Source: an uncultured Gammaproteobacteria bacterium (GTDB taxonomy: Bacteria > Patescibacteriota > Microgenomatia > Levybacterales > UBA12049). From it: a stretch of DNA of 64,000 nt. A program made the translations under genes and the position numbers. The DNA lies in contig CAZDOJ010000001.1 in NCBI GenBank assembly GCA_964507055.1, positions 401,313-465,312 of the forward strand. The letters run 5' to 3'. This document shows positions 1-64,000 of the stretch, piece after piece; positions within the stretch are counted from its first letter, which is position 1, and every line of letters begins with the position of its first letter. A model generated the notes under the pieces. The model worked only from the letters and a program-made list of their open reading frames with translations, searched no databases and was not told the DNA's origin.

Positions 1-623
1 ATGATGTCCCGGTTCTAAGTCTTCATCAAGCACTTCGATTTTTTTCTAGTACACGAATTCCAGAAATTACCCGGCTCTTTGAATTTGCAAACCTGCTCAA
101 GGTGCGTTTGGTAGTCTTACATATGAATTCTGCACAGAAACAGATTTTTGATCCAGAGTATATAGAAGCTCTGCATATACTTGAAGATAAGTACAAGATT
201 AAAGTAACATTTGAAAATATGGAAAAGCATATAGGTTCACTTTTCTATGAACATCGATGGCATGATGTAAAGTTCTCAGAATTGGTTTATAAAACTAATT
301 TCCATATTACATTGGATACAGTGCATTTGGCACATTCAGGTGGAGATATCATCAAATTTTATAAAAAGTATAAAGATAGGATCATTAATATCCACTTGAG
401 TGATTATAAACATCATTTGTTTAATAGTAGTCTTCGTCCCCTTCGATACAAGCATATGCCTTTGGGTGAAGGAGAATTACCAATTGACGATTTCCTTAAA
501 ACTTTGAAAAAAGAAGGATATGATGGGTTGGTAACAATGGAAATTCATGGAAACCTCCATGATATATGTGAGGGTGCAAAGCAAATTAATAAAGCAAAAG
601 GGCATACTTTTAAACTCTTCTAG
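1..623 (+). CDS. sugar phosphate isomerase/epimerase-like (xylose-isomerase-type TIM barrel), 5'-truncated by window edge
   Basis: The frame is open from nt 3 through the annotated GTG at 102, so the gene starts upstream of the window. The C-terminal portion (HLAHSGGD, IHLSDY, TMEIHG) resembles AP-endonuclease-2/xylose-isomerase-like TIM barrels. Confidence 0.5.
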   Translation, partial: DVPVLSLHQALRFFSSTRIPEITRLFEFANLLKVRLVVLHMNSAQKQIFDPEYIEALHILEDKYKIKVTFENMEKHIGSLFYEHRWHDVKFSELVYKTNFHITLDTVHLAHSGGDIIKFYKKYKDRIINIHLSDYKHHLFNSSLRPLRYKHMPLGEGELPIDDFLKTLKKEGYDGLVTMEIHGNLHDICEGAKQINKAKGHTFKLF

Positions 624-762
624 ACTAAAAGCTGTATTTGATTGATATATTTTGCCACAGAATGATACAACTATAGGTTTAATTAGTCATTGCTATTTCA
701 CCTGTAAAATGATATTATAGATCCAGGTAGACCGCCTACGGGCGGTTTCTTTCTGTTTACAC

Positions 763-2580
763 ATGAATAAACTACGAAATATCGGTATTATAGCCCATGT
801 TGACCACGGTAAGACAACTTTGGTTGATGCTTTGTTGCGTCAATCTCAAACAAAACTCAATAAAGAGGCAGCTGGTGGAGACCTTATCATGGATAGCAAC
901 GAACTTGAGAGAGAACGAGGTATAACTATTTTTTCAAAGAACGCATCAGTTATGTGGGGCGACACCAAGATTAATATCATTGATACCCCAGGGCACGCAG
1001 ATTTCGGTGGTGAAGTAGAACGTGTTCTTTCGATGGCAGATGGATGCTTGCTCCTTGTTGATGCAAAAGAAGGACCGATGCCGCAAACACGTTTCGTGCT
1101 AAAGAAAGCACTCGAAAAGAAGATTAAGATCATCGTTGTTGTTAATAAGATAGACAAACCTGATGCTCGAATTCACCATGTACTTGATAAAACACTCGAT
1201 CTTTTCATCGAACTTGGTGCAGATGATGATACTGCAGACTTCCCTATTGTCTATGCTTCAGCAAAAGCTGGAAAAGCTGGACTTGAGCCTGATCTTGATG
1301 CAATGACAGATATCAATCCAATTTTTGATGCAATCATGCAACACATTCCCGCACCAACAGGCGATCCAGAAGCACCACTACAACTTCTTATGACGACTCT
1401 TGCACGTGATGATTATAAGGGAAGAATCGCTATCGGAAGAATTTACAATGGTACTATCAAAGCAGGACAGGAAGTTATGCATATTAATCGTGATGGCGAA
1501 CTGAAAAGAAATCGCTTAACATCACTGATGACATTTGAAGGTTTGGGACGTATGGATGCACAAGAAGTTGGTGCTGGAGATATTGTCGCTATTTCAGGTA
1601 TCCCTGATATCACTATTGGAGAAACGATCGCTGATCCCGCAAATCCAGTTGCAATGCCTCTCCTTGCAATCGAAGAACCTACTGTAAAGATGGCATTTAG
1701 CGTCAACGATTCACCATTTGCTGGACAAGAAGGTGAATTTAAAACTTCTAGACAAATCCGTGAACGATTGATGAAGGAGCTTGAAACAGACACAGCACTT
1801 CGTGTTGAAGATACAGAAGATGGTAAATGGATGGTAAGTGGACGTGGAGAATTGCATTTGGCAATTTTAATTGAACGTATGCGTCGTGAAGGATACGAAT
1901 TTGCAGTTGCACGACCACAAGTTATTGAAAAAATGATGGATGGCAAAAAAGTTGCACCTTTTGAACGAGTATTCCTCGAAGCTCCGCAAGATTATTCTGG
2001 AATCGTTATGCAAAAGATGGGTGCACGAAAAGCAATCCTTGAAGATATGACAACCGATGATAATGGCATAGTTTATTTCGAATTCGTTATGCCAACAAGC
2101 GCACTTTTTGGTTATAGAAGTGAATTTATCACTGATACTCGTGGTCTTGGTATTATCAATACTAATTTTGATAGATTTGATGAAGACAAAGGTGATCCGA
2201 TTAAGCGTGAACGAGGTTCACTTACCGCAAGTGAAAATGGTCAATCAAATCTTTATGGCTTAACAAACATCCAAGAACGTGGGACACTTTTTATCGGTCC
2301 TGGAATCCAAGTGTATAAAGGACAAGTTGTTGGAGAAAATTCACGACCAGAAGATATGTCAGTCAATGTTACCAAAGCGAAAGCACTTTCCAACATGCGT
2401 TCAAAAGGTGATGGCGGTATGGAGCATTTTAATGTGCCAAAGGTTATGGATCTTGAAGAATCACTCGAATTTGTAAATGATGATGAATTGGTTGAAGTTA
2501 CTCCAAAGAGTGTTAGAATCAGAAAGAAGATTCTTGATGAAGCACTCGCACGAAGAATGAAGTCACAAGGTCTCCTCTAA
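763..2580 (+). CDS. typA: translational GTPase TypA/BipA
   Basis: N-terminus IGIIAHVDHGKTTLVDALL shows G1, followed by DTPGHADFGGEVER and NKID motifs; the 605-aa length and EF-G-like C-terminus are typical of BipA. Confidence 0.93.
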   Translation: MNKLRNIGIIAHVDHGKTTLVDALLRQSQTKLNKEAAGGDLIMDSNELERERGITIFSKNASVMWGDTKINIIDTPGHADFGGEVERVLSMADGCLLLVDAKEGPMPQTRFVLKKALEKKIKIIVVVNKIDKPDARIHHVLDKTLDLFIELGADDDTADFPIVYASAKAGKAGLEPDLDAMTDINPIFDAIMQHIPAPTGDPEAPLQLLMTTLARDDYKGRIAIGRIYNGTIKAGQEVMHINRDGELKRNRLTSLMTFEGLGRMDAQEVGAGDIVAISGIPDITIGETIADPANPVAMPLLAIEEPTVKMAFSVNDSPFAGQEGEFKTSRQIRERLMKELETDTALRVEDTEDGKWMVSGRGELHLAILIERMRREGYEFAVARPQVIEKMMDGKKVAPFERVFLEAPQDYSGIVMQKMGARKAILEDMTTDDNGIVYFEFVMPTSALFGYRSEFITDTRGLGIINTNFDRFDEDKGDPIKRERGSLTASENGQSNLYGLTNIQERGTLFIGPGIQVYKGQVVGENSRPEDMSVNVTKAKALSNMRSKGDGGMEHFNVPKVMDLEESLEFVNDDELVEVTPKSVRIRKKILDEALARRMKSQGLL

Positions 2581-2581
2581 A

Positions 2582-3208
2582 CTACTTGTCAGGACAAAGA
2601 TCACCCAATGGACAATCTTTACAGTCATGTGGTCTTGCTGTACAGAAATGTCTTCCGTGAAGGATTAATCGTGCGGGAAAATCAATCCATAATTCCTTAG
2701 GAACAATTTTCATCAAATCCTGTTCAATCTTAACTGGGTCCTTTTGTGTGGTGAAGCCAAGTTTATTGGACATACGGATCATGTGTGTATCAATGACAAT
2801 ACCTTCTGGCTTATGGAATGCTTGTCCAAGAACGACGTTTGCAGTTTTACGAGCAACACCAGGTAAAGCATCAAGGTCCTCCATATTGTCAGGCACTTCG
2901 CCACCATGTTTTTCTACAATCATCTGTGCTGCTGCTTTAATATTTTTTGCTTTGTTCCCTGCGAAATTAACACCTTTGATGAGATTATAAATATCTTCGA
3001 CATCAGCATTTGCAAAATCTTTTGGTGTAGGATACTTTTTAAATAAAGCTGGTGTTAATGTATTTACAAGCTTATCGGTCGTTTGTGCGGCCATCATCGT
3101 CGCAATGAGAATTTCCAAGGGAGATTTGAAATCAAGTTCTATCTTTGGCTTTGGATAGATCTTTTCGAGGCGTTTATTTACTTCCAGCACCTTTTCTTCA
3201 AGTGTCAT
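2582..3208 (-). CDS. nth: endonuclease III (DNA glycosylase/AP lyase)
   Basis: HhH-GPD region (LPGVARKTANVVL) and C-terminal 4Fe-4S cluster motif CxxxxxxCxxCxxxxxC (CTARPHDCKDCPLGDLC). The start is placed at the internal ATG at 3208; the 88-aa Cys-rich extension of the raw ORF overlaps the neighbouring promoter and is rejected. Confidence 0.85.
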   Translation of the reverse strand: MTLEEKVLEVNKRLEKIYPKPKIELDFKSPLEILIATMMAAQTTDKLVNTLTPALFKKYPTPKDFANADVEDIYNLIKGVNFAGNKAKNIKAAAQMIVEKHGGEVPDNMEDLDALPGVARKTANVVLGQAFHKPEGIVIDTHMIRMSNKLGFTTQKDPVKIEQDLMKIVPKELWIDFPARLILHGRHFCTARPHDCKDCPLGDLCPDK

Positions 3209-3245
3209 GAACCGATTATAGCAACAAAACTTCTGTGTTACCAGT

Positions 3246-3274
3246 TTGACTTTAGCCTCAAATAAGCTTATAAT
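3246..3274 (+). promoter_or_regulatory. sigma70-like promoter (TTGACT-17-TATAAT) for the 3284 gene
   Basis: TTGACT at 3246-3251, a 17-nt spacer, and TATAAT at 3269-3274; the spacer contains the recurrent TTAGCCTCAAA 11-mer. Confidence 0.5.
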
Positions 3275-3283
3275 GTTTATCTT

Positions 3284-3811
3284 ATGGCTAGACTTGAATT
3301 TGAAACACATACAGAACTTCCTGGACGACTCCCAGTAATGGAAAGTAACGCACGCAAACTCGGTATGACTGATGCCGCAACTACAATTGCAGAAGAATCT
3401 CAAGCAATTTCTGGGCTTCAAGGTGATGAAATCTTGGCATTGCCACGTCAACACGATGACCCACAAGCACATATTCGTTACGCCGTTCGCTCATTAGGCT
3501 TTTGGGAAACAGCAGGAGCAATAGGTGCAATACGATTAACAGATCCAAAACTCGATGTAACTACACCAGAAGGCTTACAAAGCTTAACAGCTGTTGAAGC
3601 ACTTGTGACCGGTATCGATAACTCAAAAAGAGTAAAAAGAAACGGTAAAGTTTTCTCAACAGAAGAACAACCGCTCCCTTCGTCTTTGCCTGAAACGAAT
3701 GCTATCGGCCAAGGCAATGCGATATTGATATTTGATCCAAGTCGAAGAGCTGCTCAACCTTCTGGACCTGATAAAGCTCCACGAGTATTTCCAGGTCAAG
3801 GCCGCAGATAA
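3284..3811 (+). CDS. hypothetical protein
   Basis: 175-aa ORF directly downstream of a consensus promoter, with no recognizable domain. Its 3' end overlaps the alternative start of the next ORF. Confidence 0.45.
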   Translation: MARLEFETHTELPGRLPVMESNARKLGMTDAATTIAEESQAISGLQGDEILALPRQHDDPQAHIRYAVRSLGFWETAGAIGAIRLTDPKLDVTTPEGLQSLTAVEALVTGIDNSKRVKRNGKVFSTEEQPLPSSLPETNAIGQGNAILIFDPSRRAAQPSGPDKAPRVFPGQGRR

Positions 3812-3827
3812 TACGTCCTCATTTATT

Positions 3828-4361
3828 ATGACTGAACATGAAGCAAAAAGAATAGTTTCTGCTGAAGAAAATGGTGTTGTAACCGGTGCTTCTTTGATGG
3901 AAAGAATGGAATCAAACGCTAAGAGTTCTATTTTTCCGGAAATAGAGGAAGTACTTGCACAGCGAAAAAAACAATCAGGTGGATCAAAAATAAATGTTGA
4001 TGTCCCGGGATTTTCACATGTAGATCATGCCGTAGAACAAGTTATGTTATTTGAAGATCCAAATGTAACAGATGCGAGAATCCCCTCGTCATTGCTCCAG
4101 ACACCTTTGCCAAGTGAAGCAGAATCTACAGACGGTGTTGTATTCCGGGGGCCAATGGATATCGCGGACGAACGGGTACAAAAAAGAATCAATCATATTT
4201 TCGCACTTATTGGAGCTACTCGAAATGTTACTCCCCCAAAGCAAGAAGCATACCAAGTGCTGGAGTTAGAATCAAAAACCACCTTAGCTCCAGACATTTT
4301 TCTCATTGAAGAACGCTCTAAAAGAACAATTGCGTTGCGTTTACAACGTAAAATTACATAA
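3828..4361 (+). CDS. hypothetical protein (alternative upstream start 3732 would overlap the preceding gene)
   Basis: The ORF is open from 3732; the first ATG that does not overlap the upstream gene is at 3828 (MTEHEAK...). No recognizable domain. Confidence 0.4.
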   Translation: MTEHEAKRIVSAEENGVVTGASLMERMESNAKSSIFPEIEEVLAQRKKQSGGSKINVDVPGFSHVDHAVEQVMLFEDPNVTDARIPSSLLQTPLPSEAESTDGVVFRGPMDIADERVQKRINHIFALIGATRNVTPPKQEAYQVLELESKTTLAPDIFLIEERSKRTIALRLQRKIT

Positions 4362-4413
4362 TCATATTTTCCCCTCTTGCTTTTAACTCCTTATTTTTTG
4401 TATAGTAATTGTT

Positions 4414-4908
4414 ATGACATTTATTGACGAGCAAGATGATCAAGTAATAGTTGCAGAAGAAATTGATGAGGCAACAGATTCATCTTCAGATGATTCATTT
4501 TCTCAGCAAGCTTCAGGTGCAGCAACTATGCTTAATCTCGAAGAATTAATTAAAAACCACATTGATTCTATTGATAAACTCAAAGAAGAACTCAAAACAA
4601 CTCGTGAAATGTTTGAAGATTCTTTTAATAACAACCCTACATACAAAGAACATGTTGATCAGGTAAAAGATGTACAGCGAGCAAAGAATTCTGTTCGATC
4701 ACAAATTGCCAAACAACCATCTGTCGCGACACTTGAGCAAAAAGTAAAAGATGTTCGTTTTGATATAAGCGAAAAAAGTAAAACACTTTCAGACTTATTG
4801 CAAGATTATAAAGAACAGACAGGGGCAACATCAATTGAAACTCGAAACGGCCAAGTTCTTGAGATTGTAAGTACTTCAAAATTGGTCCGCAGTAAAGGTG
4901 CTAAGTAA
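4414..4908 (+). CDS. hypothetical acidic coiled-coil protein
   Basis: 164-aa ORF with an acidic N-terminus (DEATDSSSDD) and a Lys/Glu-rich, probably helical body. No recognizable domain. Confidence 0.45.
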   Translation: MTFIDEQDDQVIVAEEIDEATDSSSDDSFSQQASGAATMLNLEELIKNHIDSIDKLKEELKTTREMFEDSFNNNPTYKEHVDQVKDVQRAKNSVRSQIAKQPSVATLEQKVKDVRFDISEKSKTLSDLLQDYKEQTGATSIETRNGQVLEIVSTSKLVRSKGAK

Positions 4909-4913
4909 GCTTC

Positions 4914-5534
4914 ATGTCTTGGAAGCCACAATCTCCTCCGTTTAAGGATTTTAAGAAAAAGGTATTTATCAATGCTGCTGCTGTTTCTGCATTTATTTAC
5001 CAAATAGGCGAATCAGAAGCGTTACGTCAGCCATCAAAAGAAGTTCCACTTGAAGAAATACAATCAAAAGACTTTCAAGCAAAGATACAATTTGTTAAAG
5101 ATTGTTTACTCAAATACCGCCAACTCACTGGATACGGTCGAGGAATAACAGGAGTGCAAGCTGGAATTCCAGAACGATTCTCAATTATTTATACTGCAGA
5201 AACACTGCTTACGATAATAAATCCGACGATTACCAAACGATCTTCAACACTTTTAAGTTATCCTGAAATCTGCATGAGTGCAAATCCTATTATAGTTCCT
5301 ACTACCAGACCTGCCTGGATCGAATGTACATATTTTGATGTGAAAGGACAAAGACAATACTGGAAAACAAAGGATGATACCAATGCTGGTAAAATTATGA
5401 ATCGGGTTTTACAGCATGAAATTGACCATATGGAAGGTGTTATAAATATTGATCTTGTACAAGATGCAAGAAAACTCATACTAGAATCTGATCCAACATT
5501 TTATGAAAATGCTCACTTTGAAAAAGTAAAGTAA
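4914..5534 (+). CDS. def: peptide deformylase-like protein
   Basis: The three Def motifs are present in divergent form: GRGITGVQAG (G-x-G-x-AA-x-Q-like), EICMS (EGCLS-like) and QHEIDHMEG (HExxH metal site). It carries an N-terminal extension of about 30 aa. Confidence 0.65.
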   Translation: MSWKPQSPPFKDFKKKVFINAAAVSAFIYQIGESEALRQPSKEVPLEEIQSKDFQAKIQFVKDCLLKYRQLTGYGRGITGVQAGIPERFSIIYTAETLLTIINPTITKRSSTLLSYPEICMSANPIIVPTTRPAWIECTYFDVKGQRQYWKTKDDTNAGKIMNRVLQHEIDHMEGVINIDLVQDARKLILESDPTFYENAHFEKVK

Positions 5535-5560
5535 ACCTGAAGATATGGTATACTTTTTCC

Positions 5561-7027
5561 ATGAAGTTCATCAATAAAATACTCCCGCTTCTTCCCTTTC
5601 TCTTTGTCTTTATATTTTCACTTTATATCCCGACTGACCCAGATCTTGGATGGCATTTAAAATACGGCGAATATTTTTTCCAACATGGATCTATTCTTCG
5701 AGATAATATCTTTTCATCAATGATGCCTAATTATCACTGGGCAAATACCTCTTGGTTAACCGATATTCTCACCTATGCTGTATATCATTTAGGTGGATTC
5801 TTCGGTATTTCACTTTTAGGATCCTTCATTGTTGCACTTACTTTTTATTTTTTTTCAAAAGTGGCAAAGTTGCAAACATGGGATCAACTCTTTCTTTTCC
5901 CACTGATTCTTTATTTGGTGCAACCACTAAACGCAGTATCTTTTCGAGGACAACAAGTTTCAATGCTGTTTATTGGAATGTTATTCTACGTACTTAGTTT
6001 TTACCCACAAAAGAAAAAAGTAATGTACCTTTCCATTCCATTATTTCTTTTATGGGCAAATCTACATGGACAATTTATTTTGGGACTTGGACTATTTGCG
6101 ATATGGATTATTTTATTTATTGCTCAACATACTATTCTATCAACAAGGGATTCTAAGAAAAATATTTTAATAGCATTGGGAAATGGTTTGAAACAAGCAC
6201 AAACTGCAATTATAATCTTTGTTGTAAGTTTGCTTGCGACATTTATTAATCCTTTTGGCTGGGGTATTCATACAGCTGCAATCTCTCATGTGGGCAGTCC
6301 ATTATTACAGTACATTGCAGAATATCTTCCGTTTGAGATCTTGTCTGTTCCATGGTGGAATCAGGTTATTGCTGGATTATTATTATTTGTCTGCTTTGTT
6401 GCCCTTTTCTTTGGCGATAAAGTACGACAAAATTTACCTTTGCTTGGCTCTGGTTTGGCACTTTTTATTCTATCGTTTGGTGTACGAAGATATGCTTGGC
6501 CAGCATATTATTTAATCCTTCCACTGCTTACTCCGCTTTCTGCGTATCTAAAACCAGATAATAAAAAACTTACAAATATCCTTAGTACAGTATTTTTATT
6601 AATTCTCATCGCAATTGCTTTGGTTTCTAAATATCCTTTTACTAATTTCACAAACTACAATTGGCAATCCTATTGCAAAGAAACGAAATGTTCTCCATTT
6701 GCGGCAGACTATTTAGTTGAACGTAAGCTTACTGACAATGTCTATACGCTGTACGGTTGGGGTGGATGGCTCATTTGGAACTATCCTCAACTCAAACCAT
6801 CAATTGATGGACGTATGCACTTATGGCATGAGAACGGATATAGTGCTTTTGAGGACTACTATGCTGTTGAACAAAATAATAAAGATATTGATCAGACCAA
6901 ATATAATACAGTTCTTATATCTCCCGATAAGCCTGTCTATGAGAGGTTAATCAAATTAGAAAATGCTGGTAAATGGAAAATGATTTACAACGATCCTAAT
7001 GCTTCAATTTTTGTACGTGTTAACTAA
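5561..7027 (+). CDS. polytopic membrane protein, possible GT-C-fold glycosyltransferase
   Basis: More than 10 predicted TM helices, an early loop PTDPDLGWHLKYGE, and a C-terminal soluble domain; this architecture is typical of lipid-linked-sugar transferases. Confidence 0.4.
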   Translation: MKFINKILPLLPFLFVFIFSLYIPTDPDLGWHLKYGEYFFQHGSILRDNIFSSMMPNYHWANTSWLTDILTYAVYHLGGFFGISLLGSFIVALTFYFFSKVAKLQTWDQLFLFPLILYLVQPLNAVSFRGQQVSMLFIGMLFYVLSFYPQKKKVMYLSIPLFLLWANLHGQFILGLGLFAIWIILFIAQHTILSTRDSKKNILIALGNGLKQAQTAIIIFVVSLLATFINPFGWGIHTAAISHVGSPLLQYIAEYLPFEILSVPWWNQVIAGLLLFVCFVALFFGDKVRQNLPLLGSGLALFILSFGVRRYAWPAYYLILPLLTPLSAYLKPDNKKLTNILSTVFLLILIAIALVSKYPFTNFTNYNWQSYCKETKCSPFAADYLVERKLTDNVYTLYGWGGWLIWNYPQLKPSIDGRMHLWHENGYSAFEDYYAVEQNNKDIDQTKYNTVLISPDKPVYERLIKLENAGKWKMIYNDPNASIFVRVN

Positions 7028-7143
7028 TACTTTACTCAAGCCCTTCATTATGGTATCTTAGAGATATGATTAACGTAAATAATTCAGTTTGTTGTTGTGC
7101 ACCTCTCTCGTAGGGAGTTCGCACCGTGTTTTTAATTTTGCGA

Positions 7144-7167
7144 CCTCCCTCGATGGGAGGTTTTTTT
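7144..7167 (+). terminator. intrinsic terminator (CCTCCC-TCGAT-GGGAGG + T7); a degenerate upstream copy lies at 7101-7140
   Basis: Perfect 6-bp GC-rich stem followed by TTTTTTT, downstream of the gene ending at 7027. Confidence 0.7.
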
Positions 7168-7180
7168 GTGGTTTAAAAGT

Positions 7181-7924
7181 ATGAAAGAATTTGAAATTAG
7201 ATCAAAAGTTATTAATTCTGAAAAGAAGAAATTACCCCAAGTAATGTTTTTAGGTGGGCATACAGATGATGACGCGATGTTTAAGTTGTCGACTGAGCTA
7301 GGTAAAAGAAATATTGGAGTAACGATTGCAACACTTACCAATAGCGATGGCAGAAACCTTCCTCAGTATCAGCCAGAGGAACTTGCACAGGTGCGTTGGG
7401 ATGAAGCAATAAGTTCTGCACAAATGGGTGGGATTACAGAAGTACGCAGGATAGAAATCCAAGACGGTCATTTAGAGAACTATTTACAAGAAGGTATATC
7501 CTTTGCAGGAGATCTAGTTGACGAAGTAAATCCTATTGCGGTTGTGACCCCACATGCATTAGATCCTCATAAAGACCATGAGTCGGCATATAGAATAGGA
7601 TCTGCGATTGTTGGAGTGAGAACGCCTCACTACATGACTGATACAATAACAGGATTTAGTAGACATGGCAAATTACTTACGCCAGATTTTTATATTCCTA
7701 TTTCTGAAGATAGTGCTCAGGCAGAAAAAGCCATCTATTTAGCAAATACTAGTCAGGTTACAGATCTTCCAGATGATGAAATGGCTGATGTCGTGGCAGT
7801 GCTAGAAATGACTGAGCGTAGAGGAAAAACAATCAATGTGCCGCACGCTGCAGTACTATTTGAGGTAAATGTTCAAAAGAGTAATCCGTTATACGAACTT
7901 TTTGAAGATAGGATTGCTGCTTAA
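7181..7924 (+). CDS. PIG-L/LmbE-family deacetylase
   Basis: GGHTDDDAMF (HPDDE-like metal site) and HALDPHKDHES (HxDH) motifs. The start is placed at the ATG at 7181, after the terminator that overlaps the raw ORF start. Confidence 0.55.
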   Translation: MKEFEIRSKVINSEKKKLPQVMFLGGHTDDDAMFKLSTELGKRNIGVTIATLTNSDGRNLPQYQPEELAQVRWDEAISSAQMGGITEVRRIEIQDGHLENYLQEGISFAGDLVDEVNPIAVVTPHALDPHKDHESAYRIGSAIVGVRTPHYMTDTITGFSRHGKLLTPDFYIPISEDSAQAEKAIYLANTSQVTDLPDDEMADVVAVLEMTERRGKTINVPHAAVLFEVNVQKSNPLYELFEDRIAA

Positions 7925-8445
7925 AATACTTCCGGATGAAGAAATCTCCCTAGTGCACAAAATACAGCATCTTCATAAGCTCTTGTTCTCGTAATCGCAT
8001 CGTTTGTCATAAGGCCAAAATGACCATTGGCATGTTTAGAATTACTTTTTTTGAAAACAATATCATTTGCATGCCCCATTTCAACTCCACTCAAAATAAT
8101 CTCTAAAATTTTTGGTGGTACAGACATACTAATACTTGATCCCCTCCCCACAACTTGATCTTTATCAACGACTACTGCCCAACCACTAGTGAACCATTCA
8201 TCACCAATTTTTTGCATCCCTCCTTCTATTCCTACACCATAGTCTGCATCCAACTTCTTTAAAGCTCTTTTTGCTCTATTAGTGGAACCACGAATACTTT
8301 GTTTGTCACTCATTGGTTGATCAGGAACTCCGGATAGTACAGAAACTCCTTCTACTTCCCACTTTATTTTAGGAAATATTTTTTCAAAAGCAGATTTTAC
8401 TGCATTAATTTTTGTGGGATTAAGAGAGCCTACTGCGACTTTCAT
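7921..8445 (-). CDS. yjjX: inosine/xanthosine triphosphatase (YjjX/Maf-Ham1-like non-canonical NTPase)
   Basis: The N-terminus MKVAVGSLNPTKINAV, the ~174-aa length and a conserved acidic core are typical of the DUF84/YjjX family. Confidence 0.75.
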   Translation of the reverse strand: MKVAVGSLNPTKINAVKSAFEKIFPKIKWEVEGVSVLSGVPDQPMSDKQSIRGSTNRAKRALKKLDADYGVGIEGGMQKIGDEWFTSGWAVVVDKDQVVGRGSSISMSVPPKILEIILSGVEMGHANDIVFKKSNSKHANGHFGLMTNDAITRTRAYEDAVFCALGRFLHPEVF

Positions 8446-8450
8446 GAAGT

Positions 8451-9101
8451 TTATTTAGCGAGTGCTGCGTCAATTTTTTCTTTGAATTCATTGTATGGAA
8501 GGCCACCTTCTTGTTTCACTCCATTGATGAAAAATGTTGGTGTAGAATTGACTCCGACTGCGTAACCATCGCTTACATCTTTTTCGATTTTCTTAGCATA
8601 CTTCTTTCCTTCAACATCTGATTTGAATTTTGCTTCATCAAGCTTTAACTCTTTTGCATATTGAGTAAATTGGTCCAATGGATTTTTACTGTTTTCCCAT
8701 TCTTTTTGATTAGTGAAGAGCAAGTTATGCATCTCGAAGAACTTACCTTGAGCTCCAGCTGCTTCTGCCGCTTCTGCTGCCATTGGTGCATTTGGATGCA
8801 TAGGCAATGGGAAATTACGGAATACAAAAGTAACTTTCCCTTGATACTCTCTGAGGATTTGTGCAACAACTGGATGAGCAGCACCACATGCAGGACATTG
8901 AAAATCTCCGAATTCTACGATAGTAACCTTGTTTGTTTTTGCACCTTCTACATGGCTATCTGAGCGAACGAGGGCTTCTGTATTTGCGATTGGGGCTGCA
9001 TCTTCCGAAGGACTTTTGCCGCCAACGATGACTGATGCACCGATAACAATTGCTATTGTTGCGATACTTATTCCGATGAGTACTTTTGCTTCGTTAGACA
9101 T
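8451..9101 (-). CDS. DsbA/BdbD-family thiol:disulfide oxidoreductase (membrane anchored)
   Basis: N-terminal TM helix and a thioredoxin-fold CPAC active site (FGDFQCPACGAAHP), with the DsbA-like C-terminus TPTFFINGV. Confidence 0.8.
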   Translation of the reverse strand: MSNEAKVLIGISIATIAIVIGASVIVGGKSPSEDAAPIANTEALVRSDSHVEGAKTNKVTIVEFGDFQCPACGAAHPVVAQILREYQGKVTFVFRNFPLPMHPNAPMAAEAAEAAGAQGKFFEMHNLLFTNQKEWENSKNPLDQFTQYAKELKLDEAKFKSDVEGKKYAKKIEKDVSDGYAVGVNSTPTFFINGVKQEGGLPYNEFKEKIDAALAK

Positions 9102-9103
9102 AT

Positions 9104-9520
9104 CTACTTATGAAATCTTCTATATATTATCATAATCGCTGTAATAAGCGCAAAGGTCAACATTGACAATAAAGGAATTGTGATAAAGCCAAACCATTCA
9201 ATCTGCTTAGTCGTACAAGAGATGCCCTGTGTGCATGGAGCAACACTTTCTGGCAATATACTGTAGTACAAAAGATTATGATAAATAGAGATTCCCAATC
9301 CTACAATGCTTAAAGGTAAGACATAATCAGCAATAGCTTTATCTTTACGAAGAATTGAAACTGCACTTATCGCGATCAACGAATACATACAAATTCTCTG
9401 ATACCAGCAGAGTACGCAAGGAATAAGTTTCATAATCTCACTAAAATAAAGACTAATTAATGTCGCGGCAAGTGCAATGAGGAATGTTGCATATGGTATG
9501 TATTTGACGTACTTCTTCAT
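9104..9520 (-). CDS. disulfide bond formation protein B (DsbB/BdbC family)
   Basis: 4-TM membrane protein with the Cys pairs PCVLCWYQRICMY and CTQGISC, lying in an operon with the DsbA-like gene. Confidence 0.75.
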   Translation of the reverse strand: MKKYVKYIPYATFLIALAATLISLYFSEIMKLIPCVLCWYQRICMYSLIAISAVSILRKDKAIADYVLPLSIVGLGISIYHNLLYYSILPESVAPCTQGISCTTKQIEWFGFITIPLLSMLTFALITAIMIIYRRFHK

Positions 9521-9539
9521 CAGATTAATTATAGCAAAG

Positions 9540-9761
9540 TTATTTTACTTTTGTGAGCAATTTATAGACATTGTACATTCCGCCAAAAAATCCAATGACT
9601 CCCCCACCGATTAAAAGAATATGACCTGTATTAAATACAGTATCAAAAAAGAAGCCAGCACCCATGAGAATAATAACGGGAGTCACAAGAAGAATAGCTG
9701 TACTCATACCGACCAAAGTGAAATATACAATTTTTGATTTCTTTTTTGTTTGCTGTTCCAT
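9540..9761 (-). CDS. small two-TM membrane protein
   Basis: 73-aa ORF with two hydrophobic helices and a Gly-rich second helix (GGGVIGFFGGMY). No assignable family. Confidence 0.4.
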   Translation of the reverse strand: MEQQTKKKSKIVYFTLVGMSTAILLVTPVIILMGAGFFFDTVFNTGHILLIGGGVIGFFGGMYNVYKLLTKVK

Positions 9762-9799
9762 AATTTGATTCTAGTTAATTTAGACTGGGGAAACTAGTA

Positions 9800-11074
9800 T
9801 CAATATAAAATTCTAAATCGAATTGTATGTGGAATTGTTTTAAGTACTTTAAATACTTTTTTTTCATATGCCTTATCAACATCAATAATGACATATCCGT
9901 GACTTTCGTTTGTTTTTAAATATTGAGCTAAGACATTTATTTTATGATCAGCAAGAATCTTATTAATTTGAGCAAGCATTCCAGGGACATTTTTATGAAT
10001 ATGCAATAGTCGATGAGAATTTTTATATTGTGGCAAAGAAAGATTTGGTAGTGTTAATGATTGTGAAGTGCTACCTGAATTGATATATGAAACAATTTTT
10101 TGAGCAATATTCTTTTTTGCAAAAACCGCAATTCCATCTGCATGCAATTGATCGATTTGCATTACAGACTGAGAATATAATCCGACAGCAAGTGTTCGAT
10201 GTATATGCTCAAGCAACGGTAAAGTTTTTTCATCAACACAAATGATTGATGTATTATGAATATTCTCAATGGAATCAGTAATGATGTATCCTTCATTTTC
10301 AAAAACTATCCGATCTTCTTGAGGTATTGTTGCTAACAATAAAACATTAATTCGATTCTTGGGATATGAAAGCGATCTTGGAAGTTTATTTTCAAAAAGA
10401 AATTCATCAAAATTAGGAGCTATCTCATCAGCATGCTTTACAACGAGTGAGCGAGATATATTTTCTGTAAAGGCAATAAATTTTTTCGCGAGACCCAATT
10501 TTTTAAGCTCATAATCAGTGTAACCATCCCCTATTATATAGAGGTCATTTAGTAACTTAAGTGAACGAACAACTTTTACTTTTCCTTGGTTTTTACTCAT
10601 GAGGTTGGTTGCATCAACGCCAATTACATTTCCATTATTGTCGTAGGTAAACGTGTTTGCAAAAACATTTTTGTCAGGAATTTCAAAACTTTCAATCACG
10701 GGGAGAATCAATTCTTTAAAGCCTCCTGAGATAATATAAATATTATTTTTATGTTGTTGAAAGAAGTCTTTATTGCGAAGTATGGACTTAGAAATATTTT
10801 TTTTCAATTGCATAGCAGCTTTATTAATAAAAGCTCTATTACTTTGTAATAGCTCCACCCTCTCCTGCAAACTTTTCTCAAATGGCATTTTTCCATTCAT
10901 TCCTAATTGCGTTAAATGCTTAATTTCTTCAACTATCTTTTCTTTTTGCGAGTGGTTTACAAGTGATATTTCCGCAAGGACATCAAGTCCTTCACTTTGT
11001 ATAAATGTACTATCAAAATCGATAAGATAGCTTACTGGTTTCTTGTTCTGCATTGGCATTATTATACTCTTCAT
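9800..11074 (-). CDS. serB: phosphoserine phosphatase (HAD) fused to a SerA-type C-terminal ACT regulatory domain
   Basis: HAD motif I LIDFDSTFIQSEGLD and motif IV IGDGYTDYE match SerB. The C-terminal ~90 aa (HRLLHIHKNVPGMLAQINKILADHKINVLAQYLKTNESHGYVIIDVD...TIPHTIRFRILY) closely mirrors the ACT domain of D-3-phosphoglycerate dehydrogenase. The start is chosen at the ATG at 11074; the raw ORF runs to 11116. Confidence 0.7.
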   Translation of the reverse strand: MKSIIMPMQNKKPVSYLIDFDSTFIQSEGLDVLAEISLVNHSQKEKIVEEIKHLTQLGMNGKMPFEKSLQERVELLQSNRAFINKAAMQLKKNISKSILRNKDFFQQHKNNIYIISGGFKELILPVIESFEIPDKNVFANTFTYDNNGNVIGVDATNLMSKNQGKVKVVRSLKLLNDLYIIGDGYTDYELKKLGLAKKFIAFTENISRSLVVKHADEIAPNFDEFLFENKLPRSLSYPKNRINVLLLATIPQEDRIVFENEGYIITDSIENIHNTSIICVDEKTLPLLEHIHRTLAVGLYSQSVMQIDQLHADGIAVFAKKNIAQKIVSYINSGSTSQSLTLPNLSLPQYKNSHRLLHIHKNVPGMLAQINKILADHKINVLAQYLKTNESHGYVIIDVDKAYEKKVFKVLKTIPHTIRFRILY

Positions 11075-11156
11075 TACCAACTTTTGTGTGAATAAAACAA
11101 GCTCAAACGTGCCCAAAAATTGACGTGGTTTGTATATCTTTGATGAAGTTTGGTCC

Positions 11157-11185
11157 TTGACAGCACTATTTTCCTTTGATAATAT
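11157..11185 (+). promoter_or_regulatory. sigma70-like promoter TTGACA-17-TAATAT
   Basis: Hexamers lie at 11157-11162 and 11180-11185, upstream of the gene starting at 11219. Confidence 0.4.
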
Positions 11186-11218
11186 CGGTTCAATTGCTGC
11201 CCGCTAATTAACAAAATT

Positions 11219-11869
11219 ATGGCAGATTTTTCATCTCAATCATCTTTTAATCAACCATCATCGTTTTCAAATAACGCATCTCTCAACTCAAAGAAATCTA
11301 AAAAACTTATCAATAATAAATACTTTCCTTTCATTGCTGTAATCGTTGTCGTTGGATTTATCGGAGTATTTGCAATTAACAATGCTATGCAAAGTAGTGC
11401 ATCTGCACCATCAGTCCTTTCAGCGAATAAAAAGGTTGATATTGAAAAGCCTGTTGCACAACAAGTTCTTAATAGAAGTTTCAATTTTCCACTCCGAGAT
11501 GCACAAGGTAAAGAAGTGAGTCAGCTTAAATACGAAATTCAAAATGCTGAACTTCGTGATGAGATAGTTGTAAAAGGACAGAGAGCAACAGCTGTACAAG
11601 GAAGAACTTTTCTTATCCTTAATTTAAAGATTACAAATAACTACGATAAATCAATCCAGTTAAACTCAAAGGATTATATACGATTAATTGTTGGCGGTTC
11701 TCCTGAGCAATTAGCTGCAGATATTCATAATGACCCAGTCGATGTTCAAGCAATTTCTACAAAATATACTCGTCTCGGATTCCCCATCAACGATGACGAA
11801 AAGTCATTAACAATCCAGGTTGGTGAAATAACTGGAAAGAAAGAACAAATAAAGTTAGATCTTAAATAA
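11219..11869 (+). CDS. membrane-anchored DUF4352-like beta-sandwich protein
   Basis: Ser/Asn-rich N-terminus, one TM helix, then a ~120-aa domain (TFLILNLKITNNYDKSIQL...LTIQVGEI) resembling DUF4352. Confidence 0.5.
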   Translation: MADFSSQSSFNQPSSFSNNASLNSKKSKKLINNKYFPFIAVIVVVGFIGVFAINNAMQSSASAPSVLSANKKVDIEKPVAQQVLNRSFNFPLRDAQGKEVSQLKYEIQNAELRDEIVVKGQRATAVQGRTFLILNLKITNNYDKSIQLNSKDYIRLIVGGSPEQLAADIHNDPVDVQAISTKYTRLGFPINDDEKSLTIQVGEITGKKEQIKLDLK

Positions 11870-11934
11870 GTACTAGTGATTAGATATTAGTTTTTTAGGA
11901 AATTAAAAACTGACCACTAAAACTAACACTAAAT

Positions 11935-12117
11935 ATGCGAGACTATTCATCCAAACAAGTAAGTCCAAAACTCCTCGAAGAAATTGTTGATGCGTTAAAA
12001 AATATCCGCGGTTGGGGCAGTGTTGAAATTTTTGTCCAAGATCATAAAGTTGTACAAATCGTCGAACGAAATATTAAGAAGACAAATAACTTAGTGCAAA
12101 ATTCTGTTAAACAATAA
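11935..12117 (+). CDS. YezD/DUF2292-like small protein
   Basis: 60-aa ORF; the motif GWGSVEIFVQDHKVVQIVERNIKK resembles the YezD family signature (GxVxIxVxDGKVVQIE). Confidence 0.45.
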   Translation: MRDYSSKQVSPKLLEEIVDALKNIRGWGSVEIFVQDHKVVQIVERNIKKTNNLVQNSVKQ

Positions 12118-12130
12118 ATCTCTTCCATAT

Positions 12131-12158
12131 TGAACTTAATTTGAGTTCAATTTTCTGC
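12131..12158 (+). terminator. terminator-like hairpin TTGAACT-N7-AGTTCAA followed by TTTTCTG
   Basis: 7-bp perfect inverted repeat 14 nt after the stop at 12117, followed by a T-rich tract. Confidence 0.45.
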
Positions 12159-12209
12159 GTTCACAAATTCTACTCTATTTATATAAATTAGCCTCAAAAT
12201 TTTAGGGTA

Positions 12210-12239
12210 TTGACAAGGTAAAGATACGTAAGATATAGT
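12210..12239 (+). promoter_or_regulatory. sigma70-like promoter (TTGACA-18-TATAGT) inside the long leader
   Basis: TTGACA at 12210-12215 and TATAGT at 12234-12239; the TTAGCCTCAAA 11-mer lies 12 nt upstream of the -35 hexamer. Confidence 0.45.
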
Positions 12240-12618
12240 TAGATCTGTTACAAGGTTATACGGGTTACGTAAAGATTAATCAGACGCTGACCGCACACGG
12301 AGGCATCTATTCGTTATTAGGCTAAATACCTAATAAGGAACAGGTGTCTTTTTTTGTACGAATTTTTAGTAAATCTGATTAATTAATAAAGTTAAACTTT
12401 TAGGGTTTGTTACAAAATATCATGAAAAGAAACTATTCTTTAGCAAATTTTGCTGTACGATCAAATGAATCAAACCGTTTGGAAATAACGGAGATGTTTG
12501 CGTCTAAATAATTAGATGTGAGCATTTCCGTTTTTTTGGTCTTAGGGCTCAATCAGGCGGGATGAAGTGTTCCGATACAATCGGAGAACATTTATCAGGA
12601 AAGGAGGTGACAATATAT

Positions 12619-13866
12619 ATGACATACACAAAACGTATTACAACAGCTATCGCAACGGGCGCAGTCTTAGTCAATGCTTTAGCACCTGTCGCGTTCGCGC
12701 AGGAAGTAACTGTTAGTGGAAACGGTGCATTCTCAGATAGTGCAGTTAATGTTTCTAACAACAGTAGTACATCAGTTAACCAGACAAATAATGCTAATGT
12801 CGTGAACAAAGTTTCATCAAACGCAAACTCAGGTGGTAACTCTTCAAAGTTCAACACAGGAGGTTCAACAAACATTACAACTGGTAAAGCCGTAACAGAT
12901 ACAACAGTAAGTAATTCACTTAACTTGAACAGTGCAAGTGTAGCTAACTGTGGTACATGTACCGGTGGAGCTGATGTTACAGTCCAAGGTAACGGAGCCT
13001 ATTCTGACAATGGTGTCAGTCTTAACAATAATAAATCCGTAAGTTTGAACCAAAATAATAATGCTAATGTCAAAAATTTCATTGAAACTAATGCAAATTC
13101 AGGAAAGAACGATTCAAAGTTCAACACTGGTGGCAATAACTCTATTAATACAGGATTAGCAGGATCAGTCGTTAATGTTACAACAAATGCAAACGCAAAT
13201 GTTGCCACAATCGGCGGCGGTAATGGTAGTCTTGGTGGTTCAAGTGTTGTCATCGGTGGCCCTAGTGCAACTGATGGTAACGGAGCATTCAGTGATAATG
13301 GTGTAGCTTTGAATGGAAATTCAGCAGTTGTTCTTTCACAAGACAACTCAGCATACATCAAAAATATCGTTGATGCTAACTCCAACTCAGGTAAAAACGA
13401 CTCAAAGTTTAATACTGCTGGCGACAATAGTATTACAGCTGGACAAGCAATAACAGAAGTATCAGTAGATAATGCTGCAAACTTCAACTTTGCTTCAGTC
13501 GATTGTGACTGTGTTCTTGGAGATGATCTAGCGGTAACAATCGAAGGTAATGGTGCTAAATCTCTTAACGAGGTTGGTGCTTCATTAAACCACGCATTGG
13601 TAAACGCACAAGATAATAACGCTCATCTTTGGAATGAGGTTGATGGAAATGCTAAATCTGGTCACAACGACTCAGCATTTGGTACAGGTGGAGATAACGA
13701 TGTTACTGCAGGAGATTCATACTCAACTACAGCCGTTAACAACGCTGGTAACGCTAACTTCTTTAACAATGGTGATAGTATCGATCTTCCAGGAAATTGG
13801 GAAATGGACGTAGATTTTGATTTTTCTGATCTATGGTTAAGTCTCAACCACTGGTTAGTAGCGTAA
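12619..13866 (+). CDS. secreted Asn/Gly/Thr-rich repeat protein (four ~58-aa repeats)
   Basis: Strong RBS AAGGAGGTGA 8 nt upstream of the ATG at 12619, and a signal peptide MTYTKRITTAIATGAVLVNALAPVAFA. The unit (V/Q)TVxGNGA(F/Y)SDNGVxLNxNxSVxLNQxNNANVxNxxxxNANSGKNDSKFNTGGxNxIxTG occurs four times. The raw ORF starts at 12562. Confidence 0.8.
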   Translation: MTYTKRITTAIATGAVLVNALAPVAFAQEVTVSGNGAFSDSAVNVSNNSSTSVNQTNNANVVNKVSSNANSGGNSSKFNTGGSTNITTGKAVTDTTVSNSLNLNSASVANCGTCTGGADVTVQGNGAYSDNGVSLNNNKSVSLNQNNNANVKNFIETNANSGKNDSKFNTGGNNSINTGLAGSVVNVTTNANANVATIGGGNGSLGGSSVVIGGPSATDGNGAFSDNGVALNGNSAVVLSQDNSAYIKNIVDANSNSGKNDSKFNTAGDNSITAGQAITEVSVDNAANFNFASVDCDCVLGDDLAVTIEGNGAKSLNEVGASLNHALVNAQDNNAHLWNEVDGNAKSGHNDSAFGTGGDNDVTAGDSYSTTAVNNAGNANFFNNGDSIDLPGNWEMDVDFDFSDLWLSLNHWLVA

Positions 13867-13880
13867 CTTTGATTGGTAGT

Positions 13881-13910
13881 GGTGTCTTACTGGCACTTCG
13901 GTAAGACACC
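13881..13910 (+). other. perfect 10-bp inverted repeat (GGTGTCTTAC-N10-GTAAGACACC) between the two repeat-protein genes
   Basis: Visible in the sequence; no T-tract follows, so it may be an attenuator or RNA-processing hairpin rather than a simple terminator. Confidence 0.5.
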
Positions 13911-13950
13911 CTACCACAGAGTTTATAAATAGAAATTTTAAAAACAAAAT

Positions 13951-16203
13951 ATGAAACAAATACTTAAAAAAACATTCGCGATGATCATGGTTATTACAGT
14001 TATGTTCGTTCAGACAACACCAGTTATCGTTCGAGCAGAAGATGCCGTTGCTACACCCACAGTACAAGCAGAACCAACACAACAGCCTTCACCTACACAA
14101 CAGGTACAACCTTCAAATACACCACAAGTAACAGTATCTCCTAGTGCTGGACCAACTCCGACAGCAAAACCACTTACTGCTGAAGAACAAAAAGCAAAAG
14201 AACGAGAAGCTCGTGAAGCACAGAAAAAAGTAGCGGAAGAAGCTTGGGTGGCGAATTATAATGCGAACAAAAATAAAACTTCAGGTTCTGGAGCTGGAAC
14301 AACTTCAAATGGGAATAGTGGAAGTACTGCAATCAATACAGGAGACGCAAATAATACGAGCGCCGTTGTCACCAATGGAAACGCAAATGCCCTAGCATCA
14401 GGAAATGGTGCGGTTGTAGGATCCAACCCAACAGGTGCAACAATTGCAAACACAGGAAATGGTGCAGGATCACTTAATAATGGTTCATCTGCGGCAGTTG
14501 CAAACAATAATACCAACCAAAATAACAGTGCATCTGTAGTCAATGATTTAGATCAGTCTGCGACTACAGGTAATAATGAATCATCATTTAATAATGGAGA
14601 TACTAAAATAAAGACAGGAAATGCCAATGTCTCAGGAACAGCAATTACTGCAGTTAATACAAATGTCGATGGAGTCATGGTTTCTGAATTTAATATCGCG
14701 GACGATCATAAAGGTGATATTGTTCTAACGCAAGAAGCATTTGCACAAAATTGTACAATGGGATGCGGTGGATATCCATCAAGTGTTTCGAATTCAGGAA
14801 ATGGTGTAGATTCCAGTAATACAGCTACATCTTCATCACAAGCAAATACTACTACCAATCAAACAAATAACGCCAATGTCGGCAACAATATGGTTTTGTC
14901 TGCAAATACTGGGAACAATGCAGCGAACATGAATACTGGTGGCGACTCAGCTATTGAAACAGGCGATGCAAATATTAATGCAAATTCATTAACATTTGCT
15001 AATAATAATATCAGTGGTAATGTTACTTTTGGAGTCGTTAATATCTATGGAAATCTTGAAGGCGACATCATACTTCCTGAATTCTCAAACGGACCCGTCA
15101 GTGGCGGAAATACCGTGAACTCAAATAATGGAGCAGGCTCAAACAATGCAATTCTCTCAGATAGTAGTACAAACGGAAATACTTTCCAAGGAAACAATGT
15201 CACCATCAATAATGAACTTATACTCAATGGCACAACCGGCGATAACGATGCAAGTTATAATGCAGGCGGTAATTCGAATATAACAACAGGAAATACAAAT
15301 GTAGATGCAAATGTGCTCAATATCGCAAACAATAACCTAAGTGGTGGTAATTATTGGCTCGTATTTGTGAACAATGCAGGCAATTGGATAGGAAAATTGA
15401 TCGGTGCACCTGATGGAAGTACTGTCGCTGCATCAACTGGATTAGAATTTACGTATGGTCCAGATGGTCAGATAACTACAACAAATAATGGAGCTGTAAA
15501 TACAGATAATGGTGCAGGTTCAACAAATAATACAAATAGTTCTTCTCAGTCAAATAACAATACCAATCAAACAAATAATGGTGTTATTAATAATACAATG
15601 AACTTAAGTGCAAACACGGGTGGAAATAGTACAAGTTATAATACTGGCGGAAATAACAACATTGTTACAGGTGACGCAAATATCATCGCGAACATGGTAA
15701 ACTTCGTTAATAACAATATTGTAGGCAATGGTCACTTAAATGTTGTCTTTGTTAACTTATTCCAAGGTGCAACTTGGACTGGAGATTTCGTACTCCCAGG
15801 ACAACAGCCAAGAGCAAAGACGACACCAACACCAGTACCTAATCAAGGATCTATCGCAGTAAATAAAGAAACACAGTCGAATCAAAGTAATTCAGTTTCA
15901 AATCAACAAACTACAGATCAAACAAACGTAACTGTAGATCCTGTAACTGGTTCGACAGCAATCACAAAAAAATCAACATTTTCAGGCTCTAAAGCTTCAA
16001 GTAAGAGTATAGAAAATAAATCAGAAACAAAAGTAGCAGGGGCACAAATTACAAATGAAAACTTACTTGCAAAAGCATTACAAGGTGATGATGAGAGTAA
16101 AAAGAAATTATCACTTAACTTAGCATGGTTTGTTATTGCTCTACCTATCCTTGGATTCATGCTCTTTGGCAAAAAACTAATTGCCAGAAGGTTTATAAAA
16201 TAG
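13951..16203 (+). CDS. large surface protein: signal peptide, PT/Q-rich linker, Asn/Thr/Gly-rich beta-repeat body, C-terminal TM anchor with basic tail
   Basis: Signal peptide MKQILKKTFAMIMVITVMFVQTTPVIVRA, then repeats such as NTGGDSAIETGDANINANSLTFANNNISGNVTFGVVNIYGNLEGDIILPEF and a second similar copy. The C-terminus is LAWFVIALPILGFMLFGKKLIARRFIK. Confidence 0.8.
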   Translation: MKQILKKTFAMIMVITVMFVQTTPVIVRAEDAVATPTVQAEPTQQPSPTQQVQPSNTPQVTVSPSAGPTPTAKPLTAEEQKAKEREAREAQKKVAEEAWVANYNANKNKTSGSGAGTTSNGNSGSTAINTGDANNTSAVVTNGNANALASGNGAVVGSNPTGATIANTGNGAGSLNNGSSAAVANNNTNQNNSASVVNDLDQSATTGNNESSFNNGDTKIKTGNANVSGTAITAVNTNVDGVMVSEFNIADDHKGDIVLTQEAFAQNCTMGCGGYPSSVSNSGNGVDSSNTATSSSQANTTTNQTNNANVGNNMVLSANTGNNAANMNTGGDSAIETGDANINANSLTFANNNISGNVTFGVVNIYGNLEGDIILPEFSNGPVSGGNTVNSNNGAGSNNAILSDSSTNGNTFQGNNVTINNELILNGTTGDNDASYNAGGNSNITTGNTNVDANVLNIANNNLSGGNYWLVFVNNAGNWIGKLIGAPDGSTVAASTGLEFTYGPDGQITTTNNGAVNTDNGAGSTNNTNSSSQSNNNTNQTNNGVINNTMNLSANTGGNSTSYNTGGNNNIVTGDANIIANMVNFVNNNIVGNGHLNVVFVNLFQGATWTGDFVLPGQQPRAKTTPTPVPNQGSIAVNKETQSNQSNSVSNQQTTDQTNVTVDPVTGSTAITKKSTFSGSKASSKSIENKSETKVAGAQITNENLLAKALQGDDESKKKLSLNLAWFVIALPILGFMLFGKKLIARRFIK

Positions 16204-16281
16204 CATTACTGCCTCTGTAAGCTTCTGCCGATTTTGTACTTACTGAAATATAATTTAATTAGTTATAAAACATATACATAC

Positions 16282-16920
16282 ATGAATAATAAAAATACTA
16301 CATTATCTATCCTTAGCTTTTCAGTTCTATCATTAATGAGTTTTCTTTTTGCTCCTTCTGCTCATGCACAAGAAAGTAAAACAACTGTTTCGATAGTTGA
16401 AAATAGTACAAACATCCAAATATCAACTGCACCCGTTATTGATAACTCGACACAGTCAATTGAAATAGCTCCAGATGAAAATAGAAATCAATTTGAAAAT
16501 ATAAATGATTCAAGCATTGTCGAAACCACTGATGCAAAGAGTGAACAGAATAATTACATGGATGAAGGTTTTACTAATAGTGCAGCCTCTCCTATTCATA
16601 ACTTAGAATTTACAAATGCTCCTGTTTATTATTCATCTGATTGTGGATGTCAGCAAGAAGATACACCAGCAAAGCCATATGACGCTGCACCCATCGCTAC
16701 CCCATCCTCACCACTACTAACTGGGGGTCCAACTTTTGCACCTGTCATTGCTGATGTTATAGCTGGGGCAATTCTTCCAACGAATGGAATAAGCTTATTA
16801 GTTTTGGCTTTATTTGGAAACATAATGATGTTATTACTTCGCTCGTACTTAAGACTGCGATCCGGACGTTCTCCGGGAATCACTTACCCCCTTGTAACAA
16901 ACCCTCACTTTTCCTATTAA
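16282..16920 (+). CDS. secreted protein with a C-terminal sorting-signal-like tail
   Basis: Signal peptide MNNKNTTLSILSFSVLSLMSFLFAPSAHA. The C-terminus is ILPTNG + hydrophobic helix + RSYLRLRSGRS, i.e. LPxTG-like tripartite architecture with N at the G-1 position. The raw ORF starts at 16234. Confidence 0.55.
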   Translation: MNNKNTTLSILSFSVLSLMSFLFAPSAHAQESKTTVSIVENSTNIQISTAPVIDNSTQSIEIAPDENRNQFENINDSSIVETTDAKSEQNNYMDEGFTNSAASPIHNLEFTNAPVYYSSDCGCQQEDTPAKPYDAAPIATPSSPLLTGGPTFAPVIADVIAGAILPTNGISLLVLALFGNIMMLLLRSYLRLRSGRSPGITYPLVTNPHFSY

Positions 16921-16960
16921 CCTTTACTCCATATTAAAAAACATTGTATAATCAATCCTT

Positions 16961-17959
16961 ATGAGAACACCTGAACAAAGAAATTTTGCGGATGTTCGAA
17001 AACTACTGACAGATCCTTCAATTACAATAATTTTCAATGAAAAAGCTGGAATATATAAAAAGAATCCTATTCGTGCATTAAAATTTAGACATGAAATGCA
17101 TTCATTGGAAGCTTTAGGTAACCCTGAATTATTTGATCTCCATATGGAACTTAGGCCAACAAGAAATGCAACACATGCTGTGGATGAAGTTGGACGAGCT
17201 ATTGCAAAAGGACGCGGTGCTATAGCAGTTGTAGGTGGTGACGGCACAGTATCGCCAATTGCTCATCGTCTTGCTATGGAAGGAAATAGTCCCAAACCTG
17301 ATCTTATTGCACTCGGTGGAGGAACGCAAAATATTTTTCAACACGAACTTACTACAAAAAAGGATCCTTTTAAAGCAGCACTTGATCTTTTACAAAATGG
17401 TGAACAAATTTCAATGGATGTAGGCGTCATTGAAAATAACTCTCAAGAGTATCCTTTTGTGGCAAATGCTGGTTTAGGCATAGATGCACGTGTATTAGAT
17501 CGTTGGATAAAGGCTGGAAAGCATAATAGATTACAAGTCTTTCCGATCTTTTGGAATGAACGAAACAAATTTGATCCCTATAATCTCCAGGTTATTGATG
17601 CACAACAAGGTATAGATAAAACTTATGACAATATTATTGCAATGCCAATTATTAATTCTGGCAAATATGGAGGATTCTTTAAAGTAACCGATAGCGATAT
17701 GACAGATGGAGTACTTGAAGCAGTTGCATTACCGTCACACTTGAAAAATACTAAAGATTTTATACATATGCTTCCGAAAGTTTTATTTTCTGGAAAGCCA
17801 GTTAATGATGCTCATTATAATGAAATCACAAGAGCCGTGATAAGAGAGACACGAGGAGAAGAACTTATATTTCAGCATGACGGAGAACCAAAGAGTGCCG
17901 ATTCGTCAGAAGTGGTTGTTACAACATATCCGCAAGCAGTAACTGTTTGGGCGGCTTAA
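16961..17959 (+). CDS. diacylglycerol-kinase-catalytic-domain lipid kinase (YegS/BmrU/LCB5 family)
   Basis: The GGDGT motif (AVVGGDGTVSPIA) and the ~330-aa length are typical of the DAGK_cat family. Confidence 0.7.
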   Translation: MRTPEQRNFADVRKLLTDPSITIIFNEKAGIYKKNPIRALKFRHEMHSLEALGNPELFDLHMELRPTRNATHAVDEVGRAIAKGRGAIAVVGGDGTVSPIAHRLAMEGNSPKPDLIALGGGTQNIFQHELTTKKDPFKAALDLLQNGEQISMDVGVIENNSQEYPFVANAGLGIDARVLDRWIKAGKHNRLQVFPIFWNERNKFDPYNLQVIDAQQGIDKTYDNIIAMPIINSGKYGGFFKVTDSDMTDGVLEAVALPSHLKNTKDFIHMLPKVLFSGKPVNDAHYNEITRAVIRETRGEELIFQHDGEPKSADSSEVVVTTYPQAVTVWAA

Positions 17960-19720
17960 TTAATTGGAGGATAAAAGTTGTTTGATTGACTTATATCCCG
18001 CTCGTGGGAGCATATCTGTAGCGTATAGACCATCAATTCCGGGTAGAATACTACCACCGTCATCTTTCCAGAAGTTATATCGATCAGAAAGTATCCAAGT
18101 TCTCCAAGCAACACAATTTGATTCTTCGAGACAAGCTCGTAAAACTGCTGCGTATTGGTCTCCTTGAGCTTTTTCACCATCTCCACTATAGACATCCATT
18201 TCTGACACTTGTGAAATAAATCCAAGTTGCTTGAGTTGCTGCATATGATTTTTCAAAACTGTTGGATCAATTTTATCTTCTCTGTCATAAACATGTGCTT
18301 GGAAACCAACACCAATTTGATTTACTGGGATATTTCGTTCAACCAACTGTGGCTTTAATCGTGTCAATAATTCGACAAATGCATCCCATCTTTCTCCATC
18401 CTCTTCTAGACCAAATTCATTAATAAAAAGTGTAGCATTAGGATTTGTAGTATGTGCAACATCGAGTGCTTCGATGATATATTCCTCTCCCATTGCTTGA
18501 TACCATTTGTGGTTTCGTAAAATTTGTCCTTCTTCGAACTCATCGTAGTCAGCTAATGGTTCATTTACTACATCCCATGAATTAATCTTATTGCCAAAAT
18601 GTCCAACGACAGTTGCAATATGATCCTTCATTACGTCTTCGATAACTGCCTTTTCTTGAGGGGTAGTAACTGGGAGTTGATTGAACCACAACGGATTTGC
18701 TTCTCCAAAAACAAGCGTATGACCATGTACTTTTATGTTATTTTGTTCAGCAATTTGCACTAATGCATCTGCTTTTGCAAATGCATAAACACCTTGTTTT
18801 GGTTGAAGGTTTATCATCTTCATATCGTTTTCTGGTGTCATTCCACCGAAATCACTCAATGCAGCTTTTGCGTATTGTGGATCTGAGACGAGCGGACCTA
18901 ATGCTATTGCTGTTCCGAGTGTGAAGTTCGATCTTTTCTTTAATGCTAATTCTTGAAGTGTTTCATTTTCATTTCGTGCAACCTTTAATGTTGCCCCATT
19001 AGCAAGAACAAAAGAATTGTTTTTAAACTGAAGATCTTGTAGCTCCCATTCTTTATCTTGAGCGTCTAAACCAAACCAAATTTTGCCAGATTTAAAGATT
19101 CCAGGATCATTTGTTGTACCGATCTCCTTATCATTTACAATAAAGACAAACGTATTGGATTTTTTCTGTAGTGTAAACTCTACGGTATCCGCTGGGATAT
19201 ATTTAAATTCCCTTACTGCAATCGGATTTTGTGTTTTCCCATCCCATACTTTAACCACGATCGTACTTTTCGTAACAGCAATTTGCAAACTTTCGCGTTC
19301 TATCCTAAATTCATCAGCAATTATTGGAAGATTACCATAGAGTTGTATCGTTCCTGAAGCACTTGTTTTAAGATTTATTTTTGCTTGTAAGGAAAAATCA
19401 CCTTTTATGTTCTCAATATGTGTACCCGCAAAGTTAATTGGAGGATTTTTTTGCACAACACTTCCATCTTGATCAACTATTGCTAAATCCAAAGGTTGTA
19501 CAACTAATCCTGTTGCGTTTTTTTGCACACCAGGCATATATTCCCAATCTCCACGTAAGAGATTATCGTCATTTTTTACTGATTGTGTTTGGTAATTCAC
19601 AGTGGGACTTCCTTTCTTTTCAAATTGTGCGGTAATTATACCGGCTATTAAAAGAATAATTCCTGCAGTTAAGAGTAGGATGCGATATTTTGTATTATCG
19701 AGTTTTTGCTTCTTTTTCAT
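17960..19720 (-). CDS. membrane-anchored glycoside hydrolase family 10 (endo-beta-1,4-xylanase-like) with an N-terminal beta-sandwich domain
   Basis: N-terminal TM helix. The C-terminal (beta/alpha)8 region carries GH10 hallmarks WDVVNEP (acid/base) and ISQVSEMDV (nucleophile region, ITELD-like), plus HGHTLVF. Confidence 0.8.
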   Translation of the reverse strand: MKKKQKLDNTKYRILLLTAGIILLIAGIITAQFEKKGSPTVNYQTQSVKNDDNLLRGDWEYMPGVQKNATGLVVQPLDLAIVDQDGSVVQKNPPINFAGTHIENIKGDFSLQAKINLKTSASGTIQLYGNLPIIADEFRIERESLQIAVTKSTIVVKVWDGKTQNPIAVREFKYIPADTVEFTLQKKSNTFVFIVNDKEIGTTNDPGIFKSGKIWFGLDAQDKEWELQDLQFKNNSFVLANGATLKVARNENETLQELALKKRSNFTLGTAIALGPLVSDPQYAKAALSDFGGMTPENDMKMINLQPKQGVYAFAKADALVQIAEQNNIKVHGHTLVFGEANPLWFNQLPVTTPQEKAVIEDVMKDHIATVVGHFGNKINSWDVVNEPLADYDEFEEGQILRNHKWYQAMGEEYIIEALDVAHTTNPNATLFINEFGLEEDGERWDAFVELLTRLKPQLVERNIPVNQIGVGFQAHVYDREDKIDPTVLKNHMQQLKQLGFISQVSEMDVYSGDGEKAQGDQYAAVLRACLEESNCVAWRTWILSDRYNFWKDDGGSILPGIDGLYATDMLPRAGYKSIKQLLSSN

Positions 19721-19813
19721 AATTAAACTTTACTATTATTATTACGCGAGCGAAATATATAGTAAAGAGGACAGATACAATTTGGGACAAAAGCAGGTAT
19801 ATAGTATAACATA

Positions 19814-19833
19814 ATTAGCCTCAAAGAGCTAAT
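19814..19833 (-). other. hairpin ATTAGC-N8-GCTAAT containing the recurrent TTAGCCTCAAA motif, immediately 3' of the sortase gene
   Basis: 6-bp perfect inverted repeat seen directly in the sequence. Confidence 0.4.
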
Positions 19834-19847
19834 TTAGATACCTAAGA

Positions 19848-20468
19848 TTATTTATTTTCAATACTTACAAGCTCTGCACGGACCATGTGTCTATAAATAT
19901 CATTTGGACCATCGCATGTAATAAGTGTTACTGATGGCTTCTTTGTGGGGTAAAATACATCGACTTGTGTTGGCTTCACAGTACTAAGTTGTGTAACTTT
20001 ATATGTAGCTTTATAGTTTTTTCCATAAAGAACGATTGTTGCACCTTTCTTTATATCTTTAATAGGAAGAAATGCATTTGCCTGTGCATGACCAAAGATA
20101 CCGACATTTCCATCTTGTTGGTTTACCAAACTTGTACCTTCAGCGTAATTTCCAACTGCATCATTGACTGCCCATGTGCCATTTTTCAGTGGCACTGAAA
20201 CAACTTTCTTATCCAATGTAATACTCTTAACAACTATTCGATCTGGTTTAAATCCTTTATTCTTTATTTCATCTTCCGTTATTTCAGTGCCACAATCTGC
20301 TGTGCAGGCATCTGACGTGTTATTCCACGACAAACTCTGCACCCATTCTGAAATGTTACTTCCATTGAAGAAATCATTCTTCAAAGAACCTAGCTGTATC
20401 AGTGAAGCTAGGACTGTCATCATAACGATGATAGTAAACGTGTTCAGTTTAATGCGTAAAACTTTCAT
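19848..20468 (-). CDS. sortase (transpeptidase), catalytic triad intact
   Basis: N-terminal TM anchor; conserved His (VGIFGHAQ), TLITC active-site Cys motif and downstream Arg (YRHMVRAEL). Confidence 0.8.
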   Translation of the reverse strand: MKVLRIKLNTFTIIVMMTVLASLIQLGSLKNDFFNGSNISEWVQSLSWNNTSDACTADCGTEITEDEIKNKGFKPDRIVVKSITLDKKVVSVPLKNGTWAVNDAVGNYAEGTSLVNQQDGNVGIFGHAQANAFLPIKDIKKGATIVLYGKNYKATYKVTQLSTVKPTQVDVFYPTKKPSVTLITCDGPNDIYRHMVRAELVSIENK

Positions 20469-20474
20469 AACCTA

Positions 20475-20654
20475 TTATTTATTGAACATGTAACGTGTAA
20501 TGTGTCCAACTAACATAATAAGTAAAAGAGTGTTAACAACGACAAATCCAACTGCAACGAGTGGGTGTACTTTATCCGCAAGCATAAGACCTGCAGCTGA
20601 TGTAGCTGGTAATGTTGTTGCTGCTCCTACTAATCCTTTTCCATATTCGTTCAT
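20475..20654 (-). CDS. small (59 aa) membrane protein with a conserved LPATSAAG motif; IcaD/PgaD-position small subunit candidate
   Basis: RBS GGAGGTGAT lies 7 nt upstream of the ATG at 20654. Sequence: MNEYGKGLVGAATTLPATSAAGLMLADKVHPLVAVGFVVVNTLLLIMLVGHITRYMFNK. Its paralog is at 28130-28315. This ORF is absent from the supplied ORF track because it is under 60 aa. Confidence 0.6.
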   Translation of the reverse strand: MNEYGKGLVGAATTLPATSAAGLMLADKVHPLVAVGFVVVNTLLLIMLVGHITRYMFNK

Positions 20655-20682
20655 AATGTAATCACCTCCTTTGGTTCATAGA

Positions 20683-21981
20683 TTACCTGGTTCCCCAGGC
20701 TGTTGAATAACCAACTCTACGAAACGCAGAGTGGCCAAGCGAAATAATATAAGTAAGTGTCGAAAGTAAAAATTTAGTGATGAGATTATAGGAATAGAAT
20801 AGATATGAGCCAAAGAGAACTAGGCTTAAGAAGTTACTATAAATAAGTTCAGGTAAAATTGTAAGCTTAAGCATCCAATCTTTTTTGTCTCGATCAGCAT
20901 AAACACGCATCACAATAATGTTATAGATTGTAGATATCGCAAAACTTACCCATGCTAGAGCAATAAGTACAGGAATCATGCCTTGTGTCCGTGTATATGT
21001 ATCTGCGTAAACAAATGATAAACCGATCAAGACAAATAAACTTAAAAATGAAGCATGCCCAACAAAATCTTGGAAAACAGACGGAATCTGTCTCCAATAT
21101 TGTGCCAAAACATGTAATCCTCCACTTGTCCATCGAGCACGTTGCTTCCAAAGTGCTTCAACAGTTTCAGGGACTTCAGTCCATGCAATTGCTTTCTTAG
21201 CAATTTTTACTTCCCAACCTTTAATCTTTAATCTCGCAGTAATGTCATAGTCTTCAATTAAATGGCCTCTTGTAAAGCCATCAATAGCTTCAAGAACTTC
21301 CATTCTAAATGCAGTAAGCATTCCTTGCATAACAAGCGGACCTTTAAGGAATCCATTATCTGAGATCTTGGTGATATTAAACCCATGGTATTCGAGCCCT
21401 TGCAGACGAGTTACGATGTTTTTATTCTTATTACTAATTCGAACCTGTGAGCAGACAGCTCCGATGCGATAATTAGAGAATAAAGTATTTACCATACTCG
21501 GAATTGTGTCTTTATTAATGACCACATCATCATCAAATGTGAAGACCGCATCAGGCTTAATAGCCAGGGCTTGAAGATATTCGATACCATAATTTAAAGC
21601 TCCAGCCTTTAGCGTATTGGTTGGTGTTCGGAGTGAAACGACTTGAAGATTATTCTCAGCAAGCCAGTTGATTTTACTTAAAACAGGAGCAGTATCGACG
21701 TTAATTGGCGTACAATCATCGACAACAACCACAAGAACTTTAGGATGATATTTGACTATCGATTCAACAAGCTTTGCAGTCATGTCACTTGGACCATATG
21801 TAGGTATGATCACTGCTACATGCTTCTTAGAAAATACTGAGCGTATTGAAGTAGTTTGGGGCCTTTTAGGCACAAAGAAATAGCCCATCTGTGCGGCTGT
21901 TTCAGCTACTGAGTTGACTATATTTGTTCCACGCATAATACTATAAGTCATATTATAAACTATAAGCCTATGAAATGTCAA
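20683..21981 (-). CDS. processive family-2 glycosyltransferase (PgaC/IcaA/NodC/cellulose-synthase-like)
   Basis: DDCTP (DxD region), the QRARWTSGG (QxxRW) motif and C-terminal TM helices. Alternative starts are at 21951 and 21936. Confidence 0.8.
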   Translation of the reverse strand: MTFHRLIVYNMTYSIMRGTNIVNSVAETAAQMGYFFVPKRPQTTSIRSVFSKKHVAVIIPTYGPSDMTAKLVESIVKYHPKVLVVVVDDCTPINVDTAPVLSKINWLAENNLQVVSLRTPTNTLKAGALNYGIEYLQALAIKPDAVFTFDDDVVINKDTIPSMVNTLFSNYRIGAVCSQVRISNKNKNIVTRLQGLEYHGFNITKISDNGFLKGPLVMQGMLTAFRMEVLEAIDGFTRGHLIEDYDITARLKIKGWEVKIAKKAIAWTEVPETVEALWKQRARWTSGGLHVLAQYWRQIPSVFQDFVGHASFLSLFVLIGLSFVYADTYTRTQGMIPVLIALAWVSFAISTIYNIIVMRVYADRDKKDWMLKLTILPELIYSNFLSLVLFGSYLFYSYNLITKFLLSTLTYIISLGHSAFRRVGYSTAWGTR

Positions 21982-22084
21982 GTACTATGGGGCTAAATGA
22001 AGCAACCTATTCCTTCGGACAATACGAAAAGAACGTGGGAATTATGTATTAAAGAGGATTTATACCAAAACAATTAAGCTTGGC

Positions 22085-24430
22085 TTAGTTACTAAGGTTT
22101 ACAGAGTCTACGTACAAGTTGAATGTACTATTAGGTGTGGTGTAGTATTGCAATCGTACTTTATTTACATTCGCACTTGTTGGCTTGTATGTAAATGATT
22201 GTACTCCAGTTACTGGTCCAGTGATCATACCTTTCCACTGTCCTGAGAGCCATGTTCCTGCTGCATCGTATTCATCGATGTAGAACCCAAATTCACCTGT
22301 TCCAGTTAATGCACTTATGTATTGTGACCATGTGTATGTTGTTGCTGGGTTAACTGTGATCATACCTGTAAATGCGTGAGCATAAGCACTATTTGCAGCA
22401 ATCTTCAAACTATTAGTTCCAGCATTACCTTTTGAGGTCGTATCAACTGTAAAGTCTTGCGTATCTCGTGTCCAATTAGCTGCGAATCCACCTGTTACTG
22501 TTTCGAATCCACCGTTTACTACCAAGTTTGTTGTTGGTGCAGTCGAAGGTGTTGGTGTTACTGTTGGTGTTGCACTTGGTGTACTTGTAGGAGTACCAGT
22601 TGGTGTAACACTAGGTGTAGCAGATGGTGTTGCTGTTACCGTTGGAGTTACAGTAGTAGCTGCTGGGTTAGAAAGTGTGTAGTTATCAACTGTAGCACTT
22701 CCTGTTGCACCAGCAGTAAGGTATGTTTGGACTCGGATTGAATTAACCAATGTTGATGTTGCTTTGTAAGCTCGAGCAAATGTAGTTGTAACACCATTTG
22801 TTACTGCTCCGATCCATTGACCAGAAATCCAAGTTCCAGCTGCATTGTATTCATCGATGTAGAATCCAAGCTCGCCTGCTGTTAAGCCACCTGTATTTGC
22901 TACTGCACTGAAGTTATATGTAGCTGCTGTGTCGATTCCTGAAACAGTCTGGAATAAGTGAGTTGCTGTTGTTGTTCCATTAAATCGGATTGCTTGTGCT
23001 TGAACTGTTACGTTTGTTGCATTGTCAGTTGTCCAAGGTGTCAAACCATTTGTGAATGATCCATTAACAATAACATTGTTTGCTGCTGGAGTCGGAGTAA
23101 CACTTGGTGTGCCTGATGGTGTCGCTGTTGGAGTCACAACACTCGGTGTAGGTGTAACACTTGGTGCTCCATCAATATTGTTCAAGTTAACACTATCCAC
23201 ATATGCTGTTCCTGTAGCTCCACCTGTAAGATATGTTTGGATTCGAACTGAGTTAACCAATGTTGATGTTGCATTGTACAATTTAGTGAAGAATCCTATT
23301 GTACCGTTAGTGACCATACCCAACCATTGACCTGAGATCCAGTTACCGTTTGTGTCATATTCGTCGACGTAGAATCCAAGTTCACCAGAAGTCAAACCTG
23401 TTGCATTGTAGAATGCATCAAGAATATAACTTGAGTTAAATGAAACATTTGTTAAACCTGAGAATAAGTGAGTTGCTGAAGCTGCACCAGCCATACTAAC
23501 TGATTGTGTCGGTGAACCATAGTTACCGTGATTTGCATTGTCAGCTTTAACTGCAGCTGCATTATCTGTATTCCAACCATTTGCAAGTCCTGCTTCAAAT
23601 CCTGAATTCTGGATAACATTTGCTCCAGGAATAGTGATAGCTTTTTCGACTGATGTAACTTGGATTTGGCCTGCATTTACCTTTGTTTGGACATAGTTTG
23701 CCATTGTAGTAAGGTTTGCTGTTGTTACAGTGTATTCATATCCAGTGTTTGCTGTTGTAGATGTGTGATGAAAAACAAGGATTAACCACTGTTTGTTTGC
23801 GATTGCTTGATCAACCCATGCTTGTACTTGTGCGGGAGTTACATTCTGATTAACATCTTGTACTACTAAGATTGCTCTATTGTATGGTGCTGTATTTGCT
23901 CCAACATCTTGGAATGCTCGGTGAGATTTGTAGTATTTAAGGATTTCAGTAATAGTAGCGTTGTCATATGCACCAAATGGTGAAGCGAAATTAGTGACGT
24001 TTAAGCCATTTGCTTTGAAAGCTGTGTTTGACTGTGTTAATTGTGCTGCATTCTGTGTAGCTGTAATTGTTGGCATTTCAGGGTGATTAACAGTATGTCC
24101 ACCAATTTCCCATCCGTAGACATTTTGTAATTCTTTTACTTGTGCCCATGTAATTCCTGGGAGGTTATTATCAAGTGTCATTGTCCCATTAGGAACTCCT
24201 GATGAAAGATAAAGGACACCATCAATACCTCGTGCTTCAAGAATTGGAGCCGCGAGGGTTCGAGTTGATGCAAATCCATCATCGAAAGTAAATGAAACTT
24301 GTGCTTTATTAAGATCTGTGAGGTTAGCAATTTTAGCTGCTGATGCAACTGGAGCTTGTGCCAATACGAGTGCCGCCATCAATCCGAAAGCGGTCAAAGA
24401 CTTTACAACTTTGTTTACGAGTTTGTTCAT
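22085..24430 (-). CDS. secreted CE4 (NodB) polysaccharide deacetylase with three CBM4/9-like modules joined by Pro/Thr linkers
   Basis: Signal peptide. NodB motifs TFDDG, GGHTVNHPEM and SPFGAYD. Three modules begin N(L/V)(V/I)xN(G/S)GFE...W and contain GELGFYVDEYD(T/A)(N/A)GNWISGQW, separated by (P/T/S/V)-rich linkers. Confidence 0.85.
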   Translation of the reverse strand: MNKLVNKVVKSLTAFGLMAALVLAQAPVASAAKIANLTDLNKAQVSFTFDDGFASTRTLAAPILEARGIDGVLYLSSGVPNGTMTLDNNLPGITWAQVKELQNVYGWEIGGHTVNHPEMPTITATQNAAQLTQSNTAFKANGLNVTNFASPFGAYDNATITEILKYYKSHRAFQDVGANTAPYNRAILVVQDVNQNVTPAQVQAWVDQAIANKQWLILVFHHTSTTANTGYEYTVTTANLTTMANYVQTKVNAGQIQVTSVEKAITIPGANVIQNSGFEAGLANGWNTDNAAAVKADNANHGNYGSPTQSVSMAGAASATHLFSGLTNVSFNSSYILDAFYNATGLTSGELGFYVDEYDTNGNWISGQWLGMVTNGTIGFFTKLYNATSTLVNSVRIQTYLTGGATGTAYVDSVNLNNIDGAPSVTPTPSVVTPTATPSGTPSVTPTPAANNVIVNGSFTNGLTPWTTDNATNVTVQAQAIRFNGTTTATHLFQTVSGIDTAATYNFSAVANTGGLTAGELGFYIDEYNAAGTWISGQWIGAVTNGVTTTFARAYKATSTLVNSIRVQTYLTAGATGSATVDNYTLSNPAATTVTPTVTATPSATPSVTPTGTPTSTPSATPTVTPTPSTAPTTNLVVNGGFETVTGGFAANWTRDTQDFTVDTTSKGNAGTNSLKIAANSAYAHAFTGMITVNPATTYTWSQYISALTGTGEFGFYIDEYDAAGTWLSGQWKGMITGPVTGVQSFTYKPTSANVNKVRLQYYTTPNSTFNLYVDSVNLSN

Positions 24431-24490
24431 AATTGAAATTGGACAGTTTCATAGTGAGCAGATTACATCTTTTTATATAGATGAGAATCG

Positions 24491-24522
24491 GATAATATCA
24501 CATGTATCCAAAGTGTGTCAAC
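24491..24522 (-). promoter_or_regulatory. sigma70-like promoter (TTGACA-18-TATTAT) for the first CE4 deacetylase gene
   Basis: Minus-strand sequence GTTGACACACTTTGGATACATGTGATATTATCCG, upstream of the start at 24430. Confidence 0.4.
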
Positions 24523-24561
24523 AGTTAATGCCACAGAGAACTGAAAATTGAGGAGATTTTC

Positions 24562-27411
24562 TTAGTTACTAAGACTTACGGAGTCAACGTACAAGTTAAA
24601 TGTACTACTAGGTGTTGTGTAATATTGCAATCTAACTTGACTTACAGCTGTACTTGTTGGAACATATTGGAATGATTGGATACCAGTTGTCGGTCCAGTA
24701 ATCATACCTTTCCATTGTCCTGAAATCCAATTACCTGCTGTATCGTATTCATCGATATAGAACCCGAATTCACCTGTTCCTGTCAATGCACTTACAAATT
24801 GTGACCAAATGTATGTCGTTCCTGGAGTAACTGTGATGAAGTCACTAAATGCGTGTGAGCCAGTAGTACTTGCAAGAACTTGCAAACTGTTTGTACCTTC
24901 ATTTCCTTTTGAAGTAGTATCAATTGCAAAATCAGCTGTATCATGAGTCCAGTTGGCTGCGAAATCACCACTTACTGTTTCAAATCCACCATTTGTTACC
25001 AAGTTTGTTGCTGGTACACCTGTTGGTGTAGGAGTTACACTCGGTGTTTCAGTAGGTGTTGGTGTCACACTTGGTGTACTTGTCGGTTCAACAGTTGGAG
25101 TTACAGTTGGCACATTTGTAGGTTCTGGTGTTACACTTGGTGCATTTTCGTCAGCAATACTGATATTATCAACTGTAGCAGTACCTGTTGATCCCGCTGT
25201 AAGGAATGCATGAACTCGGATTGAGTTTACAAGGTTTGTTGACGCTGTGTATACTCTACTAATATTGTTTACAGCACCTCGCATGAAGCCCCAGAATTGA
25301 ACTGAAACCCAGTTACCGTTTGCATCATATTCATCGACATAATATCCGAGATCACCTGATGTCAAACCAGTTGTGTCAAAGTTTGCACTGACAATGTATC
25401 GAGCTGTGTTATCAAAGTTGTTAATGTGTTGATAAAGATATACTTGTCCAGCCATACCAGTCAACTTTGCTGTACCATTTTCAGCTGCAACGTGTTGTGT
25501 ATCAGTTGTACTCCATGAAGCCAAGCCACTATCAAATCCACTGTTTGCAACGATGTTACCAGCTACAGGTGTAGGTGTAACACTTGGTGTTGTTGTAGGA
25601 ACAACTGTAGGTGTTGGCGTTACATTTGCACCATTTTCATTTGCAATACTTACGTTATCAACTTTTGCTGTTCCTGTAGTTCCAGGAGTCAAGAATACGT
25701 GTACTCGGATAGATTGTACAAGATTTGTTGATGCTGTATAGACTCTATTGATACTGTTAATGCCGCCTCGCATGAAGCCCCAGAACTGTACTGAAACCCA
25801 GTTACCGTTTGCATCATATTCGTCGACGTAGTATCCAAGATCACCTGATGTCAAACCAGTTGTGTCAAAGTTTGCACTGACAATGTATCGAGCTGTGTTA
25901 TCAAAGTTAGTAATATGTTGATACAAATACATTTGTGCTGCATTACCAGTCATTGTGATTCCACCGCTTTCAGCAACGATATGTGTTGTATCAGTTGTAC
26001 TCCATGAAGCCAAACCGCTATCAAATCCACCGTTAACAACGATATTACCAGCTGCAGGTGTAGTTGTAGGAGTAACTGTTGGAGTTACACTTGGTGTACC
26101 TGTAGGCGTAACAGTTGGTGTTGTTGTAGGAGTTGGTGCAGGTGTACCATCCAAGTTATACACTTGAACACTATCAACATATGCTGTACCTGTTGCACCT
26201 GCTGTGAGGTATACTTGAACACGAATTGTGTTAACAAGTGTTGATGTTGCATTGTAAAGCTTGGTAAAGAAGCCTATTGTACCGTTAGTAGCCATACCCA
26301 TCCATTGTCCTGCGAGCCAAGTACCATTTACATCATATTCATCAACATAGAATCCAAGTTCGCCAGATGTTAAGTTTAATGAATTAACGAAAGCATCAAT
26401 AACATAACTTGAATTGTATGACACTTGTGCACCGGTATAGAAAAGATGCGCTTCAGTTGCTGTACCTGTTAAACTTACAGACTGCGTCGGTGAGCCATAA
26501 TTACCGTGATCTGCATTATCAGCTTTGATACTGTTGGCATTATCTGTTGTCCAACCATTGGCAATCCCCGCTTCGAAACCTGAATTTTGGAGAACATTTG
26601 TTCCTGGAATTGTGATTCCTTGTTCGGTTGTAACAACTTGAATTTGACCTGCTGCAACTTTGGTTTGCACATAATTTGCCATTGTAGTAAGGTTTGCTGT
26701 TGTTACTGTGTATTCATAGTTTGGATTCTTTGCTACAGCGGTATCATGGAATACGAGGATCAACCATCGCTTTTCAGTAATTGCCTGATCAACCCATGCT
26801 TGAACTTGTGCAGTTGTAGTCGCATCGTTTACATCTTGAACCATTAATATGTCTTTATGATAAGGTTGACTATTCAAAGCATCTCGATCTGCAAAACCAC
26901 GATGAGATTTGTATAATTTCAAGATTTCAGTCAAAGTCATATTGTCATATGCACCAAATGGTGAAGCGAAGTTCGTGACATTCAATCCGTTTGCTTTAAA
27001 TGCTGCATTTGAATTGGTAAGTTCGGCAACATTTTGTGCTTGTGTAATAGTAGGCATTTCAGCATGGTCTACAGTGTGTCCACCGATTTCCCATCCAAAA
27101 TCATTTTGGAGTTCTCGTACTTGATCCCATGTAATTCCTGGTTGGTTATCATCTAATGTAGCTGTACCATCTGGAACTCCTGATGTTAAATAAAGAACAC
27201 CATCGATACCTCGTGCTTCGAGAATTGGTGCGGCAAGTGTTCGGGTTGATGCAAATCCATCATCAAATGTGAATGAAACTCGTGGAGTATCAAGGTCAGA
27301 AATACTTGTTAAACGTGCAGCGTCAGCAAGAGGTGCTTGTGCCAGGAAGAAAACCGCACTCAAAAAGATTGCGGTTAAAGTTCGTACTATTTTGTTTGTT
27401 AATTTATTCAT
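24562..27411 (-). CDS. secreted CE4 (NodB) polysaccharide deacetylase with four CBM4/9-like modules (paralog of 22085-24430)
   Basis: Same architecture as its neighbour: TFDDG, GGHTVDHAEM, SPFGAYD; four modules with NGGF(D/E)SGLASW...GDLGYYVDEYDANGNWVS and PT linkers. The start is at the ATG at 27411 (MNKLTNKIVRTL signal peptide); the raw ORF runs to 27459. Confidence 0.85.
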   Translation of the reverse strand: MNKLTNKIVRTLTAIFLSAVFFLAQAPLADAARLTSISDLDTPRVSFTFDDGFASTRTLAAPILEARGIDGVLYLTSGVPDGTATLDDNQPGITWDQVRELQNDFGWEIGGHTVDHAEMPTITQAQNVAELTNSNAAFKANGLNVTNFASPFGAYDNMTLTEILKLYKSHRGFADRDALNSQPYHKDILMVQDVNDATTTAQVQAWVDQAITEKRWLILVFHDTAVAKNPNYEYTVTTANLTTMANYVQTKVAAGQIQVVTTEQGITIPGTNVLQNSGFEAGIANGWTTDNANSIKADNADHGNYGSPTQSVSLTGTATEAHLFYTGAQVSYNSSYVIDAFVNSLNLTSGELGFYVDEYDVNGTWLAGQWMGMATNGTIGFFTKLYNATSTLVNTIRVQVYLTAGATGTAYVDSVQVYNLDGTPAPTPTTTPTVTPTGTPSVTPTVTPTTTPAAGNIVVNGGFDSGLASWSTTDTTHIVAESGGITMTGNAAQMYLYQHITNFDNTARYIVSANFDTTGLTSGDLGYYVDEYDANGNWVSVQFWGFMRGGINSINRVYTASTNLVQSIRVHVFLTPGTTGTAKVDNVSIANENGANVTPTPTVVPTTTPSVTPTPVAGNIVANSGFDSGLASWSTTDTQHVAAENGTAKLTGMAGQVYLYQHINNFDNTARYIVSANFDTTGLTSGDLGYYVDEYDANGNWVSVQFWGFMRGAVNNISRVYTASTNLVNSIRVHAFLTAGSTGTATVDNISIADENAPSVTPEPTNVPTVTPTVEPTSTPSVTPTPTETPSVTPTPTGVPATNLVTNGGFETVSGDFAANWTHDTADFAIDTTSKGNEGTNSLQVLASTTGSHAFSDFITVTPGTTYIWSQFVSALTGTGEFGFYIDEYDTAGNWISGQWKGMITGPTTGIQSFQYVPTSTAVSQVRLQYYTTPSSTFNLYVDSVSLSN

Positions 27412-27459
27412 AATAAAATTTGAACAATTTATGTAATATTCAATTTTAATGAGACTCAT

Positions 27460-27492
27460 AGTATCATTAAATTAATCTTTTGTCAAGTCTAT
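27460..27492 (-). promoter_or_regulatory. sigma70-like promoter (TTGACA-17-TACTAT) for the second deacetylase gene
   Basis: Minus-strand sequence CTTGACAAAAGATTAATTTAATGATACTATGAG, upstream of the start at 27411. Confidence 0.4.
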
Positions 27493-27528
27493 AGGATAAC
27501 TCATAGTTATAAAATTGTAATGCTAATT

Positions 27529-28113
27529 TTAGTTAGCTGCTTCTATCTTTACTAACTCTGCTTTTACAATATGCTGTTTGTTAGAAAAGATTTCATCTGA
27601 CGTAACGAGTGTCAAAATAGGTGTTTTTGTTGGAGCAAAAACATTTGTATCAGTTGCAAGTGCATCCCGTGAAGAAGTCACTTTATATGTTGCTTTCTGG
27701 CCATTACCATAGACGATAATTGCAGCGTCATTATCTAATTGTTGGATTCGAGTGAATCCGTCCAATCGATCATTAGCAAATAGTCCAACATTTCCTTCTT
27801 GTGCATTAACCAAACTTGTACCTTCAGCAAAGTTTGCAACATGTGGAAGAACTTCCCAAGTTCCATCTTTCAATGGAACAGAAAATATTGGGAGATCAAT
27901 CTCTACAGATGATATAACTACTCTTTCAGGAGTGAATGCCGAAAGTGTTTTTACAGGTGTAATAGTAGGAGTAACTGGTGTGACAGGAGTTGCAGTTAAT
28001 TCTTGTGAGTTTGCAACAGTAGCAGAGAGCCCATTACCTAACGAACTGAGCTGAAAGATACTAGCGAATGCCGCCAAGACAAATATAGTTGTATAAATAC
28101 TAACTTTTTTCAT
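27529..28113 (-). CDS. sortase-fold paralog with substituted catalytic His, Cys and Arg (pseudo-sortase)
   Basis: Aligned to the 19848-20468 sortase it keeps the fold (EGTSLVN, NVGLF, KATYKVT, TLVT) but has FGH->FAN, TLITC->TLVTS and RxxVRAEL->KQHIVKAEL. It retains an N-terminal TM segment and a PT-rich linker. Confidence 0.7.
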   Translation of the reverse strand: MKKVSIYTTIFVLAAFASIFQLSSLGNGLSATVANSQELTATPVTPVTPTITPVKTLSAFTPERVVISSVEIDLPIFSVPLKDGTWEVLPHVANFAEGTSLVNAQEGNVGLFANDRLDGFTRIQQLDNDAAIIVYGNGQKATYKVTSSRDALATDTNVFAPTKTPILTLVTSDEIFSNKQHIVKAELVKIEAAN

Positions 28114-28129
28114 ATTATTATTAATTTAA

Positions 28130-28315
28130 TTATTTAGTACGATTTACTAAATAACGACTGATTTGACCTGCTAAGATAACAAGCCATACGACATTAAGTA
28201 CTATAAAACCTGCTAATACTATTGGGTTACTAAAGTCAGCAAAAAATGCTCCTGCTGCTGAAGTAGCCGGTAATACCGCTGCGCCTAATACTTGTCCTTT
28301 TCCGTAATCTGTCAT
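28130..28315 (-). CDS. small (61 aa) membrane protein with the LPATSAAG motif (paralog of 20475-20654)
   Basis: RBS AAAGGAGAAACT upstream of the ATG at 28315. Sequence: MTDYGKGQVLGAAVLPATSAAGAFFADFSNPIVLAGFIVLNVVWLVILAGQISRYLVNRTK. The raw ORF 28130-28471 carries an artifactual N-terminal extension that overlaps the GT2 gene. Confidence 0.6.
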   Translation of the reverse strand: MTDYGKGQVLGAAVLPATSAAGAFFADFSNPIVLAGFIVLNVVWLVILAGQISRYLVNRTK

Positions 28316-28328
28316 AGTTTCTCCTTTC

Positions 28329-29591
28329 TTAGTTTTTTGTTCCCCACTTTGTTGAGAATCCTGCCTTATTAAAGGCTGCGAGTCCCCAATTATATGGAGC
28401 ATTGAATAAAGATATTTTATTTGCGATGGGTTTAAAGATTTTGTTGTATACGATGAACAAATATGAGCCAAGTAAAATAAGACTCAATAAGTTACTGTAA
28501 ATAAGTTCAGGAAGAACTGTTAATTTCATCGCCCAATCTTTCTTATCACTGTCTTCGTAAAGTGCCAATGAAACGACATTGAAAATGAACGCAACTAAGA
28601 AGTTGAATAATGAAAGTCCAAATAAGATAAGCACTGTTTCAGGTTCACTCTTTCCTGTTCGAACAAAGAAGAATGAAAGGACAATCAATCCGAAAAGACT
28701 TAAGAAAAGAATATGACCGATAAGGTCTTGGTAGACGACATCAAATTTCTTCCAGAATTCTCCCAATACATGCAATCCACCACTTACCCATCGAACACGT
28801 TGTTTCCAAAGTGCTTCGATGGTTTCAGGAACTGTTGTCCATGCGATTGCTTTTTGTGCAATCTTTACATTCCAGCCTTCACTCTTCAATCGTGCAGTAA
28901 TGTCATAATCTTCAATTAAATGACCTTTGGTAAAACCATTGATTTCTTGAATTGCATCTGTTCTAAAAGCAGTCAACATACCATGCATAACAAGTGGTCC
29001 TTTTAAGAAACCGTTATCTGCAATCTTTGTAATGTTAAAGTTGTGATACTCAAGTGCTTGCAAACGCGTAAGGAAGTTTTTGTTCTTGTTAATGACACGA
29101 ACTTCTGAACAAACTGCACCGATTGTTTCATCAGAATATAATGTTGCAATCATTTTCGTTACAGTCTTTTTAGTAATAATGACATCATCATCAAAAGTGA
29201 AAATTACATCTGGTTTGGTATTAAGACTTAATACATATTCAATACCATGGTTTAATGCACCAGCTTTTAATTCATTCTTTGGAGTTCTCAAATATGCCAT
29301 GTTGTTATGTTCATTTGCGAGATCTTTAATCTTGTTCAAAATTCTAAGATTTTTTTCTGTTTCTGGAGTACAATCATCAATAACTACAAGGATAGCTTCT
29401 GGGTGCCATTCAAGAATAGACTTTATAAGATTATGGGTCATTTCAGATGGAGTGTGAGTTGGAACAAGAATTGCTGGAAGTTTACTATGTACAATAGCCT
29501 CATTTATTTCAATTCTTTCTTTTTTTGGAGCAAAGAAATGCACGGAGTTCTCCGCAATTACTTTGAATGTATTTCTTGGTTTTCTGTTCAT
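28329..29591 (-). CDS. processive family-2 glycosyltransferase (paralog of 20683-21981)
   Basis: VVIDDCTP, QRVRWVSGG and C-terminal TM helices; the catalytic core is similar to the 20683 protein. Confidence 0.85.
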   Translation of the reverse strand: MNRKPRNTFKVIAENSVHFFAPKKERIEINEAIVHSKLPAILVPTHTPSEMTHNLIKSILEWHPEAILVVIDDCTPETEKNLRILNKIKDLANEHNNMAYLRTPKNELKAGALNHGIEYVLSLNTKPDVIFTFDDDVIITKKTVTKMIATLYSDETIGAVCSEVRVINKNKNFLTRLQALEYHNFNITKIADNGFLKGPLVMHGMLTAFRTDAIQEINGFTKGHLIEDYDITARLKSEGWNVKIAQKAIAWTTVPETIEALWKQRVRWVSGGLHVLGEFWKKFDVVYQDLIGHILFLSLFGLIVLSFFFVRTGKSEPETVLILFGLSLFNFLVAFIFNVVSLALYEDSDKKDWAMKLTVLPELIYSNLLSLILLGSYLFIVYNKIFKPIANKISLFNAPYNWGLAAFNKAGFSTKWGTKN

Positions 29592-29646
29592 GAGTTGTGA
29601 TTATATAGGACGTCTTATAATATGTCAAGAGGTAATATTATGGGCT

Positions 29647-31089
29647 TTATGATGTTCGTTGCCGTCTATGGTTTTCTTGGACCAATGTGAACTTTCCTAC
29701 ACCACTGTCATCATATGCATTCATAAGCTGAATATGTGCCTCTGGATAGAATTGAGCCAAAGTATCTAAAACTTTTCTTTGAACCAGCATATTACCTTGA
29801 ATTACTCCTCCTGCAACGGGAAATGGTAAATGACCTTTACCGTCATATCCGCCCTGATGTAATGTAGCGGCTATCATAAGTCCCATAACCTGTCCAGCCT
29901 GTTCATATGCACGGTAGGTTATACCTTCAACCAGTTCCCGCTCTTGCGGTTCAAGCTTGAAATAAAGTCTATCGTAAAAGAGTTCAGCTGATTTAGGATC
30001 ACTTGGTCTACGAGGTCCATCAAAAAAATTGAATTTTTTCGTTTGCAAATATGTATTAATATCACGAAGATTTTCTGTACGTATAAGATTTGGATCATTT
30101 TCTGTCAGAAGCGAAACTGCACCAACCATCCTTTGTCTAATTCGGTCTCCTCCAGTAAGGTATTTTAAGGCATTTCCCAAAGGCATCTTTCCATTTTTTG
30201 TCATGTATTCTTGTAAAAGATTTCCAGGTAAGATATCTGTATATGAACTAATATCCAACGTCTCTCCATGTAATTCTGCACTTGTTCCAGTCCCTCCGAT
30301 AAAGCTTACTGGCACAGGATCACCATGAGCATCCCAATCTGAAACATCATTACCAGTCGCAATCGTATCATGGAGGAAGTAAACACGCTCCACACCAAGT
30401 CCATTAGCTTGTAAATGACTAATAAGTGCAGGACCAAGAGCTGGCTGTACTTCAGCAGGAACTTCTAAATCTATATCTGTAAGGTTCCAATTAGAAGGCT
30501 TTCCATTTGGACGAGCATCGATGCCATGATCTTCAACAGTATTTAAAATAGGAAAACCTAGAGATACCCCCATTGCTTTAACATGTTGATAATCCTCTTT
30601 GCGATGGTGTACTTCATCAAACCCTCCAAGTAAGTGATCACCAATCGCTTCTGCCAAACCATGTACTGTCATTGTTCTTGATTCTGTGTCTTTTGGAATA
30701 CGGTGGTGACTAAATGTTTCTCCTAGGAATCTGCCTGATTCTTTTGTAATTATTCCTGAACGCTGATTCGTTCCTCCCCATAAAGCCACGAATGCCTGTT
30801 CATCTACAGGAACTTCTGCTAAATCTCTCCATGTAATTCTTGGAATATCAAGGGCTGGTGATTTTTCTCGCGTATCGAGAGCTGCTGTAAGTGTTGCAAA
30901 AGCACGAGATAGTTCATCGGATGTATAAGGACGCAAGCCAATTTTGTCCAAACGTGTCCCCACTTCCCTTTCAGGCAACAAAGTAGATTCATGTTTTAAA
31001 ACATGGCTCAGTTTACGCGTCAATAGCATGGGTGGAAATTCACCCAATACCGATACATTAGAAAAATTTGGTCGAACAAATTCTGCCAT
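29647..31089 (-). CDS. hexokinase-family sugar kinase (putative)
   Basis: FVALWGGTNQRSG resembles the hexokinase phosphate-1 motif (DLGGTNFR). The length (480 aa) and a second glycine-rich motif FIGGTGTSAE also fit. Local GC (~43%) is higher than the flanks. Confidence 0.45.
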   Translation of the reverse strand: MAEFVRPNFSNVSVLGEFPPMLLTRKLSHVLKHESTLLPEREVGTRLDKIGLRPYTSDELSRAFATLTAALDTREKSPALDIPRITWRDLAEVPVDEQAFVALWGGTNQRSGIITKESGRFLGETFSHHRIPKDTESRTMTVHGLAEAIGDHLLGGFDEVHHRKEDYQHVKAMGVSLGFPILNTVEDHGIDARPNGKPSNWNLTDIDLEVPAEVQPALGPALISHLQANGLGVERVYFLHDTIATGNDVSDWDAHGDPVPVSFIGGTGTSAELHGETLDISSYTDILPGNLLQEYMTKNGKMPLGNALKYLTGGDRIRQRMVGAVSLLTENDPNLIRTENLRDINTYLQTKKFNFFDGPRRPSDPKSAELFYDRLYFKLEPQERELVEGITYRAYEQAGQVMGLMIAATLHQGGYDGKGHLPFPVAGGVIQGNMLVQRKVLDTLAQFYPEAHIQLMNAYDDSGVGKFTLVQENHRRQRTS

Positions 31090-31222
31090 ATTTAAGTCTT
31101 ATAATTTTATATGATAAATGTACATATATGTTTATTTATATACATTTTCCTATCATATTTAAGACCTATAATTATACACATTTATTGAAGAAATGCAAAT
31201 TTACAGCGAGGTACAAAATAAT

Positions 31223-32002
31223 TTATTTCTCGAGCCAGCGATTGAGGTGCAATTTAAGAGAATCTAAATGACTCTGCGATGAAAAAGTATGAGGTGCATC
31301 AACAATGATATGTAATTCTTTTTTACCAGGTAATTTCGTATAAAGCATTTTTTGATGCTCGACAGGTGTAGCATCATCCTTATCGCCTACTAGCATAAAA
31401 ACGGGCATAACTAACTTATGTGCATCCTGAAGAATATTGTATTTCAGTCTATCTTCCATGTGAGACCAAGGCAGCCTTCTTATATCTTTCCCATTTGAAG
31501 AAACTCTTGTAAACCAACCTGATTTTTTCCAATCATCAAGAGAATCTCTATATTTATTCGTTTTTATACTTAATTTACCAGAGATAACGGTTGAGAGAGG
31601 AAGAAGCCCTTTAATTTTTTCTGGGTGTGCTACTGCATATAACAAGGCTGCCACTCCTCCTAAACTATGCCCAGCCAAATAAAATGGTTCTGTGTACCAA
31701 GACTGCTTTGATGACCATTGGATAAGATCTTGCAAATCTTCATGATAATTTGTAATAGTAGCTTTTTCATACATACCATCACTTTCACCAATAGTGTTGG
31801 TTGTATCGAAACGAATTACAGTAAACCCTTTTTGACGAAATGTATCTGCAACAGTAGAGATATGTGGTTGTTCTTTATTGCCACCCAAACCATGAATGAT
31901 AAAAACCAATCCTTTTGCCTTAGCTTTTTCTTCAATAAGAACCGCTAGTTTTTGTCCTTTTCTATTTTTGATGAATACCTTCTGCATGATTTTATTATGC
32001 AT
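31223..32002 (-). CDS. alpha/beta-hydrolase (esterase/lipase-type)
   Basis: GHSLGG nucleophile elbow, an upstream HGLGG oxyanion region, and a C-terminal Asp/His (DAPHTF). Confidence 0.75.
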   Translation of the reverse strand: MHNKIMQKVFIKNRKGQKLAVLIEEKAKAKGLVFIIHGLGGNKEQPHISTVADTFRQKGFTVIRFDTTNTIGESDGMYEKATITNYHEDLQDLIQWSSKQSWYTEPFYLAGHSLGGVAALLYAVAHPEKIKGLLPLSTVISGKLSIKTNKYRDSLDDWKKSGWFTRVSSNGKDIRRLPWSHMEDRLKYNILQDAHKLVMPVFMLVGDKDDATPVEHQKMLYTKLPGKKELHIIVDAPHTFSSQSHLDSLKLHLNRWLEK

Positions 32003-33060
32003 TATTTTGCAAATTTTGCTACGTGGTTTTTATATGCCGTCGGATATGGCAGATCTTGGATTCCAGCTGCAATAGTTGAACGCATTTGATCAGAAAATGC
32101 TGACACTGGTTCACGTTTTCCATTTTGTACCCCATCGACAACTTCTTCTGGTATTTTGTATGTTCCTAAATAATCAAAACTCATTTGAGGATCAAGTAAC
32201 GATACTAGTGGTGACTGTGCAACTAAATGAACATGTGGTAAGCCCGCTTTTACAGCTAATACAACTGGACCTGTATTCCATTTTTCAAGAACTCGGAATC
32301 CACCTTCTGGTGAAAGTGTCGGTATTGCTCCAGCCGAAATGACAGCTTTCATTTGTTCAGCTACTTCATCTACGCCACCTTCAGATAAGATTACATTACC
32401 TAAGTCATCCATTACTCTTTGATAAAAATCACTTGGCTGCGGTGATCTTGTAAGTCGAGCAACTGATAACCCTTCTTCCGCAAGTGCTGCATCCATAGCA
32501 ATTCGTGTAACAACTGGACCTGTATCATGAACTACTTTTCCATTTTCCCAATCCATGACATCAATTTCGGGAGTATGTGTGTTATGAGTTCCAATAACAA
32601 GACCAGGACCATATGTTTGGAGGTCTGCTAAAAAGTCTTCCTTACCGTTGAAAACAGGCTGGAATGTTTGTGTTACAAATTCTCTAAGCGGATCAAGTCC
32701 AGACTTTCCATCCATATAGTTAGCCAACCTTATATGATATTCAGCAATTCGACCACCTGTAGGCTCACCTTCTGAGCGTTTAATAATAGCGGCGACATCA
32801 TCAACCATCCTTCGATCAGCATCAACGATTCGTGCATCTGTCCGAGGGATACCTTGGGCTTTTGCTATGCCAACACCCATAAGATCGGGTAAGAGTATAT
32901 TTTGTGCAAGTTCTCGCATACCAGCACTTCGTTGCTCATGCATTTGCTCTGCAGCTCCTGAAAATCTTTTTAAAGGCATATATTGCAGCGTGGTATCAGT
33001 CGACCAAGTATGTAGCCCACCTCTGGTTAATATTTCTGTTGAAACAAGTCTTTCTGCCAT
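32002..33060 (-). CDS. conserved hypothetical protein (possibly a GalT-like/DUF4921-4922-type partner)
   Basis: 352-aa soluble protein with no clear motif, translationally coupled to its neighbours. Confidence 0.4.
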   Translation of the reverse strand: MAERLVSTEILTRGGLHTWSTDTTLQYMPLKRFSGAAEQMHEQRSAGMRELAQNILLPDLMGVGIAKAQGIPRTDARIVDADRRMVDDVAAIIKRSEGEPTGGRIAEYHIRLANYMDGKSGLDPLREFVTQTFQPVFNGKEDFLADLQTYGPGLVIGTHNTHTPEIDVMDWENGKVVHDTGPVVTRIAMDAALAEEGLSVARLTRSPQPSDFYQRVMDDLGNVILSEGGVDEVAEQMKAVISAGAIPTLSPEGGFRVLEKWNTGPVVLAVKAGLPHVHLVAQSPLVSLLDPQMSFDYLGTYKIPEEVVDGVQNGKREPVSAFSDQMRSTIAAGIQDLPYPTAYKNHVAKFAK

Positions 33061-33064
33061 AGTA

Positions 33065-34111
33065 TTATGCTGCTTCAGCTAAATGCATATTTGAAAGTTT
33101 AGCATTACCAAATACTTTTTCTACAACAGTTCTTTGAGTCTGAGCTGCTTCATCTGCTGGAATTAAATGTTTGTAGTCAGGATTTCTTTTCGATTGAATT
33201 CCTGCAGATTCAAGGACACCAATTGGCCCAGCAAACGATGGAGAGACCGATATATGGCGATCACCCTTTTCATCGAGTTCAATATATAAGTTATATGCTG
33301 GCTGTTCTAATAGTTCAGCACCTCTTCTACCATAACGCTCACCTAAACTAGAAGCCACAGTTGTATAAGCTTCATGATGATCTCTCATATTAGTTGTGAA
33401 AATATCTATATCTGCTTCAGCAGGGATTCGGAAAGAATAACCATATGGCATAGCATCTCTTTGTTGAAGAAGTAATGTTGAAGATTCGCCTTTTCCAAGA
33501 GCCCTTTGAATTCGTGGCAGTACAGATGGTAATAATCTATTTGTTATTGCTCGTTCCTCTGTAAAACCCTGAATATCTTCAACTCCATTTTCAATATACG
33601 GTTGAAAGAAGTCTTTTCTTACTGCCATGATATGATCATGATGCAATCCTATTGTTCGTGCGTTTCTTTCTTTTTCGTTAGAATAGTTCCTCATCCAATT
33701 CCCACCTGAAAAGACTCGGTACTCAGGTCCAAGTAATTCTCGATAAGCTTCGAGTCCTTCATGGAGTAATTCCCAGTAAGCACTTTGTGTTTCATGAGGA
33801 TGGTCCGTTAGTAACTCTGCTTGAATAGGTTGATCCTTAGGACGTTGTTCAAAATCAGCTCCTTTTGCTATCATCATGTAATGATATGGTGTGTATGGAC
33901 CTGTTGCTACATGAAGTCGAACTTCACTACCATCTTTTAAAGGAGCAGTTAATAGGGTTCTTGGATTATTATCACCAAGAAATCTTGATTCAAGTTCTCC
34001 AGGTAGATTAAAAATTGCGGTTGTTCTTGCTACTTCTTCTTTCGGGGTAACTCCATTAAATCCTTGTCCGGGCATTCTTAAACTGCCTTGTGGTAAACTC
34101 TCTGCTTTCAT
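33065..34111 (-). CDS. HIT-like/GalT-like nucleotidyltransferase (putative)
   Basis: The GLHHDHIMAV motif resembles the GalT/HIT HxHxQ/H motif, and it lies in an operon with a sugar-1-P nucleotidyltransferase and a kinase. Confidence 0.35.
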   Translation of the reverse strand: MKAESLPQGSLRMPGQGFNGVTPKEEVARTTAIFNLPGELESRFLGDNNPRTLLTAPLKDGSEVRLHVATGPYTPYHYMMIAKGADFEQRPKDQPIQAELLTDHPHETQSAYWELLHEGLEAYRELLGPEYRVFSGGNWMRNYSNEKERNARTIGLHHDHIMAVRKDFFQPYIENGVEDIQGFTEERAITNRLLPSVLPRIQRALGKGESSTLLLQQRDAMPYGYSFRIPAEADIDIFTTNMRDHHEAYTTVASSLGERYGRRGAELLEQPAYNLYIELDEKGDRHISVSPSFAGPIGVLESAGIQSKRNPDYKHLIPADEAAQTQRTVVEKVFGNAKLSNMHLAEAA

Positions 34112-34113
34112 AA

Positions 34114-34860
34114 TTAAATATTTTTAACATTTGAGTAGAGCTCGTTTGCCGCCTGGACGTCTTCTTGGGTTGAAATACCCATGAACTCGATACTGTTCTC
34201 AAGAAGGAAAGTACCTACCTTTTTCTCGTTTTCTAGTGCCATATTGATAAGATCTGTTAAGTAATATTCACCAGTAACTTCAGACGGGACAACTTGTCCG
34301 ATATTTTCTTCAAAGAATTTACGATCGAAGATATAAACCCCATCATTCACTTCATTCACTTTCTTTTCACGAATAGTTGCATCTTTTTCTTCAACAATTT
34401 TTTGGAAGTTCCCTGCTTTATCATAGATAACTCGTCCAAATCCTGTTGGATTCTTTTTTAACAAAGTAATGAATGTGATTGTGTTGTTATCTTTCTTGTG
34501 CTTTGCAAGAACATCTTTAAAAGTTTTTGGTTCATAAAACATACTATCATCACCATTCACGATCATAACTGTATCGATTTCTGGATTAAGAACTGGAAGA
34601 CATGCTTCAGCTGCTTTAGCTGTTCCATAGGCTTCACCTTGATATGCGATATCTGCAAATGGTTTTGCAACGGGAGCAACTAATTCTGCTTGATGTTTTA
34701 CAACTGTGATGAGTTGAGAAAGCTTAATTGAAGTAAGTGTACGCAAAGACATAACGAGAAGTGGCTCGCCATTTACCAAATGCAAAACTTTCGGTAAGTC
34801 TGATTTCATGCGGCTGCCTCGACCTGCGGCCAAAACAACTGCTGCAACTTTATTCTTCAT
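34114..34860 (-). CDS. sugar-1-phosphate nucleotidyltransferase (GlmU-N/RmlA-like)
   Basis: N-terminal AAVVLAAGRGSRMKSDLPKVL (G-x-G-T/R-R-x signature) and a ~250-aa nucleotidyltransferase fold, with no acetyltransferase hexapeptide domain. Confidence 0.8.
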   Translation of the reverse strand: MKNKVAAVVLAAGRGSRMKSDLPKVLHLVNGEPLLVMSLRTLTSIKLSQLITVVKHQAELVAPVAKPFADIAYQGEAYGTAKAAEACLPVLNPEIDTVMIVNGDDSMFYEPKTFKDVLAKHKKDNNTITFITLLKKNPTGFGRVIYDKAGNFQKIVEEKDATIREKKVNEVNDGVYIFDRKFFEENIGQVVPSEVTGEYYLTDLINMALENEKKVGTFLLENSIEFMGISTQEDVQAANELYSNVKNI

Positions 34861-35074
34861 AAGGTGAGCAGTATAACATAGGCTTATAATATATGCAAGG
34901 GGTAATATTAAAGAAGCATATCTAGCTATAAATGAGATACTCTGTTCTTAATGCAATAACTAAGCCTATAACTTATACCAGCCTCATCTTATATATATAT
35001 TGTAGAGTTAATTCTAGTATGAGGTTTGTTTCTCCAAATAGACATTGTATGTTTTTATCAACTATAATAATGCA

Positions 35075-35758
35075 ATGAATAAACGGTCCGTCCCCCAAGC
35101 AATAATTATAGATTTTGACAGAACAATGAGTGACGTCCAAAAATCCGTGGAACATCTTTATGCAGTTGTTAAAGACTTTGGTATTGATGCACTTACTATC
35201 GAGACGGCACGGACCCAACTCGAAGACGATGGAGGAACTTTCGAGCCAATTACTTATCTACAAAGCGTTCTTTCTAAAGAACAGATGCAAGAATTTTATA
35301 AAAAGTTCTTAGAGGTAAAAATGGATTCACTCTTTTCAGATACTCAACCCTTTCTTAATCTTCTTAAAGAAAACCATATACCTTTTTATGTCCTGACATA
35401 TGGCGTAAGTTATAAATGGCAAGAATTAAAAGTCGGGGGGAGTAGTTATACTGGTCCAATGAAAGTGATGGAACATAGCGATAAAGGTGCGGAGATAAAA
35501 ACCTGGAAAAATAGCGAAGGAAAGTATGTACTGCCAATCCAACAAAATGATTCGACGGAATGGATCGCTGATACAATTTGTCTCATCGATGATAAAGCAT
35601 CAGCATTTAAGAGTTTACCTGATGATTGCACAGGATTTCTTATCCAACGAAATGAAACACTTCTTCCAAGCCAACAAGGTGAAATCCCCAATCACGTCCA
35701 ACTTATAAAATCATTCAATGAACTAACAATCAGAAATCAACTCCTCAAGTTACAATAG
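35075..35758 (+). CDS. HAD-superfamily hydrolase-like protein
   Basis: IIIDFDRTMSD (DxD motif I) and a later LIDDK (motif IV-like). The start is at the ATG at 35075; the raw ORF starts at 35045. Confidence 0.5.
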   Translation: MNKRSVPQAIIIDFDRTMSDVQKSVEHLYAVVKDFGIDALTIETARTQLEDDGGTFEPITYLQSVLSKEQMQEFYKKFLEVKMDSLFSDTQPFLNLLKENHIPFYVLTYGVSYKWQELKVGGSSYTGPMKVMEHSDKGAEIKTWKNSEGKYVLPIQQNDSTEWIADTICLIDDKASAFKSLPDDCTGFLIQRNETLLPSQQGEIPNHVQLIKSFNELTIRNQLLKLQ

Positions 35759-35836
35759 TTTAAGTAACATTTCGACAATTTGAGCACAACCTTGCCGAGA
35801 GCTTGTGTTACTTGGCGGCCCGAGTAGCAATAAAAT

Positions 35837-38476
35837 TTATTTCTTCGTCTTTAAGTTGGCATCAACCCACAGATTTGGTAAATCATTATTATAAAGAGCA
35901 GTTCCAAACCATGCCCAATTCTGTGTGTAATAACTCTTTGAATCTTCCCAATAACTTCCATCTTTATCTTCATAAAGCTTGTTAAGTACTTTGGTTTCGT
36001 AGATTTCTTTTGCAGCAGATTTATCTGTGACAACAAAGCTTGCGAGGTTTGCAGCATATGCACCAGCGGATTCATAATCTTCCCATGGTTTCCCATCATG
36101 TGTGTATGCAACACTGATCTTTTTATTATTTGCCCATTCTTTTCGCAGAAAGTCATTCTTTGTAAGATAGGACTTTGCTCGAGGTTCTTTGAACCATTGA
36201 TAGTCCAAAGCAATTCTCCATGGTGTACGGAAAGCGTCATAACTATATTCTGTTGAATCCAAACCTTTCTCTGGAGATTTAATAATTTTTCCACTACTAT
36301 CAACTGCACACCAATTTGGTGCAAGTCCAGCTGAAGTTTCTTTGTCTAAGTCGCTATCAGTACATGCATTCAAAACTTCATACGATGTGTCGACCAAACT
36401 CAACCAATTATGGGTTTTATCAATCTCAGCAAAAATCCTGTAACTACTTGGTGCGAGATATGATGGATTGATGATTGCTGTTGATTTTGGCTTCGCCCAA
36501 TCCCCTGCTACGAGATATGGTTTGCTTCGAACTACTTTTACTTCATTCTCCCAGATTGCTTGCATAATCGTCCGTGAATCGATGATGTAACCTGGATTAT
36601 TCCAACGCTTTCCAGCAAAAGCCAATGCTAAGGCAATATCTTCATCACCATCTGCAGCAGAACTTTTATCAATGATTCCCATTGTGCCATCTGGCTTCTT
36701 TCCCCATTTCCAAGCAATCAAATTGTTATCCTTTTGCATATTTCTTTTAGTGAATCCCCATGTCTTATCGAAGAGTTGTTTATCGTTCATCCATACTGCT
36801 CGTAACATGGTATATGATTGTCCTTCTGATGTTGTAGTATTATTTGCTGGATCGACAGTATCTCCATCATCTTTTACAAATGTATTTTTGTATGTTTCCC
36901 ATGTTGAGACAAGAATTCTTCGAGAATTCTTTACGGCCCAGATCTGGACGTACCAACCATCACCTGCGAAACTCGTAATCGGATTTGATTGTGCTAACGC
37001 ATTTCCCGTCATCGGAATTTCACCAGTTCCTAAGTCTCCGCCAATAAGTGGTGTAAATAAGACATAATCAATATTGTTGTAATCATTTTTTAATATCTTT
37101 TCTTTAATATCTTTGTCTCCATCCACTTTCCAATAATATTCAGCATTGGCGAAGTTGCCGTTATTTCTATAGTTCAAATCAAGATATGCATAGTTATCAA
37201 TCGCATAGAATGCATTTGGAGATTGTTTACTCAAAATCCAATTAACAGCTTCTATCTGAGCATTGGTTTCGTTGGATGTGTAGATATTGAAATTACCTGA
37301 ACGGACATTGCCTGAATAATTAAATACAAGTACTCCCATATATATAATGAATGCCATAATAGGAAAAATCGCATAAATTTGAAGCGGCCAGAATTTCATC
37401 CTTGTAAAGAAACTCGCAATTTTATGTGTGACGTACGCAGTTGTTAAAGCAACAAGCGGCACAAGCGGAATGATATAGAATTCAAGTACCAATCCTCCTC
37501 TTAGTAAGAACGCCCAATAAGAAATCGCAAGTCCTGCAATGATACGAGCAGCTACGCTTCTGATAGCAAATATCATTGTAATAATTGTAGATATTGCACC
37601 AACGATCATGAATGACGGATCATCATTTTTCCAGTTCCCTGTCATTTCCCAGAAACTTGAGCCAGGATTGAAGATACTGACGTTTCCGCGACTACCCTGG
37701 AATTGCAGTGTACCAAGTAAACTTACGTGCTCATTATTTCCTCCCAAAAGTGTTCCCGATGGGAAAAATTCGCCTTTAAACATACTAAATATAAAGTACA
37801 GTGAAATAATTGCTCCTGCTACTGCAATCCATTTAATTGCACCAAATAATCGATTGATCTTATGCAATTGAGAATACACAAGAACAGCCATAAATGGGAG
37901 AAAGAAAATCGCACTTTCTTTACTCAGGACTGCGATTCCAAAACTCACCGCACTGGCAATAATCCATCGCAATCTTTGTTTACTAAAGAGTACAAATGTC
38001 ACAGAAAGCAGAAGCCAAAATACCATTATGTTATCCAGCAATACACGTCGTTGGAAATAAATGGCCAGTGGCGAGAGTGAGAACATAAGCACAGCAAATG
38101 CTCCCACAAGCTTAGATCCGGTTATCTTCTTACCAATAAAATACAGTAATAATGCTGATCCGATATGGAGGAGCAGCATCAGTACACGACCAGAGTTAAT
38201 AGCAAACCCAAAGGTAAAAAGACCCCCGGTTATTTTTAACCATAAAGCAATGAGCATCCAACCTACAGGAGCATGATCATACCAATATGTGTACGGTGCA
38301 AGTTTTCCATCATTGATGATCGCCCATGCTTGAGACATGTACGTACCTTCATCAGATTCATAATATGGATAGCCCAACATGTTATATCCATGAGAAATAG
38401 CAGCAATTGCCAAAAGGCCGAATACCAAAAGATATTCCATTTTATGACTAGTAAATAATTCTTTTATCTTTTTCAT
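35837..38476 (-). CDS. fusion of a GT-C (PMT/ArnT-like, GT39/83) membrane glycosyltransferase with a C-terminal glycoside hydrolase family 8-like domain
   Basis: N-terminal half: multiple TM helices with the YYESDEGTY (DE loop) motif and HAPVGW. C-terminal ~400 aa: TTSEGQSYTM (GH8 SEGQSYGM-like) and AADGDEDIALALAFAGKRW (close to the GH8 signature A-[ST]-D-[AG]-D-x2-[IM]-A...). Confidence 0.7.
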   Translation of the reverse strand: MKKIKELFTSHKMEYLLVFGLLAIAAISHGYNMLGYPYYESDEGTYMSQAWAIINDGKLAPYTYWYDHAPVGWMLIALWLKITGGLFTFGFAINSGRVLMLLLHIGSALLLYFIGKKITGSKLVGAFAVLMFSLSPLAIYFQRRVLLDNIMVFWLLLSVTFVLFSKQRLRWIIASAVSFGIAVLSKESAIFFLPFMAVLVYSQLHKINRLFGAIKWIAVAGAIISLYFIFSMFKGEFFPSGTLLGGNNEHVSLLGTLQFQGSRGNVSIFNPGSSFWEMTGNWKNDDPSFMIVGAISTIITMIFAIRSVAARIIAGLAISYWAFLLRGGLVLEFYIIPLVPLVALTTAYVTHKIASFFTRMKFWPLQIYAIFPIMAFIIYMGVLVFNYSGNVRSGNFNIYTSNETNAQIEAVNWILSKQSPNAFYAIDNYAYLDLNYRNNGNFANAEYYWKVDGDKDIKEKILKNDYNNIDYVLFTPLIGGDLGTGEIPMTGNALAQSNPITSFAGDGWYVQIWAVKNSRRILVSTWETYKNTFVKDDGDTVDPANNTTTSEGQSYTMLRAVWMNDKQLFDKTWGFTKRNMQKDNNLIAWKWGKKPDGTMGIIDKSSAADGDEDIALALAFAGKRWNNPGYIIDSRTIMQAIWENEVKVVRSKPYLVAGDWAKPKSTAIINPSYLAPSSYRIFAEIDKTHNWLSLVDTSYEVLNACTDSDLDKETSAGLAPNWCAVDSSGKIIKSPEKGLDSTEYSYDAFRTPWRIALDYQWFKEPRAKSYLTKNDFLRKEWANNKKISVAYTHDGKPWEDYESAGAYAANLASFVVTDKSAAKEIYETKVLNKLYEDKDGSYWEDSKSYYTQNWAWFGTALYNNDLPNLWVDANLKTKK

Positions 38477-38479
38477 AGT

Positions 38480-40705
38480 TTATCTATTTACTGTAAAATA
38501 TCGAGCATTTACTTTTGCTGGTGACGGAACAGACTTCTCTGGTCGATGTGCATTAAGATGCAAAGTCTTTTCCCAACTATCTTGTCCGACAGCAAGTCGA
38601 TAAATCGCACGCATTGCACTAAAACCTAAAATAATTTGGAATGGATAGAATGTATACAAAACTTTTAACGGAATCCAGAAAGGATACTTTAAGCTATATC
38701 CTTTTGTGAATTCAAACAAACCGACATTGTATGCAATCAACTGAAGGATTAGAAGGAGTAACGGAACAATGGTAATCATCGCGAAGACAACAGGTAAATC
38801 AAGTACAAATGCCATAAAGATAGATACAGGCAACATCAAGAAAAAGAATGCCTGCAACTGAGGAATAAGTAAAATATATGCCGCAAGAAATCGCTGTGAT
38901 GCTTTTGGTAAGTTAAGCCATTCTCCCTTAAGAAAGATCTGAATAAATCCTTGATTCCATCGGGTTCGTTGCTTAATGAAACTTTCAAGACTATGTGGTG
39001 TTTCTTCCTGAGTGGTATGACGCTCATCATACACGACGCCAATTCTCGCACCGCGTGCACTTAATCGGATACCAATATCTGCATCCTCGGTCAGACAATC
39101 CTCGTCCCATCCTCCAATTTTATTTAATAAGTTTCTTTTGAAAAATACAGTATTTCCACCCAATGGAATAATTCCTTGTTTGGCAAAATAGTGAAGTGAT
39201 GATTTAAACCAAAAGAAATACTCAAGTACATTGAGTGATGAGAACCACTTTGATCGGAAGTTCATAAGTTGTACGCCGGACTGCAGAACATCAAACCCAC
39301 GAAGTGTCATTTCAGTATTCACAAGATTATAAATCCCGCGACTTGGTTGATCTTCCGCATCAAAAACGGTAACAACATCTTTCGTAGCATGACGAAGACC
39401 AATGTTCAAACTGTGCGGTTTGTTAATTGGCATATCACCAAAGATAAGTAATTTAACATTTGGTTTATTCAGACGTGCAATTGTTCGTTCAGCTTTTTCC
39501 CGCGTTTTGTGATCATCAGATCGTACAATTACTAATAGTTCTTTCAAGCTTTCAGGATAATCAATTGCTGCTATTGCTCGGATAGTATCCCCAATAACAT
39601 GCTCTTCATGTCGTACAGGAAGTAACGCAGTAAAAGAATATTTCGGTTTAAGAAATTTCTCTGGTGGCTTTTCTTTTTGGATTCGCTCAACATCTTCCCA
39701 TCCATAAATCATCAGATAAATACTGAAAACGCTTTGCCAGATCATCAATGCAGAAAGGCTCACAATTGCAACAGAAATCATGGATTGAGTATTTATCATC
39801 CCAGCATCACGCAAACCAAACAATGTTAAGGCTGCAAAATTCCCGAGAATAAATGCGGTAATTGCGATACATCCTGCCACAAATATCATCCCAATATGAG
39901 CCAAAAATGGAAATCGAATCAAGAAAGAATTGGCTATGAATTCGATAATATCTTGCTTTCTGAGCTTGGAATTCCCGAAAACTCGGTCGGTAAATTGTAT
40001 TGGAATTTCCTTAATACGTGCATTACTTTTTATAGCTTTATGGAGTAAATCAATCTGGAAAGCATACCCCTTAGACATAAGATTGTTAAGATTAATTCGT
40101 TTTAAGAGTGATGTACGAATAGCACGATATCCACTTGTACAATCCTTTATCTTGCCTAAGCCGGCCACGTGACGTGCAAAGAGGTTCCCCCACTGACTAT
40201 TGAGCTTACGAATAAGAGGCCAGTTACCAGGGATTGAACCTCCATCGATATATCGTGAACCGATGACAAAGTCACTACCTTTTTGAATTTCATAAACGAA
40301 GAATGAAATCATGGCTGGATCGTGAGATAAATCTGCATCCATTTCAAAGACTATATCCGCATGCATATATCGCATAGCATATTTAAATCCACGTATATAA
40401 GCATTTCCTAAGCCCTGTTTTCTTCCTCGTAGAAGGTACATGTTTTTGTATTTCTTGGCTAACTTCATAACTATTGAAGCAGTACCATCAGGAGAGCCAT
40501 CGTCTACGACAAGGATAGATAGCTTTGCATTATGGAGATATCGTACCTGAGATTGAATTTCGGTAATTAATTGTTCGATATTATCTTTTTCGTTATATGT
40601 GGGTACAACAATAACCACGTGATCCTTTTCGAGATCCGGGTTAATAGGCTGTGTTCTGTAAAACCGCTGGTACAGGTTTGTATATTTACTTCGTGCGCGA
40701 ATCAT
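38480..40705 (-). CDS. bifunctional membrane glycosyltransferase: DPM1-like polyprenol-phosphate sugar synthase GT2 fused to a processive (BcsA/chitin-synthase-like) GT2
   Basis: Domain 1: VVPTYNEKDNI, VVDDGSPDGT, DADLSHDP. A TM block follows. Domain 2: FDAEDQP, TEDADIG (TED) and QRTRWNQG (QxxRW), then further TM helices. Confidence 0.85.
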   Translation of the reverse strand: MIRARSKYTNLYQRFYRTQPINPDLEKDHVVIVVPTYNEKDNIEQLITEIQSQVRYLHNAKLSILVVDDGSPDGTASIVMKLAKKYKNMYLLRGRKQGLGNAYIRGFKYAMRYMHADIVFEMDADLSHDPAMISFFVYEIQKGSDFVIGSRYIDGGSIPGNWPLIRKLNSQWGNLFARHVAGLGKIKDCTSGYRAIRTSLLKRINLNNLMSKGYAFQIDLLHKAIKSNARIKEIPIQFTDRVFGNSKLRKQDIIEFIANSFLIRFPFLAHIGMIFVAGCIAITAFILGNFAALTLFGLRDAGMINTQSMISVAIVSLSALMIWQSVFSIYLMIYGWEDVERIQKEKPPEKFLKPKYSFTALLPVRHEEHVIGDTIRAIAAIDYPESLKELLVIVRSDDHKTREKAERTIARLNKPNVKLLIFGDMPINKPHSLNIGLRHATKDVVTVFDAEDQPSRGIYNLVNTEMTLRGFDVLQSGVQLMNFRSKWFSSLNVLEYFFWFKSSLHYFAKQGIIPLGGNTVFFKRNLLNKIGGWDEDCLTEDADIGIRLSARGARIGVVYDERHTTQEETPHSLESFIKQRTRWNQGFIQIFLKGEWLNLPKASQRFLAAYILLIPQLQAFFFLMLPVSIFMAFVLDLPVVFAMITIVPLLLLILQLIAYNVGLFEFTKGYSLKYPFWIPLKVLYTFYPFQIILGFSAMRAIYRLAVGQDSWEKTLHLNAHRPEKSVPSPAKVNARYFTVNR

Positions 40706-41055
40706 CGTACATTACGGGCAGTAAATGTGTGGGCAGCATTGATGAGCTTAATCGTATAGTTATATACTATAAGTCAACAAAAGCTGAGTATATTATAGTT
40801 GGAGGCATATGTCAAGCTACGCTATACTACTATATAGAGGGTTTTTCTGAAGAAATGTAATTTATCCAATTGACAGAAAAGAAAATAATATGGTATACAT
40901 GAAGTCTGCCAAGGTATTTAATACGATTAATAAAAAAGATTATCTACCTCTCATACTATAAGTTTTAATTAGGGATTGGAGACCCTGTACTTATTCATCA
41001 ACTATTTCGCTACGATTGCGTCTGTCTACTCATTGAAGCGAGCTTAGTATGGTAC

Positions 41056-41084
41056 TTGACAATTACATAAATATCCTATAATAT
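41056..41084 (+). promoter_or_regulatory. candidate sigma70-like promoter (TTGACA-17-TAATAT) for the 41140 gene, in a 434-nt divergent intergenic region
   Basis: TTGACA at 41056-41061 and TAATAT at 41079-41084; an overlapping TATAAT at 41077-41082 would imply a 15-nt spacer. Confidence 0.35.
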
Positions 41085-41139
41085 ACACATTAATTCGATA
41101 TTATGGGATATAAAAACGAGTATCGAAGACGTAACGAAT

Positions 41140-44100
41140 ATGCAAAATAATCAACAAATGATAAGTGTCGTAGTACCAGTTTATAATGAAATTGGTATCA
41201 TCATGCAATTCCATGAACAATTGCTTTTGACACTTTCTTCTTCTAATCGATCTTATGAGATCATCTATGTTGATGATAATTCTACAGACGGTACTTTCGA
41301 ATGGCTCCAAAGCATCACTAATGACTCTATTAAGGTTGTACGTAAAGTAGGCACAAAAGGTAAGGCATACTCTTTAATGCAAGGGTTTGAAATCGCTCAA
41401 GGCGAAATCCTCGCAATGATTGATGGAGATTTACAATACCCTCCTGCGAAAATTCCTGAGATGGCTGATGCATTGCAAAACGCTGATATTATTGTCGCAA
41501 ATAGAAAAGACTATAAGGACTCAAAAATGAGAAAACTTTTAAGCCGTGGATTTAGAAATATTTTTGGCAAAATGTTATTTGGTCTACAAACAGATATCCA
41601 ATCAGGACTTAAAGTATTTAAGAAAGAAGTTTATGATACTGTCAAATTTCAACCAGTGTCACCTTGGACTTTTGACCTAGAGTTTCTCCACCGAGCAAAG
41701 CAAGCAGGATATACATTAAAGAACGTAGAAATCGTTTTTGCACCACGCCGAAATGGTCAATCAAAAATGAATGTTGTAAAACAATCATACGAGATTGGTG
41801 CGAATGCATTAAATATCAAAATGAAACCTGTCACCTACTTCGCGATAAAACCTGAAGAAGGTACGATGCGTGGTGCAGGTGTACAAGCAAAGAATAAAAA
41901 ATACATTACTCATACAACTCTTCCATCTGCTCTTTCTGCTATTGAAACATTTACTTTTGGACAAAAGGTATTCTTTATCGGAGCACCAATCCTTTTATTA
42001 TTAGCATTCTTCTTAATCCCTTTACAAGCAGCTAGAATCACTGTCGGAGTTTTAAGTGTCCTGTACTTCATTGATGCACTATTCAATATATATGTTGTAG
42101 GAAAAAGTTTGCATAAGGAACAAGAAATTGATGTAACTGATGCAGAACTTGCAACAATTGATGAAGCAACGCTTCCAACATACACTATTCTTTGTCCTTT
42201 ATATAGAGAAGCCCACGTTGTTCCTCAGTTCTTGGAAGGTATTTCAAAAATCGATTGGCCAAAAGAAAAGCTTGATGTGATGTTTCTTCTTGAAGAAGAC
42301 GATAAAGAAACGATTGCAGAGTTTGAAAAAATGAACTTACCATTCTATGCCCGAACTGTTATCGTTCCTGATTCACAACCAAAGACAAAACCAAAGGCTT
42401 GTAACTATGGACTTTCATATGCCAAAGGTGAATACCTCGTTATCTTTGATGCCGAAGATGTACCAGATCCAAGACAGTTGAAAGTTGCATATCTTGGATT
42501 CAAAAAGGCACCAAGTGATGTGAAATGTCTGCAAGCGAAATTGAGTTATTACAACTCACGATATAACGTCTTAACTCGATTCTTTACTGCTGAATATGCA
42601 TTGTGGTTTGACGTCACATTGCCTGGTTTGCAGTCTTTAAACTCAGCACTTCCACTCGGTGGTACAAGTAACCATTTCTTAACTGAAAACTTGCGAGAAC
42701 TTCAAGGTTGGGATCCATTTAACGTGACTGAAGATGCTGACTTGGGTGTACGTTTATTCCAACACGGATATCGTACAGCGGTTATTAAATCAACAACATA
42801 TGAAGAAGCAACAAGTGTACGTAAAGTATGGTTGAAACAACGATCTCGATGGATCAAAGGATACATGCAAACCTATTTGGTACATATGCGAGATTTGCCT
42901 AAATTCGTAAAACAAGTTGGTTTGTGGCACAACTTTATCTTCCAATTAACTGTTGGAGGAAAGATTTTATTTGTCCTTTTGAATCCGTTCATGTGGGTTA
43001 TCACAGCTTTGTACTTCTTAGCAAATCCCGTATTTGGACCAATCATGGAAGCAATTTATCGCCCACCAGTATCATATATTGCGGTCTTCTCATGGATATT
43101 TGGTAACTTTATGTTCTTATATTGTTACATGATCGCTGTCGGTAAACGAAAAGATTGGGATCTTGCAAAGTATGTTCTTTTGATTCCTTTGTACTGGGTA
43201 ATGATGAGTACTGCAGCGATGATCGCGTTATACCAATTGATCTTGAAACCCCACTATTGGGAAAAGACATTGCATGGATTCCATCTTGGTCGAAAGGTTG
43301 AAGATGCCAAAGCACCTGCTCCGACACCAGCACCAATACCAGTTGTACAGCCAGCGTATGCACCAGCTGTAGTAAATAAACCAGGCGTTCAATTACCATC
43401 TCTATCATTCAAGATGCCAGCTATTACAATGCCTACGATCACATTGCCAAATGCCGGTAGTTTGTATGCAAAAGTACTGCATGTATTGCCTATCTTTGCA
43501 TTACTTAATGTCGACTTATTACTTGCTCATGCATTCTTAGCACCAGCTGAAGCACAAACATATTTAGTATTGTCACTTATCGGAAAAGCAAGTTTCATCG
43601 CGAGCCAAGTTGGATCAAATGTTATCGCTGGATTATTATCCCGAGGTAGATCTGCAACAAATCATTTCTTTAAATTAGTATTCTTTACATTCTTATTTAA
43701 CTGGATTGCATATATTGTGCTTGGACTTGAAGGTCAATACTTCATCCCTACCATCTTTGGTACAGGCTATGACGGAATCATCGCATATATGCCATTCTAT
43801 ATGTTTGCATTGCTTTGTTTCGCTATCGCAAACCGATTCAATGCATTCCATTTGCAGAAAAAGAATTATGCATACACAGGAATCTCACTTGCAACTATCT
43901 TAGCATTCGTTCCATTTATCTTAGTAAACAACGAAACAATTTCTGATTACGTTCGAACATTTGCATATCTCGGATCGATCAACTTGTTCTTCGTCGTCGT
44001 AATGCACTTGAGTAATCCATATATCCGAGTCATGGAAAACAACCTCGCAAGTTTTGTTGCTCTCTTTGACAAACAAAAATCTAAAAAAGTTTGGAAAGAC

Positions 44101-45270
44101 AATGGAATGAAAATCCTTATCTTCAACTGGAGAGATACCAAACATATCTATGCAGGAGGTGCTGAAGTATATATCAATGAATTAGCAAAACGATGGGTAA
44201 AAAATGGAAATAAAGTAACACTCTTTAGTGGTAACGATAATAGAAACTTATTCTACGAGAATGTTAATGGAGTTGAAGTATATCGAAGAGGTGGAACATA
44301 CACTGTGTACTTCTTTGCAGTCATGTACTATCTTTTGAAGTTCCGAGGTAAATATGATGTGATCATCGATTGTGAAAATGGTATTCCATTCTTTATGCCA
44401 CTTTTTGCAAAAGAACAAGTAATTTTACTCGTTCACCATGTTCATCAAGAAATCTTCCGAAAGTTCTTGAAGTTCCCGATGAGTATCGTTGCTGAAATGC
44501 TTGAAGGAAAAGTAATGCCATTTATTTACCAAAATAAAAATGTTGTTACTGTCTCCGCATCTTCACAAAGTGAGATATTTAATCTTGGTTTTACTAACTC
44601 CGGTAATATCGCAATTATTCCAAATGGTGTTGATGAGACACTGTACGTTGATTATCCAAAGACTGATCATCCTTCATATGTGTATCTTGGACGATTGAAA
44701 GAATACAAAAATATCGATGTTGCAATCAAAGCATTCTCTAAAGTTTTGAAAGTACATAAGAATGCTACATTATCTATTGTCGGTACAGGAGAAAGTTATT
44801 ACGAACTCAGACAATTAGTTGAAGAACTCGGAGTATCAAACGCTGTGACATTCCATGGTCGAGTAACTGAAAAAGAAAAAGCACGATTGCTTTCCCAAAG
44901 TTGGGCAGCATTGCAGCCATCACAAATGGAAGGCTGGGGAATAACTGTCATCGAAGCGAATGCAACTGGAACTCCAGTTATCGCATCACGAGTTAATGGA
45001 TTACAAGACTCTGTCATCGATAATCAAACAGGTATGCTTGTCCCAGCTGGTGATGTTGCGGCCTTTGCAATTGCGATGAGAAAATTAGCCGACAATGATT
45101 TACTCAGAGTCTCACTTGCAAATGAAGCTCGAAAATGGGCTCAAAACTTTAACTGGGATAAAAGTGCTGAACAGTTCTATACTTTAATTGGACGTAACTT
45201 TGGCCAAGGAGCAATCAGTCCTGCATATACCAATGTGGTTTTCAGTACTGAGAAAGGAGCAAACAATTAA
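41140..45270 (+). CDS. 1376-aa tri-domain glycosyltransferase: DPM1-like GT2 + processive GT2 + multi-TM block + C-terminal GT4
   Basis: Domain 1: VVPVYNE, VDDNSTDGT, DGDLQYPP. Domain 2: FDAEDVPD, VTEDADLG and QRSRWIKG. About 10 TM helices follow. Domain 3 carries the GT4 EX7E motif region EGWGITVIEANATGTPVIASRVNGLQDSV. Confidence 0.85.
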   Translation: MQNNQQMISVVVPVYNEIGIIMQFHEQLLLTLSSSNRSYEIIYVDDNSTDGTFEWLQSITNDSIKVVRKVGTKGKAYSLMQGFEIAQGEILAMIDGDLQYPPAKIPEMADALQNADIIVANRKDYKDSKMRKLLSRGFRNIFGKMLFGLQTDIQSGLKVFKKEVYDTVKFQPVSPWTFDLEFLHRAKQAGYTLKNVEIVFAPRRNGQSKMNVVKQSYEIGANALNIKMKPVTYFAIKPEEGTMRGAGVQAKNKKYITHTTLPSALSAIETFTFGQKVFFIGAPILLLLAFFLIPLQAARITVGVLSVLYFIDALFNIYVVGKSLHKEQEIDVTDAELATIDEATLPTYTILCPLYREAHVVPQFLEGISKIDWPKEKLDVMFLLEEDDKETIAEFEKMNLPFYARTVIVPDSQPKTKPKACNYGLSYAKGEYLVIFDAEDVPDPRQLKVAYLGFKKAPSDVKCLQAKLSYYNSRYNVLTRFFTAEYALWFDVTLPGLQSLNSALPLGGTSNHFLTENLRELQGWDPFNVTEDADLGVRLFQHGYRTAVIKSTTYEEATSVRKVWLKQRSRWIKGYMQTYLVHMRDLPKFVKQVGLWHNFIFQLTVGGKILFVLLNPFMWVITALYFLANPVFGPIMEAIYRPPVSYIAVFSWIFGNFMFLYCYMIAVGKRKDWDLAKYVLLIPLYWVMMSTAAMIALYQLILKPHYWEKTLHGFHLGRKVEDAKAPAPTPAPIPVVQPAYAPAVVNKPGVQLPSLSFKMPAITMPTITLPNAGSLYAKVLHVLPIFALLNVDLLLAHAFLAPAEAQTYLVLSLIGKASFIASQVGSNVIAGLLSRGRSATNHFFKLVFFTFLFNWIAYIVLGLEGQYFIPTIFGTGYDGIIAYMPFYMFALLCFAIANRFNAFHLQKKNYAYTGISLATILAFVPFILVNNETISDYVRTFAYLGSINLFFVVVMHLSNPYIRVMENNLASFVALFDKQKSKKVWKDNGMKILIFNWRDTKHIYAGGAEVYINELAKRWVKNGNKVTLFSGNDNRNLFYENVNGVEVYRRGGTYTVYFFAVMYYLLKFRGKYDVIIDCENGIPFFMPLFAKEQVILLVHHVHQEIFRKFLKFPMSIVAEMLEGKVMPFIYQNKNVVTVSASSQSEIFNLGFTNSGNIAIIPNGVDETLYVDYPKTDHPSYVYLGRLKEYKNIDVAIKAFSKVLKVHKNATLSIVGTGESYYELRQLVEELGVSNAVTFHGRVTEKEKARLLSQSWAALQPSQMEGWGITVIEANATGTPVIASRVNGLQDSVIDNQTGMLVPAGDVAAFAIAMRKLADNDLLRVSLANEARKWAQNFNWDKSAEQFYTLIGRNFGQGAISPAYTNVVFSTEKGANN

Positions 45271-46169
45271 TGAAACCAGTAACAGTATCAGTAGGAATTC
45301 CTGCATATAATGAAGGTAAGAACATTCAGCGATTGTTGTTATCTCTTCTTGCACAAAAAGAAAATGGTATCGTCTTGAAAGAAATTATTGTGGTATCTGA
45401 TGGCAGTAGTGATGACACAGCAAAGAAGGTAAAAGCAATTAAAGATAAAAGAATTGTATTTAAAAATGATGGCAAGCGTCTTGGTAAATCCGCACGCATG
45501 GATCAGATCTTTCGAATGATAAAAGGTGACGTCTTACTCCTTATGGATGCAGATATTGTGATCCATGATCAATCGCTTTTCTCCAAGGTTGTCCGACGAG
45601 CGAAGCTTGAGAAATCAGGTATTGCCGGAGTAAATGTCCTTCCATTAAAAGCTGAAGTGTTTTTTGAAGAGATTATTGAAACAGGTGTACTTATCATGAA
45701 AGATATTGCAAAGAATTGGAATGTTGGACGAAATTACCTTTCATTCAAAGGGGCTTTCTTAGCTCTCAATGGCGATTTCGCACGGTCTATTCATATTCCA
45801 GCAAGTATTGTAAACAATGACCCTTATTTGTATTTTGCGGCTGTTGAAAAGGGATTCAAGCCAACATATATCGCAAGTTGTGAAGTATACTATCGTTCAC
45901 CAATGACATTGAGTGATCATATTAAACAGTCCTCAAGATTTCAAGGATCGAGAGAAGAACTTTCAAAATACTTCACCTTAGATTGGGAGAAAGAATATAC
46001 GATGCCAGTTGCAATCGTCATAAAAAGTATCTTAAAATCAATTGGTACCCGTCCTTTCCATTTCGGCCTTTATAGCCTAGTTAACGTCATTTCTAAATTC
46101 AAAAGACAAACGAAACTTAAAAGCACCTGGAGTATCGCAAGCTCCACAAAAGGAAAAATCAGTATATGA
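45270..46169 (+). CDS. family-2 glycosyltransferase
   Basis: VGIPAYNEGKNI and VVSDGSSDDT. The start overlaps the previous stop (TAATG). Confidence 0.8.
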   Translation: MKPVTVSVGIPAYNEGKNIQRLLLSLLAQKENGIVLKEIIVVSDGSSDDTAKKVKAIKDKRIVFKNDGKRLGKSARMDQIFRMIKGDVLLLMDADIVIHDQSLFSKVVRRAKLEKSGIAGVNVLPLKAEVFFEEIIETGVLIMKDIAKNWNVGRNYLSFKGAFLALNGDFARSIHIPASIVNNDPYLYFAAVEKGFKPTYIASCEVYYRSPMTLSDHIKQSSRFQGSREELSKYFTLDWEKEYTMPVAIVIKSILKSIGTRPFHFGLYSLVNVISKFKRQTKLKSTWSIASSTKGKISI

Positions 46170-47257
46170 GCAGAGATAAATACGAAAGCCTTCCTATTCT
46201 TCATTTTGCGGAACAGATCAAAAAGAAACATGCTAAAAAATCCCTCAAATGCATTATCTTTGGTAATTTTGGTGCAATGAATCTCGGAGATGAGGCTATA
46301 CTTGCCGGCGAAATTACAGAATTGCAAAAAATACCAAACCTCAATATTACAGTTATTGGAAAGTTCCCGAAGGAAGTACATAAAATGCATAAAGTACCGG
46401 CCATTTCAATGTACGATTTATACAAAGTACGAAAAGAAATCAAGAAATCTGATTTCGTCGTTATAGGTGGTGGTGGACTTATCAATAAGATTGAGCGAAG
46501 TTTTAATGGCTTTTTGTTCCAGCTGTATATGATTTTTACCTTTTTCTTCCTTCCACGCTCATATAAGAAAAGACTTTATATAACTGGAATTGGTATTTAT
46601 AATAATGCCAATCCATTGATCGTCAAACTTGTCCTTCCTTTCTTTCGAGGAGCAACACTGCTTACAGTACGAGATGCACATTCACATGAGTTCCTAAAGC
46701 ATAAAAATGTACATGCTGGTCTTTATAAGGATAATAGTTTCCTCATGGAGCAAATTGCGAAAGATGATGTTTTGAAGCACGATTTCTTCAAAAAGCACTA
46801 TCAGAAGGCACGAATGAATATCGGTATTTCACTGGTCAAACCAGACAGTAAGAAAGATGAGAAGCGACTAATGGAAGAAGTCAAAAAATTCATTAAAGAG
46901 TATCACGAAAAAGCTGATTTCTGGCTCTATGCAACGGACGCAAATCCTGTCTATCATAATGATCTTATGATCGGCAACAAGTTGATTGAGGAACTGAAGA
47001 AGGAGTATGGTGAAGCTATAACCTTCCATATCGTTCCTACAAATCTTTCTCCAAAAGTATATTTTTCATCGTTTAAGTTGATGGATTTCATGATTGCTAT
47101 GCGTTTTCATGCTGCAGTATTTGCGTATAGAAACAAAATTGCCTTTGCAGGCATACCATATGACAAAAAATGTACCAGCTTTATTACGTCTGTAGGTAAG
47201 AAACCAATTAACCTCAAAACTATCACGCATGCAGATATCAGTAAAAACGTCTCATAG
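46166..47257 (+). CDS. polysaccharide pyruvyl transferase (CsaB/WcaK family)
   Basis: The GNFGAMNLGDEAILAGE (GxxNxGDxxI) signature, a GGGGL motif, and the family-typical length. Confidence 0.75.
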   Translation: MSRDKYESLPILHFAEQIKKKHAKKSLKCIIFGNFGAMNLGDEAILAGEITELQKIPNLNITVIGKFPKEVHKMHKVPAISMYDLYKVRKEIKKSDFVVIGGGGLINKIERSFNGFLFQLYMIFTFFFLPRSYKKRLYITGIGIYNNANPLIVKLVLPFFRGATLLTVRDAHSHEFLKHKNVHAGLYKDNSFLMEQIAKDDVLKHDFFKKHYQKARMNIGISLVKPDSKKDEKRLMEEVKKFIKEYHEKADFWLYATDANPVYHNDLMIGNKLIEELKKEYGEAITFHIVPTNLSPKVYFSSFKLMDFMIAMRFHAAVFAYRNKIAFAGIPYDKKCTSFITSVGKKPINLKTITHADISKNVS

Positions 47258-47325
47258 TTTGACTTCTGAGGCTAGAATGCGTATAATGTCATCAGTTCAT
47301 ATACATATGATTCAGGCAAAAAATT

Positions 47326-48141
47326 ATGAAAAAGCTTATCTTTACAGTACTAACAAAAGCTCGACAAATAGCATATAGATCACTTGCTCAGTTTGACCGC
47401 ACAATTACCAAGAGTACCAATCAGATATTTGTCCTTTCTTATCACAGTATCGCAAATGATGATTGGCGTTTTAGTGTCTCTGAAAAAGCACTCAAGCAAC
47501 AGATCGAATATCTTCAAAAACACTTTACTATCATCACACTGCAAGATCTTCAAAACCACATCACAGGAAAAAAGAGTATAACCTCCCCTTCAGTCGTCTT
47601 GACGTTTGATGACGGATATAGCGATATCTTAAAGTGGAAAGATTACTTCAAGAAGAAAAAAATTACTCCAGCGTTGTTTATCCTTTCAAATACCAAAACT
47701 CCTAACTGGAAAGAGCTCGGAACAAAAAGAAGATTCCTTACACCAGGCGAAATAAAGTCGCTGCTTACATTAGACTGGGAAATTGGCAGTCATAGTGCTA
47801 CACATGCTAACCTTGCTACATTGACCAATGACCAATTGCAAGAAGAAATTGTCGAAGCAAAGAAACAATTGGAGAAAGCTATTGGAAATAAGGTGAAGTA
47901 CTTTGCATATCCAAGAGGTAAATATGACCAAAATGTAGTACGCTATATAAAGAAAGCAAAATACTCTATGGCACTTACCATGGATGATGGCTTTATACAA
48001 CAAGATATGGATATGTTGAGAATTCCTCGAATCGGAATCGACAATACACATTCTTTTGAAGAGTTTAAAACAACATTTTCTCCTTCGGTTGTCCGACTGA
48101 GAAAAGTTATTAAAGAAAGTCCAGTAGGTAAATATTTATGA
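47326..48141 (+). CDS. polysaccharide deacetylase (CE4/NodB)
   Basis: VVLTFDDGY, GSHSATHANL and YFAYPRGKYD motifs. Confidence 0.85.
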   Translation: MKKLIFTVLTKARQIAYRSLAQFDRTITKSTNQIFVLSYHSIANDDWRFSVSEKALKQQIEYLQKHFTIITLQDLQNHITGKKSITSPSVVLTFDDGYSDILKWKDYFKKKKITPALFILSNTKTPNWKELGTKRRFLTPGEIKSLLTLDWEIGSHSATHANLATLTNDQLQEEIVEAKKQLEKAIGNKVKYFAYPRGKYDQNVVRYIKKAKYSMALTMDDGFIQQDMDMLRIPRIGIDNTHSFEEFKTTFSPSVVRLRKVIKESPVGKYL

Positions 48142-49736
48142 GAGATCTTTTTAATCAGAACATGCTAAAGGTTATTGGTCACGCGTTCCTCGCGATTTTT
48201 TGCGTTCTTGTACTCGCACTTTCTGTCAGAGGAATTGCAGGAAATCCTACAGCTCCAGAATTAAATAGATTGATTTGGAAAGATAATGGTCCTTTAGAAT
48301 TATCACCTGAGCGGGGAAGATTCGCTTTGATGTATGCAATTGCTGAGGAAAAATCATTTTCTTTCTCCCCAGATCTCGCACGATTTGCTGCACCTGACGT
48401 AGCATACACTGCTGGGAAGTATGTTTCTCTTTTTGCACCAGCTGTTTCTTATATTGCTGTCCCTGGTTATTTACTTGGAAAGATGTTTGGTCTAGCACAA
48501 GTCGGTGCTTTCGCAATTATCGCTTTATTTGCCTTAATAAACATGTACCTCATCCGAGCTATAGCAATTAAAGTAGGAGCACATCCTGTGGCAGCAACAC
48601 TTGGTGGATTAACCTTTCTCTTTGCAACTCCAGGGTTTGCATATGCAGTTACGTTATATCAACACCATATTTCAACATTTCTTATCTTGATGAGTATTTA
48701 TTTACTGATCAGATACAATACGATTTGGTCACTCATGGGTATTTGGCTTTTGTGTGCATTCTCAATTCCTGTAGATTATCCAAACCTTTTTATGATGCTT
48801 CCAATTGGTGTTGCTGCACTTGGAAAAGTGTTCATGACCAAACGTGAAGAAGGAAAAATTAACATTAGTATTCCAGTTCTTCGAGTTTTGTCAGTTGCAG
48901 TTATGGCGTTTCCATTAGCCTTCTTTTTATGGTTCAATGCCATGTCTTACGGAAATCCTTTCCAATTATCAGGTACTATCGAGCGTTCTATTGAAGTAAA
49001 AGCAGATGGTTCACCAGTTCTTGAAAGCCAGAAGATTATCGAAGAACTAAAGGCAGCGGGACAACCTATTCCACAAGGTGAATTTAGTAAAAGTAATTTC
49101 TTGGCCTTCTTCCAAACCAGGCAACTCATGAATGGTATGTACGAACATTTCATCAGCCAAGATCGCGGCATGTTGTACTTTACCCCAGTTATGATTCTCG
49201 GTTTCATTGGAATCATTTATGCTATCCGAAAAAGGATGCCGCATGTTGGTTTGTTTGTAGCAATTATTGGATTTAATATTTTGCTTTATTCTATGTGGAC
49301 TGACCCATATGGAGGATGGGCTTTTGGATCACGATATCTGATCCCTGCGTATGCAATTCTCTCGATTTTTATCGGATATCTTTTAACCAAATGGCATCGA
49401 TATAATCTATTTCTTTTATTTTTCTTTGCACTCTTTAGTTACTCAGTAGCGGTCAATACGCTTGGTGCAATTACCTCGAATAGAAATCCACCAAAGGTTG
49501 AAGCGGTTGCACTTTCTGAAATTACTAAGCAAGAAGAGCCATATACATACATGAGAAATGTTAATTTACTCAATCGTAATTTATCAAAGTCATATTTCTA
49601 TGAAACCCATGTTTCAAACGCTATGACAGCATGGCAATATTACACCTTCCTGACGGCATTTATTATTATTGTCTCTGCATTTTTACTAACTATCTTTAAA
49701 GTATTAGCGAAGGGAGGATCTCACCATGCGGTTTGA
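48138..49736 (+). CDS. GT-C-type polytopic membrane glycosyltransferase (putative)
   Basis: More than 10 TM helices and the first-loop motif ELSPERGRFALMYAIAEE. It is translationally coupled within the glycan operon. Confidence 0.5.
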   Translation: MRDLFNQNMLKVIGHAFLAIFCVLVLALSVRGIAGNPTAPELNRLIWKDNGPLELSPERGRFALMYAIAEEKSFSFSPDLARFAAPDVAYTAGKYVSLFAPAVSYIAVPGYLLGKMFGLAQVGAFAIIALFALINMYLIRAIAIKVGAHPVAATLGGLTFLFATPGFAYAVTLYQHHISTFLILMSIYLLIRYNTIWSLMGIWLLCAFSIPVDYPNLFMMLPIGVAALGKVFMTKREEGKINISIPVLRVLSVAVMAFPLAFFLWFNAMSYGNPFQLSGTIERSIEVKADGSPVLESQKIIEELKAAGQPIPQGEFSKSNFLAFFQTRQLMNGMYEHFISQDRGMLYFTPVMILGFIGIIYAIRKRMPHVGLFVAIIGFNILLYSMWTDPYGGWAFGSRYLIPAYAILSIFIGYLLTKWHRYNLFLLFFFALFSYSVAVNTLGAITSNRNPPKVEAVALSEITKQEEPYTYMRNVNLLNRNLSKSYFYETHVSNAMTAWQYYTFLTAFIIIVSAFLLTIFKVLAKGGSHHAV

Positions 49737-51357
49737 TTTGAAGTCATTATCTTTCAAGGTATCTCTTGATGATTCGATCATTAGCAAGACCAAACATTTC
49801 TTAGAGAAACGTGCATCAATCATCATCTTCTTTATTTTGTCGATGGTTTCGATTGCATACTTTATTTATTACTATGCAAATGGTCTAGGCGTCGCGTATA
49901 ACGATGCACGATCGCATTTGGATATCTCTCGCCGTGTTGTAGAGAACCTTACACCAGGTTTTGCACAGCTTGGAAGTGTATGGCTTCCTCTTCCCCATTT
50001 GCTTGCAACACTGACAATTTGGAATGACTTTATGTGGCATTCTGGCCTATCCGGTGCGATCCAATCAATGGTCGCTTTCGTGGCTACAGGGCTTATCATT
50101 TATAACATATTGAAAGTCTTTGGTGTGGGATTATTTGGTCGTTTTGTGGGAGTAATCGTCTTTGCTACAAATCTTAACATTCTCTATATGCAGTCCACTG
50201 CTATGACTGAATTGTTGCTTATTGGTACGATGACTGCTGGTGCATATCAATTATTGATGTGGCACAAAGAAGGTACAATGGTTCGCTTACTTCAAGCAGC
50301 ATTTTGGGTAATGCTTTCAACCCTTATTCGATACGATGGATGGTTCTTGCTCGCGTTCTCTTTTGCATTGATCTTTATTCATGCAATTCGGAAATGGGGT
50401 TACAAAACAACTGAAGGAACATTGGTACTATTTACAACGCTCGCAGCTTTTGGTATTGCACTTTGGCTATTCTGGAATTTGATGATTTTTAAAGATCCAT
50501 TGTACTTTGCTTTTGGTCCATTCTCAGCAAACGCACAACAATCACAACTTGAAGCAGCAGGTGTTCTTGAAACAAAGCATAATCTTGGATTCTCTTTCCA
50601 AACCTATATCTATGCTATGGTCTATAACTCAGGCTTGTTTACCTTTATCTTAGGCCTAATCGGTATGGCACTTTTCTGGTTTGATAAAAAAATCAAAGGA
50701 GATCTTCGTATCGCTGCTGTGGCTCTTATGGCTCCATTTGCGTTTAATATCGTTGCATTATTCCTGGGTCACTCAGTGCTTTATGTTCAGGGACTTCATG
50801 GTGAATCGTGGTTTAACGTCCGTTATGGATTGATGATGGTTCCTACACTTGCTATCTTTGTCGGATATCTTGCTCATAGATTAAAACCTGTTCGCGTTGT
50901 CTTACTTTCACTAATTCTTTTTGTTTCAGTATTCTCATTCTCTAACGCTGACGCTGTGACAATTGACGATGCAGTTGTTGGAGCAAGTGGTAAGAATGTA
51001 AAGGAAGTAAGTGGATGGTTGCAAGAAAATGTCACAGGAAAAGAAGGATTTGTGCTTATTTCAGCAGCTTCTCATGATGCGATCATCTTCTCTTCTCACC
51101 TTCCAATGAAACGATTTATCCATGAAGGTACCGGTGAATATTGGAAAGAAGCGACAGCACACCCAAGTCGATGGGCACGATGGATTGTGTTACGAACAAA
51201 TGATCAGAACGATTCGACCTTTAGAGAGATTGGAAAGAATCCAGAATTTAAAGAACGATATACGCTTGAACGTACCCTTCCATTTGCGGATATTTATCAA
51301 CTCAAACCAGAATATGTCGAAGACGTTCGAACGCAACCAAATCTAGAATTAAACTAG
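49726..51357 (+). CDS. GT-C-type (PMT/GT39-like) membrane glycosyltransferase (putative)
   Basis: N-terminal TM bundle with a YNDARSHLDISRRVVENL loop, multiple TM helices and a C-terminal soluble domain. Confidence 0.5.
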   Translation: MRFDLKSLSFKVSLDDSIISKTKHFLEKRASIIIFFILSMVSIAYFIYYYANGLGVAYNDARSHLDISRRVVENLTPGFAQLGSVWLPLPHLLATLTIWNDFMWHSGLSGAIQSMVAFVATGLIIYNILKVFGVGLFGRFVGVIVFATNLNILYMQSTAMTELLLIGTMTAGAYQLLMWHKEGTMVRLLQAAFWVMLSTLIRYDGWFLLAFSFALIFIHAIRKWGYKTTEGTLVLFTTLAAFGIALWLFWNLMIFKDPLYFAFGPFSANAQQSQLEAAGVLETKHNLGFSFQTYIYAMVYNSGLFTFILGLIGMALFWFDKKIKGDLRIAAVALMAPFAFNIVALFLGHSVLYVQGLHGESWFNVRYGLMMVPTLAIFVGYLAHRLKPVRVVLLSLILFVSVFSFSNADAVTIDDAVVGASGKNVKEVSGWLQENVTGKEGFVLISAASHDAIIFSSHLPMKRFIHEGTGEYWKEATAHPSRWARWIVLRTNDQNDSTFREIGKNPEFKERYTLERTLPFADIYQLKPEYVEDVRTQPNLELN

Positions 51358-51388
51358 CCGAAAACATAATACCTGCTATACTAAATCT

Positions 51389-52384
51389 ATGAAATTTCAT
51401 AAACTTGGACTCAAAGAAATTGTCATTATTATCTGTACTTTTCTTCTCGGTATGACAGCCTACGCCTTATTTAATCAGACTAAGATCGAAGAACCAGTAA
51501 AGAAAAAGCATTGGGAATTCCAGTCAATTGATACAATGAAAAATTCTCGTGACCTTGCACGTGAAGAACTACATGATACAAAATTTGCGGAAGAGGTTGA
51601 TAAGCAAGTAGCTGATATTGCGGCAACTGGTGCTACTCACATTGCAATCGGAACTCCTTATGATGATGAATTCCTTCCTGTTATCAAGCTTTGGGTGAGA
51701 ACAGCACGAAAGTATGATCTTAAAGTCTGGTATCGAGGAAATTGGTCTGGTTGGGAACAATGGTTTGGTTATGCAAAAATCGATGAAAAAACACATATAG
51801 AAAACACACGCCAGTTTATTCTCAATAATAGTAATCTTTTTGAGGATGGAGATGTCTTCACTTCATGCCCAGAATGTGAAAATGGAGCAAAGCTCGAAAC
51901 AGGTAATAGCTTCGCTGTGGTGCAATACCGTAAATTCTTGATCGATGAATATACTTCTACCAAAGGTGCTTTTGCTCAAATAGGTAAAAATGTAAAGAGT
52001 AACTACTACTCAATGAATGCCGACGTAGCCAAGACAGTCATGGATAAAGAAACTACTCGATCACTGGATGGAATTGTTGTTATAGATCATTATGTCAGAA
52101 CTCCACAACAATTAGCCAATGATGTATCACTTATCGCTCAACAAAGTGGCGGACAAATCGTTTTGGGCGAAATTGGTGTTCCAATCCCAGATATTCATGG
52201 CAAAATGAACGAAGAAGAACGTGCTCAATGGCTCGATGAAGCACTTTTACTCCTTTCGCAAAAAGATGAACTCATTGGTCTTAATTATTGGGTAAATTTG
52301 GGTGGATCAACTGCTCTTTGGGATAAAGATCGAAAACCGACAAAAACTCAAGAAGTTCTTATGAAATACTACAAAGGCCTCTAA
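51389..52384 (+). CDS. membrane-anchored glycoside hydrolase, clan GH-A-like (putative)
   Basis: N-terminal TM helix; LGEIGVP (nucleophile-like xGExG) and a SCPECENG/NW region. Family not assignable. Confidence 0.4.
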   Translation: MKFHKLGLKEIVIIICTFLLGMTAYALFNQTKIEEPVKKKHWEFQSIDTMKNSRDLAREELHDTKFAEEVDKQVADIAATGATHIAIGTPYDDEFLPVIKLWVRTARKYDLKVWYRGNWSGWEQWFGYAKIDEKTHIENTRQFILNNSNLFEDGDVFTSCPECENGAKLETGNSFAVVQYRKFLIDEYTSTKGAFAQIGKNVKSNYYSMNADVAKTVMDKETTRSLDGIVVIDHYVRTPQQLANDVSLIAQQSGGQIVLGEIGVPIPDIHGKMNEEERAQWLDEALLLLSQKDELIGLNYWVNLGGSTALWDKDRKPTKTQEVLMKYYKGL

Positions 52385-52516
52385 AATTATCTTCAATTTA
52401 ATTAGCAATCTAGTACTGAGCATTTAAAAATCATTAGAACTTTGGTACTTTGTCGATACAAAGTACAGCTAAAATCACATTAAACATCCCATATTTAATA
52501 CTCTTAATATAAACTA

Positions 52517-52589
52517 TTAGCCTCAAAATACTTTATTTTTATTGAGAATATAACTACCCCTTGACATCCCATAATATTTATAGTACAAT
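52517..52589 (+). promoter_or_regulatory. TTAGCCTCAAA motif followed by a sigma70-like promoter TTGACA-17-TACAAT
   Basis: Motif at 52517-52527; TTGACA at 52561-52566 and TACAAT at 52584-52589. Confidence 0.45.
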
Positions 52590-52636
52590 CCTATAACATT
52601 TAATATAGGCTTATTTAAATGCCTAGAAATAAATAT

Positions 52637-53251
52637 ATGAATAAGAAAATTTTACTTACAACTTTGGCGTCTACAGCACTGTTTTTAACAGCTGCTACTC
52701 CTGTACATGCAAATGCTGTACCTGATTTTAGTACATGCCTTAATCCACAATGGACAAAGACTCAACAAAACCTTGGATCAAATCATGGAGTAATCGGTAT
52801 TGGATCATTCTCAGGAACGGATACTATATACGAATCAAATGGTAATGTTTTGCAATGTCTCTGCACATCAGATGGTAAAGGATACCAAACAAACTGGTTG
52901 AAAGCAGACAATATGTCTACATCTCAAAAAGAAGAACTACAATCACAAGGTTGGATTTACGTAGCTTACGGTGAAGACTGGGGTTTGCATAAATCAGCGT
53001 ATATGGCGAAAAACTCTGAATACACATGTGCTGACTGCACACCTACACCGACAACACCAGTTACTCCAACAGTAACAAGTGTTCCAGGACCAACTGCGAC
53101 ACCAGCACCTACAACAAAGACTGAAGAAAAGACAGAAAACAATGTACTTGGTGGTCTCGCACCGACAGGAAATGCTTTGGCTATGTACCTAGCGATCCTC
53201 GCTGGAGTAGGCTCTCTCATCACAGGATTTGTATTACGCAAATCTAAATAA
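52637..53251 (+). CDS. sortase substrate: secreted Cys-rich protein with PT linker and C-terminal LAPTG sorting signal
   Basis: Signal peptide MNKKILLTTLASTALFLTAATPVHA. The C-terminus is LAPTG + hydrophobic helix + RKSK. An alternative start is at 52619. Confidence 0.75.
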   Translation: MNKKILLTTLASTALFLTAATPVHANAVPDFSTCLNPQWTKTQQNLGSNHGVIGIGSFSGTDTIYESNGNVLQCLCTSDGKGYQTNWLKADNMSTSQKEELQSQGWIYVAYGEDWGLHKSAYMAKNSEYTCADCTPTPTTPVTPTVTSVPGPTATPAPTTKTEEKTENNVLGGLAPTGNALAMYLAILAGVGSLITGFVLRKSK

Positions 53252-53263
53252 GGAGGTACTTCA

Positions 53264-53797
53264 ATGAAACTGCTCTCTACTCTATTTGTTATCATCGGAC
53301 TTCTTCTTATAATTTTTGGTGGATATCAACTCTATTTACGCGAAAATCCGCATAAGCTTTCATTTGATAATTACACATACGCTTCAAACCAAAAGGCTGA
53401 AGAGAAGCAATTGCCTGCACAAATTACGATTAGTGATGTTGATATTGATGTCCCAGTCTACCCTGCTACCGTCTCAAATGGCCAATGGCCAGTTATTGAG
53501 AATGGTGCGTCATATTTAGCAACTTCACCGGTTCCAGGAGAAAAAGGAAATAGTGTGATTTATGCACATAATTGGAAGAATTTATTCGGCAATCTCGTCA
53601 ATGCCAAAACCGGACAAGAAGTTCTTATCACATATAAAGATGGCAGTACAAAGACATTTGTAATTACGTACACAAGTACTGTGTCTCCAACTGAATCGAC
53701 TATTCTCGCTCCTTCAAAAGATAATAGAATTACATTGTATACCTGTACTGGATTTTTGGACTCCAAGCGATTTGTCGTAGTTGCTCTCCTCAAATAA
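53264..53797 (+). CDS. sortase (LAxTG-type, class E-like) with intact His/Cys/Arg
   Basis: N-terminal TM helix; VIYAHNW (His), TLYTCTG (TLxTC) and KRFVVVALL (Arg region). Located immediately downstream of the LAPTG substrate gene. Confidence 0.85.
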   Translation: MKLLSTLFVIIGLLLIIFGGYQLYLRENPHKLSFDNYTYASNQKAEEKQLPAQITISDVDIDVPVYPATVSNGQWPVIENGASYLATSPVPGEKGNSVIYAHNWKNLFGNLVNAKTGQEVLITYKDGSTKTFVITYTSTVSPTESTILAPSKDNRITLYTCTGFLDSKRFVVVALLK

Positions 53798-53800
53798 AAA

Positions 53801-53827
53801 GCCCTCTCTGGTGAGAAGGCTTTCCCG
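53801..53827 (+). terminator. intrinsic terminator-like hairpin (AGCCCTCTC-tggtg-GAGAAGGCT + TTTCC)
   Basis: 9-bp stem with one mismatch, directly after the sortase stop codon. Confidence 0.5.
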
Positions 53828-54016
53828 TAACGTGATTCGCAGTATATGGATTATACTTTTGCAGAAATAATATAATACGTACGTAAAGTCGCTGCAAGAG
53901 AGGACTAATAATTGGGTAAGAAGATTATAAGGAAGAAAATAAAAGTCTCAGTACTCAATCATAATACTTAGTTAACATACCATTTGGCCTGATTTTATAG
54001 TAAAATAAAAGTCTCT

Positions 54017-55567
54017 ATGAGATCTTCCAGATTTATATTCATCGCACTAGTAGTTTTCATTTTTGGTTTACTCGGAGCAACATTTTTTAGCTACTCTCAA
54101 AAAGCTCTACAGATTAAAGCAGATGAACAAAAAAGAGAAGCACTCTATTCACAAATTTTAGAAGGAGCAAATACAGCACCAGCATCATTTTTAATAAATT
54201 TTTCTAAACCTACTTCGACAGGTTCTCCCCTTATATTTGGAGGTTCGCATTCGCCTGATTTAAATCACCAGGATGCATGGAATAAAATTGCTGAAATCGG
54301 TGTAACTTCTATAAGAAAAGATTTTTATCCTGAGAATGCACTACCAAAGAATATAACTCTTGAAGAGTATAAAAATAATCTGGGACAAATTCAAAATCCT
54401 GAGAATTGGAATCAAGAAGAATTAGACAAAATAAATGGAATTTACAAAAATGCACATATACGTGGAATGAAAACGATTGGTATAGTATCTTTTTCTCCCG
54501 CCTGGTTGAATTACTCAAATACAATTTATGGAGTACCAAAAGACTGGGATGTCTATGAAGATATTGTTAGAAAAACTTATACGATATATCGGGACAATCT
54601 AGACTACGTAGAACTCTGGAACGAACCCAATTTTAATACTTTTCTTAATACAAAAGATAGCGGATTAACAAAAGATGAGGCTTATTCTAAAATATTTTTT
54701 CATGCCGCAAAAGCAATTAGACAAGTTGATGCTGAAGCGAATGATGGTAAGATTATCCCTATTGGAGGCCCAGCAGGATATGACCCTATTCAAACATCGA
54801 CATTAGAAACTATATTAGAGAACCCTGCAACTCGTGACAAATTAAACTTTGTAAGTTATCATAACTATGAAAGTAAGCACCTAATTGAACCTTCTTGGAC
54901 AAACTATATGCGTGTAATGGAAAAGTATGGTAAAGAGAATTTACCTATTTATATAACCGAATGGAATTACGAACCAGATAGTTCAGTCAAAAGTCCCTTT
55001 AACACTTCAAATTCCGCGATTCCATTTACTGGGAATAAATTTGTAAGTTTCTTAAGAATGGGATTAGCAGGTGCAAATTATCATGTTTTATGGCCATTAG
55101 ATCTTACAAGACCCGATAAAGGAGAAGGCTATATGGGTTTTTATAGATGGGAAAATGGAAAAGCAGAATTACTCCCACAAGCTAAAACATGGAGGCTTAT
55201 GAGCAATAAAATGGGCTTAGGTAAAGGAAAAAGTTCTATATATAACCCTACAAATAATAGTTTGGATTTAAATGGACTGGGATTTATAAATACAGCAAAA
55301 CAATACGGTGCTGTAGTAGTAAATAATGATGGTGTTTCTCATATGGCAAATATTACACTTCAGAATACTAATATCAATCACATTGCTACGGTTGCAGTAT
55401 ATTATGCGTCTGCTGATAATGATGCTACAAAGCCAATTTACGAAGGACATGTAAAGGCTGTAAAAGGCACTATAAATCTACAAGTATATTTACCAAAAGA
55501 GGCCGTTGTGGGTGTTATTGTTGAGCAAGATAAAGAATGGTTTGACTTCTTAAATTTACCGTATTGA
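54017..55567 (+). CDS. membrane-anchored clan GH-A glycoside hydrolase (GH39/GH5-like)
   Basis: N-terminal TM helix; VELWNEPN (acid/base NEP) and YITEWN (nucleophile TEW) in a (beta/alpha)8 context. Confidence 0.6.
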   Translation: MRSSRFIFIALVVFIFGLLGATFFSYSQKALQIKADEQKREALYSQILEGANTAPASFLINFSKPTSTGSPLIFGGSHSPDLNHQDAWNKIAEIGVTSIRKDFYPENALPKNITLEEYKNNLGQIQNPENWNQEELDKINGIYKNAHIRGMKTIGIVSFSPAWLNYSNTIYGVPKDWDVYEDIVRKTYTIYRDNLDYVELWNEPNFNTFLNTKDSGLTKDEAYSKIFFHAAKAIRQVDAEANDGKIIPIGGPAGYDPIQTSTLETILENPATRDKLNFVSYHNYESKHLIEPSWTNYMRVMEKYGKENLPIYITEWNYEPDSSVKSPFNTSNSAIPFTGNKFVSFLRMGLAGANYHVLWPLDLTRPDKGEGYMGFYRWENGKAELLPQAKTWRLMSNKMGLGKGKSSIYNPTNNSLDLNGLGFINTAKQYGAVVVNNDGVSHMANITLQNTNINHIATVAVYYASADNDATKPIYEGHVKAVKGTINLQVYLPKEAVVGVIVEQDKEWFDFLNLPY

Positions 55568-55623
55568 CAAAATAATCTATAAAGCGTATTCTAGTTTCAT
55601 AACTATTCTATAGGTTTATAAAG

Positions 55624-56082
55624 ATGAGTTTACTACCCAAAACCATAAGTCTTCTGAGTTTTTTAACACTTCTTTCTTTTATTTTTATTTCACCAGTCCA
55701 GGCACAAACAGCAAATATAACAACTATCCGAGGACAAATACTTGATGATGAGGGACAACCTTTCAAATTTGCAAAAGTTCAAGTTAATTGTGATGGAAAA
55801 ACTCAAAATTCCATTACAAGTGGTCAAGGAAAATATATTGCAATTTTTGCAGGAAATAATTGCGGGATAGGTGATCCAGTAACAGTAACTGCGACAAAGG
55901 ATGGGAAGTCTGGAAGTAGTACAGGAATTGTACAAAATAGAAGAGATGGTCGTATAGTAGATGTGAATTTCTCAGTAGTCAGTTTTAACATTAATGTTCC
56001 TGAATTTGGATTGCTTCCTGGTGCAATTGCAGCTTTGGGTTCAGCTGGTGCATTCCTCGCTATTCGAAGAAGAAAGATCTAA
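55624..56082 (+). CDS. secreted protein with a PEF/PEP-CTERM-like sorting signal
   Basis: Signal peptide; the C-terminus is VPEFGLLPGAIAALGSAGAFLAIRRRKI, i.e. a P-E-F/P motif, a Gly/Ala-rich TM helix and an RRRK tail. Confidence 0.6.
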   Translation: MSLLPKTISLLSFLTLLSFIFISPVQAQTANITTIRGQILDDEGQPFKFAKVQVNCDGKTQNSITSGQGKYIAIFAGNNCGIGDPVTVTATKDGKSGSSTGIVQNRRDGRIVDVNFSVVSFNINVPEFGLLPGAIAALGSAGAFLAIRRRKI

Positions 56083-56088
56083 GAAGCT

Positions 56089-57027
56089 ATGCTTCATGTG
56101 CTCCTCAAAAATAAACTCTTAATAAGACTATTAATATTTTGTATTTCTTTCATCATACTTTCAGGCTGGTATGGTCCTTGGATAATTGGAACGAAGCTTC
56201 TATACTCTTTTTACTTTTTTGTCTATGGAAACTTAGGAAAAGTTCTCTTATTTTCAGTCTTAGCTCTAGCAATAGTTATAGGTAAACGATATAAAGAAAT
56301 AAAAGTGCCGAACTATGATAAGCATGCATTTGTTTTTCTGTTGATAGCATGGATATTAGCTCCTTTGTTCTTTCCAATTGCATCCCTTCTACTTTTAGAA
56401 ATTTCATTTACAAGTAATCTTCCTTTAAGTATTCTTGCTCATTCTTTTATTATTGTAATACCTTTCCTCCTTGCTTTAGGTATATTTGGAATTAAATTTT
56501 GGATAAACTTTCTTAATATTTTTAAGAAAGAAATATATTTATGTGCAGGACTCGCATTATTCTTTTATTTCATGATTTTTTATATATGGACTTTTTGGCC
56601 TTATTTTAGTGATATTGTTTTAAGAAGTGTTCAATTTTTATTTAGTTTAAGTTTTGATAATGTAGTAGTTTTCGAACCTCGAACACTTTTTGTTGAATCA
56701 TTTGCTGTAACAATTGATCAAGCGTGTTCAGGACTAGAGTCTTTTCTACTATTTACTGGATTATGTAGTTTAATTGCTTATGTAGATCGTAGAAAAATTA
56801 ATTGGAAAAAGTTTATCATGTTCTATTTATTTGGCATTTTAGGAACATTTCTGGTAAATATACTACGTGTATACGGAATTATATGGGCTGGACTAATATT
56901 TTCCCCACAAATAGCAGCAGAACTTTTTCATACCTATCTTGGAATGATTTTCTTCCTTCTCTACTTCGTTTTTATCGTAAAGTATTTTTATAAGTACGTT
57001 ATTAATGAAAAGAATAAAAACATATAA
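56089..57027 (+). CDS. exosortase/archaeosortase-family membrane transpeptidase (putative)
   Basis: Eight or so TM helices with IDQACSGLESFLLFTG (conserved Cys-Ser-Gly) and NILRVYGI (Asn-x-x-Arg), placed as in EpsH/ArtA. The gene starts 7 nt after the PEF-CTERM gene. Confidence 0.6.
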   Translation: MLHVLLKNKLLIRLLIFCISFIILSGWYGPWIIGTKLLYSFYFFVYGNLGKVLLFSVLALAIVIGKRYKEIKVPNYDKHAFVFLLIAWILAPLFFPIASLLLLEISFTSNLPLSILAHSFIIVIPFLLALGIFGIKFWINFLNIFKKEIYLCAGLALFFYFMIFYIWTFWPYFSDIVLRSVQFLFSLSFDNVVVFEPRTLFVESFAVTIDQACSGLESFLLFTGLCSLIAYVDRRKINWKKFIMFYLFGILGTFLVNILRVYGIIWAGLIFSPQIAAELFHTYLGMIFFLLYFVFIVKYFYKYVINEKNKNI

Positions 57028-58066
57028 CTCCACAGTTGACCTAATAAGAGCGATAGCAATTATCTTTGTACTTGTAGTGCATGTTTTTAGTGAAATTCTA
57101 ACAAAAACTTCTCCTAATGCGTTGGATTGGCTTATTGCAACATTTTTTGTAACTTTTGGAAAAGTAGCTGTACCCCTTTTTATTATGCTGAGTGGATTTC
57201 TTCTACTTGAAGAACAAAAGAAATACACAATTAGCGAATTCTATAAGAAAAGAATACTTAGAATAGGTTTACCTTTACTTTTTTGGCCCTTTTTTTATTA
57301 TTTGGCCTATATAATTTTTAGCCCTAAGGAATTTAATTGGACGCTTTTTTTTAATGATTATATATTCCTCAATATGTACTATCACTTATACTTTCTTTTT
57401 ATAATCCTGGGCTTGTATTTTATTACCCCAATATTAAAGCCCTTTATTAATTCGTTAAATCTAGCGGAGAAAAAAATAACTATATGCTTAATGCTTCTAT
57501 TTTCTCTTATTATCACGAGTATTCATTACTATGCCCCAACACGGTTAAATTTTTGGACAATATTTACAGTATTCATTCCGTACATTTCTTTTTATGCGGC
57601 AGGCAACTATTTAAAATATATAAAAATATCTAAGAGGACACTAATTAATCTTCTACTATTTTCAGTAATTATTGTTTTAGTTACAGTATTTGCTAAATAT
57701 TTAATGCAAATATATATATATAGTAATTGGATTAACCAATACCCTGCAGATGGGCTAAGCATATTTGTTCTACCGTTATCTATACTTTCTTTTATTATAT
57801 TATTTAATGCTGAAAGAAACAGTAAAAATTTCTCAAACTTAGCAAAAAGTGGCCTTATTCGCAAACTTGCAGTAGCATCTTTTGGGATATATCTTATTCA
57901 TCCACTTTTTCTATATTTAATTAATAAATATACCTTAAATATTCATTTAAACGGACTATTATTAATATTATATTTATTTGTTAAAATTGTTATATTACTT
58001 ATACTTTCTTATTTATTTACATATATCCTAAGTAAAATACCAGTATTGAAGAAACTCATTTCATAG
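57005..58066 (+). CDS. acyltransferase-3 family membrane O-acyltransferase
   Basis: VDLIRAIAIIFVLVVHVF and about 10 TM helices; the OatA/WecH-like fold is commonly found in glycan clusters. Confidence 0.75.
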   Translation: MKRIKTYNSTVDLIRAIAIIFVLVVHVFSEILTKTSPNALDWLIATFFVTFGKVAVPLFIMLSGFLLLEEQKKYTISEFYKKRILRIGLPLLFWPFFYYLAYIIFSPKEFNWTLFFNDYIFLNMYYHLYFLFIILGLYFITPILKPFINSLNLAEKKITICLMLLFSLIITSIHYYAPTRLNFWTIFTVFIPYISFYAAGNYLKYIKISKRTLINLLLFSVIIVLVTVFAKYLMQIYIYSNWINQYPADGLSIFVLPLSILSFIILFNAERNSKNFSNLAKSGLIRKLAVASFGIYLIHPLFLYLINKYTLNIHLNGLLLILYLFVKIVILLILSYLFTYILSKIPVLKKLIS

Positions 58067-58133
58067 ATTTAGATTTTACAATCTTCCTAAATTCTTATTA
58101 AGCTGTTATTATATCTATTCTCAAACTGAACCT

Positions 58134-59393
58134 ATGATTAAAGTAAAAAAAATTATAAATAAATTCTATAATGACTCTTTATACAGAAATTCTATATTTC
58201 TAATGCTTACCACGTTTACAGGTGCACTTGCTGGAATGCTTTTCTGGACAATCAACACGAAATTATATACTCCAGAGGAAGTAGGAATTGCCACAGCAAT
58301 GATATCTTCTATGACTCTAATAACTGGGTTTAGCATGCTAGGATTAAATGTTGGGATTATTAGGTATCTGCCCAAGGCTAAAAATAAATCTGAAAATATA
58401 AATACTGTAATAACTACAGTACTTCTTTCTTCTTCTTTAATTTCATTGGTATTTCTATTAGGTCTAAATTATTTCTCTCCAAAGCTAGCATTTCTTCAAC
58501 AAAATTATATCTTTTTCATTATTTTTATCTTACTCGCTGTTATATTATCCATTGATAACATATTTAGTAATACTTTTATTGCAACTCGTAACTCTAAATA
58601 TGTATTTTATAAAAGCATTTTAGGCAATATTTTAAAAATACTTGCTCCCTTTGCACTTATTGGATTAGGTTCATATGCAATATATTTGTCATCTTCTTTA
58701 TCGTTTGTAGTAGCATTTATACTAGGCATTATAATTTTATATAAAACATTAAATTATAAAATAAGGTTCGCAATTAATAAAAATATACTTAAAAACATGT
58801 TTAAGTTATCATTTACCAATTACATTGCATCATTTTTAGCAAGCCTACCTTTGTCATTACTTCCGATTCTTATTGTTAATCAGCTTGGAAGTAAAGAAGC
58901 TGGCATATTCTATTTGGATTTAATGATAATCAACTTACTCAATACTATACAGTCATCAATAGGACAATCTTTATTTGCAGAAGGAAGTAATGATATAAAA
59001 GATTTGAAGAAACATGTATTAAAGGCAGTTAAATTTATCATATTAATCCTTGTCCCTGCAATATTAATTACGATATTTTTGGGACAATATATATTACTTA
59101 TTTTTGGAAAAGTTTACTCTGATGAAGGTATCTATCTTTTAAGATTATTGGCGATTTCTGTAATATTTACTTCTATTAATGGATTATTGAGTGCCATATT
59201 GAATATTAAAGCGAAGGTCAATCTTATATTGATAATGTGCATAATTGGCCCTATAATTCTACTTACGTTTATTTACTTTTTACTTCCGAGTGGGTTAATA
59301 GCATTAGGCTATGCATGGCTATTTGGAGAAGCTTTGATTTCGATTATATATATGAGTATGGTATACTTTAAAATTGTTAGAATAAAAACATGA
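58134..59393 (+). CDS. Wzx-like polysaccharide flippase (MOP superfamily)
   Basis: About 12 TM helices and the N-terminal N/K-rich helix-loop typical of Wzx. It lies in an operon with glycosyltransferases. Confidence 0.65.
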   Translation: MIKVKKIINKFYNDSLYRNSIFLMLTTFTGALAGMLFWTINTKLYTPEEVGIATAMISSMTLITGFSMLGLNVGIIRYLPKAKNKSENINTVITTVLLSSSLISLVFLLGLNYFSPKLAFLQQNYIFFIIFILLAVILSIDNIFSNTFIATRNSKYVFYKSILGNILKILAPFALIGLGSYAIYLSSSLSFVVAFILGIIILYKTLNYKIRFAINKNILKNMFKLSFTNYIASFLASLPLSLLPILIVNQLGSKEAGIFYLDLMIINLLNTIQSSIGQSLFAEGSNDIKDLKKHVLKAVKFIILILVPAILITIFLGQYILLIFGKVYSDEGIYLLRLLAISVIFTSINGLLSAILNIKAKVNLILIMCIIGPIILLTFIYFLLPSGLIALGYAWLFGEALISIIYMSMVYFKIVRIKT

Positions 59394-60295
59394 AAGAACC
59401 CTTAATTTATATAGTCCTCTTAAACTGGAATGGTTACAAAGATACAATAGAATGTGTTAAAACCTTGAGCAAAGTAAAATACAAGAATTTTAAAATTCTT
59501 ATAGTAGATAACGCTTCAGCGAATGAATCTGTAAAAGTATTAAAAAAAGAACTTCCTCAAATCAAGTTACTTGTGAACAAAGAGAATTTAGGTTTTTCTG
59601 GTGGATGTAATGTTGGAATTAAATACGCACTTAAAGATAAAGCAGATTATGTCTTATTGCTTAATAACGACACGCTCGTGGACAAAAATTTCCTTACGGA
59701 ATTGATTAAGGTATCAGAGAGTGATAAGAATATTGGGATAGTCAGCCCTTTTATTTTTTATGCGGATTCGCCAAAAAAAATATGGTCTGCAGGATTAAAC
59801 TTCCGCTACAAAAATGCATGGCCCTTTATTGATGAGAACAGAGAAACGCTTGATAAAGGACAATTTAAAAAACCTTTGAAAAATGAGTATCTAACTGGTT
59901 GCAGCATGTTAATAAAAAAAGACGTATTTAATAAGATTGGGTATTTTAAAGATGAATATTTCTTATATTTAGAAGACATGGATTTTAGTGTAAGAGCTAC
60001 CCGATGTAATCTCACTCTATATTCTGTACCTTCATCAAAAATTTGGCATAAGATCGGACAATCAAGTAAAGGAGGAAGCCACAAAGTAAAATACTTCTTT
60101 GTCCGAAATACATTACTTTTCTTTAAATATAATTTTACTCAAAAAGAAATATCAAAATATGTTTACTATTACATTAAAGAATATCTTTATCAATTTCTCC
60201 AATGCTTAAAGCAAAGAGATTTTATGCGAGCAAAAGCAATTCTAATTGGTTTTTATCATGGGATAACCGGCAAAACAGGTAATATTACCTTATAG
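59390..60295 (+). CDS. family-2 glycosyltransferase
   Basis: IVLLNWNGYKDT, ILIVDNASANES and NLGFSGGCN (rhamnosyl/galactofuranosyl-transferase-like GT2). Confidence 0.8.
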   Translation: MKEPLIYIVLLNWNGYKDTIECVKTLSKVKYKNFKILIVDNASANESVKVLKKELPQIKLLVNKENLGFSGGCNVGIKYALKDKADYVLLLNNDTLVDKNFLTELIKVSESDKNIGIVSPFIFYADSPKKIWSAGLNFRYKNAWPFIDENRETLDKGQFKKPLKNEYLTGCSMLIKKDVFNKIGYFKDEYFLYLEDMDFSVRATRCNLTLYSVPSSKIWHKIGQSSKGGSHKVKYFFVRNTLLFFKYNFTQKEISKYVYYYIKEYLYQFLQCLKQRDFMRAKAILIGFYHGITGKTGNITL

Positions 60296-60302
60296 AATTT
60301 TT

Positions 60303-61361
60303 CTAATAATTAATACACTCTTCATATACATCTTCAAATTCTTTACCTATCACCTTTATATCAAACTTTTTAATCCACTCCTTTGTCGATTTATTATATT
60401 TTTTCTTTGATTTAATAAGACTTATAATTTTTTCAGCTATATCTTCAGGATTTTCTGGCTCCGCATACACACCCGATATTCCTTCTTTAACCGCATCAAC
60501 TACCCCTCCAACAGCAGAGGCTACTACTGGAATACCATATGCATTTGCCTCCAGATAGACAATTCCAAAGCCTTCCACGCTATCATGAAGTTCTAAAACA
60601 GGTAACACAAAAATATCTAGCTTCGGATAAAAATTCTGTATTTTTTCTTTCTCTGTAATCTTTCCAAAATATTTCCACTTAAATTTAGCTTTTTTCAACT
60701 CATTTAAAATTAATTCTTTTTGATCACCGTCACCTGCTAAATAGTATTCAAAATCAAGATTAGTTTTTTCTTGTAATATATTCAAAGATTTTATAATATT
60801 TATGACGTTTTTTCTTTTCACTAATCTAGATAAAGTTCCAAGAATAATTTTTTTATTTTTAACTTTCCGGACGTTCTTCATTTTTGAGACATCAACACTT
60901 GGATAAATTATTCTTATTTTATCTGCATCTATATTAAAATTGTCTAATAATAACTTCTTTGTATATGAACTATCCGCTGTGATACCGAATGCATTTTCCA
61001 GCGTATGTTGATATTTTTTTTTAATGTATCCTCTCATATGAAATGGTAAGATTTCTAAACCGTGACATGTAACAATATATTTATTTTTTTTTAGATACAA
61101 AGCAGATTTTATATGCCAACTATGAATCACATCTGAATCATTTAGAATACGATTTAGATATGAAGCCCTTATAAGCATTAAGAAATCATAGACATACTCT
61201 ACTCTACTTAAGATGTTAAGGATAAATATATTAGGGTATCCATTTACAAAGTCCCTGTTATTAAATGTGTATCGGTTCTTCATTGTATCTTGCACAGAGA
61301 ATGCAAATTTCTGAATTCCACCTTTTACATTTATATCAGGAATAATATATGTTATTTTCAT
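60303..61361 (-). CDS. family-4 (GT-B) glycosyltransferase
   Basis: EGFGIVYLEANAYGIPVVASAVGGVVDAV (EX7E region). Confidence 0.85.
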   Translation of the reverse strand: MKITYIIPDINVKGGIQKFAFSVQDTMKNRYTFNNRDFVNGYPNIFILNILSRVEYVYDFLMLIRASYLNRILNDSDVIHSWHIKSALYLKKNKYIVTCHGLEILPFHMRGYIKKKYQHTLENAFGITADSSYTKKLLLDNFNIDADKIRIIYPSVDVSKMKNVRKVKNKKIILGTLSRLVKRKNVINIIKSLNILQEKTNLDFEYYLAGDGDQKELILNELKKAKFKWKYFGKITEKEKIQNFYPKLDIFVLPVLELHDSVEGFGIVYLEANAYGIPVVASAVGGVVDAVKEGISGVYAEPENPEDIAEKIISLIKSKKKYNKSTKEWIKKFDIKVIGKEFEDVYEECINY

Positions 61362-62548
61362 ATGCTCTTTATTAAATCTTTATATAAATTACCTCGCATT
61401 TTTGCGATATTCTCAGATTCAAACTTAGATCTATATTTTTTAAGATTCTCGATCATTTTAGAGTATAGATGCCTGTTACTTAATAAAGAACTAATAGCCT
61501 GTTCTAACGCTTTAGAATCATTGGGTCTAACTAGTAAACCTGTTTTATTATTTGTTATGCCTTCTGGTATTCCACCTGTATCAGTTGCTATACATGGTGT
61601 TAACGTAGCGTATGATTCTTGAATGAATCTACCGAATGGCTCTGGCCAGATAGAGGGAGCTGCTATTAAGTGACTTTTCTTATAGAGTTCGATAACTTCT
61701 TTATTTGTTAATTTTCCCAACAAGAAAATGTTTTTTACTTTGTTCTTGATAATGTACGCTTTTAATTTTTCTTTCTCTGGGCCATCGCCAGCTATATTTA
61801 GTTTTATACTATTATCATCAAGTTTCTGAAATGCCTCTACAAGGGTCCATATTCCTTTCTCAGAGGTTAATCTACCCGCAAAGGCTATAGACTTGTCGGT
61901 TATTTTTTTAGTAGTTACGTTGGGGATGTCAGGTAGTAGATTAGGAATTACTTCTATTCTTTCTGATTTAAAACCATGGGTAACAAGTTGTTTCTTTAAA
62001 TACTCACTTATCGTTATTATTCTGACCTTAGAATTTTTATGTGCTAATGAATGTTTGATACTATTCAGGTAGATCATAGATGATATTTTTTCATAAAGGT
62101 AAATTGGATACCTTGCTATACTTTTTTCAGTATATTTAATAGGTAATAGTACATAATCACGTACATCTATGACAACGGGTTTATTTGTATGAATTGCAGC
62201 AATGACGCTTGGTAAATAATAATGTCCTCCAAATACACACTGTATGAGATCTGGATCTAATTCTTTAAGTATAACTTTAGTTCTGAAGTAGTTCTTAAAA
62301 TGGTAGGTAATCATATCTAGGTAATGATTTATTTTTTTTGAAGAAGTCGATAAGTCTTTATACATATCTACTAATATTGGTATAACTTTATTATCTTCAT
62401 GTATCCATGGCTTTTTAGCATATTTACATGTGACTACGTTTATCTCAAAATCTTTCTTCATTGCCTTTACCATAAGAGCCGTAGATATTTCTGCACCACC
62501 TTTTATATAAGGAGGGTAATTTTGTGATAAGATAACTATTTTTTTCAT
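61358..62548 (-). CDS. family-4 (GT-B) glycosyltransferase
   Basis: EPFGRFIQESYATLTPCIATDTGGIPEGI motif. Overlaps both neighbours by 4 nt. Confidence 0.85.
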   Translation of the reverse strand: MKKIVILSQNYPPYIKGGAEISTALMVKAMKKDFEINVVTCKYAKKPWIHEDNKVIPILVDMYKDLSTSSKKINHYLDMITYHFKNYFRTKVILKELDPDLIQCVFGGHYYLPSVIAAIHTNKPVVIDVRDYVLLPIKYTEKSIARYPIYLYEKISSMIYLNSIKHSLAHKNSKVRIITISEYLKKQLVTHGFKSERIEVIPNLLPDIPNVTTKKITDKSIAFAGRLTSEKGIWTLVEAFQKLDDNSIKLNIAGDGPEKEKLKAYIIKNKVKNIFLLGKLTNKEVIELYKKSHLIAAPSIWPEPFGRFIQESYATLTPCIATDTGGIPEGITNNKTGLLVRPNDSKALEQAISSLLSNRHLYSKMIENLKKYRSKFESENIAKMRGNLYKDLIKSI

Positions 62549-63687
62549 GATGCAGTTTTAAGGTTTGTATATAACTTCTTTAAAAGATCTAAATTATGGG
62601 ACCACGAATAATTACTATCAATCACTTTTTTAGCATTTCTTCCTAAAAGGCTACTATACGTAGGTTTTTTAAACAATTTAATAATAAGCTCAGCAAAATT
62701 TACATTATCATCAGCTAATAAAATATTTTCTTTATCTTTTACAGATATTCCTTCAGCACCTTTTACCGTCGATACAATTGGTTTGCCCATACTCATATAC
62801 TCTAGTATTTTTAAGCGTGTACCTGAGCCGGATGATATTGGACATATACATACACCTGCATCAGAAATATACGGTCGAACATCTTCAACAAACCCCTTAA
62901 GATCTATTGAGGTATCATTTTCATAAAGTAATTTTAACCACTTAGGGGGATTCTTTCCAATGATAATTAATTTATAGTCTTTTATTTTAGATCTAACTTT
63001 TGGGTGTACAAATTCAATATAATTTTTTATTCCCTCTGCATTAGGAGCATATGAAAGTAATCCCATAAAGAGTACCGTATGAGATTTTCGCTTTCTATCA
63101 ATATTTACTTTAAATCGTGTCGTATCGACCGCATTTGAAATAATATGAACTTTTCTGTTAGAGACATACTTTGAAAAATATTCCTTTTCAATATTTGAAC
63201 AAACTATTACGGAATCCATTGTTTTAGCAATTCTTATTTCATCTCTTTTAAGCTTATTTGCCAATAATAGACCAATTAGTCTTTCAGTTAAATTCTTTTT
63301 TCCGATTTCAGAAGTAAATCGAACATAGTCAATATTATGTGTGTCTAAAACTAATTTTGCTTTAACATTTCGCAAGTGTTTATGCAAAGCAAAATAAGAA
63401 CTAAGTTCCTCAAATTGGATTACATCATATTTAGAGATCTTGGACAGAAATATTTTGTCAAAATTTGCTTCTTTTAGAACTTCAACATAAGGGATTCTGC
63501 CTAACAATAGAAAACGTATACGTGTTGATAACGATATCTCTCTATTACTCTTTCCATTTAAAAATGTTTTTGGATAGATTAAGTCTACTTCGTGCAACTT
63601 TCTTAAATTCTTATACATATAAAAATTTCTTGAATCAGCTCCACTATCTAAGCTAATAGGTCGTGTTGTTATTAATGCTATTTTCAT
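62545..63687 (-). CDS. family-4 (GT-B) glycosyltransferase
   Basis: SGSGTRLKILEYMSMGKPIVSTVKGAEGI motif. Confidence 0.85.
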   Translation of the reverse strand: MKIALITTRPISLDSGADSRNFYMYKNLRKLHEVDLIYPKTFLNGKSNREISLSTRIRFLLLGRIPYVEVLKEANFDKIFLSKISKYDVIQFEELSSYFALHKHLRNVKAKLVLDTHNIDYVRFTSEIGKKNLTERLIGLLLANKLKRDEIRIAKTMDSVIVCSNIEKEYFSKYVSNRKVHIISNAVDTTRFKVNIDRKRKSHTVLFMGLLSYAPNAEGIKNYIEFVHPKVRSKIKDYKLIIIGKNPPKWLKLLYENDTSIDLKGFVEDVRPYISDAGVCICPISSGSGTRLKILEYMSMGKPIVSTVKGAEGISVKDKENILLADDNVNFAELIIKLFKKPTYSSLLGRNAKKVIDSNYSWSHNLDLLKKLYTNLKTAS

Positions 63688-64000
63688 TTATATATTTTTG
63701 AGCTCCCATTATTATAAATAACATCTTTATTATCACTTAAAAATCCTTGAGGATATTCATATCTTAAAACATTACCGTTAAAACTTGCATATGTTCTGTT
63801 TTCAACAATATTCGTATAACTAGCATAAACGTATGAATTCTTATAGATGACTTGAGGCAAAATAGTTTTAGTAGTATCTGTCCAAGATGTATATCTTAAC
63901 CTTAAACTTGCATTACCATCAGCAAAAATTGCAGTATTTTTATATCGATGCTTTGCTAACCAATCGCCTGAAACAATTTCAGACTGATGCATATAAAATT
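63684..64000 (-). CDS. hypothetical protein, probably 5'-truncated by the window end
   Basis: The frame is open to the window edge beyond the ATG at 63992. The protein is Tyr/Asn-rich with no motif. Confidence 0.3.
   Translation of the reverse strand, partial: FYMHQSEIVSGDWLAKHRYKNTAIFADGNASLRLRYTSWTDTTKTILPQVIYKNSYVYASYTNIVENRTYASFNGNVLRYEYPQGFLSDNKDVIYNNGSSKIYK

Follow-up and report, generated by a model that had tools for sequence, protein, structure and literature searches.

Introduction

To our knowledge, sortases have been treated as obligate cysteine transpeptidases. They make up Pfam family PF04203 (MEROPS family C60), and those of classes A and E combine an N-terminal anchor with an eight-stranded barrel that carries the ...GN.G..(G/A)H and (L)TL.TC scaffolds. 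Some sortases are encoded in dedicated cassettes, in which the sortase gene adjoins that of a single LPXTG-like target with a near-invariant motif, as in the SrtB-IsdC pair and in the class GN 'marine' sortase with its one target. A different kind of locus is represented by ica and pga (IcaA-IcaD-IcaB and PgaC-PgaD-PgaB), where a family-2 glycosyltransferase (GT2), a small membrane protein and a CE4 de-N-acetylase are encoded in this order. Exosortase (PEP-CTERM) systems also tie an enzyme that sorts C-terminal signals to GT2 polysaccharide genes, but exosortases are polytopic membrane proteins of a fold unrelated to the sortase barrel and they provide an analogy only.

The iRhoms belong to the pseudo-peptidases. 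Other pseudo-peptidases kept for non-catalytic roles are the bacterial pseudo-orthocaspases (PMC6426788) and the pseudo-metallopeptidases (PMC11266112), and Plasmodium SERA5 is a pseudo-peptidase with a Cys to Ser replacement that has been reported as non-enzymatic (PMC4671257). A search of 8 million full texts found no paper describing a natural pseudo-sortase, which agrees with the preliminary description of the locus studied here, where pseudo-sortases that keep their operon context were said to be undescribed.

Here we analyze a sortase-fold protein without the catalytic triad, encoded in a 64-kb stretch of DNA (hereafter the window) from a member of the Patescibacteria, or CPR; sortases are near-ubiquitous in Microgenomates (PMC6744442). 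The protein shares the anchor, the barrel and both sequence scaffolds with class A and E sortases, and it likewise adjoins a protein with an LPXTG-type tripartite sorting signal. It differs from them in that the triad is replaced and no Cys is left, and its neighbour has 61 residues and lacks a passenger domain. In comparison with the dedicated cassettes, the target is only a sorting signal plus 14 residues, it is encoded between GT2 and CE4 genes, and the sortase is dead in several lineages. The gene order is that of ica and pga, but the GT2 lies far under the equivalog cut-off and there is an extra sortase-fold gene; the micro-protein takes the position of IcaD and PgaD, with one helix in place of two and no detected homology. 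With the known pseudo-peptidases the pseudo-sortase has in common a fold kept under selection, the typical Cys to Ser change and a proposed scaffold or client-binding role, whereas it differs from them in fold and family, in keeping its operon partners and in adjoining an intact paralog.

Two related cassettes in the window

The genes of interest follow one another on the minus strand in the order promoter, GT2_A, pepA, pseudo-sortase, PD1, PD2, promoter, GT2_B, pepB, SrtB and a GH10 glycoside hydrolase gene (Table 1), the first promoter heading the GT2_A-pepA-pseudo-sortase unit. Since the listed TTG start of GT2_B overlaps the promoter of cassette B, the true start of this gene is probably the ATG at 21936. 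Against the PgaC/IcaA equivalog TIGR03937 the GT2 scored 125.6 bits, far under the cut-off of 422.3, and the GT2s of the window gave weak matches to XrtG- and XrtP-associated glycosyltransferases in NCBIfam. A genuine exosortase is also encoded within the window. Neither Rfam families nor tRNA genes were detected when the window was scanned for them.

Table 1. Features of the two cassettes and codons of the replaced catalytic residues
Feature	Position	Strand	Remarks
Sigma-70-like promoter	29600..29628	(-)	12/12, TTGACA-17-TATAAT; ends 8 nt ahead of the GT2_A ATG
GT2_A	28329..29591	(-)	Processive family-2 glycosyltransferase; Q-R-x-R-W motif; best NCBIfam match PgaC/IcaA
pepA	28130..28315	(-)	LPATS micro-protein, 61 aa; strong AAGGAG ribosome-binding site
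Pseudo-sortase	27529..28113	(-)	194 aa; sortase barrel preceded by an N-terminal membrane helix and a Thr/Pro-rich linker; Asn114/Ser172/Gln180; no Cys
Asn114 codon	27774-27772	(-)	His column (IFGH)
Ser172 codon	27600-27598	(-)	Cys column (TLITC)
Gln180 codon	27576-27574	(-)	Arg column (Cys+8)
PD1	24562..27459	(-)	Secreted CE4 polysaccharide deacetylase, PF01522; repeated carbohydrate-binding-like modules; fourth cassette gene
PD2	22085..24430	(-)	Second CE4 deacetylase paralog, PF01522; between the two cassettes
Sigma-70-like promoter	21952..21981	(-)	12/12; heads cassette B
GT2_B	20683..21981	(-)	Paralogous synthase of cassette B; processive Q-R-x-R-W motif
pepB	20475..20654	(-)	LPATS micro-protein, 59 aa; pepA paralog
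SrtB	19848..20468	(-)	Intact sortase paralog, 206 aa; His/Cys/Arg present

The two micro-proteins share a layout in which an M-T/N-D/E-Y-G-K-G...LPATS tail is followed, after 12 spacer residues, by a single hydrophobic helix and then a basic tail. In pepA the tail begins MTDYGKG and ends in LPATS, the helix has about 21 residues and the basic tail reads SRYLVNRTK; the protein is a bare cell-wall sorting signal (LPXTG-like motif, helix and basic tail) with a 14-residue 'cargo' and without a signal peptide. No NCBIfam model matched pepA at E<=0.1. A profile search with the peptide gathered at least 84 peptide clusters of 57-90 aa, all annotated as 'hypothetical', whose named sources are Candidatus Dojkabacteria, Candidatus Microgenomates and Patescibacteria, and LPATS is found in 79 of the 84. 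The YGKG motif resembles the pilin motif YPKN, and its Lys was considered as a pilin-like nucleophile for head-to-tail polymerisation or lariat formation; as a general mechanism this was rejected because the Lys is Arg in 14 of the 84 clusters and the motif is gone in 10 more.

The order GT2, peptide of about 60 aa, sortase and CE4 recurs at loci L001, L006, L007, L008, L009, L010, L011, L013, L017, L020/21 and L022, and the dead sortases sit in this four-gene cassette wherever their context was readable. A CE4 gene in the position of PD1 is present in L001, L010, L011, L017, L020 and L022. Sampling of JGI metagenome contigs with the peptide contributed one 1.2-kb locus and a scan of GTDB genomes contributed 5 loci. 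Full-text literature searches found no description of the four-gene cassette, and the unit of GT2, LPATS micro-protein, sortase-fold protein and CE4 is apparently a CPR envelope cassette new to the literature.

The pseudo-sortase retains the sortase fold

The pseudo-sortase ORF is intact. Its product and SrtB, which the preliminary description had considered alignable from end to end, aligned indeed over their full length with 40% identity (BLASTP, E 5e-45). The match to the Pfam Sortase profile PF04203 reached 48.4 bits (cut-off 26.6) and covered profile positions 2-125 of 125. With the NCBIfam model TIGR01076 the score was 21.4 bits, below the cut-off of 39.35, and the best scores for classes A-F were 18-21 bits, under cut-offs of 160-166. 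Because the intact paralog SrtB also fell under its class cut-off (39.6 vs 160), the whole CPR sortase clade can be regarded as unclassed in this scheme.

An AlphaFold2 (AF2) model of the pseudo-sortase, built on 16 homologs, showed a mean pLDDT of 79.7 with values of about 90 or more in the barrel. In this model residues 6-36 form the N-terminal hydrophobic helix and residues 34-55 a T/P-rich linker of low confidence, disordered, so that the membrane anchor and linker attributed beforehand to the intact ORF are both present. From the model we infer an extracytoplasmic sortase domain behind an N-terminal membrane anchor. When the model was compared with the PDB using Foldseek, all of the 50 matches listed were sortases, the best ones belonging to classes A, E and C; the top match was Listeria SrtA (5hu4, E 5.9e-10, target TM 0.77), and the best structural matches included SrtA of Listeria, Lactobacillus, Bacillus and Streptococcus as well as SrtE of Streptomyces and Thermobifida. 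A sequence search of the PDB gave weak matches, the best with E 0.0015.

All three catalytic residues are replaced

The catalytic columns were located in an alignment of the pseudo-sortase with 15 homologs and then in one of 164 family sequences. Asn114 stands in the His column (IFGH), where FGH has become FAN, and Ser172 stands in the Cys column (TLITC), where TLITC has become TLVTS. Both changes had been noted before, and they fall in columns that are 100% His and 100% Cys in 77 non-redundant intact relatives. The Arg column lies eight residues after the Cys, at the first Arg of YRHMVRAEL, and is occupied by Gln180 in the pseudo-sortase. This Arg stands in the pattern R-x-hydrophobic-hydrophobic-x-A, as does R197 of S. 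aureus SrtA in RKIFVA. The preliminary description had read the third change as Arg to Lys; however, the residue concerned, Lys184, aligns with a variable position, at which active enzymes have R, K, Q or T. Thus, as far as structure is concerned, the sortase fold (AF2 and Foldseek) and the His and Cys substitutions stand, whereas the Arg to Lys substitution is to be corrected, and according to the family alignment the triad change is His to Asn, Cys to Ser and Arg to Gln. The three columns are conserved at 100/100/100% in the 77 intact relatives and at 0/10/30% in 10 non-redundant dead sortases, and the replacement is therefore not due to chance.

An artefact of alignment, with the real catalytic residues placed elsewhere in an ordinary sortase, could be suspected from a single pairwise alignment, made with HMMER against a class C sortase, in which the Arg register moves by one residue. 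That shift is explained by the longer loop of the class C enzyme, and the shifted register would place His181, not an Arg, at the Arg position. The Arg column was settled with the alignment of the paralog, the ortholog and the family, which is ungapped and unambiguous around all three motifs. Furthermore, the entire pseudo-sortase contains zero cysteines, so an alternative Cys/His pair, the case that was to be looked for, is not possible, and we dismiss the artefact with near certainty. Cysteine transpeptidation on an LPXTG-type signal is predicted to be absent from this protein. It should be filed as a pseudo-sortase and not as a sortase, because the defining catalytic feature of the sortase family is missing.

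Dead sortases have arisen more than once

The H/C/R triad was found in 150 of the 164 family sequences, the others being about 12 dead sortases plus two fragments. The His/Cys/Arg columns read NSQ in the window copy and P0002, NVL in P0006, DAQ in P0009, EVT in P0037, LVT in P0038, DYR in P0075, DAK in P0077, AST in P0079, KCR in P0083, ITR in P0089, TTG in P0126 and YNK in P0154. Throughout the dead set, fold and loop positions P62, T99, G107, N108, Y143, F159, P165, L167 and T168 are conserved at 80-100%, while H114, T171, C172, R180 and W86 are decaying. The window pseudo-sortase is the mildest case, with near-isosteric N/S/Q replacements and all other family motifs intact, among them W86, T171 and the F159/P165/L167/T168 loop-strand motif.

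The Cys column thus shows S, V, A, Y, T or N among the dead sortases, and this variation argues that no alternative nucleophile has been conserved. It bears on the idea that the pseudo-sortase might still be an enzyme, a serine transpeptidase or hydrolase in which Ser172 would act as the nucleophile and some other residue as the base. Serine could serve in this way, it is conserved in an ortholog of 84% identity, and Cys to Ser homologs of cysteine peptidases exist, SERA5 among them (PMC4671257). But SERA5 itself is reported to be non-enzymatic, in the pseudo-sortase the His that acts as general acid/base has given way to Asn and the Arg to Gln, and in the remaining dead members the nucleophile position can be V, A, Y, T or N. 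Neither does H181 compensate for the loss, as it is shared with the active paralog ('RH') and probably sits on the side of the beta-strand facing away from residue 180. We consider a serine enzyme very improbable.

Concerning the origin of the dead sortases, a bootstrapped neighbor-joining (NJ) tree of the adjacent GT2 genes grouped L017, whose sortase has the AST triad, with the intact L008 at 98% support and apart from the A-type clade that includes the window copy. This placement is robust evidence, at the level of gene phylogeny, for at least two independent origins of triad loss. The intact P0003/L011 is nested among dead A-type members in the NJ trees of both sortase and GT2, with internal supports of 27-60%, which suggests further independent losses inside the A-type clade.

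The pseudo-sortase is kept by purifying selection

A related complete chromosome, OZ246394.1 (loci L001/L004/L005), encodes an ortholog that is 84% identical to the pseudo-sortase, with the same N/S/Q triplet and the same gene order. The triple substitution is therefore kept in an ortholog, one of the points proposed for verification in the preliminary description. Another was the comparison of dN/dS between paralogs. By the Nei-Gojobori method the pseudo-sortase and this ortholog gave a dN/dS of 0.109 (bootstrap 0.063-0.181; dN 0.106, dS 0.97), the active paralog SrtB gave 0.156 (bootstrap 0.083-0.242) in the same comparison, and the two GT2 genes gave about 0.07. The exact pseudo-sortase protein is present on 9 contigs, and sequencing errors can therefore be dismissed as the source of the substitutions. 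Neither frameshifts nor stop codons, which would have been the mark of simple decay, were seen across the approximately 12 dead-sortase lineages.

The protein combines the features by which a pseudoenzyme is recognized, namely a lost triad, an omega of 0.109 and ORFs that are intact in the dead lineages, and it is kept by purifying selection. The view of it as a maintained non-catalytic homolog rather than a decaying pseudogene is borne out by an omega of 0.11 over a dS of about 1 and by the conserved operon context. A neutral relic, a duplicate that lost its activity not long ago, has no function of its own and is turning into a pseudogene, would be conceivable given an intact paralog only 7 kb away that makes catalysis redundant. 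However, the common ancestor of the two orthologs was already N/S/Q, the reading frames are uninterrupted, the position, length and membrane anchor of the gene product are conserved, and dead copies are retained even where no second sortase lies nearby. Such a relic is extremely improbable.

The LPATS tail co-occurs with a nearby intact sortase

We compared the state of the micro-protein tail with that of the cognate sortase. The LPxT[S/T] motif was intact in all seven cassettes with a live cognate sortase (window B, L005, L006, L007, L008 with LPATT, L011 and L012), and LPATS was kept in 5 of the 10 cassettes with a dead one. Three of these five (window, L001 and L010) have an intact sortase 2.5-11 kb off, and the other two (L009 and L013) are both on short contigs. 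In the remaining cassettes the tail is altered in various ways: in L015 the peptide has 39 aa and begins past the motif, in L017 the motif is replaced, in L020/21 it reads LPAAS and the N-terminal motif is gone, in L022 the peptide is shortened to 50 aa, and in L018 it carries LPASG and is fused to the dead sortase. For L017, L020 and L022, whose contigs span 12-21 kb, a scan with HMMs turned up no second sortase, although one could lie elsewhere in the genome. Tail state and sortase state were associated with p=0.044 in a Fisher's exact test on about 17 cassettes, kinship being ignored and several cassettes lying on short contigs. Near an intact sortase (window, OZ246394.1 and L010) the LPATS tail does not vary, and its loss, in four dead-sortase lineages of which three are on contigs long enough for an adequate search, co-occurs with no intact sortase nearby. 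Every cassette with a lost or altered LPATS motif still has the helix and the S-R-Y/F-x-x-N-R/K tail of the peptide as well as the sortase-fold gene.

Locus L010 is instructive. Its sole LPATS peptide adjoins the dead sortase, and its sole intact sortase, 2.5 kb downstream, has a promoter-like intergenic region beside it but no peptide gene. The first 19 residues of the window pepA are matched without exception (19/19) in L010 and in L013, and in the same comparison the rest of pepA shows 29-30 identities in 42 positions. The L010 GT2 is 69% identical to that of the window, and the dead sortases of L010 and L013 are 47% and 42% identical to the window's. Since the tail has not changed while the dead sortases have diverged to this extent, the comparison of sequences points to a slower-evolving reader than the dead sortase acting on the LPATS tail, most simply the intact paralog.

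These data also bear on the suggestion, made in the preliminary description, that the pseudo-sortase binds LPATS. In its full form, the pseudo-sortase would be a non-cleaving LPATS receptor or regulator that presents pepA to SrtB or shields it from the enzyme, tuning pepA processing in the manner of a substrate trap. The near-isosteric triad changes and the W86, T171 and F159/P165/L167/T168 groove motifs kept in the window copy are in its favor, as are the perfect LPATS of pepA and a single case (P0077, in L018) in which the peptide and a dead sortase are naturally fused in frame. As a general function it is contradicted by the dead sortases that persist without any LPATS (L015, L017 and L022), LPATS having been lost in four dead lineages, and by an invariant tail beside a fast-diverging dead sortase. 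AF2 docking was not confident either; in the model of the natural fusion, made with a mixed alignment, the LPASG segment had a pLDDT below 50, and this fusion occurs as a singleton, on a contig of 2.3 kb. A receptor of this kind seems unlikely. Because L015, L017, L020/21 and L022 keep the sortase fold without LPATS, a retained general role independent of LPATS is indicated.

A proposed non-catalytic subunit in an exopolysaccharide module

The explanation that we favor, with some reserve, is that the pseudo-sortase is a non-catalytic subunit kept by selection in a synthase-dependent exopolysaccharide module, while LPATS cleavage is carried out by the intact paralog. The module would consist of the processive GT2 synthase, the single-helix micro-protein of about 60 aa, the sortase-fold protein and the CE4 deacetylase. 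The helix and basic tail of the micro-protein could form a synthase-associated subunit, positionally like IcaD and PgaD, and the sortase-fold ectodomain could be a structural partner of the synthase complex that needs neither catalysis nor LPATS. The extracellular MTDYGKG...LPATS tail would then be an add-on, cut at the Thr-Ser bond by an active sortase. In this genome, duplication of the cassette may have passed pepA cleavage in trans to SrtB, 7 kb downstream, and this delegation would have allowed the A copy to give up catalysis and keep its scaffold role. Because N/S/Q is near-isosteric and the groove-lining motifs survive, the window pseudo-sortase may still bind the LPATS tail and leave it uncut. 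SrtB is the candidate enzyme for the LPATS tails of both pepA and pepB, and it would be expected to cut the quenched peptide GAAVLPATSAAGA at the T/S bond, which the pseudo-sortase would not.

A broader proposal, which we put forward tentatively and regard as rather doubtful, is that GT2, LPATS micro-protein, sortase fold and CE4 make up a new envelope machine of the CPR (Patescibacteria). The sortase fold would be primarily a structural subunit of the synthase complex, the micro-protein would be a synthase subunit with a sortase-cleavable tail that links a peptide or the wall covalently to the polymer or to its de-N-acetylated amines, and the pseudo-sortase would be a non-cleaving form that evolved repeatedly where catalysis is redundant or dispensable.

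Significance

As far as we know, pseudoenzymes are present in most enzyme families, and a dead sortase alone would not be shocking. What is notable is the combination of recurrence, operon context, a micro-protein that co-varies with the state of the sortase and an apparently undescribed CPR cassette. The invariant 18-residue LPATS tail and the intact sortase could also serve as a compact ligation pair for protein engineering. The cassette offers a testable handle on how uncultured, host-dependent bacteria build their surface. A dead sortase that recurs under selection would place sortases among the enzyme families that have working pseudoenzymes and would demonstrate a second, non-catalytic use of the sortase fold.

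Variant cassettes in related loci

In locus L018 (379-1260), the protein P0077 consists of the micro-protein, with LPASG in place of LPATS, joined in frame to a dead sortase (D/A/K at the catalytic His, Cys and Arg positions), and in its predicted topology the sortase domain would lie outside the membrane, as would the LPASG motif. This fusion could be an assembly error because it is known from one 2.3-kb contig only. Locus L010 (8103-11846) carries two sortases 2.5 kb apart, the dead P0009 (D/A/Q) and the intact P0014, with a CE4 gene between them. P0014 is not accompanied by its own GT2 or peptide gene and, thus, the B cassette is reduced in some genomes. The records of L001/L004/L005, L006 and L007 carry the title "uncultured Gammaproteobacteria bacterium". 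These titles are probably mislabelled, since all other named sources of the gene family are Dojkabacteria, Microgenomates, Patescibacteria and WWE3.

Expression and divergence of the cassettes

Promoters abutting the start codons of the synthase genes GT2_A and GT2_B suggest that both transcripts are leaderless or near-leaderless. The listed TTG start of GT2_B (21981) falls within its own promoter; the gene therefore probably begins at the ATG at 21936 instead. In the comparison with its counterpart in L001 (9802-9987), the micro-protein gene pepA (28130-28315) showed an unusually low dS, 0.20 versus about 1.0 for its neighbours. This is a hint of constraint at the nucleotide level or of recent homogenisation, although the estimate, from 61 codons, is noisy.

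Surface-related regions of the window

A large envelope-glycan region is located upstream of cassette A; two of its genes, encoding the PMT-GH8 fusion and the NTP-transferase, show synteny with L010, L020 and L022. Three secreted proteins are encoded in a row at 12562-16920 (+). Two of them (434 and 750 aa) are very rich in Asn, Gly and Ser and contain internal repeats, and the third (228 aa) has the C-terminus ...GAILPTNGISLLVLALFGNIMMLLLRSYLRLRSGRS, which may be a degenerate anchor of the LPxNG type. The G+C content falls from about 0.37 to 0.28-0.30 in the final 8 kb (56000-64000), where the ORFs are polytopic membrane and acyltransferase-like. This stretch may be a surface-polysaccharide block that was acquired horizontally or is distinct in some other way.

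Features identified in the window
Feature	Position	Strand	Remarks
GT2_B promoter	21952-21981	-	Perfect 12/12 TTGACA-N17/18-TATAAT; abuts start codon
GT2_A promoter	29600-29628	-	Perfect 12/12 TTGACA-N17/18-TATAAT; 8 nt ahead of ATG at 29591
Three ORFs (480, 352, 348 aa)	within 29647-45270		No family match
Alpha/beta hydrolase	within 29647-45270		
NTP-transferase	within 29647-45270		
PMT-GH8 fusion	within 29647-45270		879 aa
Double-GT2	within 29647-45270		741 aa
GT2-GT2-GT4 fusion	within 29647-45270		1376 aa
Secreted protein	52619-53251	+	210 aa; C-terminus ...GGLAPTGNALAMYLAILAGVGSLITGFVLRKSK, LAPTG-type sorting signal
Third sortase	53264-53797	+	177 aa; keeps the catalytic His, Cys and Arg; matches NCBIfam sortase_fam at 48 bits
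Protein upstream of exosortase-family gene	within 55624-57027	+	152 aa; end VPEFGLLPGAIAALGSAGAFLAIRRRKI, PEF/PEP-CTERM-like tail
Exosortase/archaeosortase-family polytopic protein	56089-57027	+	TIGR04178, 61 bits (cut-off 23)

Additional sorting systems

The third sortase gene lies immediately downstream of the 210-aa secreted-protein gene (52619-53797, +), and the two products are a conventional sortase/substrate pair, separate from the LPATS cassettes. With an exosortase-family protein encoded beside a PEF/PEP-CTERM-like tail, sortase and exosortase sorting systems are both encoded in the same 64 kb.

What the first reader, a model, noticed from the sequence alone, without database searches (positions are those of the whole stretch)
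35837..45270. Divergently transcribed giant fused glycosyltransferases: GT-C-GH8 fusion, GT2-GT2 fusion and a 1376-aa GT2-GT2-GT4 tri-fusion
Three consecutive very large genes each fuse catalytic modules that are normally separate proteins. One joins a PMT/ArnT-like GT-C membrane transferase to a GH8-like hydrolase domain (GH8 is the BcsZ family of cellulose operons). The other two each place a DPM1-like polyprenol-phosphate-sugar synthase in the same polypeptide as a processive BcsA/chitin-synthase-like GT2 with TED and QxxRW. The largest adds a C-terminal GT4 as well. Putting the lipid-linked donor synthase and the polymerising or transferring enzyme in one chain implies a channelled assembly line for a surface glycan. 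Downstream genes (GT2, pyruvyl transferase, CE4, two GT-C, GH) would decorate and trim it. This set of fusions matches no described cellulose, PNAG or teichoic-acid type locus.
Basis: partly seen in the sequence, partly recalled or inferred. Interest (0 to 1): 0.7.

Follow-up and report, generated by a model that had tools for sequence, protein, structure and literature searches.

The report
Fused surface-glycan assembly enzymes in CPR bacteria
Three very large genes in a probable Levybacteria (candidate phyla radiation) genome really do fuse enzymes that are usually separate, and comparison with relatives suggests they join a cellulose-synthase-like enzyme to a lipid-linked sugar decoration system for building the cell surface.

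Summary
All three ORFs are intact and carry the claimed domains. Each fusion recurs in more than 100 diverged full-length homologues, nearly all from Patescibacteria/CPR, so none is an assembly chimera.

- The 1376-aa protein holds a fourth module, the C-terminal half of a Wzx/MOP flippase. Its 1560-1570-aa relatives carry the whole flippase.
- Chloroflexota encode the minus-strand pair unfused, as DPMS-like GT2, GtrA flippase, synthase-like GT2, then GT-C (with or without GH8). The fusions therefore weld a classical three-component glycosylation system onto a synthase-like GT2.
- Related GT-C proteins carry GH5 where this one carries GH8.

My best reading is that the N-terminal GT2 makes a polyprenyl-phosphate sugar, the operon's GT-C uses it outside the membrane, the second GT2 makes a beta-linked backbone, and GH8 binds or trims it.

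Two caveats apply. The synthase-like module has fewer membrane helices than the minimal cellulose-synthase core. The plus-strand operon also conserves a sortase-anchored Ser/Thr-rich protein, so protein O-glycosylation remains a real rival.

All parts belong to known families. The wiring appears undescribed in the literature I could search.

The parts
37307..38476 (-). ORF1 aa 1-390: GT-C membrane glycosyltransferase core (PMT/PMT_2-like, about 11 TM helices). The acidic D42-E43 motif sits in the first outside loop.
   Evidence: Pfam PMT 41.8 bits and PMT_2 41.9 bits. Hydropathy. D42, E43, D67, H68, R143, D148, K186, E187 are invariant in 71/71 homologues.
36923..37306 (-). ORF1 aa 391-518: extracytoplasmic post-TM domain shared with GT-C proteins that lack GH8.
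   Evidence: hhalign of the 49726-51357 family against the ORF1 family aligns through ORF1 position ~547 (prob 98.4%). tblastn finds matches to this segment after the GT-C in L003 and L008.
35840..36922 (-). ORF1 aa 519-879: GH8 domain, inferred to be extracytoplasmic because it follows the GT-C core. Catalytic residue equivalents are present in this protein.
   Evidence: Pfam GH8 2.8e-47. Best PDB hit is C. thermocellum CelA 1cem at 1.1e-30, with E551, the DGDED (609-613) acidic cluster (aligned to CelA DADED) and D747 aligned to the CelA acidic residues. Across the family E551 is 68/71, D611 is 71/71, and position 747 is D in 38 and N in 31.
39911..40705 (-). ORF2 aa 1-265: DPMS-like polyprenyl-phosphate sugar synthase domain (GT2).
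   Evidence: PDB 5mlz DPMS 2.5e-37 over aa 29-296, ArnC 3.8e-11, GtrB 1e-5. Foldseek 5mlz 8.6e-17. N38, E39, D68 and R151 are invariant in 71/71, and D123 and D125 of the DAD motif are kept in 70/71.
39695..39910 (-). ORF2 aa 266-337: two long helices forming a TM hairpin. This places both GT2 domains on the same (cytoplasmic) side.
   Evidence: AlphaFold model, pLDDT 90.6, helices 267-300 and 306-337. Hydropathy.
38483..39694 (-). ORF2 aa 338-741: cellulose-synthase-like GT2 (GT2b) with D, DAED, TED and QRTRW motifs, an interface helix, three further long helices and a conserved WEKTxH tail.
   Evidence: Pfam. BcsA 1.6e-8 by sequence. Foldseek BcsA 3e-15 and hyaluronan synthase TMt up to 0.60. 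PgaC_IcaA 122.6 bits, below the 422 cut-off. Motifs invariant. Helices 573-593, 602-634, 639-669, 678-705.
40706..41139 (.). Divergent intergenic region with outward-facing promoter-like sites.
   Evidence: TTGACA-17-TATACT on the minus strand at 40815-40787, and TTGACA-17-TAATAT on the plus strand at 41056-41084. These are consensus matches only and are not enriched over shuffles.
41140..41949 (+). ORF3 aa 1-270: polyprenyl-phosphate sugar synthase-like GT2 (DPMS/GtrB/PgfS-like).
   Evidence: PDB 5mlz 5.2e-21, GtrB 7.9e-15, ArnC 9.5e-14. NCBIfam PgfS 83.7 bits.
41950..43251 (+). ORF3 aa 271-704: TM hairpin plus synthase-like GT2 (DAED, TEDAD, QRSRW) plus helices and a HYWEKTxHG tail. It is a paralogue of the ORF2 module at about 26-29% identity.
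   Evidence: (BcsA 4.6e-14).
43252..43452 (+). ORF3 aa 705-771: Pro/Ala-rich disordered linker. It occupies the position of the flippase N-lobe found in longer relatives.
   Evidence: pLDDT below 50 for model residues 436-502. The alignment to P0094 skips P0094 722-968.
43453..44064 (+). ORF3 aa 772-975: about six TM helices homologous to the C-terminal half of a Wzx/MOP (Polysacc_synt_3) flippase domain.
   Evidence: BLASTP against P0094 residues 969-1205, 29% identity, E 8e-30. P0094 and P0075 carry PF13440/PF01943 across about 760-1080. Helices in the model. The window segment has no Pfam hit of its own.
44107..45267 (+). ORF3 aa ~990-1376: GT4 (GT-B, MshA/BshA/PimA-like retaining glycosyltransferase).
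   Evidence: Pfam Glycos_transf_1 1.1e-39 and Glyco_transf_4. Foldseek MshA and BshA TMt about 0.80, rmsd 3-4 A.
45270..48141 (+). Co-oriented downstream genes: GT2 (299 aa), CsaB-like pyruvyl transferase (363 aa) and CE4 deacetylase (271 aa).
   Evidence: Syntenic in L082.
48138..49736 (+). 532-aa polytopic membrane protein, a possible GT-C.
   Evidence: About 7+ TM regions with a large first loop. NCBIfam LA_3751/3752 putative GT 3.3e-10. Weak similarity to the next gene. Conserved in L082, L085 and L086. GT-C status is not demonstrated.
49726..51357 (+). 543-aa GT-C glycosyltransferase related to the ORF1 GT-C core. It is the probable user of the lipid-linked sugar made by the ORF3 N-terminal domain.
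   Evidence: 41 of 69 homologues hit PMT_2. hhalign to the ORF1 family gives prob 98.4%, E 5.5e-15. Longer family members carry a C-terminal GH5.
51389..53797 (+). Conserved operon tail: a 331-aa membrane-anchored protein of unknown fold, a 210-aa secreted protein with a Thr/Pro-rich stalk and LAPTG sorting signal, and a sortase.
   Evidence: The same order follows ORF3-family genes in L085 and L086.

Best explanation
The locus encodes two paralogous membrane glycan-assembly modules. In each, a classical three-component extracytoplasmic glycosylation system has been welded onto a cellulose-synthase-like GT2.

Minus-strand module (ORF2 then ORF1):
- The N-terminal DPMS-like domain of ORF2 charges polyprenyl phosphate with a hexose on the cytoplasmic face. 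Mannose is the best guess.
- The second GT2 domain of ORF2 sits on the same side of the membrane behind a two-helix hairpin. It makes a beta-linked backbone and feeds it outward.
- After the lipid-linked sugar is flipped, the GT-C domain of ORF1 transfers it onto an acceptor outside the membrane, most likely that backbone.
- The GH8 domain fused to the GT-C holds and/or trims the beta-1,4 chain, as BcsZ does for cellulose.

Plus-strand module (ORF3 operon): the logic is the same but more elaborate. ORF3 combines the lipid-sugar synthase, a synthase-like GT2, a remnant half flippase and a cytoplasmic GT4. It is followed by a GT2, a pyruvyl transferase, a CE4 deacetylase and one or two GT-C enzymes.

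Shown: the domain identities, conservation of the catalytic motifs, conservation of the fusions, the unfused ancestral-type gene order, and the same-side topology of the two GT2 domains in ORF2.

Inferred: the sugar, the polymer, the acceptor, who flips the lipid-linked donor, and processivity.
For: 1. Domain identities come from Pfam, NCBIfam, PDB sequence searches and Foldseek.
2. Catalytic motifs of both GT2 domains, the GT-C DE motif and the GH8 acid are invariant or nearly so across 71 homologues at 42-89% identity. Every module is therefore under selection.
3. Rosetta-stone evidence: the Chloroflexota loci L041 and L003 encode the same proteins as separate adjacent genes. The order is DPMS-like GT2, GtrA (PF04138, E 7e-29 and 4e-27), GT2b, GT-C, and in L041 the GT-C already carries GH8.
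4. A Patescibacteria locus, L083, has the fused pair followed by GtrA, near NTP_transferase/cupin, GMPPB-like and PGM/PMM genes that suggest (my inference from Pfam domain content) GDP-mannose supply.
5. GT2b followed directly by a homologous GT-C is seen in 13 loci from Patescibacteria, Chloroflexota and Actinomycetota. About 22 contig lengths are shared between the ORF1 and ORF2 homologue lists, which suggests the same contigs.
6. There is a glycanase link. In Ktedonospora the pair is flanked by a GH5 cellulase with CBM3, and by GH113 in L084. Relatives of the second GT-C carry C-terminal GH5 instead of GH8. This mirrors BcsZ (GH8) and CcsZ (GH5) in cellulose synthase operons (PMC8892547).
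7. The AlphaFold model of ORF2 (pLDDT 90.6, pTM 0.79) shows exactly two TM helices between the GT2 domains.
8. Three-component systems are established (PMC8035078), and one is reported with a proposed, not directly tested, MATE/MOP-family flippase (PMC11127046). This matches the full Wzx domain found in ORF3's longer relatives.
Against: - No biochemical data exist for any member.
- GT2b ends after 2+2-3 membrane helices, whereas the minimal cellulose-synthase core has 6 TM helices (PMC8892547). It may therefore not translocate a polymer on its own, or may not be processive.
- GT2b scores far below the PgaC_IcaA and CelA family cut-offs, so the product is unknown.
- No GtrA is found in the window, and the ORF3 flippase remnant is only half a domain, so the flipping step is unassigned.
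- The GH8 base position is Asn in 31 of 71 family members, so hydrolysis may not be the conserved role of that domain.
- The plus-strand operon conserves a sortase substrate with a Ser/Thr-rich stalk, which points to a protein acceptor there.
- Membrane-side parity for ORF3 (3 + 6 helices between GT2b and GT4) only works if one helix is an interface helix. That is an assumption.
Confidence: 0.5

Rival explanations
1. Protein O-glycosylation machinery of the Pgf or Ppm1/Pmt type. The DPMS/PgfS-like domains make lipid-linked sugars. The PMT-like GT-C enzymes transfer them to Ser/Thr-rich stalks of secreted, sortase-anchored proteins. The synthase-like GT2, GT4 and GH8 modules serve a separate glycan.
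For: - ORF1 passes the Pfam PMT threshold and keeps the PMT-type DE motif in loop 1.
- The ORF2 N-domain is much closer to DPMS than to GtrB, and the ORF3 N-domain's best lipid-sugar-synthase family is PgfS.
- The plus-strand operon ends with one confirmed GT-C (49726-51357), a second polytopic candidate (48138-49736), a secreted protein with a Thr/Pro-rich stalk and LAPTG signal, and a sortase. This tail is conserved behind ORF3-family genes in L085 and L086.
- S. mutans Pgf has the same parts list: a GT-A PgfS, two GT-Cs and wall-anchored Ser/Thr-rich adhesins encoded in the cluster (PMC12041528).
Against: - It does not explain why the GT-C is fused to GH8 or GH5 polysaccharide-cleft domains in two independent ways.
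- It does not explain why GT2b and GT-C are adjacent in three phyla, including loci with no sortase substrate nearby.
- ORF1 lacks the PMT_4TMC/MIR features of true GT39 enzymes.
- The minus-strand pair has no conserved protein substrate next to it.
Confidence: 0.22
2. Lipid-primed synthase with en bloc transfer. The DPMS-like domain makes a polyprenyl-phosphate hexose that serves as the primer. The fused GT2b elongates it, the lipid-linked chain is exported, and the GT-C transfers the chain (or GH8 cuts and releases it) onto a wall or protein acceptor.
For: - Covalent fusion of the lipid-sugar synthase to GT2b in both paralogous families places its product beside the GT2b active site.
- GT2b has too few TM helices for a stand-alone channel (PMC8892547).
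- The ORF2 model shows high fold similarity to PcManGT (6yv7, TMt 0.74). From my own knowledge, not checked here, PcManGT is a minimal cellulose-synthase-like GT2 acting on lipid-linked acceptors.
- A whole flippase is inserted in the 1570-aa relatives.
Against: - In Chloroflexota the two GT2s are separate genes with GtrA between them. GtrA is the signature of monosaccharide donor flipping.
- Known GT-C enzymes of the PMT/ArnT class transfer single sugars from monophosphate carriers.
- The Foldseek output does not show which ORF2 domain aligns to PcManGT.
Confidence: 0.13
3. The fusions have no functional meaning beyond gene compaction in small CPR genomes. The domains act independently in unrelated pathways, and the GH8 is a nutritional cellulase.
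For: - CPR genomes are small.
- Metagenomic surveys count CPR GH8 as cellulases for carbon degradation (PMC12153355).
- Neighbouring genes differ between lineages.
Against: - The same partners sit adjacent, unfused, in large-genome Chloroflexota and Actinomycetota.
- The GH8 is tethered to a membrane GT-C in every one of more than 100 homologues.
- An independent GH5 fusion exists on a related GT-C.
- The catalytic residues of all modules are co-conserved.
Confidence: 0.07

Closest known systems
Three-component extracytoplasmic glycosylation systems (GtrB/GtrA/GtrC of O-antigen, CsbB/GtcA/YfhO of teichoic acids, the MATE-flippase pentofuranose systems; PMC8035078, PMC11127046)
   Same: A GT2 polyprenyl-phosphate sugar synthase and a GT-C transferase sit in one operon. 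The unfused relatives have GtrA between them. Longer ORF3 relatives carry a MOP-superfamily flippase.
   Different: Here the lipid-sugar synthase is covalently fused to a synthase-like GT2, and in ORF3 also to a flippase remnant and a GT4. The GT-C is fused to a glycoside hydrolase. No small flippase is found in the window. Known systems decorate polymers made by Wzx/Wzy or ABC-transporter routes, not by a synthase.
Bacterial cellulose synthase operons (BcsA with BcsZ GH8; clostridial CcsA with CcsZ GH5; PMC8892547)
   Same: A membrane GT2 with D, DxD, TED and QxxRW motifs and a BcsA-like fold is paired with a GH8 (or GH5) endoglucanase-family domain outside the membrane.
   Different: There is no BcsB, PilZ or c-di-GMP module. 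Only 4-5 membrane helices are present instead of the 6-8 of BcsA. The glycanase is fused to a GT-C. The GT2 scores far below the CelA and BcsA family thresholds, and the GH8 is below the BcsZ threshold.
PgaCD/IcaAD poly-N-acetylglucosamine synthases with CE4 deacetylases
   Same: PgaC_IcaA is the best-scoring NCBIfam model for both GT2b modules, covering nearly the whole model. The helix layout is similar, small and 2+3. A PgaB/IcaB-like CE4 lies in the ORF3 operon.
   Different: Scores of 94-123 bits fall well short of the 422 cut-off. There is no PgaD or IcaD. GH8 is not a PNAG hydrolase family.
Protein O-glycosylation by Ppm1/Pmt in actinobacteria (from my own knowledge) and by Pgf in Streptococcus mutans (PMC12041528)
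   Same: A DPMS/PgfS-like GT2 is combined with PMT-type GT-C enzymes carrying the loop-1 DE motif. A wall-anchored Ser/Thr-rich protein is encoded in the plus-strand operon.
   Different: The PMT_4TMC domain is absent. The GT-C carries a polysaccharide hydrolase domain. A synthase-like GT2 is always adjacent.
Multi-domain glycosyltransferases such as the K4 chondroitin polymerase (two GT-A domains)
   Same: Two GT-A domains lie in one chain. The chondroitin polymerase appears among the Foldseek hits.
   Different: Those enzymes alternate two sugars in one soluble polymerase. Here one domain is a lipid-phosphate sugar synthase, and the chain is an integral membrane protein with up to four different modules.

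Membership tests
Polyprenyl-phosphate glycosyltransferases (DPMS/GtrB/ArnC-type GT2) | GT-A domain with DxD and significant similarity to solved members | tested here: met
   ORF2 N-domain against 5mlz 2.5e-37, and ORF3 N-domain 5.2e-21. ArnC and GtrB also hit. Foldseek 5mlz 8.6e-17. DAD is kept in 70/71.
Polyprenyl-phosphate glycosyltransferases (DPMS/GtrB/ArnC-type GT2) | Works with a GT-C transferase encoded nearby | tested here: met
   ORF1 lies 3 nt downstream of ORF2. The GT-C at 49726-51357 is in the ORF3 operon.
Polyprenyl-phosphate glycosyltransferases (DPMS/GtrB/ArnC-type GT2) | Dedicated small flippase (GtrA family) in the system | tested here: not met
   tblastn with two GtrA sequences finds nothing in the window. 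GtrA is present in the related loci L041, L003 and L083.
Polyprenyl-phosphate glycosyltransferases (DPMS/GtrB/ArnC-type GT2) | Formation of a polyprenyl-phosphate sugar | not testable with these tools
   Needs an enzyme assay.
Membrane-integrated processive GT2 synthases (BcsA/HAS/PgaC/chitin synthase) | D, DxD, TED and QxxRW motifs | tested here: met
   D398, D449-A-E-D452, T539-E-D541 and Q579-R-x-R-W583 are invariant in 71/71. The same motifs occur in ORF3.
Membrane-integrated processive GT2 synthases (BcsA/HAS/PgaC/chitin synthase) | Fold similarity to solved synthases | tested here: met
   BcsA 3e-15 to 5e-13, Xenopus and Chlorella-virus HAS TMt 0.45-0.60. By sequence, BcsA 4.6e-14.
Membrane-integrated processive GT2 synthases (BcsA/HAS/PgaC/chitin synthase) | Minimal core of 6 TM helices: 2 before the GT domain, 2 before the gating loop, 2 after (PMC8892547) | tested here: not met
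   The ORF2 model has 2 helices before the GT domain and 3 after it, and the protein then ends. A conserved WEKTxH tail resembles the FxVTxK gating loop, but this is an untested lead.
Membrane-integrated processive GT2 synthases (BcsA/HAS/PgaC/chitin synthase) | Reaches a curated family threshold (PgaC_IcaA, CelA, NodC) | tested here: not met
   PgaC_IcaA 122.6 and 93.8 bits against a cut-off of 422. CelA 63 and 56 against 699.
Membrane-integrated processive GT2 synthases (BcsA/HAS/PgaC/chitin synthase) | Processive polymer synthesis and translocation | not testable with these tools
   Needs product analysis.
GT-C glycosyltransferases of the PMT/ArnT class (GT39/GT83-like) | PMT or PMT_2 profile above threshold, with a polytopic core | tested here: met
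   PMT 41.8 bits (cut-off 22.7) and PMT_2 41.9 bits (cut-off 26.1). About 11 hydrophobic segments.
GT-C glycosyltransferases of the PMT/ArnT class (GT39/GT83-like) | Conserved acidic motif in the first extracytoplasmic loop | tested here: met
   D42-E43 are invariant in 71/71.
GT-C glycosyltransferases of the PMT/ArnT class (GT39/GT83-like) | True GT39 protein mannosyltransferase features (PMT_4TMC or MIR domains) | tested here: not met
   Pfam shows no such hits at E <= 0.01.
Glycoside hydrolase family 8 | GH8 profile and similarity to solved GH8 enzymes | tested here: met
   PF01270 2.8e-47. CelA 1.1e-30, and BcsZ structures about 1e-20.
Glycoside hydrolase family 8 | Catalytic acid Glu and Asp residues (CelA E95, D152, D278; numbering from my own knowledge) | tested here: met
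   E551 aligns to the CelA Glu that is Gln in entry 1kwf. The DGDED (609-613) cluster aligns to CelA DADED, and D747 to the Asp of CelA DATRYGW. Across the family, position 747 is D in 38 and N in 31.
Glycoside hydrolase family 8 | BcsZ orthology (NCBIfam equivalog) | tested here: not met
   139.8 bits against a cut-off of 299.
GT4 (GT-B retaining glycosyltransferases) | Glyco_transf_4 plus Glycos_transf_1 profiles and a GT-B fold | tested here: met
   Foldseek MshA and BshA TMt about 0.80.
MOP-superfamily (Wzx/PST) flippases | Complete 12-14 TM domain matching Polysacc_synt profiles | tested here: not met
   The window segment has no Pfam hit. It aligns only to the C-terminal half of the domain in P0094. 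The complete domain is present in the 1558-1645-aa relatives.

The most novel reading that the evidence does not exclude
The synthase-like GT2 is an incomplete synthase that works only as a composite machine with its GT-C partner. The GT-C (and, in ORF3, the flippase-derived helices) would supply the missing part of the translocation path. It would graft lipid-linked sugars onto the chain as the chain emerges, or transfer a lipid-primed chain en bloc. The product would be a branched or protein-linked beta-glycan, made by a previously unrecognised hybrid of the synthase-dependent and three-component pathways that is widespread across the candidate phyla radiation.
Probability: 0.15. Interest if true: 0.8.

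Novelty: new variant of a known kind. Interest (0 to 1): 0.55.

Why it matters
- Almost nothing is known experimentally about how candidate-phyla-radiation bacteria build their surfaces, which mediate their attachment to hosts. These genes are conserved in the homologue sets recovered here (more than 100 listed per fusion, among 1,100-2,200 significant matches of all architectures), yet they are annotated only as 'glycosyltransferase' or 'glycosyl hydrolase family 8'.
- The fusions act as a Rosetta stone. They link a synthase-type GT2, a lipid-linked sugar donor system and an extracytoplasmic glycanase into one pathway. I found no description of that combination in the searchable literature.
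- GH8 and GH5 domains counted as 'cellulases' in CPR metabolic surveys (e.g. PMC12153355) may be membrane-tethered biosynthetic accessories rather than evidence of cellulose degradation.
- The same core gene pair occurs in Ktedonospora formicarum strain SOSP1-1, which I take to be a cultured isolate. That would make the hypothesis testable by genetics.

Tried and rejected
- **Assembly chimera or frameshift fusion:** rejected. Identical proteins occur on 6-9 contigs, and more than 100 diverged full-length homologues exist per fusion.
- **RNA elements:** no tRNA or Rfam family in the window.
- **GtrA in the window:** none found by tblastn.
- **Direct PDB sequence searches** with the 532-aa and 543-aa membrane proteins, and with ORF2 aa 560-741 (to test the gating-loop idea), returned nothing. 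A profile of the 543-aa family against PDB also gave nothing useful. The GT-C assignment for the 543-aa protein came instead from Pfam hits on homologues and from hhalign.
- **Genome-collection scan:** it was swamped by stand-alone DPMS genes because one search pattern lay in that domain. It sampled distribution rather than measuring it.
- **Foldseek on the ORF3 model:** dominated by GT4 hits, and uninformative for the half-flippase.
- **Literature:** searches for CPR with GH8, cellulose synthase, GT-C or fusion found no description of these proteins. An Actinoplanes paper that looked promising concerns different clusters.
- **Cluster look-up:** gave no organism names. The Levybacteria assignment rests on the names of the closest named homologues.
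- **Sugar identity:** not resolvable. DPMS similarity and sugar-nucleotide genes suggesting GDP-mannose supply in L083 hint at mannose, while a GlmU half-gene lies near ORF1 in the window.

Full report

Pfam confirms every domain call:
- ORF1 has PMT/PMT_2 at aa 67-225 and GH8 at aa 519-841 (E 2.8e-47).
- ORF2 has a Glycos_transf_2 domain (32-203) and a Glyco_tranf_2_3/Glyco_trans_2_3 domain (358-637).
- ORF3 has the same two GT2 types (9-165 and 346-627) plus a GT4 (1006-1344).

The translations show DAED, TEDAD and QRTRW/QRSRW in the second GT2 domains. ORF2 and ORF1 are co-oriented with a 3-nt gap. ORF3 diverges from ORF2 across 434 bp that contain outward-facing promoter-like hexamers. Such matches are not enriched over shuffled sequence.

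**2. Are the fusions genuine?**

Yes.
- The exact ORF3 protein is on 6 contigs, one longer than 1 Mb. ORF1 is on 9 contigs and ORF2 on 7, the longest 1,318,932 bp.
- Each architecture recurs full-length in more than 100 listed homologues. The ORF3 type shows 47-89% identity, the ORF1 type 42-89% and the ORF2 type 43-75%.
- The named homologues are Levybacteria, Woesebacteria, Pacebacteria, Magasanikbacteria, Parcubacteria or 'Patescibacteria group'.
- The window (about 37% GC, with sortases and many glycan genes) is therefore most likely from a Levybacteria-like member of the candidate phyla radiation. The closest named relatives are 68-75% identical.
- A 69%-identical relative keeps the entire divergent locus in the same order (L082).

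**3. What each module is**

*N-terminal GT2 domains.* These are polyprenyl-phosphate sugar synthases by similarity. ORF2 matches P. furiosus dolichol-phosphate mannose synthase at 2.5e-37 over aa 29-296, far better than ArnC (3.8e-11) or GtrB (1e-5). ORF3 matches DPMS at 5.2e-21, GtrB at 7.9e-15 and ArnC at 9.5e-14. Among lipid-sugar synthase families in NCBIfam, ORF3 scores best with PgfS.

*Second GT2 domains ('GT2b').* These match E. coli BcsA by sequence, at 4.6e-14 and 1.6e-8. Their best NCBIfam model is PgaC_IcaA, covering nearly the whole model, but at 94-123 bits against a 422-bit cut-off.

*The ORF2 model.* An AlphaFold model built on 71 homologues is confident (pLDDT 90.6, pTM 0.79). 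Foldseek finds DPMS, ArnC and GtrB for one half. For the other it finds BcsA, hyaluronan synthases and the archaeal PcManGT.

*GH8.* The GH8 domain is closest to C. thermocellum CelA (1.1e-30). It aligns E551, the DGDED acidic cluster at 609-613 (against CelA DADED) and D747 with CelA acidic residues. I take these, from my own knowledge of the numbering, to be the catalytic E95, D152 and D278. The E95Q mutant entry 1kwf differs from the query at exactly the E551 position.

*GT4.* The GT4 superposes on MshA and BshA with TM-score about 0.80.

*Selection.* Across 71-sequence alignments the catalytic motifs of both ORF2 domains are conserved. N38, E39, D68, R151 and every GT2b motif residue are 71/71, and D123 and D125 of the DAD motif are 70/71. 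In the ORF1 family the GT-C motif D42-E43 and D611 are invariant, and E551 is 68/71. All modules are under purifying selection.

**4.

Between GT2b and GT4 lie a Pro/Ala-rich disordered linker (aa 705-771) and about six membrane helices (aa 772-975). The 1558-1645-aa relatives of ORF3 carry a complete Wzx/MOP flippase domain at that position. For example, P0094 has Polysacc_synt_3 at 781-1080 with E 2.8e-14.

The window's helices align to the C-terminal half of that domain (P0094 969-1205, 29% identity, E 8e-30). The broader family is thus a four-part fusion of lipid-sugar synthase, synthase-like GT2, flippase and GT4. The 1376-aa lineage has replaced the flippase N-lobe by a linker.

**5. Comparative evidence for how the parts work together**

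A tblastn of the window's modules against loci fetched from species genomes shows GT2b directly followed by a homologue of the ORF1 GT-C (37-45% identity) outside the CPR. This occurs in Ktedonobacteria (L002 Ktedonospora formicarum, L004, L006, L008), in Micromonosporaceae and relatives (L005, L007) and in other Chloroflexota (L003, L041).

Two Chloroflexota loci encode the whole minus-strand module as separate, tightly packed genes. The order is DPMS-like GT2, GtrA (PF04138, E 6.8e-29 and 4.2e-27), GT2b, then GT-C. In L041 the GT-C already carries GH8.

In a distant Patescibacteria genome the fused pair is followed by GtrA. It sits near an NTP_transferase/cupin gene, a GMPPB-like gene and a PGM/PMM gene, which I infer from their Pfam domains to supply GDP-mannose (L083).

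GtrB-type synthase, GtrA-type flippase and a GT-C make up the established three-component route for adding sugars outside the membrane (PMC8035078). A variant with a proposed MATE/MOP-family flippase, inferred there from bioinformatics and genetic context, has been reported (PMC11127046). The simplest reading is that the lipid-linked sugar made by the fused N-terminal domain is the donor for the operon's GT-C, not a substrate channelled into the neighbouring cytoplasmic GT2.

**6. Evidence about the acceptor**

Three observations tie the GT-C to a polysaccharide.
- It is fused to a GH8 cleft domain in every one of more than 100 homologues.
- The second GT-C family of the locus (49726-51357) includes 850-900-aa members with a C-terminal GH5 'Cellulase' domain instead. 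That family was confirmed as GT-C because 41 of 69 homologues hit PMT_2, and hhalign to the ORF1 family gives 98.4% probability and E 5.5e-15.
- In Ktedonospora the unfused pair is followed by a GH5 cellulase with a CBM3 cellulose-binding module, and in a Magasanikbacteria locus by GH113.

GH8 (BcsZ) and GH5 (CcsZ) are exactly the two accessory glucanase families of cellulose synthase operons (PMC8892547). I therefore propose that GT2b makes a beta-1,4-type backbone, that the GT-C decorates it outside the membrane, and that the glycanase domain binds and/or trims it.

**7. Caveats on 'processive synthase'**

- The ORF2 model has two helices before the GT2b domain and three after it, and then the protein ends. 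The minimal cellulose-synthase core is described as six TM helices, two of them after the gating loop (PMC8892547). GT2b may therefore need partner helices, or may not translocate a polymer.
- A tail motif, W-E-K-T-x-H, is invariant in both GT2b families. It resembles the BcsA gating-loop motif FxVTxK and sits where that loop would be. This is a resemblance only, and a sequence search with that region found nothing.
- If the third post-GT helix is an interface helix, the ORF3 topology works out, with six flippase-derived helices returning GT4 to the cytoplasm. This is an inference from parity and is not shown.
- The GH8 position equivalent to the CelA base is Asp in 38 and Asn in 31 of 71 family members. 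The window's protein has Asp, but hydrolysis may not be the universally conserved role.

**8. The main rival**

The plus-strand operon continues with the 532-aa and 543-aa membrane proteins and a 331-aa anchored protein. It then encodes a 210-aa secreted protein with a Thr/Pro-rich stalk and an LAPTG-TM-RKSK sorting signal, followed by a sortase.

This tail, including a stalk protein with a Ser/Gly/Asn/Thr-rich region and an L(A/S)xTGN signal, follows the four-part ORF3 relatives in two other CPR genomes (L085 and L086).

The parts list matches the S. mutans Pgf system: a GT-A PgfS, two GT-Cs, and wall-anchored Ser/Thr-rich adhesins in the cluster (PMC12041528). Protein O-glycosylation is thus a serious alternative for the plus-strand GT-Cs. 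It does not explain the glycanase fusions or the GT2b-GT-C pairing in loci that lack such a protein.

**9. Novelty and verdict**

Every module belongs to a well-known family, and nothing here is categorically new. The new elements are these:
- covalent and syntenic coupling of a synthase-type GT2 to a three-component glycosylation system;
- GT-C-glycanase fusions arising with two different hydrolase folds;
- a four-part fusion that includes a flippase;
- the breadth of all this across the candidate phyla radiation.

Full-text searches found no description of these proteins. One survey counts CPR GH8 as degradative cellulases (PMC12153355).

I rate this a new variant of known kinds, of moderate to good interest. 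The mechanism is plausible but unproven. The core pair occurs in Ktedonospora formicarum strain SOSP1-1, which I take to be a cultured isolate and so a possible test organism.

Noticed in passing
window 52619-53797: A 210-aa secreted protein has a Cys-containing globular domain, a Thr/Pro-rich stalk and a C-terminal LAPTG + TM + RKSK sorting signal, and lies directly upstream of a sortase. Homologues with the same layout end the ORF3-type operon in two other CPR genomes.
   Followed up: partly
window 55624-57027: A 152-aa CarboxypepD_reg-like secreted protein ends in VPEFG-TM-RRRKI and sits next to an exosortase/archaeosortase-family gene. The best NCBIfam subtype for that gene is the VPEID-CTERM exosortase E. 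One CPR locus thus carries both sortase and exosortase sorting systems.
   Followed up: partly
window 20683-29591 (minus strand): Two PgaC/NodC-like GT2 genes (432 and 420 aa) bracket two very large proteins (781 and 965 aa) whose only recognisable domain is an N-terminal CE4 deacetylase, plus a sortase. A GH10 gene lies just beyond at 17960-19720.
   Followed up: no
window ~56000-64000: GC content drops from about 0.37 to about 0.29 over a Wzx-type glycan cluster (acyltransferase_3, Wzx-like flippase, GT2, three GT4). This may be a variable or acquired glycan island.
   Followed up: no
window 34114-34860 (minus strand): A 248-aa gene matches only the N-terminal uridyltransferase half of GlmU (203 bits against model positions 2-235 of 447). 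The acetyltransferase half is not attached.
   Followed up: no
ORF1 family alignment A3, column of window ORF1 residue 747: The GH8 position equivalent to the CelA catalytic base is split, Asp in 38 and Asn in 31 of 71 homologues, while the acid Glu and other Asp residues are conserved. Subfamilies may differ in mechanism, or some may have lost hydrolysis.
   Followed up: partly
proteins P0369, P0383, P0387, P0399, P0400, P0370 (relatives of window 49726-51357): GT-C proteins of 850-920 aa carry a C-terminal GH5 'Cellulase' domain, or another clan-A hydrolase core. This is a second, independent type of GT-C-glycanase fusion.
   Followed up: partly
proteins P0355, P0357, P0359 (relatives of ORF2): Some 902-aa members of the DPMS-GT2b fusion family also carry FHA domains (PF00498/PF16697). 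This hints at control by Ser/Thr phosphorylation.
   Followed up: no
protein P0362 (1065 aa): Residues 537-1057 match the 543-aa GT-C, and the N-terminal half has the size of the 532-aa neighbour. In some relatives the two adjacent membrane genes are probably fused.
   Followed up: no
L084 14904-16562: In a Magasanikbacteria locus the fused pair is followed by a GH113 (beta-mannanase family) gene. This leaves open that the backbone could be a mannan or glucomannan rather than a glucan.
   Followed up: no

Follow-up and report, generated by a model that had tools for sequence, protein, structure and literature searches.

Gene content of the locus

The window, i.e. the complete stretch of 64 kb that was analysed, carries on its forward strand two adjacent genes for a small secreted protein of 152 amino acids and a membrane protein of the exosortase/archaeosortase family, which are accompanied by genes of glycan metabolism (Table 1). 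Both open reading frames are located where an earlier note on this DNA had placed them, and the distance of 7 nt given there corresponds to a spacer of 6 nt (GAAGCT). The first 23 nt of the following acyltransferase gene lie within the exosortase gene, as would fit co-transcription of the two, and no terminator-like site was found between 53.7 and 60.4 kb. A TTGACA-17-TATTCT site is present just upstream of the substrate gene (55564-55592); it is not regarded as evidence for a promoter, because the scan for sigma-70 promoters remained at chance level (39 found vs. 39 expected). Scans of the window for tRNA and Rfam families gave no matches.

The glycosyltransferases and the DUF2206 protein were annotated by means of precomputed Pfam assignments on L001, a locus identical to the window. 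At the position of the DUF2206 gene, proteins of approximately 750 amino acids recur in the gene maps of related loci. The GH39-like gene, the upstream neighbour of the pair, is not conserved at this place in the related loci, and its membership in the module is uncertain.

Table 1. Positions of the genes and sequence features of the window
Feature	Position (nt)	Strand	Basis or remark
Sortase-fold protein, residues intact	19848-20468		TIGR01076 38.8 bits, just below the cutoff of 39.35
Sortase-fold protein, His to Asn, Cys to Ser, Arg to Lys	27529-28113		TIGR01076 21.4 bits
LAPTG-tailed protein	52619-53251
Sortase-fold protein, His, TLYTC and Arg intact	53264-53797		sortase_fam (TIGR01076) 48 bits, cutoff 39.35
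GH39-like glycoside hydrolase, N-terminal TM or signal segment	54017..55567	+	PF01229 33.5 bits, cutoff 26
Substrate gene, secreted 152-aa protein	55624..56082	+	open reading frame
VPEFG motif, aa 125-129	55996..56010	+	presumed recognition and cleavage site
Hydrophobic helix LLPGAIAALGSAGAFLAI and RRRKI	56011..56079	+	presumed stop-transfer anchor, lost on processing
Exosortase/archaeosortase-family membrane protein, 312 aa, ~8 TM helices	56089..57027	+	TIGR04178, PF09721, motifs, AF2
Catalytic candidate C213	56725-56727	+	invariant
Catalytic candidate R260 within N257-R260	56857-56868	+	invariant
Catalytic candidate H281 within H281-G285	56929-56943	+	invariant
Acyltransferase-3 family membrane protein, sugar O-acyltransferase type	57005..58066	+	PF01757, 151 bits
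Wzx-like (Polysacc_synt/MOP) flippase	58134..59393	+	PF01943 53 bits, PF13440 51.7 bits
GT2 glycosyltransferase	59390..60295	+	PF00535, PF13641 on L001
Three consecutive GT4 glycosyltransferases	60303-61361, 61358-62548, 62545-63687	-	PF13439, PF00534, PF13692 on L001
DUF2206 membrane protein (763 aa), C-terminal part, cut by the window end	63684..64000	-	L001 gene 17596-19887, PF09971

The small secreted protein and its C-terminal tail

The 152-aa protein starts with the signal-peptide-like segment MSLLPKTISLLSFLTLLSFIFISPVQA, followed by QT, the signal peptide comprising approximately residues 1-27. Its C-terminus has the tripartite layout of a sorting signal, which consists of the motif V125-P-E-F-G129, the 18-residue hydrophobic helix LLPGAIAALGSAGAFLAI (nt 56011-56064) and the basic cluster RRRKI. 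The region between both ends (residues 32-113) forms a beta-sandwich of the transthyretin/CarboxypepD_reg-like type. In an AF2 model, which was built on a shallow alignment of 9 sequences (pLDDT 72.8), the sandwich reached pLDDT values of 86-94 and a C-terminal helix spans residues 131-151, while residues 121-129, VPEFG included, are of low confidence. Foldseek searches with the 152-aa protein against the PDB retrieved transthyretin-like sandwiches (E ~3e-5), and the PF13620 model scored 24 bits, under its cutoff of 32.3.

A word-indexed search for homologues of the substrate returned only 9 proteins, because the family diverges too fast. The wider set was gathered by locus and not by sequence search. 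Among 60 clustered homologues obtained in this way, the mean column identity is only 22% and the proteins evolve fast outside the motif; the motif itself is kept with P in 60/60, E in 58/60, F, Y or L in 56/60 and G in 56/60 sequences, and V or I precedes the P in 55/60. Furthermore, a pair of cysteines is conserved in the 60 homologues, with Cys80 being invariant and Cys56 present in at least 90%.

The earlier note had described the tail as PEF/PEP-CTERM-like. This was correct with regard to the tripartite layout, but the curated models do not assign it to either domain: the PEP-CTERM model (TIGR02595, cutoff 16) scored 11.2 bits on the whole protein and 15.2 bits on the isolated tail, and the PEF-CTERM model gave no match on the isolated tail even at E <= 10, a search in which weak matches of very short length may be lost to the HMMER filters. 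Among the 60 tails of the family, the PEP-CTERM model touches two, weakly, and the VPEID-CTERM model matches one. Exactly one tail of this kind is found in the 64-kb window (the source genome has 1.32 Mb).

The membrane protein is a member of the exosortase/archaeosortase superfamily

The 312-aa protein belongs to the exosortase/archaeosortase superfamily, as had been proposed. It passes the cutoffs of TIGR04178 (61.1 bits, cutoff 23), which is matched by all 47 of 47 homologues, and of PF09721 (Exosortase_EpsH; 42.4 bits, cutoff 25.7). The motifs CxG, NxxR and HxxxG, which were defined for the EpsH family (PMC1569441), correspond to C213-S-G215, N257-I-L-R260 and H281-T-Y-L-G285. In an alignment of 47 sequences, which includes homologues with an identity down to 27% with the window exosortase, residues C213, S214, G215, N257, R260, H281 and G285 are invariant, and the three motifs are invariant in an alignment of 17 sequences as well.

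The AF2 model of the enzyme (pLDDT 90.5, pTM 0.83) is in agreement with the claimed eight membrane spans; its approximately eight TM helices comprise residues 9-33, 44-70, 78-101, 107-133, 146-186, 216-232, 239-270 and 284-304. The positive-inside rule would place C213 and H281 close to the external surface of the membrane, with R260 lying in the outer half of TM7. Foldseek searches of the PDB with this model gave a best E of 0.59, and no PDB sequence was matched in a profile search. There is no solved relative that would serve to check the geometry of the active site.

The earlier note had compared the motif positions with those of EpsH and ArtA. An assignment to one of these subfamilies was not supported, because no cutoff of the ArtA, ArtC, XrtA or EpsH models was reached. 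The window exosortase scored 44.4 bits with the model of exosortase E/protease (XrtE, TIGR04162; cutoff 150), 42 bits with ArtC (TIGR03762; cutoff 100), 38.7 bits with EpsH (TIGR02602; cutoff 105.55) and 37.4 bits with XrtA (TIGR03109; cutoff 208), and it was not matched by the ArtA model TIGR04125, which weakly matches 2/47 family members. TIGR04162 matches 47/47 members and reached a lower E-value than any other model (2e-21), whereas the ArtC model, the third-best for the window protein, matches 18/47 members, weakly. Judged by these scores, the exosortase and the VPEFG tail appear to represent a subfamily without a curated model; source databases label such enzymes generically as exosortase/archaeosortase family protein. 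The specificity of the pair is thus deduced from genomic association, since none of the curated models for subfamilies or sorting domains picks it up. The pair shares with the superfamily (TIGR04178, PF09721) the match to the generic models, the three motifs, about eight TM helices, a tripartite-tailed partner with signal peptide and the position in a polysaccharide locus; it differs in falling into no curated subfamily and in its hosts, which are CPR bacteria and DPANN archaea.

Conservation of the pair in related loci

The pairing was surveyed in 52 related genome loci (53 counting the window), 47 of which carry one to four small proteins with a [VI]PE[FYL]G tail. The substrate cluster is present in 41/53 loci by sequence and in 48/53 by motif. 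The tails are located close to the enzyme, 58 of 69 less than 1 kb from the exosortase and 68 of 69 on its strand. Among the 52 related loci, 53 of 410 ORFs located no more than 1 kb from the exosortase gene bear such a tail, compared to 8 of 2407 ORFs further away, which corresponds to a 44-fold enrichment (Fisher p = 2e-37). Moreover, the real motif gave 68 matches, whereas none was obtained with five control motifs that had been permuted or substituted. A chance ORF or chance tail is ruled out by this clustering and by the motif controls. These findings support the view that the upstream 152-aa protein is the cognate tailed substrate of the exosortase.

The composition of the system varies, since a gene for an Rce1-like protease (PF02517, 36 bits) is located approximately 2 kb upstream in 21/53 loci, yet no Rce1-like gene was found anywhere within the 64-kb window.

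Linkage to glycan genes and gene fusions

The linkage of the sorting pair to glycan genes is supported by several observations. Of the related loci, 40 extend for 4 kb or more downstream; a Wzx-type flippase gene is found in 30 of these, the other 10 being without a nearby flippase, and a glycosyltransferase cluster (c2) occurs in 31/53 loci. Exosortase and flippase have been fused at least four times, three times with the exosortase in front (L043, L048 at positions 9986-12145, P0148) and once in the reverse domain order (P0146). An additional fusion joins the exosortase to a polysaccharide pyruvyl transferase (P0131). Nevertheless, linkage alone does not identify the acceptor of the reaction, because exosortase genes generally sit in polysaccharide loci, as reported for 90% of the EpsH homologues (PMC1569441).

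Lineages and base composition

The exosortase tree contains a Microgenomates/WWE3, a Saccharimonadia and a DPANN-labelled clade. In the tree without outgroup, the separation of the Saccharimonadia clade from the rest and the DPANN-labelled clade both obtained bootstrap values of 200/200. CPR sequences account for most loci and for two of the three deep clades, while the DPANN-labelled exosortases, which share 47-94% identity with one another, group in a single tight clade. The close homologues with a name belong to CPR lineages; many other records carry placeholder labels. A search with GlyRS homologues supported the DPANN identity of one contig only (L047), on which the named GlyRS relatives are almost all from Woesearchaeota or Nanoarchaeota. 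The annotation of neighbouring genes in the DPANN-labelled loci is ambiguous as to domain, and a GGDEF cyclase is encoded on one of them (L054).

From about 56 kb up to its end, the window has a GC content of 0.28-0.30, compared to approximately 0.36-0.40 before. The earlier note was right about this low-GC block and its glycan genes, but its suggestion of horizontal acquisition received little support. The drop concerns mainly codon positions 1 and 2, GC3 in the block is 0.23 compared to 0.267 +/- 0.042 outside it, and with 0.36 the GC of the substrate gene is ordinary. The GC argument for a recent horizontal-transfer island was rejected, as GC3 barely differs. Furthermore, the layout of exosortase, flippase and glycosyltransferase genes recurs across CPR lineages, which together with the separate Saccharimonadia clade speaks for long residence rather than recent import.

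Proposed function of the pair

Considering motifs, tail conservation and gene linkage, the two proteins probably form a pair of the exosortase/archaeosortase type that is dedicated to protein sorting and belongs to an uncurated subfamily in CPR/Patescibacteria and DPANN-labelled archaeal MAGs. The 152-aa protein would be exported via Sec by means of its N-terminal signal peptide, and the beta-sandwich would fold outside the cell, probably with a disulfide between Cys56 and Cys80. The C-terminal helix may hold the protein transiently in the membrane with RRRKI on the cytoplasmic side, which would expose VPEFG at the outer face. There, the 8-TM enzyme is expected to recognise VPEFG, to cleave at this site via a Cys-thioester intermediate and to join the newly formed C-terminus to an acceptor amine. 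We tentatively propose, at somewhat less than even confidence, that this acceptor is a lipid-linked glycan, which is built by the adjacent glycosyltransferases and the acyltransferase and is flipped by the neighbouring Wzx-type flippase. With such an acceptor, a covalent bond would link the beta-sandwich protein to a glycolipid or glycopolymer at the cell surface.

A comparable reaction, by analogy and not by homology, is carried out by the PorU sortase of the T9SS, a cysteine transpeptidase which removes a C-terminal signal and links the protein C-terminus by an amide bond to the sugar of a lipid-linked glycan, A-LPS (PMC7468200). However, PorU has an unrelated fold, recognises an 80-aa C-terminal domain signal and acts at the outer membrane of Bacteroidota. 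For exosortases, the same paper, from 2020, speaks of the acceptor as "an unidentified compound" (PMC7468200).

Alternative explanations

To our knowledge, ArtA of Haloferax volcanii is the only experimentally characterised relative, and the main alternative to a glycan acceptor is modelled on it. According to this possible but rather unlikely explanation, the acceptor is the amine of a membrane phospholipid such as phosphatidylethanolamine, so that the protein receives a C-terminal lipid anchor, and the glycan genes are mere neighbours or serve a separate glycosylation of the protein. For ArtA, a reaction via a Cys thioester with an amine lipid, namely archaetidylethanolamine, as acceptor has been proposed (PMC7157517). 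ArtA belongs to the same superfamily, shares the inferred chemistry (Cys nucleophile, essential Arg, cleaved anchor and covalent re-anchoring) and occurs in hosts without an outer membrane; the 10/40 loci lacking a nearby flippase would also fit. On the other hand, the recurrent fusions with Wzx-type flippases in both orders and the fusion with the pyruvyl transferase would be difficult to account for if glycan metabolism played no part. No PssA/PssD-like genes were found in those recurrent clusters of neighbouring genes that were annotated, while ArtA is linked to PssA/PssD and the VPEFG family to the Wzx flippase. Moreover, ArtA acts on up to approximately 50 scattered substrates with a PGF motif, including the S-layer glycoprotein, in contrast to the one to four small cis-encoded proteins with VPEFG. 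A simple release of the 152-aa protein upon cleavage is less likely still. It is very unlikely that the 8-TM protein serves to export or polymerise glycan, corresponding to the first annotation of EpsH, and that its tailed neighbour is an ordinary membrane protein with a C-terminal anchor which is never cleaved. The position of the exosortase within a glycan locus and its fusion to flippases would be in line with such a role, but the Cys, Arg and His residues are invariant across approximately 70% divergence, which is the hallmark for inferring transpeptidase chemistry, and a short motif is strictly kept exactly where the tailed protein enters the membrane, while its remaining sequence evolves fast. 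In addition, disruption of EpsH left the polysaccharide production of Methylobacillus unaffected (PMC1569441).

The remaining alternatives concern the affiliation of the pair. A divergent exosortase E, whose CPBP/Rce1-like intramembrane protease is encoded separately instead of being fused, could account for XrtE being the best-scoring named subfamily for 47/47 members, for the similarity between VPE-FG and VPE-ID (TIGR04161) and for the protease gene in 21/53 loci. It is nevertheless improbable, because the scores stay far under 150 bits (the best E-value of the family, 2e-21, is much too weak for the cutoff), only a single tail of 60 matches the VPEID-CTERM model, and the exosortase of the window lacks a protease domain. 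Even less probable is an archaeosortase C/PEF-CTERM system (TIGR03762, TIGR03024) that arose in archaea and was passed on to CPR bacteria. The P-E-F core of the motif, the rank of the ArtC model and homologues in DPANN-labelled MAGs, one of them with a Woesearchaeota/Nanoarchaeota-like GlyRS on its contig, point in this direction. However, the ArtC score is not even half of the cutoff, fewer than half of the members are matched, the PEF-CTERM model finds no match, and the VPEFG family is mostly bacterial, with the tight DPANN clade equally fitting a transfer from CPR to DPANN. We regard it as very unlikely that a classical PEP-CTERM/XrtA exopolysaccharide system was recently imported with the low-GC glycan island from a Gram-negative bacterium. 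The drop in GC, the linked polysaccharide genes and the isolated tail nearly reaching the PEP-CTERM cutoff would agree with an import, but the scores for XrtA (37 vs. 208 bits) and EpsH are far too low, and the CPR affiliation of the named close homologues, the GC3 values and the layout conserved across CPR argue against it. XrtA systems also have many dispersed substrates per genome (median 8), as opposed to the one to four cis-encoded ones per related locus; their further traits are the regulators PrsK, PrsR and PrsT and hosts with an outer membrane.

Significance

An outer membrane is not known from CPR bacteria or DPANN archaea, and their cell surfaces, which mediate an episymbiotic lifestyle, are almost uncharacterised. 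Furthermore, we know of no bacterial exosortase with a defined acceptor molecule, though exosortases are widespread. PEP-CTERM was strictly tied to organisms with an outer membrane in a paper from 2006 (PMC1569441). No exosortase annotation was found in the supplements of a Patescibacteria Tn-seq paper, and our literature search found no paper joining exosortases with Patescibacteria or Saccharibacteria. In this respect, the VPEFG subfamily is an unusually clean case, with one to four small substrates beside the enzyme and repeated fusions of the enzyme. [quoted passage not shown]

It is doubtful, though worth stating, whether two things apply together, namely that the lipid-linked glycan flipped by the Wzx-type protein is the acceptor and that the whole cassette of tailed protein, exosortase, flippase and often Rce1-like protease crossed between CPR and DPANN. 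If so, the fusions of the exosortase with the flippase and with the pyruvyl transferase would provide the first hint from genomes at the identity of an exosortase acceptor, and the pair may exemplify a multi-gene surface module common to both domains. New exosortase subfamilies with new signals turn up regularly and the proteins are already generically annotated; hence, the advance is incremental unless the acceptor hypothesis holds.

Classical sortases in the window

Besides the exosortase, the window encodes the three classical sortase-fold proteins and the LAPTG-tailed protein that had been noticed before. Two of the former have intact residues; the third is predicted to be catalytically dead, because all three residues are substituted. 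The earlier note had pointed to the juxtaposition of exosortase and sortase. It does not characterise the system, because sortase-like ORFs occur in only 2/52 related loci. A functional coupling of both was rejected for this reason, and the sortase neighbour appears to be incidental and outside the exosortase module.

Exosortase and substrate proteins

The two neighbouring genes are located where the earlier note had placed them, separated by a spacer of 6 nt, and the assignment of the second one to the exosortases was borne out by the profile searches. The protein passed the cutoffs of the NCBIfam exosortase/archaeosortase signature TIGR04178 (61.1 bits, cutoff 23) and of Pfam Exosortase_EpsH (42.4 bits, cutoff 25.7), and it reached none of the named subfamily cutoffs (XrtE/VPEID 44.4 versus 150 bits, ArtC 42 versus 100, EpsH 38.7 versus 105.55, XrtA 37.4 versus 208). 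Three invariant motifs were described in the family-defining paper, Cys-x-Gly, Asn-x-x-Arg and His-x-x-x-Gly (PMC1569441). They are found here as C213-S-G215, N257-I-L-R260 and H281-T-Y-L-G285, and none of them varies in alignments of 17 and 47 homologues, with identities to the window protein down to 27%. AlphaFold2 returned a confident model (pLDDT 90.5, pTM 0.83) with approximately eight transmembrane (TM) helices and a three-stranded sheet immediately N-terminal of C213; the PDB held no counterpart by fold or by sequence. According to the positive-inside rule, the Lys/Arg-rich loops 71-77, 134-145 and 233-238 as well as both termini would be cytoplasmic, and in this orientation C213 and H281 would lie close to the outer face, with R260 in the outer half of TM7.

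The substrate protein ends with V125-P-E-F-G129, followed by LLPGAIAALGSAGAFLAI and RRRKI. In its AlphaFold2 model, a signal helix is followed by a well predicted beta-sandwich (residues 32-113, pLDDT 86-94); residues 121-129, among them VPEFG, are modelled with low confidence, and the chain finishes with a C-terminal helix. Foldseek related the sandwich to transthyretin/CarboxypepD_reg-type domains (E ~3e-5), for example the TTR domain of teneurin and one domain of the S-layer protein SlaB, and PF13620 scored 24 bits, under its cutoff. In the substrate family C80 is invariant and C56 is present in at least 90% of the members, a sequence pattern that fits an extracytoplasmic disulfide. The tail had been regarded as PEP- or PEF-CTERM, a reading that the curated models did not confirm: PEP-CTERM (cutoff 16) scored 11.2 bits on the whole protein and 15.2 bits on the isolated tail, and PEF-CTERM gave no match at E <= 10. 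Nor did the curated sorting-domain models match the 60 family tails consistently (VPEID-CTERM 1/60, PEP-CTERM 2/60, LPXTG 8/60, the latter weakly).

Features of the window mentioned in the text, with coordinates
Feature	Position	Strand	Remarks
GH10 xylanase-family protein	17960-19720	-	221 bits; N-terminal hydrophobic segment
Sortase-like protein, copy 1	19848-20468	-	Intact
Small TM ORF, copy 1	20475-20654	-
Chitin-synthase-like GT2, copy 1	20683-21981	-
Large polysaccharide-deacetylase-domain protein, copy 1	22085-24430	-
Large polysaccharide-deacetylase-domain protein, copy 2	24562-27459	-
Sortase-like protein, copy 2	27529-28113	-	His to Asn, Cys to Ser, Arg to Lys
Small TM ORF, copy 2	28130-28471	-	Long ORF call overlaps GT2
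Chitin-synthase-like GT2, copy 2	28329-29591	-
Two adjacent hydrophobic proteins	48138-51357	+	532 and 543 aa
LAPTG protein and sortase	52619-53797	+	210-aa secreted protein with GGLAPTG, helix, RKSK at end
GH39-like protein	54017-55567	+	33.5 bits; N-terminal hydrophobic segment
Substrate protein	55624-56082	+	152 aa; signal-peptide-like N-terminus (…ISPVQA/QT)
Exosortase	56089-57027	+	312 aa, very hydrophobic, GRAVY 1.1

Conserved pairing with the tail and coupling to glycan genes

The substrate is conserved and encoded in cis, and its boundary motif is strictly conserved. When the ORFs around the exosortase were clustered in 53 loci (52 related loci and the window), the substrate cluster comprised 60 members from 41 loci. 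Every member carries the motif, with the consensus [VI]-P-E-[FYL]-G-x-[IVL]-x-G, then a stretch of approximately 20 residues without charge and a cluster of basic ones; the remainder of the protein is fast-evolving (mean column identity 22%). A regular expression for motif plus helix detected 69 tails among 3265 ORFs, with at least one tail in 48 of the 53 loci and one to four copies per tail-bearing locus, while five permuted or substituted control motifs gave 0 matches. Most tails (58/69) are situated within 1 kb of the exosortase, 68 of them are on its strand, and 56 are found upstream and 11 downstream. With the window left out, the enrichment of tails in this 1-kb neighbourhood is 44-fold (Fisher p = 2e-37). 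Exactly one such tail exists within the 64-kb window, and in two of the five tail-free loci the upstream sequence is incomplete.

The exosortase is likewise coupled to flippase and glycan genes. In the window, the start of an acyltransferase-3 gene overlaps the exosortase gene by 23 nt and is followed by genes for a Wzx-like flippase, a GT2, three GT4 proteins and a DUF2206 membrane protein, and no terminator-like sites were found between 53.7 and 60.4 kb. Of the 40 loci with 4 kb or more of sequence downstream, 30 encode a Polysacc_synt-type flippase in the interval from -7 to +8 kb. In two DPANN-labelled loci (L043 and L048, from MAG records labelled as DPANN archaea) and in the single protein P0148 the exosortase is fused to a following flippase, and P0146 shows the reverse domain order. 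Fusions in both orders point to independent events and to close functional coupling. Moreover, P0131 joins the exosortase to a polysaccharide pyruvyl transferase, whose gene is located directly downstream of the exosortase in eight Saccharimonadia-clade loci. Among further architectures, P0178, P0180, P0212, P0230, P0248 and P0255 (426-515 aa) begin with 200-300 aa of unannotated sequence ahead of the exosortase core, and P0151 (802 aa) has an unannotated C-terminal extension.

Two genes are recurrently found ahead of the module, an Rce1-like CPBP protease (PF02517; 21/53 loci, approximately 2 kb upstream of the exosortase) and a 72-aa membrane protein with two TM segments and no Pfam match (15/53 loci). 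This pair (e.g. L020 8401-9359) also exists in DPANN-labelled loci, and both genes are missing from the window. The protease association recalls XrtE, an exosortase fused to a CPBP-type protease according to its NCBIfam name and TIGRFAM description. XrtE is the top-scoring named subfamily for 47/47 members, though the best E-value, 2e-21, falls far short of the 150-bit cutoff. Two further neighbours have no Pfam match: a 71-78-aa protein with the motif LTHFxxWP(H/R)EDTFG is encoded immediately upstream of the substrate gene, in the opposite orientation, in L021 (4287-4508, minus strand) and at least six other loci, and a ~133-aa membrane protein directly upstream of the exosortase is peculiar to DPANN-labelled loci (L038 9544-9945, also L047, L048 and L054).

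Relatives and origin of the module

An identical exosortase is present on a 1.32-Mb NCBI contig and in several Logan assemblies, and homologues share 33-57% identity, the named ones belonging to Woesebacteria, Microgenomates, WWE3 and other Patescibacteria (CPR). A profile run against 1.84 billion cluster representatives matched 138 proteins at E <= 1e-30 and, with the threshold relaxed to E <= 1e-10, 917, which makes this a sizeable family. The 52 loci from GTDB representative genomes belong to Microgenomates-type CPR, WWE3, Saccharimonadia and DPANN-labelled MAGs, with seven loci from six of the latter (Nanoarchaeota, Woesearchaeota, Pacearchaeota, unclassified archaea). Many record titles disagree with CPR-type gene content and exosortase phylogeny, namely 'uncultured Gammaproteobacteria' or 'Pseudomonadales' (L007-L019, L022, L050, L057) and 'Acidiferrales' and 'Sulfotelmatobacter' (L009, L049); such titles are probably placeholders or taxonomic errors.

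The neighbour-joining tree for 49 exosortases, built without outgroup and not permitting a call on the root or the direction of inter-domain transfer, shows three deep groups: DPANN-labelled (200/200 bootstrap), Saccharimonadia (200/200) and the remaining Microgenomates/WWE3, which include the window protein. DPANN-labelled and Saccharimonadia sequences are about equally distant from those of Microgenomates (34.5% and 32.5% identity). The archaeal identity of the DPANN-labelled loci should be treated with caution, as it is mainly based on record labels. Independent support exists only for L047: the named sequences closest to a GlyRS encoded 8 kb away from its exosortase are almost all from Woesearchaeota or Nanoarchaeota. 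Particular caution applies to L054, labelled Pacearchaeota, because a bacterial-type GGDEF diguanylate cyclase (2834-3706, 170 bits) is encoded 5 kb from its exosortase; either a DPANN archaeon carries a bacterial-type gene or the contig is mis-binned. The whole cassette, i.e. VPEFG tail, exosortase, flippase and Rce1-like gene, is common to the DPANN-labelled loci, which suggests that the module was transferred, or inherited from a common source, as one piece.

The low-GC block had also been taken as a sign of horizontal acquisition. The GC drop itself is real (0.29 versus 0.375 elsewhere), but the difference resides at codon positions 1 and 2, reflecting encoded proteins with many Phe, Ile, Lys, Asn and Tyr residues. 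GC3 (0.23 versus 0.267 +/- 0.042 elsewhere), the GC of the substrate gene (0.36) and synteny conserved across CPR lineages do not support a recent import.

Possible mechanism and acceptor

We suppose that the substrate protein would be exported by Sec and retained by its C-terminal helix, that C213 would then attack VPEFG, and that an amine would resolve the acyl-enzyme intermediate. As the source of this amine we tentatively favour a flipped lipid-linked glycan because of the exosortase fusions, and a precedent exists in the T9SS, where a protein C-terminus is amide-bonded to the sugar of a glycolipid; the same paper regards the exosortase acceptor as still unidentified (PMC7468200). A phospholipid amine, as proposed for ArtA (PMC7157517), is a somewhat less likely alternative, and simple release of the substrate is quite improbable. 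Returning to the glycolipid acceptor, its combination with a cassette that moved across domains must be rated as rather doubtful.

Systems of the exosortase type, whose signals differ from subfamily to subfamily, are well known, and existing annotation of the present proteins reads generically "exosortase/archaeosortase family protein". New are the subfamily and its signal, for which no curated model exists, the host range of CPR bacteria and DPANN-labelled archaea, and the recurrent fusions to flippase and pyruvyl transferase. Our literature search found no paper linking exosortases to Patescibacteria or Saccharibacteria.

Sortases and other features of the window

The three sortase-fold proteins and the LAPTG protein reported earlier are all real, and the third sortase-like protein is indeed catalytically dead, since all three catalytic positions are replaced. 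However, their co-occurrence with the exosortase is not a feature of the system, as sortase-like ORFs were found in only 2 of the 52 related loci; the proximity of the sortase/LAPTG pair, at 2.3 kb upstream, is incidental. This intact sortase (TIGR01076, 48 bits) directly follows the LAPTG protein, and NCBIfam sorting-domain models gave no match to the LAPTG tail. The other two sortase-like proteins belong to a duplicated four-gene module (19848-29591), in which a sortase or pseudo-sortase is paired with a processive GT2. The two glycoside hydrolases suggest extracellular polysaccharide breakdown by this small-genome organism. The adjacent 532- and 543-aa proteins (clusters c16 and c17) have no significant Pfam match and are conserved in L013 and L020, where they precede the exosortase by several kb.
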